A DNA stretch of 31,626 nucleotides, taken from the IMG/VR virus record IMGVR_UViG_3300027877_000003; one strand, given 5' to 3'. This DNA comes from an uncultured virus (IMG/VR IMGVR_UViG_3300027877_000003). Taxonomy: Duplodnaviria; Heunggongvirae; Uroviricota; Caudoviricetes. The notes beneath the pieces are model-generated. The model saw only the letters and a program-made list of their open reading frames with translations, searched no databases and was not told the origin of the DNA. The translations under genes were made by a program, and so were the position numbers. Every line of letters begins with the position of its first letter. Position 1 is the stretch's first letter. This document shows, in pieces, positions 1 through 31,626 of this stretch.

Positions 1-85
1 TTTCATCCTGAATTTATGGGAAGACAAAGTAAAGAATTTTTTTCCTATTTAAAGAATTGGAAGGATAAAGGAAAGGAAAACTAAA

Positions 86-391
86 ATGTTTACAGTAGAT
101 GGTTATAGAGTAAAATTTGAATATGCTAATATGATTTTACCTTTTGTACATCATAAAGATTTTATTAGAAAACCAGCCGATATTACTTTTTGTATAATTA
201 TTTCTCCAGATAATACAGTACAAGCTTGCTGTCCGGTTGTTAGATATTATAAGGATCAAAATAATAGAAATAATGCAAGGAAATATTCTTTAACTCATGC
301 ATTAGATATGTTATTTCCAGGAAAAGAAAATAAACAAATTCGAGCTAAATTTTGGAACGCTTATTTTGAAAAACTTGGAAAGGTAAAATAA
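86..391 (+). CDS. hypothetical phage protein
   Basis: 101-aa ORF with upstream AAGGA RBS; no recognisable motif. Confidence 0.7.
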   Translation: MFTVDGYRVKFEYANMILPFVHHKDFIRKPADITFCIIISPDNTVQACCPVVRYYKDQNNRNNARKYSLTHALDMLFPGKENKQIRAKFWNAYFEKLGKVK

Positions 392-395
392 TAAA

Positions 396-854
396 ATGAC
401 TACAGGAATACAACAATTAGTTTTAGATTATATTCAAGAGGAAGATTGTTCACCATTAATATTTAGAAATAAATATACAAATCCAGACTATGAAGTAGAC
501 AAAATTAAAGAAATGCCTTTAGATGATTTAGTATATGAAGTGGTAAAATTATCCAATACTTATAATTCTTATAACGCTATTTCTACTTATTTAGAAACTT
601 ATAGAAACAGATGGCGATCTAGTTTAGATATTTGGAGACATTGTTTATACTTTAATAATGCAATTACTATTTTTCAAGTTATGGATTCTTTAGCTAGAAA
701 TAGATCTTTATATAATGGACATTTTTGTGGAGATATAGAAAGAAGAGTTTTTCGAGCAAAAATTTATACAAGAGAAAGTACATTATATGATCATGATACC
801 GATGAATATGGTTTACATTTATATGAATGGGAAGGAATACAAAATGGAAATTAA
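396..854 (+). CDS. hypothetical phage protein
   Basis: 152-aa ORF tightly packed with neighbours. Confidence 0.7.
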   Translation: MTTGIQQLVLDYIQEEDCSPLIFRNKYTNPDYEVDKIKEMPLDDLVYEVVKLSNTYNSYNAISTYLETYRNRWRSSLDIWRHCLYFNNAITIFQVMDSLARNRSLYNGHFCGDIERRVFRAKIYTRESTLYDHDTDEYGLHLYEWEGIQNGN

Positions 855-1188
855 AACTATTTCTACAATTGATTATGATGAATTAGATAAAATGGTTAAT
901 GAATTATTCCCGAAAAGTAATTTTGAATTTGTTGCAGATAATGAGGCTAATAATTATTCGGCATATCCTTTTAATGATGTAAAAAAAGAAGATTTCTTAA
1001 GGAACATGTTTCCTAAAGCAGAATTTGATGATCTTGATTATAGAGTAACTAAAAATAACTTTACTGAATTTCTGCAAAGAATTTCTGGAGAAAAGAATTT
1101 TCTATATCATGTATACGATATGATTCAATATTTAGTTTTCATTGGTAAACTTCCAGAAGGAAATATTTTAGTTGAGGTTTCTTGGTAA
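844..1188 (+). CDS. hypothetical phage protein
   Basis: ORF 787-1188; more likely start ATG 844 (MEIKTIST) after AAGGA. Confidence 0.65.
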   Translation: MEIKTISTIDYDELDKMVNELFPKSNFEFVADNEANNYSAYPFNDVKKEDFLRNMFPKAEFDDLDYRVTKNNFTEFLQRISGEKNFLYHVYDMIQYLVFIGKLPEGNILVEVSW

Positions 1189-1269
1189 TATAGAATACTA
1201 AAACTATATAAGTAGTCCAATTATTAAACAGGATTCTATTTTTAAAACTAAATTGAGTTGAGGAATAAA

Positions 1270-1683
1270 ATGGCAAGCATAGATAAAATTTATGGTACAA
1301 AAGAACAACACGATTTATTTTATAAATGGTGTGAAGAAAATTATCCTAAAGCTTTAAAATATTTCTATGATTGGGATTTAGAATGGAATAATAATTTAGA
1401 ACATCCAATAACAAATTTTCCTACAAAAATAGATATTTGGATGTATAAAAATTGTCCTTTGGAATTTGTTGTAGAAACTATTAAAGAACAATATGGAGGC
1501 AGTCCAAAAGAAAATTTAAATTATAACTTTATTTTTCCTTGGTATTCATCAGCAAGAGAACCAAATCTGTATTTTTGGTTTGAAATAAATATCTTAGGGT
1601 ATACTTTATTAGGATTAAATTTTGGATATAGATATTTTTGTTTCTCATTACTTGGATTTTATATTTCATTATGGAAGGATTGA
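1270..1683 (+). CDS. hypothetical protein with hydrophobic/aromatic C-terminus
   Basis: GAGGA RBS then ATG 1270 (MASIDKIYG). Confidence 0.65.
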   Translation: MASIDKIYGTKEQHDLFYKWCEENYPKALKYFYDWDLEWNNNLEHPITNFPTKIDIWMYKNCPLEFVVETIKEQYGGSPKENLNYNFIFPWYSSAREPNLYFWFEINILGYTLLGLNFGYRYFCFSLLGFYISLWKD

Positions 1684-1686
1684 AAA

Positions 1687-1845
1687 ATGATTCTAAAATG
1701 TACTTGCAAAAGTAATTATCAAGATAATTTATATGGAAAAGGATATAGAGTATTTACTTCTACAAAAGATGGTTATCGTTGTAGTATTTGTAAAAGAGAA
1801 ATTAAAGCTGGTTCAATAAAAGAAGAAAAGAAAGAAGGAAAATAA
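1687..1845 (+). CDS. small Cys-rich putative Zn-binding protein (52 aa)
   Basis: Translated by hand, not in ORF track: MILKCTCKSNYQDNLYGKGYRVFTSTKDGYRCSICKRE...; CxC and CxxC; GGAAGGA upstream. Confidence 0.65.
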   Translation: MILKCTCKSNYQDNLYGKGYRVFTSTKDGYRCSICKREIKAGSIKEEKKEGK

Positions 1846-1929
1846 AATGATTACCGATCCAGATCCAAAAGATTCAGATTTAACTGATGAAGAAATAAAA
1901 ATATTATTAATTGAAGGCGGAGATGATAT

Positions 1930-2277
1930 GTGATGTATAAATTACTGACAATTAAAGATATTACAGAAATAGAGTTTGATAAAGAACCTGATGAAGTATT
2001 TATTACATTTAAACAAGGCGGAGAATGGGATGACTTTGTTGTTTTTACTAATATTTATACTTCTCTTATTAAATTATTAACACAAGCTAGATTTGTTGTT
2101 AAAATTCCTGACGGAAAAGAATTAAATATTTATTTAGATACTTCACAAATAAAGGAAGATATTTATTATTTAGCCTTTCCAGATCAATATTTAAGTTATA
2201 GCAAAGAAATTATAGAATATTTTCCTACTGTAGTTCAAATAAGAAAAATAAAAATGAATGGGAAATTTCAACTATGA
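1930..2277 (+). CDS. hypothetical phage protein
   Basis: 115-aa ORF, GGAG RBS, overlaps the ligase start. Confidence 0.65.
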   Translation: MMYKLLTIKDITEIEFDKEPDEVFITFKQGGEWDDFVVFTNIYTSLIKLLTQARFVVKIPDGKELNIYLDTSQIKEDIYYLAFPDQYLSYSKEIIEYFPTVVQIRKIKMNGKFQL

Positions 2278-3164
2278 TTAAATATATGCACATAGAAAGA
2301 TTAAATACAGACGATGTTGAAGGAATTTTAAATGGTACTATTTATATTCAACCTAAAATAGATGGTACTAATGGACAAGTTTATTTTGAAAATCCAACTA
2401 TTCAATGTGCAAGTAGAAAACTTTTATTAGATGCTAATAATACAAATCAAGGATTTTATAATTATGTTGTAGAAAATTCTGGAATGTTTATGGCTTATTT
2501 TCTAAAACATCCTTACCATATTTTATATGGAGAATGGTTAGTACCACATACTTTAAAAACTTATAGAAAAGATGCTTGGAGAAAATTTTATATATTTGAT
2601 GTATTTGATTCTTATTCCGGAATGTATTTAAATTATGATAAATATTATTTAGAATTACAAGAATTTAATCTTCCTTTTGTTCCTGTAATTGGTAAACTTT
2701 ATAATGCTAAAGAAGAAGATTTAGTTAAATATCTAGAAAATAATAAATTCTTAATAGAAGATGGTAAAGGATCTGGAGAAGGAATTGTAATAAAAAATTA
2801 TGAATTTGTTAATAAATATGGTAGAGTTACTTGGGCTAAATTAGTTAGGAATGAATTTAAAGAGGATCATATTAAAACAATGGGATATCCAGAAGAACAA
2901 TTAAAACCTATTGAATTATCTATTGCAGAAACGTTTGTAACAGAAGGTAGATTAAATAAAATCAAAGCTAAAATATTAACTGAAAAAGAAACTGGTTGGA
3001 ATAGTAAATATATTCCAGAATATTTAGGAAGAATTTGGAATGAAATAGTTACAGAAGAAATGTGGAATATTTTAAAAGAATTTAAAAATCCTATAATTAA
3101 CTTCAAGAATTTAAATAGATTTATTATTCATGTAACTAAAGAAATAGATAAAGAGGTTTTCTAA
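2274..3164 (+). CDS. RNA ligase (Rnl2-like nucleotidyltransferase)
   Basis: Motif I KIDGTN, SR, YGEW, FYIFDV, VPV, GEGIVIK, AK; helical C-terminal domain (FVTEGRL). Confidence 0.85.
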   Translation: MIKYMHIERLNTDDVEGILNGTIYIQPKIDGTNGQVYFENPTIQCASRKLLLDANNTNQGFYNYVVENSGMFMAYFLKHPYHILYGEWLVPHTLKTYRKDAWRKFYIFDVFDSYSGMYLNYDKYYLELQEFNLPFVPVIGKLYNAKEEDLVKYLENNKFLIEDGKGSGEGIVIKNYEFVNKYGRVTWAKLVRNEFKEDHIKTMGYPEEQLKPIELSIAETFVTEGRLNKIKAKILTEKETGWNSKYIPEYLGRIWNEIVTEEMWNILKEFKNPIINFKNLNRFIIHVTKEIDKEVF

Positions 3165-3297
3165 TGAAAAGAATGTTTTTAAGTTGGATTTGTTCTTGGG
3201 TATATCTATTTTTAGATATAGGCGATATACTTACATTCACTTATTTTAATTTAATGAGATATGGAATTATGTTTTCTATTTGGATGTCAACAAAACT

Positions 3298-3540
3298 ATG
3301 AAAAATAAAAAAGTAGATCTAATTACTAAAGAAGAATTACTTACATTAGAAGATATGGCATCTACAATTGGAAATTATTCTACGCTATGTGCTCAATTAA
3401 CTTTATCCGATAGATTAACTAAACAAACTAAAAAAGAATTATGGAAAACTTGTTTAGAATTAACTAGAATTTCTACTAGATTTTCTTGTATGGTTATATT
3501 CAGTGATTTAATAGAGGATAAAATAAAATGCCAAAAATAA
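3298..3540 (+). CDS. hypothetical protein
   Basis: ORF track 3280-3540; likely start MKNKK. Confidence 0.55.
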   Translation: MKNKKVDLITKEELLTLEDMASTIGNYSTLCAQLTLSDRLTKQTKKELWKTCLELTRISTRFSCMVIFSDLIEDKIKCQK

Positions 3541-3693
3541 TAGATACTTCATTACGAGGAAAAATAGTTAATAGATTAGAACAATTAGAAATTGGTGAAG
3601 ATGATTTGGATGGTTATATTAGAATATATTTTGAAGATGGTTCTTATGTAGAAATATCTTCTGCTTGTTCTTATCATGAGTTAAGCTATATAA

Positions 3694-3942
3694 TTGAGGA
3701 TAAATAAAATGAGAATTCTTACAAACAAAATCACTTATTTTGATGATAATGGTATTGAAGTTAGTATAGTAGAACAAGATGAAATGTTTAAAGAATTATC
3801 TATTTTTGATTATACAATATCAAAAGGAGAATATTATAAAATTATACTTAATAATCCAGAAAAAGTAAGATCATTAATTAAAACTTTAGATTCTGCTGTT
3901 CAATATCTAAAAGAAAATTATAGTACAATGATGGAGAAATAA
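3694..3942 (+). CDS. hypothetical protein
   Basis: 82-aa ORF; true start probably the internal MRILT after GAGGA. Confidence 0.55.
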   Translation: MRINKMRILTNKITYFDDNGIEVSIVEQDEMFKELSIFDYTISKGEYYKIILNNPEKVRSLIKTLDSAVQYLKENYSTMMEK

Positions 3943-4143
3943 AAATGGAAACAAAAATGAAAATAAATTTGATAGCTTATATGGTTTATATTGCATTAAT
4001 CATGATTAATATTCCATTTATTCATAATGATTTTGATATAAATCTTTTTTCAGTAGGATTTGTATCAGGAATATTAGTAGTGTCTATTATAAAAAATCTT
4101 ATGGATTATTATATTTAGTAATAAATTTAAGTGGAGAAATAAA

Positions 4144-4341
4144 ATGACCCCGTTAGAAATTCTTTTAGAATTCATTAAAAATTTAGATATGAAAGAATAT
4201 ATTGTAGAAAATGGGTATGCAAATTTAACAAAAACAATTAGAATTAGGATTAATAATCGGTTTTTAGAATTTGGATTTGATTCCAATACTGGTATTTTAT
4301 TATGGAAAGACAGTGAATGTTTTTATTGTCAAGATTATTAA
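4144..4341 (+). CDS. hypothetical protein
   Basis: 65 aa, GGAG RBS, last gene before the terminator. Confidence 0.6.
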   Translation: MTPLEILLEFIKNLDMKEYIVENGYANLTKTIRIRINNRFLEFGFDSNTGILLWKDSECFYCQDY

Positions 4342-4362
4342 AATAATTTCTTAAATAAGAAT

Positions 4363-4394
4363 AAAAATACCCCTCAATCGAGGGGTATTTTTTT
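4363..4394. terminator. bidirectional rho-independent terminator
   Basis: AAAAATACCCCTC-AATC-GAGGGGTATTTTTTT; perfect stem with A/T tracts on both sides, between convergent gene blocks. Confidence 0.9.
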
Positions 4395-4432
4395 GCCTTG
4401 TGATTCGTAATTTATTAAATAACTCCAGGTAA

Positions 4433-6313
4433 TTAGTCTTTGATTCCTACATTTAATATCTGAAAACTTTTACTATTGTTCCTATAAATGGTAGAACTTT
4501 TTAATCCGCTTTCATACATTAACATATAAGCATTATATATATCTTCGGGAGTTGAATTCTCTTTCATATTTATTGTTTTACTAATAGAATTATCAATAAA
4601 TTTCTGCCACGCCGCTTGCATAAAAATATGCCTTTCCCAAGAAATATCAAAAGAAGTTAAGAAAGCAGATCCAATCGACTCCAAATTTTTAGGAATCCCT
4701 TTTAGTGTACCATGAATTTGAATATAATTTTTAATTTCTTCTCTGTCAGATTCTGAAAATCCATACTTGATTAATTTCTTTTCTAGAATGGGATTTATTT
4801 CTATAATTGAATCCTTAGCTACATTACCTATTCCTTCTGTAATATTTCTTTTATAAGCCAAAGCAAAAAATGGTTCGATAGAACTATTTACTCCTGCTAA
4901 TAAAGCAATAGTTCCTGTGGGTGCTAAAGAAGTAATGGCAACATTTCTTAATCCATTTTCTCTAATCTCTTCCATATTAAATTTATTCTTTTGAAATCTA
5001 GAGTGTAGGGATTTTTCTACTACATCTAAATTTACTTTCTTTTTATTGTATAGGTAGAAAGAACCCTTTTCTTTTGCTAGTTCAATTGATTCTAGCCAAG
5101 AAAAGAAAGAAATAAACCAGCTTAAATATTCTGCTAAATCTAAAGCATCATCAGAATCATATGGTATTTCTAATTCTGCTAATAAATCCGCCCATCCCAT
5201 TACCCCTAATCCTAATCTTCTTAATCCTTTTGATTGTACATTTATATATTTAATGGGGGATTCAGAAACAGATTGTACATCATCTAAAAATCTAACTGCT
5301 AATCTAACTACGTATTCTAAATATTCTAAATCAATTGAATTAGTTTCCTCAATATAAAATGAATGTAAATTAATTGATCCTAAACAACATCCCTCTCCAG
5401 GAAATAAAAATAATTCTGAACAGGGATTACTAGAATTTAATTCCCCTATATAATGTACCATATTATCTTCGTTTATTCTATCAAAGAAAGCTATTCCAGG
5501 ATCTCCACTTTCCCACGCCATTTTAGCCATTTTCATTAATAGTTCTTTTGCTTTTATAGTTTTTACAACTGATTTTCTATCGCTTCTAGAAATTAAATTC
5601 CAATCTAAATCTTCTTTACAAGCCTCCATAAAATCACTATTAACTAATACAGAAATATTAAAATGAGTTAATTGATCGTCTTGTAAAGTCTTTTCTAGCA
5701 CCTTAAAATATTTGCGTCCTTCTATATTCATTCCATTAACATGTAAATTGCGAATATAGTCCTCCAAAATTCTAGCATTACGATCTATTAGTTTAGATTT
5801 AAAGGTAATAAAGTTTTCTATATCTGGATGATCAATATTTAGAAAAGCTATTTGTGCTCCTCTTCTACTTGCTTGAGATATTACTTCTCCTGTTTGATCA
5901 AATAAACTCATAAAAGAAAGTGGGCCAGATGCTTTTCCAGAAGTAGTTTTTATTGGTGCATTTTTTTCTCTTACTTTACTAAAATTATATCCTATTCCAT
6001 ATCCATGAGCAAATAATTCAGCGGCTTCTTTTAAAGTATTATATATACCATCTCTAGAATCTTCCACACCTAATACAATACAATTCATTAGATTACTTAT
6101 ACCTGAATTAGAATTAGCTAGTATTCTACCTCCGGGTATAAAATTTTGATTGTAAATAACATTGAAAAATTTCTGGAAATATTCTTCTTTCTTTTCTCCT
6201 TCTGCATTAGCTATATAATTAGCCACTCTATAACAAGTTTCTTCCCAAGTTTCTTTTCCTTCCTTTGAATATTTTAGTTTATGTATTTTTGTTGCGGTGT
6301 CATTTAACTTCAT
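4433..6313 (-). CDS. nrdJ: class II (adenosylcobalamin-dependent) ribonucleotide reductase, catalytic chain without C-terminal Cys tail
   Basis: FIPGGR, LMNC, RRGAQ, FNISV, GDPG, NPCSE, CCLGSINL, RRLGLGVMG, APTGT, ISKTIN, IYRNNSK; no ATP-cone; no nrdB in window. Confidence 0.9.
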   Translation of the reverse strand: MKLNDTATKIHKLKYSKEGKETWEETCYRVANYIANAEGEKKEEYFQKFFNVIYNQNFIPGGRILANSNSGISNLMNCIVLGVEDSRDGIYNTLKEAAELFAHGYGIGYNFSKVREKNAPIKTTSGKASGPLSFMSLFDQTGEVISQASRRGAQIAFLNIDHPDIENFITFKSKLIDRNARILEDYIRNLHVNGMNIEGRKYFKVLEKTLQDDQLTHFNISVLVNSDFMEACKEDLDWNLISRSDRKSVVKTIKAKELLMKMAKMAWESGDPGIAFFDRINEDNMVHYIGELNSSNPCSELFLFPGEGCCLGSINLHSFYIEETNSIDLEYLEYVVRLAVRFLDDVQSVSESPIKYINVQSKGLRRLGLGVMGWADLLAELEIPYDSDDALDLAEYLSWFISFFSWLESIELAKEKGSFYLYNKKKVNLDVVEKSLHSRFQKNKFNMEEIRENGLRNVAITSLAPTGTIALLAGVNSSIEPFFALAYKRNITEGIGNVAKDSIIEINPILEKKLIKYGFSESDREEIKNYIQIHGTLKGIPKNLESIGSAFLTSFDISWERHIFMQAAWQKFIDNSISKTINMKENSTPEDIYNAYMLMYESGLKSSTIYRNNSKSFQILNVGIKD

Positions 6314-6878
6314 TATCTTCTATCCTCTTTAATTCTTTTTCATATTCTCTTTGTCTCTTACTTTGTTCTCTTATACCGCAATAAAACCATCTATTATTTG
6401 TTACAATAGATAAAACGTGTGGTTCAAGAACTTCTTTATTATAAGTTTCATAGCTTGGATAAGTTACAATCAAAGTCATAAATAATTTATTGAATAAACT
6501 ATGAACAATCCTATCTACTATATCTCTTAGAACTGCATAATCAATTGTTTTATTTGTTATTAATGCATCTTTATATATAGTCATTACTAATTCAGCATTC
6601 TCATGAAAAATTCTTGTAAAATATTTTTTATATTCATTTACTATTGCATGATCATCTACCCACTCTTTCCAGCTATATTCTATTCTATATTCTTTTAATG
6701 TTTTCTCTACTACTTTAAAATATTTATCAGAGCATCTAATTATATCTCCTTCTTCATCTTCAAAAAAGAAATGCCAGTCTGGATCTTTATATAAAACTTT
6801 GGCGTATAAAGTAAGTAAGGTAGTAAATCTAATTCCAAAAGGTATACCTTCTGGATATGTTAAATAAAATGTAATCAT
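6300..6878 (-). CDS. hypothetical protein
   Basis: 192-aa ORF overlapping the nrdJ start. Confidence 0.7.
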   Translation of the reverse strand: MITFYLTYPEGIPFGIRFTTLLTLYAKVLYKDPDWHFFFEDEEGDIIRCSDKYFKVVEKTLKEYRIEYSWKEWVDDHAIVNEYKKYFTRIFHENAELVMTIYKDALITNKTIDYAVLRDIVDRIVHSLFNKLFMTLIVTYPSYETYNKEVLEPHVLSIVTNNRWFYCGIREQSKRQREYEKELKRIEDNEVK

Positions 6879-6881
6879 TAT

Positions 6882-6998
6882 TTACTTCTTTCTTAAAGGT
6901 TTACTTAAAATTCCCAAGAACTGTAAAAGTTTTATTACTGCTACTACTAATCCAACTAATGCTCCAATAACTCCTAATATAAGTAATATTAATTGCAT
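6882..6998 (-). CDS. small single-TM membrane peptide (38 aa)
   Basis: Hand translation MQLILLILGVIGALVGLVVAVIKLLQFLGILSKPLRKK; AAGGAG RBS upstream. Confidence 0.6.
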   Translation of the reverse strand: MQLILLILGVIGALVGLVVAVIKLLQFLGILSKPLRKK

Positions 6999-7960
6999 GA
7001 TAATTTACTCCTTTCTTTTAATATTCTTTCAATAGCTTCTTTACAATACTCTTCTTTTCTTTCAATGCCGATCCACTTCCTAGAAAATTTCTCGGCTACG
7101 ATAGCAGTTGTGCCTGATCCTATAAATGGGTCTAATACGACTCCAAAAATTTCGGGGCTACACGCTTTGATAGGAGTTTCTAGAAGATCTACAGGAAATA
7201 CAGCAGTATGATTTGTAGTACCTCTCTCCTTGCCTATAGGAATACTCCACACGCTTCTTTTATTCCTGCCTCTCTTTAATAATTTTTCTACATTTTTTCT
7301 ATTGCCTCCAACTCTAGGGGCATTGGCTTTATAAGGATCTTTTAGATTAGAATCTATTCTTAGAATATTTCTCCTTTGATCTTTTAGACTCTGTGTGGAT
7401 GGTTCAAACTGTTGCACAAAATAATATTTCTTAGTATGTAAAACAAAATGATATATGAATTCATAATCTACTGTAAACTTCTTTTCATTGCTGGTAGGAA
7501 ATGCATTGGTCTTATGCCAAATAAGAGTATGCTTTAATAACCATCCATCCTTTCCCATAGCTACTGAAAATAAACTGGGTATATTACATAGAGTTCCTTC
7601 TGGAAGTAAAGGGACAACTTTAGTTGCTGAAAAAAAAGAACCGGAATTTGTAGTTTGTTTTGTAGTTTTTCCTCCACTACCGGGAGTTCTAGTAAAATAT
7701 TTATCTCCTATATTTACAAATAGATTTCCGGAATCTTTCATCTTTGGTTTTAGATAATGAAAGATTCTAACTAGATTCTGTACATAAAATCTAAAATCTT
7801 CCTCCTGTCCAAGTTCATCATCTGCTACATATTTTCTAGCCATCCAATAAGGAGGAGAAGTAAATACCATATCTACAGAATTATCTTCTAAAGTAGGAAG
7901 AACTTCTTCTGCCTTTCCTAAATACAAAGTACCATAATCATCCTGATAGTAAGGATTCAT
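6989..7960 (-). CDS. DNA methyltransferase, beta class (N4-C/N6-A; SPPY suggests m4C)
   Basis: Motif IV FTSPPY near the N-terminus, HTAVFP, motif I VLDPFIGSGTT, WIGIE. Confidence 0.9.
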   Translation of the reverse strand: MNPYYQDDYGTLYLGKAEEVLPTLEDNSVDMVFTSPPYWMARKYVADDELGQEEDFRFYVQNLVRIFHYLKPKMKDSGNLFVNIGDKYFTRTPGSGGKTTKQTTNSGSFFSATKVVPLLPEGTLCNIPSLFSVAMGKDGWLLKHTLIWHKTNAFPTSNEKKFTVDYEFIYHFVLHTKKYYFVQQFEPSTQSLKDQRRNILRIDSNLKDPYKANAPRVGGNRKNVEKLLKRGRNKRSVWSIPIGKERGTTNHTAVFPVDLLETPIKACSPEIFGVVLDPFIGSGTTAIVAEKFSRKWIGIERKEEYCKEAIERILKERSKLSCN

Positions 7961-8093
7961 CTTCTTTTTTCCATAACCTTTCTAATTCATAAATTACTTT
8001 TCTAAGATCTCTAGCACAAAGAGGACTTTCGTCTTTGGTTTCCATATAATTAATAACTACTTTTAACATCCTGATCATTTCTTCTCTATCCAT
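7938..8093 (-). CDS. hypothetical protein (51 aa)
   Basis: Hand translation MDREEMIRMLKVVINYMETKDESPLCARDLRKVIYELERLWKKEDESLLSG; fills the gap between genes. Confidence 0.5.
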   Translation of the reverse strand: MDREEMIRMLKVVINYMETKDESPLCARDLRKVIYELERLWKKEDESLLSG

Positions 8094-8106
8094 TTTCAAT
8101 TTCCTT

Positions 8107-8307
8107 CTAATCTCCTAAATGATAATTGTAGGCATAAGTAATAATTTTTTCTACAACAGAAATTATTTCGTAATCTAACAAAGGAAACGATTCTTTTACT
8201 TTACGTCTAATCCCATCTAATAAATCTTCGCTATCTTTTAAATATAAATCAAAATAATAATCTATTTTTGGCTTTAATAATATTCTTACACAAACAGAAT
8301 AATACAT
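8107..8307 (-). CDS. hypothetical protein
   Basis: 66-aa ORF in operon orientation. Confidence 0.55.
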   Translation of the reverse strand: MYYSVCVRILLKPKIDYYFDLYLKDSEDLLDGIRRKVKESFPLLDYEIISVVEKIITYAYNYHLGD

Positions 8308-8309
8308 TT

Positions 8310-9014
8310 TTAATTTCCTTCCAATTCAAATTGAATTCTATCCTCAGCTAATTGAAAAATAACTGGGTCATTTTCGATACCAATACAGCTACGATTATTC
8401 CTGAGACACCAGATAGCAGTAGAACCACTACCGAGAAAAGGATCAAGAACAATATCCTCTTCGTCTGTAAAAGGTAAGAGCAAGCGTTCCATAAGCTTGA
8501 GTGGTTTCTGCCATTGTACATTATGTCCATCTAGTTTAATCCTTTCTTTTGAAGTAGTATGAAAGTTTCCTAAGTCATCAAATACATCACAAGGAATCTT
8601 TAATCCTGTCCCTTTCTTATCCAGAGAAGTACCAGCAGTTACTTTAGGAATCATTATTCTTTCTGGATAAAATTTATAATCATTTCCTTTTGCATAAATT
8701 AAAATATCGTCATGCTTTTTTGGGAAACATCTTCTAGAGATACCTCCCCATTCTTGTTTATAGATACACCAATTAATAAAATTATCTTCTCCTAAGATAA
8801 AATCTAACTCTAATTTATATTTATGAACGGTATGATAATCTGTTTGTACCATAAAAATTCCATTTGGCTTTAGTAACTGTAAAGATAATGCCATCCAGTA
8901 GAAATCATTACTTTCATAAATGCAATCTCCATAGATTAAATCTATTTTACCTTCCCAAGTGCCAATAAGATCCTCCGCTATTGACACATTATCTCCTTGA
9001 AATAATTTGATCAT
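8310..9014 (-). CDS. beta-class DNA methyltransferase-like protein with atypical catalytic motif
   Basis: Start MIKLFQGDN (ATGA overlap); IDLIYGDCIY in place of DPPY; WQKPLKLMERL; VLDPFLGSGST; CIGIE. Confidence 0.8.
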   Translation of the reverse strand: MIKLFQGDNVSIAEDLIGTWEGKIDLIYGDCIYESNDFYWMALSLQLLKPNGIFMVQTDYHTVHKYKLELDFILGEDNFINWCIYKQEWGGISRRCFPKKHDDILIYAKGNDYKFYPERIMIPKVTAGTSLDKKGTGLKIPCDVFDDLGNFHTTSKERIKLDGHNVQWQKPLKLMERLLLPFTDEEDIVLDPFLGSGSTAIWCLRNNRSCIGIENDPVIFQLAEDRIQFELEGN

Positions 9015-9250
9015 ATTGATTTTCCAATCATCCAAGCACAAAAGATTACTGCTATTCCTAAGACTATCCATAAAATTATTGGCTGATTGAAGATGGTTAT
9101 AGTAAGGGAGAGATAAAGTCCTACCGCAAGTGAAATAAATATAGCTAATCCAATTATAAATTTAATTAAACCAATCCAAAATCCGGCTTCTTTTGTTTCT
9201 ATTTCTTCTCCGATATAATCGTCCATTCTATGTTTCCTTTCTAATCCCAT
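9011..9250 (-). CDS. small two-TM membrane protein
   Basis: Two hydrophobic stretches after an acidic N-terminus. Confidence 0.6.
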   Translation of the reverse strand: MGLERKHRMDDYIGEEIETKEAGFWIGLIKFIIGLAIFISLAVGLYLSLTITIFNQPIILWIVLGIAVIFCAWMIGKSI

Positions 9251-9729
9251 CTATTAATTGTAGTATCATAAGTATTTTTATCTTTAAAAAGATTAAGTTG
9301 TTCAGGGCCATTCGCTAATTGAACTACTATGCCTCCAGTAGTTCCTCTGGCAGTTTTCATTCTAGGCTTGTCTGTAACAATTACTTTAGGAGATTCATTC
9401 TTAACGAAAATCATTTGACCTATAGGATCTCCTTTAGCAATAACTCTATCGTAGTCTAAGGGATTAAATATTTTAAATAATATTTCACCTTCATATGTAT
9501 AATCAACTACTCCTGCTCCAATTAAATGATCATTCTTAGATTTAGGTTTAAGAAGTCCTACAAATCCTTCTGGAAATTCTACAGATATTCCAGTCCTTGC
9601 AATCTTATAAGAGAAAGAATGAATAATATAGTCCTCTAGAGAATAGAAATCCATCCCTGCATCTCCTTCATGGTTTACTGTAGGAGTGTAAGCATTTGAG
9701 TGAGACAGTCTTACTTTAACTTCTAGCAT
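9241..9729 (-). CDS. dut: trimeric dUTPase
   Basis: GDAGMDF, AGVVDYTYEGEI, GDPIGQMI, TARG; motifs II and V divergent. Confidence 0.85.
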   Translation of the reverse strand: MLEVKVRLSHSNAYTPTVNHEGDAGMDFYSLEDYIIHSFSYKIARTGISVEFPEGFVGLLKPKSKNDHLIGAGVVDYTYEGEILFKIFNPLDYDRVIAKGDPIGQMIFVKNESPKVIVTDKPRMKTARGTTGGIVVQLANGPEQLNLFKDKNTYDTTINRWD

Positions 9730-10271
9730 TATTCTTTACTCCTTATATAATCTTCTACTTCAAGTACATTATCTACAAAATTATAATTCAAATAATTATG
9801 ATCATTATACGGTTGACGAATAAGAATAGTATCTGTATAAGGGACTATTCTATCTAATATATCTGTCCTATCATCTATATATAACTCTATTTCATTTTTT
9901 ATAATGTGCAGTTCTTTGTCAAATCCTTCGATGGTAATTAAATTTTCTGTAAAAGGAAGTTTATTTTTCTCCATCCAATTTTCTGTAGTATACCATACAT
10001 TCTTTGGCCTAGAAGTAATATAAAATAATGCATATTTTTCTGCTAATCTATTTAACATTGATAAGATATCTAAATTAATATTCCTCTTTACATAAAAATC
10101 TGGTTGAGATGCTAAAGCTTTCATCTCTTCTTCTGTTGTATAAGTTCTAAAGTTAGCCCAATACTCTTGATAACTTAATCCATTTATTCTCCTTGCACCT
10201 TTTAAATATTCATAAATTACTTCATGCCAACTGTACAGTACCCCGTCTAAATCCCATCCAATATTTTTCAT
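9729..10271 (-). CDS. HAD-family 5'(3')-deoxyribonucleotidase
   Basis: WDLDGVL, YITSR, K, YIDDR, QPYN. Confidence 0.8.
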   Translation of the reverse strand: MKNIGWDLDGVLYSWHEVIYEYLKGARRINGLSYQEYWANFRTYTTEEEMKALASQPDFYVKRNINLDILSMLNRLAEKYALFYITSRPKNVWYTTENWMEKNKLPFTENLITIEGFDKELHIIKNEIELYIDDRTDILDRIVPYTDTILIRQPYNDHNYLNYNFVDNVLEVEDYIRSKE

Positions 10272-10477
10272 TTGTTCTCCTTTTTCTTTTCAAACCATAT
10301 TTTATTAATTAAATTTCCATCTCTCCATTCAGTTGAGTAACACATAATAATTTTATCTGGTGGAAGATCTGTTAACTTTGCAAATGCACATGCAAACTCC
10401 TCAATGTGTGACATTATATTTTTTGCTATCTCATTCGTAAAGATATTCAGATCTGAAGAGTAATTGTTTAAACTCAT
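10268..10477 (-). CDS. hypothetical protein
   Basis: 69-aa ORF overlapping the primase end. Confidence 0.5.
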   Translation of the reverse strand: MSLNNYSSDLNIFTNEIAKNIMSHIEEFACAFAKLTDLPPDKIIMCYSTEWRDGNLINKIWFEKKKENK

Positions 10478-11297
10478 CTAAGCTGTTCCCTTCTCTAAAA
10501 AAGTCTACTGTATCATATTTCTCTGGATAATTAGTAAATCGGCAAATCCGTGTTCTAAAAATTCCTAGACTCTTTGCTACTAACTCAGCGGCCTTCTCTC
10601 CTGCCTCATCATGATCGGCTATATAATAGATTTCCTTTTGATTAGTAAAGTATCTTATCCAGCCTTTATCCCATCCTAAATTTCCACTGGTATGACTCAT
10701 AGCAGGAAATCCTAATTGATTTAAAAGAATGGCGTCTACTGGGCCTTCTGTAATTAATACTGTAGTAGTTAGCTGTAGTATAGAACTGTTGAATAAAAGT
10801 CCTCCTACCCCTGTATACCAAGGTCTGATAGTTTTAGGTTCATCCTTTCTGCATTGAAAATTTCTAAACGCTCCATCCATAAAGATAGGGATTACATTCC
10901 AGTCATCTAAATATCCTAATAAGAATCTATCTATTGTAGTATCAGTCAGACATCTTTTATACCAGTATTCTCTATTGTTTTGTCCATTTTCCCAAGCTAT
11001 CTTAACTAGTTCTGGATAGACGGAAAACAATTCTTCTTCCGGTCTAATAAATAATCTATCTGATATACCTTGATTAATGGGTATAACTCCATTGTCTAGA
11101 GTTTTCATAGCCTCTTGAGCAGAAAGTAACTTTACTTTAGTGAGCCAGTCATATGCATTCCCATATAAATTTTTGCTATTCCAGAAAAATAGATCTCTTT
11201 CTCTATCAATGACAAGAGAATTATGCTCCTCTGTTCTGCCCCACCTACCAGAACCAATTACTCTATAGTCTTGAGAGATAAGTTCTTCTATAGTCAT
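10431..11297 (-). CDS. DNA primase (TOPRIM)
   Basis: LFN, ITEGPVDAI, ADHDEAGEKAA, KYDTVD. Confidence 0.85.
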   Translation of the reverse strand: MTIEELISQDYRVIGSGRWGRTEEHNSLVIDRERDLFFWNSKNLYGNAYDWLTKVKLLSAQEAMKTLDNGVIPINQGISDRLFIRPEEELFSVYPELVKIAWENGQNNREYWYKRCLTDTTIDRFLLGYLDDWNVIPIFMDGAFRNFQCRKDEPKTIRPWYTGVGGLLFNSSILQLTTTVLITEGPVDAILLNQLGFPAMSHTSGNLGWDKGWIRYFTNQKEIYYIADHDEAGEKAAELVAKSLGIFRTRICRFTNYPEKYDTVDFFREGNSLDEFKQLLFRSEYLYE

Positions 11298-11482
11298 TAT
11301 GAAATCTCTTTCAATGTATCATGTACTTCATGAATTTCTACTTCAATAATTGTATCTAAATCTCCTGATTCCCAAAGATTCCAAAGTTCATTTTCTAAAT
11401 CTTCTTTACTTTTGTAGAACTTATCCGAAATATAATACACAGGATTCAATTCATAGTCAATTAGGATGTAGATCTTTTTCAT
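11297..11482 (-). CDS. small acidic hypothetical protein
   Basis: 61 aa, AAGGAG RBS. Confidence 0.55.
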   Translation of the reverse strand: MKKIYILIDYELNPVYYISDKFYKSKEDLENELWNLWESGDLDTIIEVEIHEVHDTLKEIS

Positions 11483-11491
11483 GTCAACTCC

Positions 11492-11686
11492 TTATGGAAA
11501 GAATGAAAATAAAGAAACCGCTCCGATAAATAATAACATTATAATTCCAGCTAAGAGAAATAGATTTCCAGTTTTACCTGTATTTGGATTTCCTGTTACA
11601 CTACATTCAATTAATTTACTAACGCCTATAAGACCACAAGCAACTCCTAGAAATATTCCAATAACTAATAAAGAATAAATAAACAT
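11492..11686 (-). CDS. small two-TM membrane protein
   Basis: AAGGAGG RBS before MFIYSLL (11686); two hydrophobic helices. Confidence 0.65.
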   Translation of the reverse strand: MFIYSLLVIGIFLGVACGLIGVSKLIECSVTGNPNTGKTGNLFLLAGIIMLLFIGAVSLFSFFP

Positions 11687-11715
11687 TTTATTCCTCCTTT
11701 CATAATCTTTACCTG

Positions 11716-11791
11716 CACCTTCGGAGAGACTCGAACTCTCATGATCCAATTACCCTTTCTTCACGTTAGAACCGTGAGGGGATACGAAGGT
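11716..11791 (-). ncRNA. tRNA-like RNA lacking a canonical D-arm (UCU/Arg-like anticodon)
   Basis: Minus strand reads ACCTTCG TA TCCCC TCACG GTTCTAA CGTGA AGAAAGGGTAATTGGATCAT GAGAG TTCGAGT CTCTC CGAAGGT G: perfect 7-bp acceptor stem, perfect T-arm, 5-bp anticodon-like hairpin with 7-nt loop. Confidence 0.75.
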
Positions 11792-11806
11792 ATGCGACAA
11801 GTATTT

Positions 11807-11908
11807 TCATGGGTTTCTCTTCAACATCAATGCCACTTGTGCCAAGATCAATCCAGCCGCTATCAATAGTAGTCCTACAATTACCATCGTTGCAGATTCA
11901 GGGATCAT
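11807..11908 (-). CDS. 33-aa single-TM micropeptide
   Basis: Hand translation [45 protein letters not shown] overlap with the LPQTG gene stop. Confidence 0.65.
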
Positions 11909-12399
11909 CTCTCCCTCCATACGTATCTGTATACATTAAGTACAAGAATAATTGCCAAACACACCAATGCACCAGTAAAAAGCAACCTGAGATCATCGTC
12001 TATGCCCGTCTGTGGCAACATCGGTATCGGCGTGGGCTTAGATGGCTTATCCTGCGTTGCCGTTATTGTGGGCGTGTAGGTTGCAGGGGTAGGTGTCAGC
12101 GTCTGCTCAGGTACAGTCGCCGTCATAGTTGGGGTATCCGGTGGTGGCGTTTCTCCTGGCGTATCGCTTGGCTGTGGTGTATCCGTAATCTGCGGTGTGT
12201 CTGTCAGTTGTGGTGTATCCGTAGGGACTGGTGTATCAGTCGGAAAAGGTGTATCTGTAAGGAACGGTGTTTCCGTAGGCGGCAATGGAGTTTCACTTGG
12301 CTGTGGTGTGTCCGTTGGTGGGCATACTACTTCCGCCTTTGCTATACCAACCCATATCCCTGCAATTGCCAAGACGATAACGATTATAAACAGTCTCAT
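11905..12399 (-). CDS. Pro/Thr-repeat surface protein with signal peptide and LPXTG (LPQTG) sorting signal
   Basis: Signal peptide ending AKA-E, about ten xx(T/S)(D/E)TP repeats, LPQTG (12004-12018), TM helix, basic tail RYVWRER. Confidence 0.85.
12176..12276. repeat. 18-bp degenerate tandem repeat coding xxTDTP
   Basis: GGTGTNTCNGT units starting at 12176, 12194, 12212, 12230, 12248, 12266. Confidence 0.85.
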
Positions 12400-12623
12400 G
12401 TCTTATCTCCTAATACTGAATCTAGAATTGCTCTTACTACTTCTTCTACTAATTCAAAAATAAATATAAGCATAATAAGTATTATCGGTAAGGGCCATAG
12501 AATTGAAAATCCAAGCCATGCAAAAATATTTTTTATATCAAGACTATCAGCTAAATAACTCCCAATAAAAAGATAGATTACAATTATACCTATAACTAAT
12601 CCTAATAAAAGATCTTCATTCAT
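12396..12623 (-). CDS. small two-TM membrane protein
   Basis: Hydrophobic helices incl. [16 protein letters not shown]-coupled to the LPQTG gene. Confidence 0.65.
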
Positions 12624-12796
12624 ATTCTAATTCCCATAGTTTTTCTTTAGCCTGTCTATTTTTATTAATTATTTTGGTTCTTCTCTTTTGCTGAATGCGT
12701 TGGATATTCTTTACAGAATCTCCATCTCTTTTCATTCCATTAATTTTCTTATATCTTTTTTTATCTCTGCGTAAAGCCTTAGTAATTTTACTCATA
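12616..12796 (-). CDS. small highly basic protein
   Basis: MSKITKALRRDKKRYKK...; Lys/Arg-rich; start approximate. Confidence 0.55.
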
Positions 12797-12997
12797 GTTT
12801 TTAAAAAAGGGAATGTCTCTATCATCCAGATAGGCATCTAAATTTGAATCTGATTTTCTATCCACTTTAATATAACCTTTACCAAGTTCTAATATAAACC
12901 ACTGATCACAGAAATCACAATATATATACGCTCTTCCGTTTATATGTTTCTTTTTTGAACAACCATTACAAATTGGACATTTTCTGGACATAATCAT
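12788..12997 (-). CDS. zinc-ribbon protein
   Basis: CPIC...CDFC. Confidence 0.6.
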   Translation of the reverse strand: MIMSRKCPICNGCSKKKHINGRAYIYCDFCDQWFILELGKGYIKVDRKSDSNLDAYLDDRDIPFFKNYE

Positions 12998-13235
12998 CGT
13001 CTTCCTTAGTTAAAGTTACTGTTCTAAAAAACATATCTAATTCTACATCTACTATTTCTTTTCTAAATTTGTCACAAATTCTTTCTAAAGCCTCATCATA
13101 GTCTATGTCTGAATCTACATCCTCTTTAATTACAATCAAATCATCTATAGCATGTTCATATGTAAGGTCATCAAATATAAAATTATCAAACATCCAGTTG
13201 CCAACATAATCTTCTTCTGAAAATAGATCTTCCAT
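12966..13235 (-). CDS. very acidic small protein (89 aa)
   Basis: AAGGAG RBS before MEDLFSEED; about 28 D/E versus 8 K/R by hand count. Confidence 0.7.
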   Translation of the reverse strand: MEDLFSEEDYVGNWMFDNFIFDDLTYEHAIDDLIVIKEDVDSDIDYDEALERICDKFRKEIVDVELDMFFRTVTLTKEDDDYVQKMSNL

Positions 13236-13262
13236 ATCTAGCTCCTTTCTTGAGTTACTCCT

Positions 13263-13273
13263 ATTATAGCACA
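13263..13273 (-). promoter_or_regulatory. extended -10 promoter element
   Basis: Minus strand TGTGCTATAAT in the gap after the IMPDH/GMPR gene; identical to 26720-26730 on +. Confidence 0.65.
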
Positions 13274-13301
13274 TAAATCCTGTAGTGAGATTAATAGATC
13301 C

Positions 13302-14261
13302 TTAGAAACTTTTCTTGATACTTCCACTTCCAGCCTCAATAAATCTTGCTCTCTGTCTGAGTTCATTCAAATTTCTAGCTCCGACATAGGTACATGCTGA
13401 TTTGATCCCATAAGAAAATTCAGAAATAAAATCTTCCAGCGATTGAGTTTTCTCTGTAGTCTTTTCCATTCCTTCTACGGATTTTACACTTTGATAATAT
13501 TCTTCTTGAAGCTTTCTGGATGCCATCCCATAGATAAGTCCGTTGTTAGAAGATTCGAAAGTTGTTGCCAAGAGACTTCCTAACATAACTAAGTCTGCCC
13601 CCGCTACAAAAGCTTTAACTGCATCTCCAGAATTCCTGATACCTCCATCAGCTACTGTAAATATATACTCACTACAATCCTGTATAGCAGTAATTTGTGG
13701 TATTCCAACTCCGGTTATATTTCTAGTAGTACACAACTGACCAGAACCAATTCCAACTCTAATCAAATCTACTCCCGCTTCCTGTAAATTTTTTGCTCCT
13801 ATTGCTGTAGCTACGTTCCCTGCCATAAGTAAACACTGGGAATTTTTAATTGTAATAAGTGCTTTTACTGACTCACAAAAATTTAATACATCGTGGGTAT
13901 ATCCATTAGCTACATCAATACAAATTATTTTAGCTCCTGCATCTAGAATAGCTCCTCTACTTGGAGAACCTAATCCTATAGACGCTCCCCAATTCTCTGT
14001 TTTATCTTTAACTTCATAGATATCTTTAAACAATTCTATTGCATCTTGATAAAATCTATGTAAGATTCCAATTCCTCCTAAATTACCTAAAGCAATTATA
14101 AGTTCTGGACTTACAATTCCTTTCATTGGAGATGCTATAACTGGAATCTTTAAAGTTAAATCATCACTTAGCTTTACTGAAAGGTCTACATCATCCCTAG
14201 AATTTACAGTAGATGGCTGAGGCTCGATCAAAACATCGTCAAAGTCCAATCCTTTTAACAT
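13302..14261 (-). CDS. IMP dehydrogenase / GMP reductase family protein, no CBS domains
   Basis: LDFDDVLI, ASPM, GILHRF, IDVANG, AGNVAT, RVGIGSGQLCTTR, ADGGIR, VMLGS, YGMAS, VEG; start 14261 overlaps the sortase stop (TAATG). Confidence 0.9.
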   Translation of the reverse strand: MLKGLDFDDVLIEPQPSTVNSRDDVDLSVKLSDDLTLKIPVIASPMKGIVSPELIIALGNLGGIGILHRFYQDAIELFKDIYEVKDKTENWGASIGLGSPSRGAILDAGAKIICIDVANGYTHDVLNFCESVKALITIKNSQCLLMAGNVATAIGAKNLQEAGVDLIRVGIGSGQLCTTRNITGVGIPQITAIQDCSEYIFTVADGGIRNSGDAVKAFVAGADLVMLGSLLATTFESSNNGLIYGMASRKLQEEYYQSVKSVEGMEKTTEKTQSLEDFISEFSYGIKSACTYVGARNLNELRQRARFIEAGSGSIKKSF

Positions 14262-14713
14262 TATTTCATTTCCTTTCCTATATTTTTTATTGGCAGAGCA
14301 ATAACAAACCTTACTCCCCAAGATTTTTTCCCATTCTTTTCTATACAAGTTTGTAAGATTAAATTATCCCTGTATAAATTTTGAACAGTGTAATATATTT
14401 TGAATATATTAAATTCATTATATCTTGTCCCGTCTTTCAGATCTATAAATATATCGAATCCATTCTTTATAACTCTTTGATATTCATCTATGTGATAAAC
14501 ATAATAAAGATATGTACTTCCATCTTCAAAGCCTATAGTTACTTTATCTCCTTCTTCTAAAGATAAAACCTCTGGATTATTATGAACCAACAACCCTATA
14601 GTGCTTGCTAAACCAAACTGAGTAAAATATGTATCGTCCACGTATGAATAATTTCCTTTCGGTTGTTGAACTACAGTTATTAAAATAGTTATAAAGATGA
14701 ATATAATTCTCAT
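14261..14713 (-). CDS. sortase-like cysteine transpeptidase (class F-like)
   Basis: N-terminal hydrophobic anchor; GLLVHN (His), LSLEEGDKVTI..DG..YLYYV, LILQTC (Cys), WGVRFVIA (Arg) in sortase order; start could be as far up as 14749. Confidence 0.75.
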   Translation of the reverse strand: MRIIFIFITILITVVQQPKGNYSYVDDTYFTQFGLASTIGLLVHNNPEVLSLEEGDKVTIGFEDGSTYLYYVYHIDEYQRVIKNGFDIFIDLKDGTRYNEFNIFKIYYTVQNLYRDNLILQTCIEKNGKKSWGVRFVIALPIKNIGKEMK

Positions 14714-14724
14714 AAGTTTGGGTC

Positions 14725-14750
14725 GGTGGAGGGATATTAATCCCTCCACC
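14725..14750. other. 11-bp perfect hairpin upstream of the sortase
   Basis: GGTGGAGGGAT-ATTA-ATCCCTCCACC; no U-tract in the minus direction. Confidence 0.7.
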
Positions 14751-14761
14751 CTAATTAAATA

Positions 14762-15082
14762 TTACTTTTTTAATTCTGCTCTATATTCCTTCAAGGGTTT
14801 CAAAGCGCCAGCATAACCTAACAAAGCGGCTAATGAAGCAATCAAAACCATAGCAACGTTTCTAGCCCATCCAGTCCAGTCTGTAGGCATTACATAACCT
14901 TCAAAACCAACTAAAGCCATTACAGGAATAAGTAAGATACTAAGAACAGGAATCCCAACCTCATAAAATCCAGCAGGAAAATCATAAGTAGGGTTCTTTA
15001 AAACAAACTTTCTAAGTAACAACTTAATCCCTTCCAATAACAACATGGCTACAGCCCCCGCTGATACACTAGTCTCAAACAT
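14762..15082 (-). CDS. three-TM membrane protein, holin-like
   Basis: 106 aa, three hydrophobic segments, charged C-tail; AAGGAGG RBS. Confidence 0.5.
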   Translation of the reverse strand: MFETSVSAGAVAMLLLEGIKLLLRKFVLKNPTYDFPAGFYEVGIPVLSILLIPVMALVGFEGYVMPTDWTGWARNVAMVLIASLAALLGYAGALKPLKEYRAELKK

Positions 15083-15083
15083 T

Positions 15084-15734
15084 TCATTCCTCCTTTATTC
15101 CTAAATAGTTTTTAATAGTTTCTACTCCTTTGGATGTAAATTCTCCAAAAGAAGTATCTAAATTATTTTCCAATTCAATTTCAAAATCCTGATAATTATC
15201 TAAAGAAGTTTCACTTATATCAAAATATTCTTTTGATCCTTTTAAACTTTCTCTTTCTGGTGCTTTTATTTTAATTCTAATAACTTTAAATTCTTCTGGA
15301 AATCTAACAAAATAATGGGCTTCATTTGGAAATCTCCAATCATCAATAATTATAAAGTCCGGAGGTAAATCTCCAGTAGATGAGAAAACCCTGTCCATCA
15401 ATTCTCCTGCCCAAAAATTTAGATCTACTTCCCTTCCTAAATTTCCTATATCTTGTAACAATTTTCTGCCTTTTTTATCCTTAGCTCCGTTCCAATGAAA
15501 ACATTCTTTAGCAATTAATTTAACTCCAGTTGCAAAAGACTCGCCAACAACAAGTGGAGATTTAGTTTTTAAATATTCATATAAAGCTAAGGCTAAAGTT
15601 GTTTTTCCTACTCCAGCTTTTCCGGAAATCAGGACAATATTAATAACTTTATTAGGCCAAAGAACATTTTCCCAATCTTCTTCTAAGGCTTCCATAAAAT
15701 CTGTTACTGGAATATCGGTTCTTAATTTTAACAT
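15084..15734 (-). CDS. deoxynucleoside monophosphate kinase-like P-loop kinase
   Basis: ISGKAGVGKTT, SFA, GRKLLQDIG, IIIDDWRFPNE, SETSLD. Confidence 0.8.
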   Translation of the reverse strand: MLKLRTDIPVTDFMEALEEDWENVLWPNKVINIVLISGKAGVGKTTLALALYEYLKTKSPLVVGESFATGVKLIAKECFHWNGAKDKKGRKLLQDIGNLGREVDLNFWAGELMDRVFSSTGDLPPDFIIIDDWRFPNEAHYFVRFPEEFKVIRIKIKAPERESLKGSKEYFDISETSLDNYQDFEIELENNLDTSFGEFTSKGVETIKNYLGIKEE

Positions 15735-15736
15735 TC

Positions 15737-15949
15737 TTACTCCTTTAATTCTGATATAATTCCTTCTAATGCTTTAATGCTTAAACAATTAGTCTTAACT
15801 AAATATTTAATTAGGGCTGTAAAATTAGGAATACTTATGATTATAGAATCCCTTGTCGATAAAAAATATCTACTTCCCGGCACTAATTTAATAACTAATA
15901 CATTTAGATTTGGTATTTTAGATATAGTTATTTTATTATTCTGCTCCAT
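15737..15949 (-). CDS. hypothetical protein
   Basis: 70 aa, AAGGAG RBS. Confidence 0.6.
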   Translation of the reverse strand: MEQNNKITISKIPNLNVLVIKLVPGSRYFLSTRDSIIISIPNFTALIKYLVKTNCLSIKALEGIISELKE

Positions 15950-15978
15950 TATTTCTCCTTAAGTATTCCTGAAGTAGT

Positions 15979-16257
15979 TTACATATAAACTGTTGTTTCT
16001 TTAGAAAACAAATCATGCTGTAAAGCATTAAGATACTGAGCAGTATCCAACCAAGATCTAGATAAAGCGGCTTCTACTTCTTTATCTACAGATACAAACT
16101 GAACTTGTTCTGTCTCCCAAGTATTTCCATCTAAAGAACGTTCTTGTTTAACAGCGTTTGTTATTTTCCAGTCTCCATCTTCTAATCTAAAAAGTGAAAG
16201 TTCTGTTGTAAATTTCCAATAAGCGTATGGGCTTTCATTAAATTCTTTTGAATTCAT
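15979..16257 (-). CDS. hypothetical protein
   Basis: 92 aa, AAGGAG RBS. Confidence 0.65.
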   Translation of the reverse strand: MNSKEFNESPYAYWKFTTELSLFRLEDGDWKITNAVKQERSLDGNTWETEQVQFVSVDKEVEAALSRSWLDTAQYLNALQHDLFSKETTVYM

Positions 16258-16268
16258 TCTTAACTCCT

Positions 16269-16949
16269 TTATATTGATTTCTTAATCCATTTTCTAGAAA
16301 ACTCTAGTTTATCATGTAAAATTTCTAAGATTTCTACATCTCCAATATTGTGTGCCACCACTTCTTTTAGTGCTTTTGGATCTCCATATCTAGCTTTTCT
16401 CCATACTTCCCTTCTAAGAGGAGTCTTTCCGGAAATATTTAGAAAATCACATGCGGCATCTAAAGAATTTCTTGACAATTTTAGTTTAGATTTTACAGTA
16501 TAGAATAAATCCCAATGGAAAAGATCACCATAGCTAGGAAATTCTAATCCGTAATGTAAGGCTTTTGATCTCATAAAAGGCAAATCAAAATTAGTTGAAT
16601 AGTACCCTATAATAATTCCGTAACTATTTAATTCATTGACAAAAGCTTCTACTACTCTCTTATCTTCTAAACCATTAAACAAATCTTCTTTAGTTATTAC
16701 AAATGTTTTTGTTTCTCCTCCTTTTTCTTTTATTGCCCAAGATAAAACTGCCGAAAAATCTGCATCAAATCCTGTAGTTTCTATATCAAAATACCCTATC
16801 TTATATCCCGGAAAATTATACCAAGGAAGTCCAGTAGCTTTTATCCATTCTTTTTCATTAACTTCTTCTTTCAATAACCCTTTAACAAAACACTTTGGAT
16901 GCTCTGATATAGTATGTCTGTGGATACATCGTAATTCTTTTTTAATCAT
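16269..16949 (-). CDS. RNase H-fold 3'-5' exonuclease (DEDD, PolB-exo/YprB-like)
   Basis: YFDIETTG, GYYSTNFDLPF, HNIGDV; N-terminal CIHRH..HPKC putative Zn site. Confidence 0.8.
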   Translation of the reverse strand: MIKKELRCIHRHTISEHPKCFVKGLLKEEVNEKEWIKATGLPWYNFPGYKIGYFDIETTGFDADFSAVLSWAIKEKGGETKTFVITKEDLFNGLEDKRVVEAFVNELNSYGIIIGYYSTNFDLPFMRSKALHYGLEFPSYGDLFHWDLFYTVKSKLKLSRNSLDAACDFLNISGKTPLRREVWRKARYGDPKALKEVVAHNIGDVEILEILHDKLEFSRKWIKKSI

Positions 16950-16959
16950 AAGTCTCCTT

Positions 16960-17442
16960 TTAAATTCTTTCATTGTTTTCTATGATAGAAATTAGTTTTT
17001 CTACAGCGAAAGGAGGAAGATTATATTTTTCTGATATATAATTTATATACCCTCCATCTGTAAATACTCCACCTAAAGAAAAGGCTATTCTGTCACAAAC
17101 TGCTCTGAATATATTTTTGACTGTTCTTTGATCCATTCCTAAAGTTGTGCCAATTTCTTTATAAAACTTTCCTAAACTTAATTCATTAATGATATATAAT
17201 TCTTTTTGGTCTATATCCCCTTTCTTCAAAAGATCGTCTAGTTTCTTTTCTATAGAAACTAGAAAATTATAATCATCTGTATTAGTTATTGGATCTATAT
17301 ACGCTATCTCAAAGTCTTCTGTTATAGGGACATCTCCATTACCATCAGAAAATTCATCTGATAGTTCTATAGTCTTTATTTCTCCCTGTAAACTTTTAAT
17401 CCCATGTCTATTTAATAATAGGGTTTGTACAATCCAACTCAT
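16960..17442 (-). CDS. HTH protein (sigma70 region 4 / LuxR-like)
   Basis: IDQKELYII..LSLGKFYKEIGTTLGMDQRTVKNIFRA. Confidence 0.65.
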   Translation of the reverse strand: MSWIVQTLLLNRHGIKSLQGEIKTIELSDEFSDGNGDVPITEDFEIAYIDPITNTDDYNFLVSIEKKLDDLLKKGDIDQKELYIINELSLGKFYKEIGTTLGMDQRTVKNIFRAVCDRIAFSLGGVFTDGGYINYISEKYNLPPFAVEKLISIIENNERI

Positions 17443-18134
17443 TATCTTTTCTCCTTTCCTAATAGAGTCTTATAACAATGAGTTCTATATAAACAACGAT
17501 CACAAGCTGAGTATTTGAATAATCCTACTGGTTCAAAGTTTCCTTTCAAAATATTATTACTAACAAAATAAATTACATCATTGAAAAATATATCAAACAA
17601 TTTTTCATCGTGCTTATACTGAATAAGCTTTCCATCTAATCCGGCATAGAATAAATTAGGAGGAGTTTTATAAATTTGTGTATAAGCATAATGATAAAGC
17701 ATGAACTGTGGATTGTTAGACAACGTAAGTGGATGACTTCTGGAAGTCTTCCAGTCATATACATTAGATGATTTAGAAAGTCTATCAAACTTTCCTACAA
17801 GATTTACCCCCTTTATTTTTGGATAAGGGATTGTAAAGTATTTTTCTACTACGTCCTTTTCATCTAGTAAATTTTTATAATTATCAAAGAAACCATGCAC
17901 AGAGCTAAGAGCATGTCGAAGACCCGTTCTAGATAGTGCTGAGAAAGATTCTAAAAATACTGTTGCTTGATCTTCATCTCTCCAAAATTTTTCTATAGCT
18001 TTATGGACTATCTGCCCAATGAAAATTTCCTCAGTAGATACAGCTTCTTCTGGTTCAAATCTCCTATACCAATACATTCGATTGCATAGAAGGAAATCAT
18101 TTATAGCTGAGGCAGATAGTCTTAGTTCTGTCAT
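17442..18134 (-). CDS. PD-(D/E)XK RecB/Cas4-like nuclease with Fe-S cysteines
   Basis: LSASAI..FLLC, GQIVHKAIE, GKFDRL, YDWKT, QFMLY, CDRCLYRTHC. Confidence 0.85.
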   Translation of the reverse strand: MTELRLSASAINDFLLCNRMYWYRRFEPEEAVSTEEIFIGQIVHKAIEKFWRDEDQATVFLESFSALSRTGLRHALSSVHGFFDNYKNLLDEKDVVEKYFTIPYPKIKGVNLVGKFDRLSKSSNVYDWKTSRSHPLTLSNNPQFMLYHYAYTQIYKTPPNLFYAGLDGKLIQYKHDEKLFDIFFNDVIYFVSNNILKGNFEPVGLFKYSACDRCLYRTHCYKTLLGKEKR

Positions 18135-18484
18135 AGTAATCCTGCCCTTTTGTTTGAAGATTCAGTTTGGTATACACTAATCATATCTCTAAACAACTGC
18201 ATATAGGTTTTAGCTTTATCTAAATCTGCTGTAACTAAAGCTAGTTTTTCTCGTAGTGGCAGAATTTCATTGTTTATTCCTGTCACTTTAATTGTACTCT
18301 TTAAGAAATCCATTGATGCTGGCTTACCTCCAATCTTAATATTCTCCATACCATACTTAATAGCTTGTGCCTCCGAGATCGCGATCTCATCTTCAACTGC
18401 TAATTTCACTATACTCATATCTCTAATACTATTAGCCAATTCAAACAGCACATCAAAATCTGGTAGCTTTATGTCGATTGCCAT
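18131..18484 (-). CDS. helical/coiled-coil hypothetical protein (possible recombination mediator)
   Basis: 117 aa, all-helical pattern; lies in the recombination cluster; function is inference only. Confidence 0.45.
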   Translation of the reverse strand: MAIDIKLPDFDVLFELANSIRDMSIVKLAVEDEIAISEAQAIKYGMENIKIGGKPASMDFLKSTIKVTGINNEILPLREKLALVTADLDKAKTYMQLFRDMISVYQTESSNKRAGLL

Positions 18485-18780
18485 TCATCCATCTCCTTTC
18501 TTAACTCCTCAAATCTTTTGCATATTGTAACATACATCTCATCAGTTGTCAAGAGGGAATCTCTATCTACTCTATAGAGTCTCCAAGGACTAAAGTCTAA
18601 AGTAGTTACAAATCCATCGAAACCTAGATAATAATTTAATGTCTCTTTAATATCTTCAATCGTCATACCAGTATGTTTAGCAATCCTTTCGTTAGCTATT
18701 CCCGAAACTGAAAGAAGTAGTATATCCTTATTAGTCATAAAATTTAAATGTTTTAAACTTTTTATATGTCTAAGTTTCAT
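18469..18780 (-). CDS. hypothetical protein with possible HTH
   Basis: ILLLSVSGIANERIAKHTGMTIEDIKETL. Confidence 0.5.
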   Translation of the reverse strand: MKLRHIKSLKHLNFMTNKDILLLSVSGIANERIAKHTGMTIEDIKETLNYYLGFDGFVTTLDFSPWRLYRVDRDSLLTTDEMYVTICKRFEELRKEMDEWQST

Positions 18781-19183
18781 TTTCTGTTAGCTCCGAAATT
18801 AGATTCATAAGGTCAATAAAAATATCTATATCCATTACTACAAAATCTTCTACGCCGGATCTAGATCCAGAAAATCTACAGATTAGAAAAGGAATTGAAT
18901 AGGTTCTGTTAGCTTCTTCTGCTACTTTATCTAACCATTCTTTCTTTACAGTAAGCTGTTTTGCTCCTCCGTACCCTACTTTAGCTTCTATCTTTATAGG
19001 TTTTCCTAATCCTACTACTCTTCCTTTTATATCTGAATATAAAGATGGTTCATCCAGTTGTGTACCCATAGCGCCTGATCCGGGAACTCTTTTAAATGTT
19101 CCCTTTTTAATTCTTTCATTTAGAATTTTTACTAAACTACGTTCCCAAGTTGTTCCCTTTATCTTTTGTTTGTTCGGTGTCAT
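18770..19183 (-). CDS. Holliday junction resolvase (Hjc-like)
   Basis: KGTTWERSL, RVPGSG, SDI, KIEAK. Confidence 0.75.
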   Translation of the reverse strand: MTPNKQKIKGTTWERSLVKILNERIKKGTFKRVPGSGAMGTQLDEPSLYSDIKGRVVGLGKPIKIEAKVGYGGAKQLTVKKEWLDKVAEEANRTYSIPFLICRFSGSRSGVEDFVVMDIDIFIDLMNLISELTENET

Positions 19184-19367
19184 CCTTTCTCTCTTTCGGA
19201 TCATCAATCCACAGATAATCTAATTCATACAGCTTATATTTTTCTATATAGTCAAGCACTTCTTGTTCTGTCCATACATGCCAAGAAGCCCGTCCGTGTG
19301 CGGCAATATCAACCACAAAACTACCATGAGTTAAGTAAAAGTGTTCAAAATCAAATATCCTACTCAT
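19137..19367 (-). CDS. hypothetical protein
   Basis: 76-aa ORF, ATGA-coupled to the upstream gene. Confidence 0.5.
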   Translation of the reverse strand: MSRIFDFEHFYLTHGSFVVDIAAHGRASWHVWTEQEVLDYIEKYKLYELDYLWIDDPKERKDDTEQTKDKGNNLGT

Positions 19368-19579
19368 GTTGTCCTTCTCGTTTGTACGGACGGTGGCGTA
19401 TGCCTTATCCCAAGTAGGGGATAAAAACCAATCAACGCCTCCATCAGTTTCGCATTTGTCGCATTAGCCGCCGCCAATTCAGAAGTCAGTCGATCATACT
19501 CGGCAAGAATTATCTTTCTTACTGATTTCGGACTATCACCCATATCGTCCAATGCCTGTATCATTTCATCCCGTGTCAT
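19364..19579 (-). CDS. small coiled-coil protein, paralog of 26933-27256
   Basis: MTRDE...AEYDRLT...NAKLMEALI; GAGG RBS. Confidence 0.6.
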   Translation of the reverse strand: MTRDEMIQALDDMGDSPKSVRKIILAEYDRLTSELAAANATNAKLMEALIGFYPLLGIRHTPPSVQTRRTT

Positions 19580-19586
19580 CTTTACC

Positions 19587-20870
19587 TCATTTTATCTTAT
19601 TGGTCTGTTCATCATACTTTAGAAAGATAGATCCAGTAGGGCCATTTCTTTGCTTGAGTAAAATGAATTCCATTATTCCTTTATCTTTAGTATCTTTATT
19701 ATATTTAGAGTCTCTGTATAATCCTACTACTACATCTCCATCTTCTTCTAGATTTCCGGACTGTCTTAGGTCAGCAAGTCTAGGTCTTTTATCATCTCTC
19801 ATTTCTACTTGTCTATTTAATTGTGAACAAATTCCAAATACAATTTCTAATTCTCCGGCTAATAATTTAGCTCTTCTAGAAATTCTACCCAACTCTGCTG
19901 TTTGATCCGCACCCCTTTCTGCTAAGATTTGAATATAATCTAACCAAGCCATATCAATATTGTATTTATATTTATATTTCCTTACTGTAGTTTCTAAATA
20001 CCCCAAAGAAGGAGTGAAACTAGAGTCAATATATATTGGTAAAGTTTTAAATAATTCAAAAGATTTTTTAATTAATTCTAAATCAACCGTGCTTAGACTT
20101 CCCATTCTTATATTAGGAGACAAAGGAATTCCAGTCTCCATAGAAATTAGTCTATCTAAAAGACTTCGCTTATCCATCTCTAGAGAAAATATAAGACTAG
20201 AAATTCCTTGTTTAGCCCCCTCTAAAACAAAGTCTAACATCAGGGATGTTTTACCATGTCCGGGTCTGCTGGCTATAAACCATAATTCTGCTGGATTCAT
20301 TCCAGCGGTGATCATATCTACTTCTTTATTTCCTGTAGTCAATCCACTTATTCCGGGGTTTTCTATTCTCTCTAATAAACTATCCCATGAATCTTTAAGT
20401 AGATCCCCTAGCTTAGAAACATAACTTCCGTTCCCTACCTGTGTTAAAGAATCTAATTGATTTCTTAAAGTTAAAATTAAATTATCTACGTTCGCTGGAT
20501 TCTTTAGATTAGTATTTGCATCCTTAGTTATCTGTAAAAGTTTTATAGCTTTATAACTATCTACGACTATCCTTTCAAATTCTTTTAAGTTTGTAGAATC
20601 TACACTGAGATCATATAAATATTTTAGATAATCTTCTCCTCCTACTTCTTCTAAGACTCCTTTAGATTGTAGATTAGCTACTATCAATCTCATATCTGGA
20701 TTTAGATTTTCTTCTAAAAGATCTTTCAACAATTTAAATATAATTCTATGAGGTTCTATTGATAACATTGAAGGATTAAAATCATGTATTTCTAAAATTT
20801 TACTAGGATTATTTAATATAATACTAATAAAAGCTACTTCTACTTCTGGATCAAATAATTTAATTGTCAT
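19587..20870 (-). CDS. dnaB: replicative DNA helicase
   Basis: SRPGHGKTS, FSLEM, LDYIQ, SQLNR, LADLRQSGNLEEDGD, KQRNGPTG. Confidence 0.95.
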   Translation of the reverse strand: MTIKLFDPEVEVAFISIILNNPSKILEIHDFNPSMLSIEPHRIIFKLLKDLLEENLNPDMRLIVANLQSKGVLEEVGGEDYLKYLYDLSVDSTNLKEFERIVVDSYKAIKLLQITKDANTNLKNPANVDNLILTLRNQLDSLTQVGNGSYVSKLGDLLKDSWDSLLERIENPGISGLTTGNKEVDMITAGMNPAELWFIASRPGHGKTSLMLDFVLEGAKQGISSLIFSLEMDKRSLLDRLISMETGIPLSPNIRMGSLSTVDLELIKKSFELFKTLPIYIDSSFTPSLGYLETTVRKYKYKYNIDMAWLDYIQILAERGADQTAELGRISRRAKLLAGELEIVFGICSQLNRQVEMRDDKRPRLADLRQSGNLEEDGDVVVGLYRDSKYNKDTKDKGIMEFILLKQRNGPTGSIFLKYDEQTNKIK

Positions 20871-21252
20871 CAAAAGCACCTTTATATTTTTCTACATCTA
20901 TATTCTGCTTGTCTATCTTCTTTTTTAATCGAGTAACATAGTCTGACAAGTCAGTATAAGAAATTGGATCTTCAGTATCTTTAGACATTCTTTTCTTTAT
21001 AAGATATGATAAAATTCCATATGGGCCTCTATCTAAATCTATATTATCTAAATCATATAAGTCTAAGATAGCAAAGAATACTCTTTCTCTTCCGTATAAT
21101 CTAACTAATTTGCCCATCAAAACATAATACTTAGAATCCTTTTCATCTTTATTGAATAAGCTACAATAGAAATTAGACAAGAGTACATGAGGACTTTTAG
21201 CCTTATGTAAATTTTCATAATAGTAAGCAGATAAGTTTTCTGGTTCAGTCAT
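20860..21252 (-). CDS. hypothetical protein (possible helicase loader)
   Basis: 130 aa directly upstream of dnaB; function inferred from position only. Confidence 0.5.
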   Translation of the reverse strand: MTEPENLSAYYYENLHKAKSPHVLLSNFYCSLFNKDEKDSKYYVLMGKLVRLYGRERVFFAILDLYDLDNIDLDRGPYGILSYLIKKRMSKDTEDPISYTDLSDYVTRLKKKIDKQNIDVEKYKGAFDDN

Positions 21253-21276
21253 TTATTGTCCTTTCAAGAAAATTTC

Positions 21277-21341
21277 GGGAGGTAATGATTTGCACATCTT
21301 TTGACTTACTCCTCAGAGTATAACGCCTATTACGCTCTCCC
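21277..21341 (-). ncRNA. putative mini tRNA-like structured RNA
   Basis: Minus strand GGGAG AGCG-TAATAGG-CGTT A TACTC-TGAG-GAGTA AGTCAAAA GATG-TGCAAAT-CATT AC CTCCC: closing stem plus three hairpins. Confidence 0.45.
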
Positions 21342-21357
21342 TTAAGAACCTCTCCTT

Positions 21358-22161
21358 TTAGTTACTACTTAATTGATTGAAATAATCCTCAACAGATGCT
21401 AACAATTCTGCTCTCTTTTCAGGAGTGATATCATCAGAAATTTCTACATCATCAATACCTACACCAGCTTTTCTAGCCGCAAAAATATCTTTCAAAGAAA
21501 CGCCAGACATTCGTTTGATCATTTCTTCTTTAGATAAATTAATAGCTACTCTACGTGAATCTAATAGAGTAAATTCTGCTGGATCGATTTTTTCAAAATT
21601 AGATGTAGGAATAGGAACAGTTGCATTTCCCTGAACATGAAGAACAATATCATATTCTGTAGGACTTAGAACATTACCTTCTGGATCTAAAATCTTTTGA
21701 TCTGCAATAGCCTGAAATACACTCCCTGCTCTGCTAAATAATTTTACTTTGTTTGAGGGGGCAGGTACTACATTGGCAAGCATCTGACCACACTCGCCGC
21801 AAGCGGCGGCAAAATTAGTAGTCATGCCAATAGGGGTATTTTCGGCATTACATTTTGGACATACTTTAGTCATGGTTCTATCCAAGACATTGACAGCACC
21901 ACGTTCTTGTTTCCAAGTAAATCCCTGAATATCTTTAGCCCGTTTAAAATCTCCGCTTACTTCTGCTAAAATCTTTTTATTGAATTCACACTGAGGACAA
22001 TCATCCTCAAGACAAAATACTGCACCCCCACCAATCCAATGCTGATTATAAGTAAAGGATTCAGGCTCTAGAATTCTAATCGTATGCTGTCCGGGGGTAA
22101 GTCTAAGAAACTCAACCTTTTCAAATTCTCTTGTACTTCTCTTACTAGTGAAAAATGACAT
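21358..22161 (-). CDS. single-stranded DNA-binding protein, T4 gp32-like, with extra Zn ribbon
   Basis: FLRL..G.HTIRIL, HW...CLEDDCPQCE, VNVLDR, CPKC..CGEC insert, YDIVL, acidic C-terminal region; lies between recA and dnaB. Confidence 0.7.
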   Translation of the reverse strand: MSFFTSKRSTREFEKVEFLRLTPGQHTIRILEPESFTYNQHWIGGGAVFCLEDDCPQCEFNKKILAEVSGDFKRAKDIQGFTWKQERGAVNVLDRTMTKVCPKCNAENTPIGMTTNFAAACGECGQMLANVVPAPSNKVKLFSRAGSVFQAIADQKILDPEGNVLSPTEYDIVLHVQGNATVPIPTSNFEKIDPAEFTLLDSRRVAINLSKEEMIKRMSGVSLKDIFAARKAGVGIDDVEISDDITPEKRAELLASVEDYFNQLSSN

Positions 22162-22162
22162 T

Positions 22163-22453
22163 TTATATCTCCTTGGGGTTTAATAATTCTCTCAGTTCGC
22201 CCATTACATTTGACGACAACTCTTCCAATTTAGGAATACTATCTTCTAAGGGCAGTTCATCGAGTTTTTCTGATAACTTTAGGTACTTTCTAAATGTTAA
22301 TTCTATATCTAACAGCATGAGTAATTTGATTTTGTTTGATATTATATGATCAGTAGCTACCTCCTCTGGAATTGAAGTAAAATTCTCAATCACTTTCATC
22401 GTATTAAAATTACTGATAAAAAATGTACGCTCTATTCCAATAATCCTGTCCAT
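22163..22453 (-). CDS. hypothetical protein
   Basis: 96 aa, GGAGG RBS. Confidence 0.6.
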   Translation of the reverse strand: MDRIIGIERTFFISNFNTMKVIENFTSIPEEVATDHIISNKIKLLMLLDIELTFRKYLKLSEKLDELPLEDSIPKLEELSSNVMGELRELLNPKEI

Positions 22454-23466
22454 TCGTCTTCCTCCTCTACAACCTTTTGGTATCGTTTGACACTATCATA
22501 ACACCCTTTTTTGATTTTGTCAAGAGTTTCTGGATGATCTTTTAGATATTCCTTGGTTTGATCCATTCCCTGACCCATCTGTTCTTCTTCAAAGAAGTAC
22601 CAAGTTCCTTTTTTCTTGATAACTCTCAGCATAAAAGCAAAATCTATTGCATCTCTATAAAAATCTATCCCCTTTCCGAAGATCAAGGGCATTGTATACT
22701 CCCTGAATGGAGGAGAAAGTTTGTTCTTCTTAGTTATAAACTTACAATCCATCCCTATAGAATACCCATCTTGAATATATTTCTGTCCAGCAGACAGGAA
22801 AATAAGTAGAGATGAATAGTGCTTTAGTGCATGACCTCCGGGTAAGATATAACCTCCATGATATGCTCCAATATTATCTCTTACTTGATTTACAAAAACC
22901 AAAGCAATCTTATTCTTTTTTATATTGTGGATATTCCTTCTAAAAAATGGTGTCAATAATCCTGATTGTAAAGCGACATTTCTATCTTCTAATTCTTTTT
23001 CCTTTTCTCTCTTTGGGGCTAAAGCGGCTACAGAATCTATAATGATTAATGAAAATTCTCCGGGAATTATTTCAAATTTAGTATCACCATTGATAAACAT
23101 TTCAACTAAATTCAAAGCATCTTCGGCTGTATCTGGTTGCACCATAAGAAAATTCTTAATATCAAATTCTCCTACTATTGCCCTTACAGTAGTAAAGTCT
23201 AAACTATGCTCTAGATCTACATAAACGACTTTCTCTCCTTTATCTAAAGCTTGTTTGACAATCTCCAGACATAAAGTAGTTTTTCCTACTCCTTCTGCTC
23301 CATAGATAGTTGTGATTCTTCCTTTAGGAATTCCACCAACTCCAACAGAAACATCTAGAGACAATGAACCCGTAGATATCACGTCTATTTCATCTCCTTC
23401 CTCGTCAGTAATGATAAAGAAGTCTCCAAATTTTTTAGCTAATCTATCTACTAAAGAATTAGTCAT
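22432..23466 (-). CDS. recA: RecA/UvsX recombinase
   Basis: ISTGSLSLD, GGIPKGR, YGAEGVGKTT, DLEH, IIDSVAAL, VNQVR, PGGHALKHYS, KNKLSPPF. Confidence 0.95.
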   Translation of the reverse strand: MTNSLVDRLAKKFGDFFIITDEEGDEIDVISTGSLSLDVSVGVGGIPKGRITTIYGAEGVGKTTLCLEIVKQALDKGEKVVYVDLEHSLDFTTVRAIVGEFDIKNFLMVQPDTAEDALNLVEMFINGDTKFEIIPGEFSLIIIDSVAALAPKREKEKELEDRNVALQSGLLTPFFRRNIHNIKKNKIALVFVNQVRDNIGAYHGGYILPGGHALKHYSSLLIFLSAGQKYIQDGYSIGMDCKFITKKNKLSPPFREYTMPLIFGKGIDFYRDAIDFAFMLRVIKKKGTWYFFEEEQMGQGMDQTKEYLKDHPETLDKIKKGCYDSVKRYQKVVEEEDEWTGLLE

Positions 23467-23662
23467 GTTTGTTCTCTTTTAGAAATACATAATACTTGTT
23501 CTCAACCTCATTAGCTAAACTACTATCTTCTAGAGAAACAACCAAATCATCTAAGTTATACTCTTTTATCCCTGTAATAATAACCTCTCCTAGTTTGCTT
23601 AGAGTGAATGGAATTAACTCTCCGGTATATTTATTCTTCACTACTATCAGTCTCGGATTCAT
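23459..23662 (-). CDS. hypothetical protein
   Basis: 67 aa, GGAGG RBS. Confidence 0.6.
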   Translation of the reverse strand: MNPRLIVVKNKYTGELIPFTLSKLGEVIITGIKEYNLDDLVVSLEDSSLANEVENKYYVFLKENKHD

Positions 23663-23945
23663 TATAACCTCCTAGAATTTTTTCCAATGGCATCAGTCCT
23701 TCTTCTCCTCTAGCCGCTTTCTGAAAATTTTCAAAAGTGGTTTGTAAATACTTAAGCTTGAAAACAAAAACTCCAGAGTGAATGTCCTGTGCTGTGGGTC
23801 TGCCTCCCTTCGTAAATATTAATATAGCGTTATGTTCTTTGTCCTTCATAAGAGGAACTTCTTCGTCCTTCATAACAAATTTAGCTATATCATCTACTGT
23901 CGGGAATAAAACATATGTAACAAAATCGGGATTCGGTTCTTCCAT
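23631..23945 (-). CDS. hypothetical protein
   Basis: GGAGG RBS before MEEPNPDF (23945). Confidence 0.6.
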   Translation of the reverse strand: MEEPNPDFVTYVLFPTVDDIAKFVMKDEEVPLMKDKEHNAILIFTKGGRPTAQDIHSGVFVFKLKYLQTTFENFQKAARGEEGLMPLEKILGGYNESETDSSEE

Positions 23946-23946
23946 A

Positions 23947-24132
23947 TTAACCTCCCTGCTCTTTTCGCCCATAATCTTCTCTAATACGCCAAATGTCTTG
24001 AATAGGGTACTTATCAACAATCTCACCTTTTCGATAAATACAATAAAATTTCCCCTTTTCATACACATTAATTACATCGGTATACTCAATAGGCTGTGAT
24101 TGAGTTTTTAAATGAACAATTACAAATTTCAT
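23947..24132 (-). CDS. hypothetical protein
   Basis: AAGGAGG RBS before MKFVIVHLK (24132). Confidence 0.6.
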   Translation of the reverse strand: MKFVIVHLKTQSQPIEYTDVINVYEKGKFYCIYRKGEIVDKYPIQDIWRIREDYGRKEQGG

Positions 24133-24133
24133 A

Positions 24134-25984
24134 TCAACCTCCTTTAGTCCAAAATTTAGAAATCTTGCTATCAACAGCGGCTGGAATTTCTTTTAGAAAA
24201 GGTTGCTCTGCTTTTAGCATTTGATCTAGAATAAATTGCTGTGCGGGTTCTTTTATTTCTTCTTTTACCATACAAATAATTTCATCATGTACTTGCAATA
24301 AAGGTTTTAAATCTTCTCCAAATGGATTATTATAAAATATATTGCATAAAGCTATCTTAATAATGTCTGCTCCTCCTCCTTGAAATGGATGGTTAAATCC
24401 TTCTCTTTTTATTCTACCCATATACCTACGATAAGATGATGCATCTGGAAATAAAATTGGAATTTCAAAATATCTTTTTCTACCTAAAGGAGTTACAGAA
24501 AGTTTCCTTTCTATTATTTTTTCTTCAAAGATAGATTTGAAAGCCGCTAAAGTAGAATAAGTTTTATATAAAGCTTCTATCATTTCCTCTGCTTCTTCCA
24601 ATGGAATTTCAAATTTCTTTGATAATCCCCAAGCGGATGTTCCATATAAAATTGCAAAGTTAACGTTTTTAGCAATGGATCTTGGTTTTCCAATTACCGC
24701 CGCCGTTTTAGTATGAATATCTTCTCCAGCTAAATAAGCATTAATGATTTCTTTTTCTCCCGTTACTGCTCCAGCTAATCTATACTCTTGTTGTGAGTAA
24801 TCACAAGAGATTAGAACATACCCATCATCCGCTAAGAAACAGTTTCTGTATTCTTCTTCTCTAGGTATATTCTGTAAGTTTGGCTTCTTACTAGAAAATC
24901 TACCAGATACTCCACCAAAAGTATGATACTCTGTATGTATCTTCTTAGTTACAGGATTGATAAAAGGGGAGAAGCTATCTCCATAAGTAGAAACTTTTTT
25001 CTCTGCCTCTCTATATTTCAGAAGATAGTCTATTATAGCGTTGTCTTTATAATCTGTCAATACTTTTTCTTCAGTAGAAGTTATATCAAATCCTAAATAT
25101 CTTAATACTTCTAGGCATTGTATAGGAGAACTTATCTTGAAATTTTCTACAAAGTAAATCCTAATTAGGTCTGTATCTTCCAATGATTTTAATATTTCTC
25201 TTATCTTTTTTCCTTTAGCTGGAATACTAAATCTATCGCCCATATCTAAAGCATTGCTAAATTCAGTAAAATTTATTAATTCAACGATAGAATTAATAAA
25301 TTTAGTTTTATATTCTCTAGAAATTCTTTCAGCTTCTTTTCCTTTTAGTAGCCACGCCTCAAGATCGAATTTGATCCCGTTCAATTCCATTCTGACTACC
25401 ACAGGGATTACTCTCATTTCCAAATCATAGACTCTTTTTTGATTACTCTTATCTATTTCTTCTAACTGAGCAACCATTATTTCATGCAGGTAATTTACGT
25501 CTGTAGCTGAATAAACTAGTTTCTCTTGTGTAAGAACTCCGTCATAATTTATAAAGCTTGCTCGGATATCTTTTTCTATTTCTATATTCAAATATTTTTT
25601 CAGTAGAAATTTTAACGATGGATATCGATCTCCTAATCCATTAGTACAGATTATTTCAGAAATAAAAGTATCATGAATTTTAGTAATTAATTCTCCGTAA
25701 TGATAGAAAATAAATTTCAGATCAAATTTAGCGTTCTGTAATATACACAATTTTTGACCTGAATTAATCAGCGATAAAATATATTTTGTATTTTTATTTC
25801 CTAAAGAATCTACATCAAACAAATAAATATTGTCGTTTACTTTAGCTTGAACTAATACTACTCTATCTAAGATTGGATCTAGTCCTGTAGTTTCTATGTC
25901 CAAAGATATAAAAGATGCTTTATCTAAATCCTTTTGAAATTTTTGAATCCCTTCCTTAAGATCCGTTATTAGCGTAAACTCCAT
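24134..25984 (-). CDS. polA: family A DNA polymerase with 3'-5' exonuclease, no 5'-3' exonuclease
   Basis: LDIETTGLD, NAKFD, YSATD; GRFSS..PNLQNIP, DYSQQEYR, RSIAKNVNFAILYG, QGGGAD, QVHDE. Confidence 0.95.
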   Translation of the reverse strand: MEFTLITDLKEGIQKFQKDLDKASFISLDIETTGLDPILDRVVLVQAKVNDNIYLFDVDSLGNKNTKYILSLINSGQKLCILQNAKFDLKFIFYHYGELITKIHDTFISEIICTNGLGDRYPSLKFLLKKYLNIEIEKDIRASFINYDGVLTQEKLVYSATDVNYLHEIMVAQLEEIDKSNQKRVYDLEMRVIPVVVRMELNGIKFDLEAWLLKGKEAERISREYKTKFINSIVELINFTEFSNALDMGDRFSIPAKGKKIREILKSLEDTDLIRIYFVENFKISSPIQCLEVLRYLGFDITSTEEKVLTDYKDNAIIDYLLKYREAEKKVSTYGDSFSPFINPVTKKIHTEYHTFGGVSGRFSSKKPNLQNIPREEEYRNCFLADDGYVLISCDYSQQEYRLAGAVTGEKEIINAYLAGEDIHTKTAAVIGKPRSIAKNVNFAILYGTSAWGLSKKFEIPLEEAEEMIEALYKTYSTLAAFKSIFEEKIIERKLSVTPLGRKRYFEIPILFPDASSYRRYMGRIKREGFNHPFQGGGADIIKIALCNIFYNNPFGEDLKPLLQVHDEIICMVKEEIKEPAQQFILDQMLKAEQPFLKEIPAAVDSKISKFWTKGG

Positions 25985-25996
25985 TTGTAATCCTTT

Positions 25997-26389
25997 CTAA
26001 TGCCCTAGAATTTCAACAATTTTCTTTCTAGATATCCAATAAAATTCTGTAGATAAAGTATTATTAATTAGCTGCTTGACTTCTTTTAGTCTTTTTCTAA
26101 GTTCTTTATTAAAGCATCTCTCCTTTTTATTAATTTGATTTACCATTAGACTACTATCTGAAAAAATTACCCATTTTATATCTTTACTAGAATAAGAATC
26201 TGTTACAGAAATAAATCTTAATAATTCTAGCAGACTATCATATTCTGCTTGGTTACTAGTTTTACTTTCTAGTTTGAAAGTTCTTCTAGTTACTTCTTGA
26301 TCTCCCAAATAAACTGCATAACTTCCATAAGCGTTGTTATGATTATGGTTGTTACACCCTCCATCTACATAAGCTGTAAATATATCCAT
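25997..26389 (-). CDS. rnhA: ribonuclease HI
   Basis: YVDGG, TSNQAEY, SDSSLMVNQI, WISR. Confidence 0.85.
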   Translation of the reverse strand: MDIFTAYVDGGCNNHNHNNAYGSYAVYLGDQEVTRRTFKLESKTSNQAEYDSLLELLRFISVTDSYSSKDIKWVIFSDSSLMVNQINKKERCFNKELRKRLKEVKQLINNTLSTEFYWISRKKIVEILGH

Positions 26390-26576
26390 CCTACTCCTTT
26401 TAAATTTTTAAAAATTCAGCGTATCCTTTCACCTAATCTTCTATTAATCTTAAAAATCTAAGTCTATATCGCTTAAATCTTAACTCTTTTTTAATTAGAT
26501 CTCTCCTCCTCACCACCTTTTTTCTAAACTTTTATTTTTTTTAATTTCTCTTTTTTAATTGGGTCTTGACACCGCA

Positions 26577-26589
26577 ATTATACCATATT
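26577..26589 (-). promoter_or_regulatory. extended -10 element (leftward)
   Basis: Minus strand AATATGGTATAAT. Confidence 0.6.
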
Positions 26590-26620
26590 CAATTTTGATT
26601 GTTTAACTTTACCTATATAT

Positions 26621-26650
26621 AGTATACCATATTTGATCGAGTCAATGACA
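26621..26650 (-). promoter_or_regulatory. leftward promoter-like motif with GTCAnTGAC palindrome
   Basis: Minus strand TGTCATTGACTCGATCAAATATGGTATACT. Confidence 0.6.
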
Positions 26651-26699
26651 TTGGATCAGCCCATTTTGGAAAACTCTAATCTTCTCTTAATGTATTGGA

Positions 26700-26730
26700 T
26701 GTCATTGACCTACTCAAAGTGTGCTATAAT
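26700..26730 (+). promoter_or_regulatory. rightward promoter-like motif with GTCAnTGAC palindrome
   Basis: TGTCATTGACCTACTCAAAGTGTGCTATAAT. Confidence 0.65.
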
Positions 26731-26751
26731 AGATTATAGGAGAATGGATAA

Positions 26752-26780
26752 AGTATAATACATATCAAGGAGGTTGTCAA
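26752..26780 (-). promoter_or_regulatory. consensus sigma70/sigmaA promoter facing the replication operon
   Basis: Minus strand TTGACA-17 bp-TATACT. Confidence 0.75.
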
Positions 26781-26781
26781 G

Positions 26782-26919
26782 ATGGGCATAGAAAAATGGT
26801 ACAAATTTTTGGAATGGGCTGGAGTTATTTTGCTCAGTATGTGTATGATTGCAGGGTTTATTTCAATTTTACTTTTAATTGTAAGTCTTTTTGTTCTTAC
26901 AATTGGATTATTCTTCTAG
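26782..26919 (+). CDS. small membrane peptide (45 aa)
   Basis: Hand translation MGIEKWYKFLEWAGVILLSMCMIAGFISILLLIVSLFVLTIGLFF; AAGGAGG RBS. Confidence 0.6.
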   Translation: MGIEKWYKFLEWAGVILLSMCMIAGFISILLLIVSLFVLTIGLFF

Positions 26920-26932
26920 AACGGAGGACGAT

Positions 26933-27256
26933 ATGACACGAGATGAATTTGAATCTTTAACTGTAGGAGTTATTAAGGTGGTACAAGATGAACTTATGGC
27001 AGAGTATGATCGATTAACTACTGCTAATAGACTACTCCTAAAGACAGGAGATAAAATGGCGGCAGAATTAGACCGGCTAGAAATCAAGACCACACGCCTG
27101 ACTGCGCTGAATGCGCAACTGTTGGAGGCGTTGATTGATTTTATGCGGATGGTTGAAGAACATTCAACACCAATTATCTTAGCCCATGCAACTATTTGGG
27201 GCAAGGCACATGCCGCCATCCGAGCGGCGGAGGGAAAAATAATAAATGGCAATTAA
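26933..27256 (+). CDS. coiled-coil protein, paralog of 19364-19579
   Basis: GGAGG RBS, MTRDE...AEYDRLT...NAQLLEALI. Confidence 0.65.
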   Translation: MTRDEFESLTVGVIKVVQDELMAEYDRLTTANRLLLKTGDKMAAELDRLEIKTTRLTALNAQLLEALIDFMRMVEEHSTPIILAHATIWGKAHAAIRAAEGKIINGN

Positions 27257-27476
27257 ATCTGGCGGTAAATACCTGTGCTCTTACTGCTATAAGCCTTATA
27301 CAGATCCAACTAAAGCAGATTCATGTAGAGACAATCATGATCTAATTTATGTACAGATCTCTAGAGAAGATCTAGCTAGGCTAATGCAGTTTATATTAAC
27401 TAAAGACGAAGAGGTTTTAACAGAGAGTCTTGTTAGAAGCTTGAAGAAAATTCCTCTCAGGAAAAAGGAAGAATGA
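27246..27476 (+). CDS. small zinc-finger protein
   Basis: YLCSYC..PY.....A.SC...H. Confidence 0.6.
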   Translation: MAIKSGGKYLCSYCYKPYTDPTKADSCRDNHDLIYVQISREDLARLMQFILTKDEEVLTESLVRSLKKIPLRKKEE

Positions 27477-28075
27477 ACACACCTATACTTACAGCTACAT
27501 TAGGAACCAATTCTGATTTATTGCCGAAAGTATTTGAATTATATGTTCCTGATGGTTCTATAATTGCTGATATCACTTATGGACGAGGCGTATTTTGGAA
27601 GAATATTGATAAAAATAAATATACTCTCCTCGAAAGCGATATAGCCATCAATGGAGTAGATTTTAGACGCTTGCCTTATGATTCTGACTCATTTGATGTT
27701 GTGATATTTGATCCTCCTTATATGCATGGTGGAAAAACAGTTGTAAAGAAAACACTAAACGATCCTTATCGCAATCATGAAGCTCCTGTTGATAGCCATG
27801 AAGGAGTTATCAGGCAGTATGCTTCAGGAATATTAGAAATATCTAGAGTTCTAAAAAAGAAGGGAATTGCAATTATCAAGTGCCAGGATGAGATTGAGAG
27901 TGGAGTACAGCATTTGAGCCATGTAGAGATAATTCAACTATTGGACTTGTTAGGCTTTCAAGTTCTGGATATATTCATTCTGGTTCAGAATAATATACCA
28001 ACAATGCGGGAAGATTACCAGAAGTCGGCAAGAAAAAACCATAGCTACCTCATCATTGCTAAATTTAGGCGATAA
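27473..28075 (+). CDS. small DNA amino-methyltransferase-like protein
   Basis: IADITYGRGVFW (motif I-like), DFRRLPY, VIFDPPY, RVLKKKG. Confidence 0.75.
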   Translation: MNTPILTATLGTNSDLLPKVFELYVPDGSIIADITYGRGVFWKNIDKNKYTLLESDIAINGVDFRRLPYDSDSFDVVIFDPPYMHGGKTVVKKTLNDPYRNHEAPVDSHEGVIRQYASGILEISRVLKKKGIAIIKCQDEIESGVQHLSHVEIIQLLDLLGFQVLDIFILVQNNIPTMREDYQKSARKNHSYLIIAKFRR

Positions 28076-28087
28076 GGAAAAATAAGA

Positions 28088-28294
28088 ATGATAGTAAAAA
28101 TTAGAACTTGTTTTCATTGTGACAAAGAAATCTATCCAGAAGATCTTAAGTTCCAGCTAGGGATAGATTTTCCATACGTAAATTTATGGTTTCATAGAGA
28201 ATGCTATAAAGCTATTTCAGGAAATGTAGTAGATTACTTGCTAGAAAATTCAGACAAGCTTATCAAAGAAGCTGAAAAATTTACTAGAATGTAA
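28088..28294 (+). CDS. small zinc-finger protein
   Basis: CFHC...WFHREC. Confidence 0.6.
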   Translation: MIVKIRTCFHCDKEIYPEDLKFQLGIDFPYVNLWFHRECYKAISGNVVDYLLENSDKLIKEAEKFTRM

Positions 28295-28319
28295 TTGAAA
28301 TGATAAAATATGGTATAAT
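28291..28319 (+). promoter_or_regulatory. promoter-like motif related to 26621-26650
   Basis: GTAATTGAAATGATAAAATATGGTATAAT. Confidence 0.65.
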
Positions 28320-28352
28320 TATTAGTAGAAAATAGTAATTAATGGAGGTAAA

Positions 28353-28550
28353 ATGATGACGAATGTTGTAAAAATTTCAGTAACTCCTAATGAAAAATCG
28401 GTCGTAGATTTCTTAGTAGACTCTCTTTCATCCCTACCGAACACTTTAATTGTTGAAACAGATTCATGTCCGGTGTGTGGAGAAGAAATTTACAGGGAAG
28501 GACATTGTAGTATCTGCTTAGGTTGTGGATACTCCAAGTGCAATTTATAA
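28353..28550 (+). CDS. stand-alone NrdJ C-terminal-type zinc ribbon / Cys tail
   Basis: CPVCGEEIYREGHCSICLGCGYSKC matches the CPxCG-x5-EGCxxCxxCGYSKC terminus of class II RNRs; GGAGG RBS. Confidence 0.75.
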   Translation: MMTNVVKISVTPNEKSVVDFLVDSLSSLPNTLIVETDSCPVCGEEIYREGHCSICLGCGYSKCNL

Positions 28551-28551
28551 T

Positions 28552-29238
28552 ATGCCTAGACAGAAAACAGGGTTCAATGCCAAGAGTTTAAGAAACTTGC
28601 CTCAGTATAAAGATCTGGATGATGAAGAATTCAACGAACTAATGTTGATAAAAGAAATAGATGCATCTCCAACTGAGGAATTTGAAACTAGAATTAAAAA
28701 GAAAATAGAAGAGTTTGAAGTAGATTATGATTTTTCAGATATGAAAATTAATGATATGCTTTTGGTAAGGGCTTTAGCCCAAGCAATCATTAGTTTGGAA
28801 GACCTAGAACAAATTTATTATAAGTCACGATTAGTAGGTATAACTCTAGATAACATTACGCTCCTCGAAAAACTATCTAAACAGATGGCTGATCTCAGAT
28901 CAGATATATCTAAAATGCAAGATGATCTAAAAATTACGAGGAGGATCAGGAAGTCAGATAAGGAGGAGTCTGTAGTGAATTATCTAGAGTCCTTAACTCA
29001 AAAAGCCCATGAATTTTATGAGCAGAAAATGAGTTATATTCTATGCGACAAATGTAATATGCTTCTAGGAACGATATGGACTTTATATCCACAGTCAGAG
29101 AACGTTATCGTTTTAACTTGTAAAAGAAAATTAGACAGTGGAGAAGTCTGTAATAATAAAGTAAAAGTTACAACCGCAGAATTATTAAGAAAGAAAGGAT
29201 CTAACAAGCCCGATATTTTACCTGAAAGCTTGTTATAA
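28552..29238 (+). CDS. coiled-coil protein with C-terminal Zn ribbon (possible terminase small subunit)
   Basis: N-terminal MPRQK..KSLRNL, helical core, CDKC...C-x9-C; TerS call is weak inference. Confidence 0.45.
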   Translation: MPRQKTGFNAKSLRNLPQYKDLDDEEFNELMLIKEIDASPTEEFETRIKKKIEEFEVDYDFSDMKINDMLLVRALAQAIISLEDLEQIYYKSRLVGITLDNITLLEKLSKQMADLRSDISKMQDDLKITRRIRKSDKEESVVNYLESLTQKAHEFYEQKMSYILCDKCNMLLGTIWTLYPQSENVIVLTCKRKLDSGEVCNNKVKVTTAELLRKKGSNKPDILPESLL

Positions 29239-29264
29239 ATTATAAAAGGAAAGGAGAAATAAAA

Positions 29265-29522
29265 ATGGAATCACCCGCTCATAGTCCAGTTGTAAAAAAA
29301 ATTACCACTAGTGGTATTAATAAAAAAGTAGAAATGAATTTCCCTGATGCAATAAGAGAGGTTATTGCTGGCAATAAAGTTGCTCGTCTTGAATGGGAAG
29401 ACAAAGATCCAAATTCTTATATGTATTTAGATGGGCATTTAATGATTAGCTTAGAGAGTGGAAAGCATACACTTCTTGTCAGAGATGTGGATATGCTTGG
29501 AGAGGATTGGGTTGTTGTATGA
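29265..29522 (+). CDS. DUF2829 / Tad2-like protein
   Basis: MNFPDAIREVIAGNKVARLEW...DMLGEDWVV matches MNFxxAlxxxxxGxKVARxxW...DMLAEDWxV. Confidence 0.7.
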   Translation: MESPAHSPVVKKITTSGINKKVEMNFPDAIREVIAGNKVARLEWEDKDPNSYMYLDGHLMISLESGKHTLLVRDVDMLGEDWVVV

Positions 29523-30106
29523 CAATAATAAAAGAGGGTGGAAGAAAAAGATCTGATAAAGATTTCTATCCGACTCCAATAGAATTTGCTAGAGCAGTAG
29601 TTAATACTGTTATTCCAAAAGAATGTAGTCCAGCATTTATTTGTGACCCTGGTGCTGGTACTGGAGTTTGGGGAAAAGCTTTAAAAGAAGTAGATAAATT
29701 TAAACCTTCTTATCTAGTTGGAGTAGATAAATTTTTTGAAAAACCTTCCGAAGATTATGATGAATGGGATATAGATGATTATCTAAACTATACATTCATG
29801 TTTGGAACTTACGATCTAATCATAGGAAATCCTCCTTACAGTTTAGCTGAGGAATTTATCAGACAAAGTTTAGAAATACTTAATGGTGAAGGATATTTGA
29901 TTTTCCTTTTACGTCTTTCTATGTTAGAAAGTGCTACTAGAGGAAAAGGATTATGGAAAGAAACTCCACTAAAAGAAGTTAATGTTTGTATCCAAAGAAT
30001 AAGTTTTACTGGGGACGGTCATACAGATGATACTGCTTATGGAGTTTTTGTTTGGAAAAAAGATTTTGTAGGTAGTCCTATTTTGAAATGGTTGGATTGG
30101 AGATGA
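29519..30106 (+). CDS. small N6-adenine DNA methyltransferase (gamma order)
   Basis: DFYPTP, DPGAGTG, IIGNPPY, FLLRL. Confidence 0.85.
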   Translation: MTIIKEGGRKRSDKDFYPTPIEFARAVVNTVIPKECSPAFICDPGAGTGVWGKALKEVDKFKPSYLVGVDKFFEKPSEDYDEWDIDDYLNYTFMFGTYDLIIGNPPYSLAEEFIRQSLEILNGEGYLIFLLRLSMLESATRGKGLWKETPLKEVNVCIQRISFTGDGHTDDTAYGVFVWKKDFVGSPILKWLDWR

Positions 30107-30834
30107 TAACTTTTTTAGAACTTGGTAATTATGGTAGGCTAGGAAATCAATTATTCCAAATAGCCAGTACAATTGGCATAGCTACAAAGAATGATCATAG
30201 TTATTCTTTTTCTAAATGGGAATATTCAAAATATTTTTTAAATGAATTGCCCCAAGTGATTATGCATTCTGGATTTCCTTATGGAATAGAAGAAATAAAA
30301 GAAACAAGTCCGTATTATAAAGATATAAAATTAGGTGAAAATTATCTATGGTATGATCTAAAAGGGTATTTCCAAAGCTGGAAATACTTTGATCATTGTA
30401 AAGAATTAATTAAATATTATTTTACTCCTAATTTTTCTACTCCTCCGACTAAAGGAACAGCAGGTATCCACGTTAGAAGAGGAGATTATCTATATCTTCA
30501 ACATACTCATCCAGTCTTAACAATGGATTATTATAATAGAGCAATAGATTATTTTGATCCAGAAAGATATTCTTTTCTAGTTTTCTCTGATGATGTCACT
30601 TGGTGTAAAGAAAACTTTATAGGAAATAAATTTTCTTTTTCTGAAGAAAAAGATGAAGTAAAAGATTTATTTCTTTTGTCTAGTTGTGAACATCAGATAA
30701 TAGCTAATTCTAGTTTTAGTTGGTGGGGTGCTTGGCTTAATGAATCACCAAACAAAGTAGTTATAGCACCTAAAAATTATGTGATTGGAGAAGATCATTC
30801 AGATCGTATTCCTCCAGAATGGATAACAATATGA
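30103..30834 (+). CDS. glycosyltransferase family 11 (alpha-1,2-fucosyltransferase-like)
   Basis: GRLGNQLFQ, GYFQS, HVRRGDY, FSDD, IIANSSFSWWGA. Confidence 0.9.
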   Translation: MITFLELGNYGRLGNQLFQIASTIGIATKNDHSYSFSKWEYSKYFLNELPQVIMHSGFPYGIEEIKETSPYYKDIKLGENYLWYDLKGYFQSWKYFDHCKELIKYYFTPNFSTPPTKGTAGIHVRRGDYLYLQHTHPVLTMDYYNRAIDYFDPERYSFLVFSDDVTWCKENFIGNKFSFSEEKDEVKDLFLLSSCEHQIIANSSFSWWGAWLNESPNKVVIAPKNYVIGEDHSDRIPPEWITI

Positions 30835-31025
30835 ACGATTGGATAAAGTTTGATGAACAAACTCCACCAATGACTGACGATCCTACTAATCCTGGAGCTA
30901 AATGGTACGAAGTTAAATTAAAAGATGGTAGAATAATTCATGAAAGTTGGTGGCTTAATCATTGGTATTGCTCATTTAATAATGGTAATGTAGAATATTG
31001 GAGGCCAATTGAAGATAAACCCTAG
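30831..31025 (+). CDS. small Trp-rich phage protein (DUF551-like)
   Basis: WIKFDEQTP...VEYWRPI pattern. Confidence 0.55.
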   Translation: MNDWIKFDEQTPPMTDDPTNPGAKWYEVKLKDGRIIHESWWLNHWYCSFNNGNVEYWRPIEDKP

Positions 31026-31626
31026 GGGCTATTGGGAAAATGATACAGAAGAAGGTCATGGAGTTGATAGAAAATTATCAGATGGACTCTGTGATTTCTT
31101 TGAAAAGGAATATAAAGATTTCATGCTGGATTATGACAATTCACAAATCTGTATTCTAGATGTAGGATGTGGAACTGGATTTTATACCAGAAAACTAAAC
31201 ACAGATTTTTCTGTATGTGATGGATACGATGGCAATCCCTATACAGAAAAAATTACTAATGGTAGATGTAAAGTAACAGATTTCTCTAAGAGAATAGATC
31301 TTGCATCTATTCCTATATATGATTGGGTTCTCTGTTTAGAAGTAGGTGAGCATATTCCTCAAAGATATGAAAGAATTTTCCTAGATAATATTTGTCAAAG
31401 AGCAGAACATGGAATTATTCTTAGCTGGTCTATCCCTGAATTTGGGGGAGATGGACATGTTAATCCTCTAGAAAATGGAATGGTTATAAAAAAATTGAAA
31501 AGATATAAGTTTGATTTTGTACCAGAAGAAACAAATATTCTTAGGGCAAGTGCATCTCCGTACCCTCAAACTGGATGGTGGTTTTCTAAAACACTTATGG
31601 TATTTAGAAAAATGCACTATTGGAGA
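31009..31626 (+). CDS. class I SAM-dependent methyltransferase (runs off window)
   Basis: Hand translation from TTG 31009 after GGAGG, open to window end: ILDVGCGTG, GYDG, DWVLCLEVGEHIP, GGDGHVN. Confidence 0.8.
   Translation, partial: MKINPRGYWENDTEEGHGVDRKLSDGLCDFFEKEYKDFMLDYDNSQICILDVGCGTGFYTRKLNTDFSVCDGYDGNPYTEKITNGRCKVTDFSKRIDLASIPIYDWVLCLEVGEHIPQRYERIFLDNICQRAEHGIILSWSIPEFGGDGHVNPLENGMVIKKLKRYKFDFVPEETNILRASASPYPQTGWWFSKTLMVFRKMHYWR

Follow-up and report, generated by a model that had tools for sequence, protein, structure and literature searches.

Few shapes in biology are as strongly conserved as the cloverleaf. Normally, the D stem of a tRNA is stacked on the anticodon stem, and the chain has a nick between positions 44 and 10. 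In mitochondrial tRNAs that lack the D-arm, the anticodon domain is lengthened to compensate for the missing D-stem. The circularly permuted tRNA genes of Cyanidioschyzon merolae place the 3' half before the 5' half, and a circular intermediate restores a normal tRNA.

According to the accessible part of a 2024 paper, every known bacterial tRNA has the cloverleaf form, and the D-arm-lacking tRNA that was evolved to work in E. coli is an engineered laboratory construct (PMC11551756). The 8/4 and 9/3 allo-tRNAs, as presented in the accessible part of PMC5389517, are natural non-canonical tRNAs that came from genome and metagenome mining. D-arm-lacking animal mt-tRNAs, among them those of nematodes and mammalian mt-tRNA-Ser, are organellar, shortened and flexible and have lost the D-loop, as described in the accessible sections of a review of non-canonical tRNAs (PMC7609411). 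The word phage is absent from this review, and its accessible passages on the D-arm cover tRNA-Sec and mitochondrial tRNAs. Do bacterial phages encode natural tRNAs that depart from the cloverleaf?

The window analysed here is a stretch of 31,626 nucleotides within a 46.4-kb IMG/VR viral contig of 29.8% G+C. Direct reading of its minus strand, from 11791 to 11716, reveals a tRNA-like gene of 76 nt, in which the D hairpin is absent and a D-loop-like tract is placed 3' of the anticodon arm (anticodon UCU). The parts of this element are as follows.

11785..11791, minus strand: 5' strand of the acceptor stem, tRNA positions 1-7; 7 of 7 pairs with 11717-11723, all seven covarying in the family
11783..11784, minus strand: connector U8 A9; TA is invariant in the 53-sequence alignment
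11778..11782, minus strand: 5-nt block TCCCC, equivalent of positions 22-26; 5 nt long in nearly all members
11779-11781, minus strand: CCC, 5' strand of the long-range helix and analogue of the D-stem 3' strand; its pairs with 11753-11755 covary
11761..11777, minus strand: anticodon arm; 5-bp stem of 11773-11777 with 11761-11765, loop GTTCTAA at 11766-11772
11768-11770, minus strand: anticodon TCT, with G32 at 11772, read directly
11756..11760, minus strand: linker AGAAA, analogue of variable-loop positions 44-47; 3-5 nt in members, mostly with an AG or TG start
11753..11755, minus strand: GGG, 3' strand of the long-range helix and analogue of the D-stem 5' strand, positions 10-12; variants keep the pairing
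11741..11752, minus strand: D-loop-like junction strand T-AATTGGAT-CAT, with putative analogues of U13, A14, A15, G18, G19, A20, A21 and U48
11724..11740, minus strand: T arm; stem of 11736-11740 with 11724-11728, 5 of 5 pairs, loop TTCGAGT at 11729-11735
11716..11723, minus strand: 3' strand of the acceptor stem (11717-11723) and discriminator G (11716), read directly

Just 5 nt lie between position 9 and the anticodon arm, and no D hairpin is present in the MFE fold of the window copy or in the consensus fold of the family. We infer the canonical-position numbers given for the junction strand. The register of the long-range helix in the window is ambiguous by one base, because four C stand against three G. 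The discriminator G is followed by CAG, so that CCA is not encoded. A preliminary description of this locus had pointed to a perfect acceptor stem and T-arm, to TA-TCCCC as the only sequence between acceptor and anticodon hairpin, to the loop GTTCTAA with its central TCT and G32, and to the missing CCA; direct reading confirms each of these observations. The single-sequence fold energy of the window copy is ordinary (z = -1.5; 18 of 200 shuffles fold equally well), and support for the element is therefore comparative rather than thermodynamic.

How does this arrangement compare with the described systems? With canonical tRNA-Arg (RF00005; for example L002:1569-1642, the tRNA-Arg(UCU) of a related contig) the element shares the 7-bp acceptor stem, U8, the 5-bp anticodon stem with its 7-nt loop, U33, an arginine anticodon, A37, the 5-bp T stem, a TTCGA-type loop, the D-loop letters AA..GGA, the discriminator and the length of 76 nt. 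It also shares the genomic place: the canonical gene of L002 stands between a GMP-reductase-like gene and a primase, and the same two genes (59% and 53% identical, respectively) flank the rewired element. Unlike in canonical tRNA-Arg, the anticodon arm is preceded by the D-stem 3' strand and followed by the D-stem 5' strand with the D-loop, and the junction is three-way, not four-way. The acceptor stem and discriminator, the anticodon arm (5-bp stem, 7-nt loop, U33, purine 37) and the T arm of a cloverleaf are all present, but the D-arm hairpin and detection by RF00005 and ARAGORN are absent.

D-arm-lacking animal mt-tRNAs have the same topology of acceptor, connector, anticodon hairpin, connector and T arm, as far as the accessible part of PMC7609411 describes them. 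Both they and the phage family lack the D hairpin and have connectors on both sides of the anticodon arm. The phage family is, however, neither organellar nor reduced in size, and it has not lost the D-loop motif: it is full length, carries a complete D-loop motif (AATTGGA) in the second connector, is arginine-specific and occurs in phages of bacteria. With the permuted genes of Cyanidioschyzon merolae, the element shares tRNA blocks in non-standard order. Unlike in these genes, the acceptor strands in the window occupy the outermost 7 nt at either end of the element; with acceptor strands at both ends, circular processing cannot restore the canonical order, and the mature RNA itself must be rewired. 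The 8/4 and 9/3 allo-tRNAs have altered acceptor and T stem lengths and keep the D arm in its usual place, at least as outlined in the accessible part of PMC5389517, whereas in the phage family the D arm is gone. Like the phage family, the engineered D-arm-lacking tRNA joins a non-canonical fold to the bacterial translation machinery; in contrast to that construct, as the accessible part of PMC11551756 portrays it, the phage family would be a natural exception using bacterial hosts.

The family is a new structural variant of tRNA. Within the open-access full-text literature, we found no description of a tRNA with swapped blocks. Its genes are partly known as predictions; the architecture, the arginine specificity and the restriction to viruses appear to be undescribed in that literature.

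We collected relatives by pattern scans and by a covariance model. A first pattern for viral contigs, composed of the anticodon loop (anticodon fixed), the D-loop-like tract and the T-loop, matched 76 loci. Three chance matches and one truncated copy were set aside; together with the window copy, this left 53 distinct elements. Their sequences are very different, and 49 of them form all seven acceptor pairs and 50 all five T-stem pairs. A pattern for the exact junction, which was too specific, gave 0 matches in viral contigs. The covariance model assigns 75.4 bits to the window copy (E about 2e-18) and 52 bits or more to members, as compared to 32.4 bits or less for canonical tRNAs in the same loci; in two tRNA clusters it also retrieved further copies, whose anticodons are CCT, ACG and TCG. 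A second scan, without anticodon constraint, yielded at least 80 loci. Of the second-scan loci listed, 76 match the model at 54 bits or more and two more have weak, aberrant matches (78 with a hit in all), and two have none.

Pattern scans and model together provide 97 distinct full-length relatives, nearly all on viral contigs, with lengths of 74-81 nt and a single exception of 89 nt. The tract TAATTGGAT is common to all members of the alignment, but the search patterns demanded it; variants found by BLAST retain AA..GGA. The 89-nt element is an ACG-type member (G001:C10:170951-171039, minus strand, the same as L229:1501-1589), in which the D-loop-like tract and the T stem are separated by an extra small hairpin with a GCAA loop. 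Broken copies occur as well: L032 and L163 are truncated, and L135 and L150 are aberrant. The rewired UCU copy at L032:1481-1560 (plus strand; the same as L163) is without the 3' strands of the T stem and of the acceptor stem. A canonical tRNA-Arg(tct) follows it after about 20 nt, which looks like one form replacing the other.

All four helices covary, including the 3-bp long-range helix around the anticodon arm. In a MAFFT alignment that was not fitted to structure, 96.1% of cells pair and compensatory changes are found at 19 of 19 pairs; values as high as those observed occur in none of 500 shuffles, and pairing in slid controls is 39-45%. Four modelled pairs of the anticodon stem and four to five pairs of the T stem covary. 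In the long-range helix, the bases directly 5' of the AATTGGA tract pair with the block that precedes the anticodon arm, and the forms found are CGG/CCG, CTC/GAG, CCC/GGG, CAC/GTG, CAG/CTG, ACC/GGT, AAC/GTT, ACT/AGT, TCC/GGA, GCC/GGC and CGC/GCG. When 74 distinct rows are aligned by fit to the model, all four Watson-Crick types occur at the two inner pairs of the long-range helix, where no cell is unpaired; at the third pair, in the register specified in the model, 26 rows do not pair. In one subtype, a 4-bp long-range helix with a bulged G fits instead. RNAalifold alone recovers the acceptor, anticodon and T stems and no D hairpin; it does not predict the 3-bp long-range helix. In the MFE fold of the window copy, TA...TA extends the helix by two Watson-Crick pairs, an alternative that the invariant TA...TA could also adopt in the family.

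These results bear on the pairings that the preliminary description had proposed between the segment after the anticodon arm and ATCCCC. Pairing of GGG with CCC is supported by covariation. Pairing of GGAT with ATCC has to be given up: GGA does not vary, whereas the 5' column it would pair with covaries with the other strand; all four pairs are possible in just 9 of 94 distinct members. The view of TAATTGG as a displaced D-loop is borne out throughout the family. The check recommended there, the collection of homologs and a search for covariation among them, has a positive outcome, in that relatives were collected and their helices covary.

Standard tools overlook the window copy. ARAGORN reports zero tRNAs in the window and zero in the whole 46.4-kb contig, and Rfam at gathering score has no match in the window. 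At E<=10, Rfam matches no tRNA between 11600 and 11900, and near the element it returns chance-level plastid and lncRNA matches only. The model of the Y RNA-like (YrlA) tRNA-mimic RNAs (RF02553) does not match the element. A BLAST search of 211 nt of surrounding sequence against phages gave nothing meaningful. ARAGORN and Rfam had been named beforehand as ways to expose an ordinary tRNA or a known RNA family, and neither calls one in the window copy. The detection threshold of RF00005 is 29 bits or more; when this model was run on 13 family elements in 10 scanned loci, seven scored 29.5-39.2 bits, one scored 28.2 bits and five were without a tRNA hit. Canonical neighbours of the tested relatives score 32-70 bits, compared to 28-39 bits for those relatives that RF00005 matches. 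ARAGORN called the family element in 2 of 51 member loci.

Members are present in more than 250 cultured phage records, mostly unannotated. At least 80% of two enterobacterial variants is covered in 236 and 259 records, respectively, which include Felix O1-like phages, phi92 and its relatives, Vequintavirinae, Klebsiella phages and jumbo coliphages. Other cultured carriers are phages of Alishewanella, Streptomyces, Agrobacterium, Stenotrophomonas, Limnohabitans and Pseudomonas. Most cultured records have no feature at the site, and the few labels read tRNA-OTHER, tRNA, tRNA-Ser or tRNA-Val. In one Felix O1-like locus (L230; LR699048.1 26367-29432), all tRNA features are annotated opposite to the strand found by ARAGORN and the covariance model. 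For Shigella phage Sf14, the accessible part of PMC12482277 lists Arg_TCT between Ile_GAT and Ser_TGA and treats it as an ordinary tRNA, its structure unremarked. This tRNA order is the same as that around the rewired gene in the Felix O1-like cluster, and judged by cluster order, Arg_TCT of Sf14 would be a member of the rewired family.

In 185,579 species-representative prokaryote genomes (596 Gb), the first pattern had 25 matches, one of which is a true member. The tRNA cluster around this UCU-type copy is phage-like and includes a second member, the 89-nt element of ACG type; the contig, 201 kb long, was binned as a Cellvibrionaceae MAG and may be a phage or prophage. In 150 further genomes of the same phylum, with a limited number of candidates scored per genome, the model had no hit at E<=1e-6. 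The stretch around the window element is complete in four public runs from three studies, the source possibly among them. One run, possibly the source itself, contains an identical 19.5-kb contig, with identity over all 1101 bases compared. A run labelled as metatranscriptome, whose library is possibly DNA, contains a lone 197-nt contig of 11637-11833, identical, at depth 17, which covers the element and its near flanks only. A 151-nt contig from another RNA run is confined to the neighbouring ORF, and a further run yielded no contig; gaps in such coverage carry no weight.

The anticodons of the family point to arginine. Among the matches listed of the unconstrained scan there are 72 distinct full elements, with the anticodons TCT (40), ACG (18), TCG (6), CCT (4), GCG (3) and GAT (1); that is, 71 of these 72 carry an arginine anticodon in a scan that did not ask for one. 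The collection of 97 elements over-represents TCT, since the first pattern required it. Five arginine anticodons (UCU, CCU, ACG, UCG and GCG) occur in the family. Of 96 parsed members, all have U33 and A37, and 95 have an NCT or NCG anticodon (C35 with U36 or G36). Position 32 is C in 85, T in 10 and G in one, the window copy. Discriminators are G in 49, A in 34, T in 13 and C in none, and CCA is encoded in 50 of 97 distinct members. The GG of the D-loop-like tract has an A immediately 3' of it in the window copy as in every member seen (GGA motif), a putative analogue of A20. The identity set of bacterial ArgRS consists of A20, C35, U/G36 and A/G/U73 according to the accessible part of PMC9976931, and the family agrees with this set in C35, U/G36 and discriminator G/A/U; the A20 analogue may occupy the pocket that ArgRS recognises. 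Within single backbone subtypes, anticodon variation is confined to arginine anticodons, the expected product of selection for charging by ArgRS. One member counts against a purely arginine reading: L113:52-128 (plus strand) has the loop CTGATAC with an isoleucine GAT anticodon, on a backbone that is otherwise that of Arg(ACG). This element may represent an identity switch or a mischarging tRNA.

The minus-strand genes around the element make up a module for phage replication and nucleotide metabolism: ribonucleotide reductase, two DNA methyltransferases, dUTPase, an NT5C-like nucleotidase, a Toprim primase, a GMP-reductase-like protein, dNMP kinase, exonucleases, RusA, DnaB, a UvsX-like recombinase and DNA polymerase I. 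The two DNA methyltransferase genes are separate and lie close together (6989-7960 and 8310-9071, both minus strand). The element itself is about 420 nt upstream of the primase, flanked by a 64-aa hydrophobic ORF and a gene for a Thr/Pro-rich LPQTG protein (11905-12399, minus strand). The latter encodes 164 aa with a signal-like N-terminus, long Thr/Pro-rich repeats of TDTP type and a sortase-type LPQTG motif, and also with a hydrophobic segment and a tail of basic residues. The gene is part of an island rich in G+C (0.48-0.58, where the surroundings are at about 0.30), and its product has neither a Pfam nor a PHROG match. A phage-encoded sortase-anchored wall protein points to a Gram-positive host. 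A scan for promoters and terminators found none adjoining the element, and a longer transcript of the minus strand is probably processed to release the RNA. AGA accounts for 383 of 548 arginine codons on the contig, where no other tRNA was found.

Elsewhere, other tRNA genes are found within 1.5 kb at 37 of 51 member loci, up to 15 at a locus. Where other Arg tRNAs are near, the rewired ones mostly cover different anticodons: L025 combines rewired UCU, CCU and ACG with canonical UCG, and L046, L039 and L042 combine rewired UCU with canonical tRNAs for others. At 4 of 51 loci a canonical UCU tRNA is also present, so the rewired form is not always needed; in three of these four (L032, L038 and L053) the rewired copy is truncated or mismatched. 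At L012:26-101 (minus strand), ARAGORN detects an amber-reading tRNA with CTA anticodon, labelled Pyl, about 1.4 kb from a rewired Arg gene; this type of contig was seen five times, and TAG may be recoded in the phage. HNH homing-endonuclease genes lie inside or beside tRNA clusters with a rewired gene in loci such as L080 and L082; Streptomyces phage Mildred21, Salmonella phage SSBI34 and several Felix O1-like phages are among the carriers. Such endonucleases may help to spread these tRNA genes between phages.

We consider it likely that the window element is a functional arginine tRNA encoded by the phage, with the anticodon UCU to read AGA and a non-canonical, rewired core; we infer its charging and its three-dimensional fold. 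The order of the chain would be 1-9, 22-47, 10-21, 48-76, as if two adjacent inner blocks had been swapped: block 10-21, with the D-stem 5' strand and the D-loop, and block 22-47, made up of the anticodon arm with the D-stem 3' strand before it and most of the variable loop after it. The D-stem would remain as a 3-bp helix that lengthens the anticodon stem. The 3-5-nt linker would close the nick between 44 and 10, and D-stem analogue and anticodon stem would form one single long hairpin. The former D-loop (A14, A15, G18, G19, A20, A21) would run as a single-stranded junction straight into U48 and the T stem, and the A-T dinucleotide before the T stem would fit A21 beside U48. The usual contacts, U8 with A14, A15 with U48 and G18/G19 with the T-loop, may still form and produce an L-shape. 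This model of tertiary contacts also draws on established tRNA geometry, and covariation cannot test it because the contact bases are invariant.

Host RNase P and the CCA-adding enzyme would carry out maturation, and host ArgRS would charge the tRNA via A20, C35, U36 and G73. The product would supply decoding capacity for AGA, the dominant arginine codon of the phage. The simplest account of its origin would be a single rearranged tRNA-Arg gene that spread among phage tRNA clusters. As for the route of the swap, we may speculate about an internal tandem duplication followed by two deletions.

Could the RNA act outside of translation? A tRNA-like decoy or regulator would mimic tRNA-Arg for the anticodon nuclease of a defence system, for ArgRS or for some other factor. 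The essential confinement of the family to viruses, with a single prokaryotic member among the matches of the genome scan, agrees with such a role, and an altered core could shift which enzymes recognise the RNA. Phage tRNAs that neutralise tRNA-cleaving defences are known, as reported in the accessible part of PMC11464382. However, a decoy for one nuclease does not need five arginine anticodons that complement the canonical Arg tRNAs of the same clusters; nor does it need the discriminator bases of ArgRS, or an acceptor/T-arm minihelix with the CCA that half of the family encodes. The decay of rewired copies next to a canonical UCU copy (L032, L038, L053) further suggests that both forms do the same job. 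We therefore find a decoy or regulator quite unlikely. The preliminary description had offered two options, a tRNA mimic or decoy and a non-canonical Arg tRNA; covarying stems and arginine anticodons sustain the latter, and the decoy is disfavoured.

The window copy might also be a dead tRNA gene, scrambled by local rearrangement, or the functionless remnant of an attachment site. Standard tRNA finders reject it, its G32 is unusual, it has no CCA, and some copies of the family (L032/L163, L135, L150) are clearly broken. At the level of the family, this explanation is refuted, since the arrangement recurs in 97 distinct sequences and every helix shows compensatory changes. For the window copy itself it is highly improbable, given perfect acceptor, anticodon and T stems, a score of 75.4 bits, and the presence of members in tRNA clusters of lytic phages; the earlier argument that intact stems speak against decay was right. 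An attachment-site remnant was rejected, as both acceptor strands are present and members reside in lytic-phage tRNA clusters. The window comes from a metagenomic viral contig, which raises the question of an assembly or sequencing artefact. Its probability is negligible in view of the four runs from three studies that contain the complete stretch (the source may be included), of the 19.5-kb contig identical over the 1101 bases compared, and of the same architecture in hundreds of independently sequenced genomes of cultured phages. One other assignment of the parts, in which the element would have a D-arm with a giant loop but lack an anticodon arm, was rejected: the hairpin loop always has U33, an Arg anticodon and A37, and the AATTGGA tract never varies as an anticodon site would.

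Why would a functional arginine tRNA of phages have a rewired core? It is possible, if on balance doubtful, that the core is an adaptation to conflict between phage and host, which keeps what ArgRS, EF-Tu and the ribosome need and loses the shape that a tRNA-directed enzyme reads. The enzyme evaded could be a host defence nuclease or modifier that acts on tRNA-Arg, or a weapon of the phage that destroys host tRNA-Arg. If this is true, arginine tRNAs of the phage would stay usable while canonical ones are attacked. The family would then be a virus-only class of tRNA that translation accepts and that an attack on canonical tRNA-Arg leaves untouched, and it would be the first natural non-cloverleaf tRNA to work on bacterial ribosomes.

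The family represents a natural, widespread and apparently selected exception to the cloverleaf, one that has to function together with the usual ArgRS, EF-Tu and ribosomes of bacteria. All pieces of the tRNA core are kept and their order is changed, a natural experiment that separates shape from chain connectivity. Since there are members in coliphages that grow on E. coli K-12, charging, decoding and structure are testable. Annotation tools miss most copies, and inventories of phage tRNAs and analyses of codon usage consequently undercount arginine tRNAs. The scaffold may also be useful for the engineering of orthogonal tRNAs.

Follow-up and report, generated by a model that had tools for sequence, protein, structure and literature searches.

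A sortase-like gene and an LPQTG stalk gene in the replication module of an environmental phage: a possible surface-display pair

The window analysed here is a whole stretch of 31,626 nucleotides from an uncultured virus (IMGVR_UViG_3300027877_000003). Positions 15082 to 11905 hold eight minus-strand genes separated by overlaps or gaps of no more than 48 nt, and the surroundings form a phage replication and nucleotide-metabolism module, so that a preliminary description of this DNA was right to place the two genes considered below inside a phage replication operon. One of them (14261..14713, minus strand, ATG start) encodes a putative minimal sortase-like cysteine transpeptidase homologue of 150 aa. 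The other (11905..12399, minus strand) encodes a candidate sortase substrate of 164 aa that consists of a stalk between a signal peptide and a C-terminal sorting signal. The stalk gene lies 1.86 kb downstream of the sortase-like gene on the same strand, close to the 2 kb originally given, with four genes between the two. Among the neighbouring genes, an IMPDH/GMP-reductase-like gene (13302..14261, minus strand; PF00478, E 2.2e-70) starts with an ATG that overlaps the sortase-like stop codon (TAATG). The gene for a 75-aa protein (12396..12623, minus strand), in which two hydrophobic, TM-like segments can be made out by eye, has a stop that overlaps the start of the stalk gene (ATGA). Upstream of the sortase-like ATG, at a distance of 48 nt, lies the gene for a 106-aa protein whose sequence suggests three hydrophobic, TM-like segments (14762..15082, minus strand). 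This protein has no Pfam or PHROG match; its Atlas feature matches are to viral clusters (0.92), with Phage_holin_5_2 reaching only 0.86, which we treat as a lead. Promoter and terminator scans performed no better than shuffles.

The sortase-like gene could alternatively start at a GTG at 14749, which would add 12 residues. Near the N-terminus of its product lies a 13-residue hydrophobic run, IIFIFITILITVV, with a mean Kyte-Doolittle value of 3.3, and this is followed by the motifs GLLVHN, LILQTC, and WGVRF. The candidate catalytic residues His44 (codon 14582..14584, minus strand) and Cys123 (codon 14345..14347, minus strand) do not vary in any of the 54 family members aligned. When the family profile is aligned by hhalign with ten neighbouring classical sortases (probability 73%, E 3e-5), these two residues fall opposite the His of NGHH and the Cys of TLxTC. 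We conclude from the alignments that His44 and Cys123 occupy the catalytic positions of classical sortases, with catalysis itself being putative. The candidate catalytic Arg, Arg135 (codon 14309..14311, minus strand), stands one residue past the near-invariant Arg column of the family, where the phage protein has Val134; in the same hhalign comparison the family Arg faces the Arg of HR in classical sortases, and we counted the Val at this column against the reading that we prefer below.

The N-terminus is likewise unusual. Cellular members of the family, 200-300 aa long, carry a TM segment at the N-terminus together with a linker and a helix, whereas the phage protein starts directly with the first core strand. 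In alignments with the cellular homologues, its hydrophobic N-terminus falls on beta1-beta2 and not on their TM anchor, and therefore cannot serve both as an anchor and as a core strand. A second phage copy (L005) starts at the same point, likewise with a hydrophobic segment. Thus, of the sortase reading offered at the outset, the open reading frame, the order of His, Cys, and Arg, and the alignment of the first two of these hold, whereas the Arg comes one position late and the supposed membrane anchor coincides with beta1-beta2.

An AF2 model of the 150-aa protein (pLDDT 84.6, pTM 0.80) predicts the eight-stranded beta-barrel fold of sortases. In a VIA-align comparison with 48,161 PDB chains, sortases take all of the first 19 places (Z 9.7-6.2), the next chain scoring 3.3, and each of the nine Foldseek matches at E<=0.001 is a sortase C1 chain. 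Canonical sortases A-F (MEROPS C60; S. aureus SrtA; 5hu4, 7cfj, 9iok, 4d70) have the beta-barrel in common with the model (Z 9.3-9.7), with 107-110 residues aligned at an rmsd of 2.6-3.0 and 9-16% identity. The order and positions of His and Cys agree with theirs, as does the LPXTG-type signal of the candidate substrate, whereas the phage protein has its Arg offset by one and no separate TM anchor. The Pfam Sortase profile (PF04203), the family named in the preliminary description, does not detect the phage protein, which scores 13.3 bits against a threshold of 26.6 (E 0.069). The same profile at E<=0.1 matches none of six close homologues. Sequence searches of the PDB with the single protein and with a profile gave no matches, and neither the sortase-like nor the stalk protein matched PHROGs at 1e-4. 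At E<=0.1, none of two classical sortases and five other family members matched PHROGs, and the sole match of the phage sortase-like protein is a weak one (phrog_20860, E 0.0079). A BFVD fold search gave nothing at E<=0.001, the best match being a 222-aa viral protein at E 2e-3.

The family to which the protein can be assigned is NF053836 (sortase_YLP), labelled 'putative sortase' by NCBI. This profile matches the phage protein with an E value of 1.8e-24 over profile positions 55-194 of 195, although the score of 86.7 bits is under the curated cut-off of 125 bits. Other viral copies score 202.3, 174.7, and 152.7 bits, above the cut-off, and 113.9 bits, below it. The profile is matched by all 54 sampled relatives, and at E<=0.001 the family comprises 1,323 cluster representatives. 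The phage protein has in common with it the invariant or nearly invariant columns QQP, TQF, HN, QTC, and WG, together with the variant WGVR that one cellular subclade shows, and we regard it as a divergent, N-terminally shortened relative. Its frame is intact, and 28 columns are invariant among the seven closest sequences; ten, with His, Cys, QTC, and WG among them, are so across 54. In a quick tree it groups with a homologue (P0154; SH-aLRT 95) on a very long branch (3.56). The motif WG[VI]R is kept in 69 of 97 cellular relatives of P0154, indicating that the shifted Arg is a conserved trait of this clade. P0154 and a further homologue, P0168, exceed the NF053836 cut-off with 200 and 189 bits. 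The WGVR subclade was absent among 401 sampled genomes of the class of genome G001, in which the best identity to P0168 was 44%.

The stalk protein carries all four canonical elements of a sorted surface protein: signal peptide, LPXTG motif, hydrophobic segment, and basic tail. As read from the sequence, its signal peptide (residues 1-22; 12334..12399, minus strand) consists of MR, a hydrophobic core, and an AKA/EV site. The stalk region of 104 residues holds 30 Thr and 29 Pro, which amounts to 57% of its length, and seven T[DE]TP units; the gene has tandem repeats of period 18/36 in the corresponding DNA. The LPQTG pentapeptide (residues 128-132; 12004..12018, minus strand), also read from the sequence, is followed by IDDDLR, a hydrophobic segment of 19 residues (139-157), and the basic tail RYVWRER (158-164). 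The last two elements span 11908..11985 on the minus strand; the best 15-mer has a mean Kyte-Doolittle value of 2.95, and three Arg lie in the last eight residues. This architecture is the one that was first described, except that 'nearly pure' Pro/Thr repeats overstated the composition.

We applied a strict sorting-signal scan, which combines [LIVMN]PxTG with a hydrophobic 15-mer and at least two R/K in the last eight residues, to 202,343 bases of viral DNA comprising the phage and 12 other viral loci. Of the 599 ORFs of 60 aa or more in the six frames, the stalk ORF was its single match. The TIGR01167 profile gives the stalk protein 13.6 bits (E 0.081), below the cut-off of 15.9; this profile is short, and a six-frame search with it at E<=1 matches 14 of 14 control genomes, nine of them above the cut-off. 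A second candidate substrate at 11492-11749 (minus strand), in which GNPNTG precedes a TM segment, scores 17.7 bits against the same cut-off of 15.9. We rejected it because it lacks a basic tail and has the look of a small protein with two TM segments, and because TIGR01167 passes in 9/14 control genomes.

No homologue of the stalk protein was found in a set of 5.8 billion proteins. Thirteen columns around LPQTG align with ALPKTGFAEDVGL of a stalk family from Anaerolineae, a match at the level of the motif only (probability 11%, E 0.0028), and the phage LPQTG with its acidic residues resembles the ALPxTG[FI][AM][DE][DN] signals of stalk-only proteins of that class. These proteins (alignment A4) begin, like the phage stalk protein, with a membrane or signal segment, and share with it a low-complexity Thr/Pro/Ala stalk, LPxTG before acidic residues, a TM segment, and a tail rich in Arg. 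They differ from it in length (180-215 aa versus 164 aa) and in their acidic cytoplasmic N-terminus with an uncleaved-looking anchor, and homology to the phage protein is undetectable beyond the 13 motif columns.

The exact sortase-like and stalk proteins occur on seven and eight contigs, respectively, the longest being 93,626 bases for both. Of the words sampled from the 3.7-kb stretch, at least two-thirds are present in each of six runs from three studies, four of these runs possibly being source runs. Those contig pieces (X6, X7, and X8) that fit end to end show no differences, one X8 contig fitting only in part, and no contig from the four runs compared, an RNA library among them, spans the sortase-like gene. 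RNA-library contigs are identical to the window over 14778-15042, inside the gene for the 106-aa protein, and over 11970-12120, inside the stalk gene, the latter possibly through DNA carry-over. The INPHARED phage collection, searched by protein and with 18 kb of DNA, gave no match, a peptide-pattern search of viral and metagenome contigs for close relatives found none, and the sortase family is present at none of eight viral loci reached via the IMPDH-like gene (28-36% identity). The co-occurrence of the two genes, for which a survey of related phages had been proposed, is seen among near-identical copies, which retain both genes in several runs. A sorting-signal ORF is present in none of the five other phage lineages with the family, within 6-8 kb of flank on each side (for locus L081, at a contig end, only some 0.4 kb follows the gene). 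This speaks against a conserved dedicated pair, as do the distance between the two genes and the scores of the sortase-like protein below both curated cut-offs. Prediction of a complex between the sortase-like protein and residues 112-164 of the stalk protein (score 0.02, mark 0.32) speaks neither for nor against an interaction.

All 35 genome loci of sortase_YLP belong to Chloroflexota/Anaerolineae, and stalk-only LPxTG proteins rich in PT/TA are endogenous in all five examined genomes with the family; both attributions had been made beforehand and are supported. At ten of the 35 cellular loci, sortase_YLP adjoins a classical sortase, which we counted against the pairing of enzyme and stalk. 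LIPVTG[ATF]D was considered as a sortase_YLP motif and rejected. The genes that carry it, at five of the 35 loci, all among those ten, are upstream of and co-oriented with the classical sortase and convergent to sortase_YLP, and thus belong by position to the former and provide no motif for the latter. All nine sortase_YLP genomes among 301 sampled also have the stalk-only family, but since both are confined to one clade, this co-distribution is not independent evidence. The GC content of the phage is 29.8%, versus 40-66% in the 35 cellular loci, and the assignment to an Anaerolineae-type host is therefore tentative.

Our preferred reading, which we hold tentatively and at a little under even chances, is that the phage encodes a two-part surface-display module, a minimal sortase plus an LPQTG stalk, within its chain of replication and nucleotide-metabolism genes. 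The comparisons above establish the fold, the placement of His and Cys, the layout of the sorting signal, the phage setting, and the range of the family, whereas we infer the export of the enzyme, its pairing with the stalk, the attachment to the wall, and the purpose. The enzyme would be descended from an Anaerolineae-type sortase_YLP of the WG[VI]R subclade that has lost the usual TM-plus-linker N-terminus, and its very hydrophobic start may act as a signal or an anchor. The secreted part would be a 109-residue acidic Pro/Thr stalk that closes with LPQTG, a membrane-spanning segment, and a tail rich in Arg. After Sec export, the C-terminal segment would retain the stalk precursor in the membrane, and Cys123 of the phage enzyme would attack the Thr-Gly bond of LPQTG. 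Transfer of the stalk to the amine of a cell-wall precursor would then coat infected cells with a phage-made stalk. Such a coat would most plausibly alter receptor access, either excluding superinfection or sparing progeny from adsorbing to debris. A more elaborate version of this proposal, which we consider unlikely, holds that phages of Anaerolineae-type hosts have repeatedly captured this non-canonical sortase family, which standard sortase models miss. Here a 150-residue minimal sortase, its core fused directly to a hydrophobic signal or anchor, would act with a phage-made mimic of a conserved stalk-only LPxTG protein of the host to re-coat the wall against other phages, with the glycosyltransferase cluster of the phage possibly decorating the Thr-rich stalk.

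It is possible, though somewhat unlikely, that the two genes are functionally separate, such that host sortases anchor the LPQTG stalk while the phage enzyme acts on host surface proteins, for instance releasing, re-routing, or over-anchoring them, as copies in other phages without a substrate would have to. Each of five host-type genomes holds 2-7 PF04203 matches together with endogenous LPxTG-plus-acidic signals, so host enzymes could anchor the LPQTG protein. A prophage protein anchored in this way is known in SasX of S. aureus, an LPXTG protein attached by the host sortase. That the flanks compared in the five other viral lineages hold no sorting-signal ORF also fits separate functions. 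On the other hand, among the six viral contigs only the present phage has a substrate, and it has it in the gene chain of the enzyme; moreover, the phage enzyme would be redundant if host enzymes sufficed.

We consider it distinctly improbable that the sortase-like protein is an accessory enzyme of the cell wall or of lysis, reaching the wall via a holin-like pore and cutting or remodelling wall-linked proteins or peptide stems. The family member at locus L002 lacks a signal peptide and belongs to a lysis cassette, with tail-fibre genes on one side and an M23 endopeptidase/endolysin on the other, after which come two small ORFs with hydrophobic starts. At locus L003 an M23 peptidase lies 3.7 kb downstream of the family member, and in the present phage the three hydrophobic segments of the upstream 106-aa protein give a weak holin lead. 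Against this, no endolysin was found in 46 kb of phage sequence, the 106-aa protein has neither a Pfam or PHROG holin match nor similarity to the L002 small membrane protein, the phage enzyme has its own hydrophobic N-terminus, and the fold comparison with PDB chains gave sortases only. That the sortase-like gene is a decaying non-catalytic passenger, with the PT protein merely membrane-tethered or secreted, is very improbable. In its favor, no other viral copy scores as low for the family (86.7 versus 113.9-202.3 bits), and the protein has the longest branch, a truncated N-terminus, and Val at the Arg column; against it stand the intact frame, the invariant columns, the match of WGVR to a cellular subclade, and the agreement of those X6-X8 pieces that fit end to end, although none of these pieces spans the gene.

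Phage-made envelope proteins that would alter receptor access during infection provide a comparison for the display module that we favor. The phage T5 lipoprotein Llp blocks superinfection in diderms. Lambda Lom, an outer-membrane barrel, is a phage surface protein that blocks superinfection as cited in bioRxiv 10.64898/2026.10.24.761521. Both act in diderms and are not attached by a phage-encoded transpeptidase, as the proposed stalk would be.

Literature searches found no description of the NF053836 family or of phage sortases besides the same preprint (October 2026), the supplementary tables of which may list related genes. It reports 24 SrtB genes of huge gut phages, each with an adjacent substrate, and thereby makes outdated the earlier statement that no enzyme and substrate pair of a phage had been described. 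Its authors suggest that phage proteins are displayed at the surface of the host and, as a speculation, that they mask receptors. Given this precedent, the present pair is a variant with another sortase family, another habitat, and stalk-only cargo. The modules reported there comprise PF04203 class B sortases related to those of Bacillota in animal-gut phages of more than 200 kb, with substrates that lie directly upstream and often have folded SHIRT/FctA domains. Here the enzyme is a Pfam-invisible NF053836 relative of 150 aa in a freshwater/wetland phage sequence of 46.4 kb (longest contig, 93.6 kb), and the substrate is a stalk only, located downstream beyond the intervening genes.

If the pairing is true, covalent wall remodelling by phages would extend past the huge gut phages of Bacillota to mid-sized environmental phages, to a second sortase family that Pfam does not detect, and to Chloroflexota, a phylum with barely studied envelope biology. 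The candidate substrate that travels with the enzyme would then provide a handle on what the 'putative sortases' of NF053836 recognize, and the 150-aa protein would be the smallest natural sortase scaffold among those met in this analysis, which would interest developers of tools for protein ligation. In addition, the WG[VI]R subclade offers a natural experiment in how a sortase active site tolerates displacement of its Arg. Where genomes carry a second copy (L086-L088), it lies near no substrate and departs from the WGVR type; one such copy reads WGLF, with no Arg.

The protein encoded by the sortase-like gene (14261-14713, minus strand; 150 aa) scores 13.3 bits (E 0.069) against the Pfam Sortase model, whose threshold is 26.6 bits, and neither the single protein nor its family profile matched any PDB sequence. 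A word-indexed search returned six homologues of 214-240 aa that are 30-34% identical to the window protein, none of which (0/6) has a Pfam match, and 1,323 of 1.84 billion representatives matched the family profile at E≤0.001. All 54 aligned members, the window protein included, match NF053836, the NCBIfam model "sortase_YLP, putative sortase". The window protein does so at 86.7 bits, short of the cut-off of 125 bits, and its match spans only positions 55-194 of the 195-position profile. An AlphaFold2 model built on the 54-row alignment reached a pLDDT of 84.6 and a pTM of 0.80, as compared with a pLDDT of 64.9 for the first model, which was built on 7 rows. When the structure was compared exhaustively with 48,161 PDB representatives, the first 19 chains were sortases spanning classes A-F, with Z from 9.7 down to 6.2, and the next chain had a Z of 3.3. 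Foldseek gave nine matches at E≤0.001, all of them S. agalactiae sortase C1 chains, and more sortases at weaker E-values, with one unrelated row among the matches listed. The predicted fold is thus a sortase fold, as the preliminary description had proposed.

That description also placed a His, a Cys and an Arg in sortase order. We used hhalign to align the sortase_YLP profile with ten classical Pfam sortases that adjoin family members in Anaerolineae genomes (probability 73%, E 3e-5). In this alignment, the sortase_YLP His pairs with the NGHH His, the QTC Cys with the TLxTC Cys, and the WGRLF Arg with the HRL Arg. In the window protein, His44 and Cys123 occupy invariant columns among the 54 aligned members, so these two assignments stand. 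The third needs a qualification: the family Arg column is occupied by Val134, and the candidate catalytic Arg, Arg135 (WGVRF), lies one residue past it.

Cellular sortase_YLP proteins begin with a transmembrane segment, followed by a linker of 40-100 residues, a helix and then the core. The window protein starts exactly at the first strands of the cellular members (MRIIFIFITILITVVQQP in the window protein versus VRGLYVQDILALQVVQQP), and this stretch is very hydrophobic (13 residues, mean Kyte-Doolittle 3.3). A copy from another phage (L005) has a similar hydrophobic start at the core, MNIILSVLIALHLFTVIPQ. The hydrophobic starts of these two proteins favor the earlier reading of the N-terminus as an anchor, in which case the first core strand would be missing or would double as the anchor.

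The candidate substrate (11905-12399, minus strand) begins with a signal peptide that, as read from the sequence, ends AKA|EV. LPQTG occupies residues 128-132 and is followed by IDDDLR, a 19-residue hydrophobic segment and the tail RYVWRER. The signal peptide, Pro/Thr repeats, LPQTG, transmembrane segment and basic tail that had been described are therefore all present, but "nearly pure" Pro/Thr overstates the composition of the 104-residue stalk region, which contains 30 Thr, 29 Pro and 9 Asp and includes seven T[DE]TP units, with repeats of period 18/36 in the DNA. The protein scores 13.6 bits against TIGR01167, below the cut-off of 15.9 bits; this short model is a poor judge, its cut-off being passed in 9 of 14 control genomes in a six-frame search. 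Under a strict scan for a motif, a hydrophobic stretch and a basic tail, the stalk ORF was the sole match in the 202 kb of viral DNA searched, which yielded 599 ORFs. No homologue was found in a set of 5.8 billion proteins. A small ORF at 11492-11749 on the minus strand (64 aa from an internal Met, with two hydrophobic segments and the loop GNPNTG) was considered as a second substrate and rejected, as it passes the TIGR01167 cut-off at 17.7 bits but has no basic tail; it probably encodes just a small membrane protein.

Eight minus-strand genes run in succession from 15082 to 11905, each overlapping the next or separated from it by no more than 48 nt. In TAATG, the sortase-like gene's stop codon overlaps with the start codon of an IMPDH/GMP-reductase-like gene (13302-14261), and the start of the substrate gene overlaps, in ATGA, the stop of a gene whose 75-aa product has two hydrophobic segments. 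The gene directly upstream of the sortase-like one (14762-15082) encodes 106 aa with three hydrophobic segments and a C-terminus that is charged; for this protein, the nearest Atlas clusters are viral (0.92) and Phage_holin_5_2 is only a weak lead (0.86).

PHROG and Pfam scans place this chain in a minus-strand module of replication and nucleotide-metabolism genes. The module comprises, besides the IMPDH-like gene, a DNA polymerase (24134-25984), a UvsX-like recombinase (22432-23466), a DnaB-like helicase (19587-20879), a dNMP kinase (15084-15734), a primase (10431-11297), a ribonucleotide reductase (4433-6313), RusA, exonucleases, a dUTPase and two DNA methyltransferases. This gene content gives good support for the phage identity of the DNA and makes "replication operon" a fair term. 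The IMG/VR record that contains the window is 46,402 bases long and is estimated to be about 51% complete; the scans revealed no structural, lysis or integration genes across these 46 kb, and no tRNA was found in the phage sequence.

The exact sortase-like and stalk proteins are recorded on 7 and 8 contigs, respectively, the longest of which is 93,626 bases for each protein. Of the words sampled from the 3.7-kb stretch, at least two thirds occur in each of six runs from three freshwater and wetland metagenome studies, four of which may be the source itself. In three further DNA runs, contig pieces that fit end to end are identical to the window, with one contig of the run X8 fitting only partly; a 1,006-base contig that spans the whole substrate gene is identical, with the repeat number unchanged. 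Identical contigs from an RNA library cover 11970-12120 in the substrate gene and 14778-15042 in the 106-aa gene at low depth, possibly from DNA carry-over.

When one genome per species was scanned with sequence patterns, all 35 confirmed sortase_YLP loci carried Chloroflexota titles (Anaerolineales, Anaerolineaceae, Bellilinea, Longilinea, Pelolinea and "Chloroflexia" MAGs), a result biased to Anaerolineae by patterns drawn from Anaerolineae-like sequences. In an even sample of 301 genomes from the phylum to which genome G001 belongs, 9 had the family, as against none of 14 control genomes. At 10 of the 35 loci (L006, L008, L014, L015, L017, L018, L022, L030, L032 and L040, at about 5500-7900), the sortase_YLP gene is followed closely by a convergent classical Pfam sortase, unclassified, which comes nearest to class E without reaching that class's cut-off. 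Five of these ten encode, upstream of the classical sortase, a LIPVTG[ATF]D protein with a spacer and a transmembrane segment; four of these five proteins also have a basic tail. By position this substrate belongs to the classical enzyme, and LIPVTG[ATF]D therefore assigns no cognate motif to sortase_YLP. A response-regulator gene follows at 7 of the 10 loci.

All five Anaerolineae genomes examined encode one conserved stalk-only protein of 180-215 aa each (L052:967-1614, L056:1480-2103, L057:1075-1617, L054:1030-1611 and L059:979-1617). It consists of an acidic N-terminus, a transmembrane segment, a low-complexity region rich in Thr, Ala and Pro, the motif ALPxTG[FI][AM][DE][DN], a second transmembrane segment and RRLR. 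The phage stalk shares this architecture, and its LPQTG with the acidic residues after it is similar to the signal of the Anaerolineae protein, but the alignment extends over only 13 columns (probability 11%). Near-full-length matches to the family (E<1e-30) occur in 21 of the 301 sampled genomes, and all nine sortase_YLP-positive genomes have the stalk-only protein, but both families are clade-restricted. The phage host is probably a member of the Chloroflexota, a monoderm phylum, though the phage GC content of 29.8%, much lower than the 40-66% of the cellular loci, makes this assignment tentative.

Five more viral contigs, representing four or five lineages, carry sortase_YLP. On L002/L082 (GC 34%), a copy that lacks a signal peptide is flanked by tail-fibre genes on one side and an M23 endolysin-like peptidase on the other. 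The near-twins L003/L083 and L004/L084 (GC 57%) encode a copy with the full transmembrane N-terminus after replication-initiation genes, with an M23 peptidase 3.7 kb downstream. The copy on L005/L085 (GC 46%) follows primase and helicase genes, and that on L081 (GC 55%) is at the contig end. Given these contigs and the scatter of the viral copies, all on long branches, across a quick tree, phage capture of sortase_YLP appears to recur. No sorting-signal ORF was found near any of the five (6-8 kb on each side; only about 0.4 kb past the gene on L081), so that, within the flanks examined, a cis-encoded substrate is so far unique to the window among the six viral sortase_YLP contigs.

We tentatively favor, at slightly less than even confidence, a phage surface-display pair in which a minimal sortase and a phage-made LPQTG stalk are expressed with the replication genes. 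This reading draws on the fold, the His and Cys positions, the conserved alternative Arg position, the anatomy of the sorting signal, the tight gene chain and the phage context. The enzyme would be exported, would cut the phage LPQTG signal and would attach the stalk to the wall, for a purpose that is likewise conjectural. The main rival, in which host sortases anchor the stalk and the phage enzyme acts on host proteins, seems to us rather unlikely, and it draws on the phages without a substrate of their own, whose enzyme must act on host proteins. A lysis-linked role for the sortase-like protein is improbable; the position of the L002 copy speaks for it. That region (L002:5938-7999), which encodes the signal-less member at 202 bits and, after it, two small ORFs that begin with hydrophobic segments, looks like a lysis-cassette position.

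Decay of the sortase-like gene, to which its low family score and long branch could point, is very improbable. WGVR occurs in 2 of 157 proteins of the first sample, the window protein and the cellular relative P0154. Among 97 relatives found with P0154, on contigs up to 5.4 Mb and with one labelled Anaerolineaceae, 64 have WGVR and 5 have WGIR; P0154 represents a large cellular subclade. P0154 and a second cellular relative, P0168, score above the NF053836 cut-off, and a quick tree pairs the window protein, on a very long branch (3.56), with P0154 (SH-aLRT 95). Because WG[VI]R is conserved in this subclade, and given the tree pairing, the displaced Arg appears to be an inherited, conserved arrangement rather than a product of decay in the phage. 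The P0154 relatives P0164-P0230 make up a large subclade with WG[VI]R for WGR[LIM], in which the presumed catalytic Arg has moved by one residue. A few members have no Arg at that site: P0116 and P0259 (both WGLT), P0237 (WGLL) and a second genomic copy, L086 (WGLF).

The preliminary description knew of no phage enzyme and substrate pair. Such pairs are now in print as a preprint (bioRxiv 10.64898/2026.10.24.761521), the available text of which reports that 24 huge gut phages carry 24 SrtB genes and that a substrate bearing a PXTG signal lies upstream of each, and thus the concept is not new in itself. There, surface display is proposed and receptor masking is treated as speculative, and sortases are said, to its authors' knowledge, to have been previously undocumented in viral genomes. 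A full-text literature search for phage or viral sortase phrases found no further paper. As far as that text goes, the window case differs from the SrtB modules in enzyme size, habitat, likely host phylum and gene spacing and in its stalk-only cargo, and its enzyme family would not be retrievable by the study's PF04203-based reference screening.

Several other genes of the record are of separate interest. Sugar-handling genes at 30088-30834 (plus strand) and, beyond the window, at 41178-44724 of the record (G000:C1) encode GT11, a cytidylyltransferase, a SIS-domain protein, GT25 and two GT2 enzymes, and might serve to decorate DNA, a surface polymer or the Thr-rich stalk. Upstream of the window and reaching its positions 1-84, G000:C1:1715-9642 encodes an amidoligase, a phiEco32-like COOH-NH2 ligase, a class-II glutamine amidotransferase, a peptidase C26/GATase and a RuvB-like gene, a set that resembles phage peptide-ligase or base-modification cassettes. 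On the plus-strand arm, amid small ORFs without a family match, lies an RNA ligase gene (2274-3164; phrog_548, E 3.5e-46). Four DNA-methyltransferase-like genes (6989-7960, 8310-9071, 27473-28075 and 29507-30106) and one more methyltransferase-like gene (31009-31626) within 31.6 kb suggest a heavy investment in anti-restriction.
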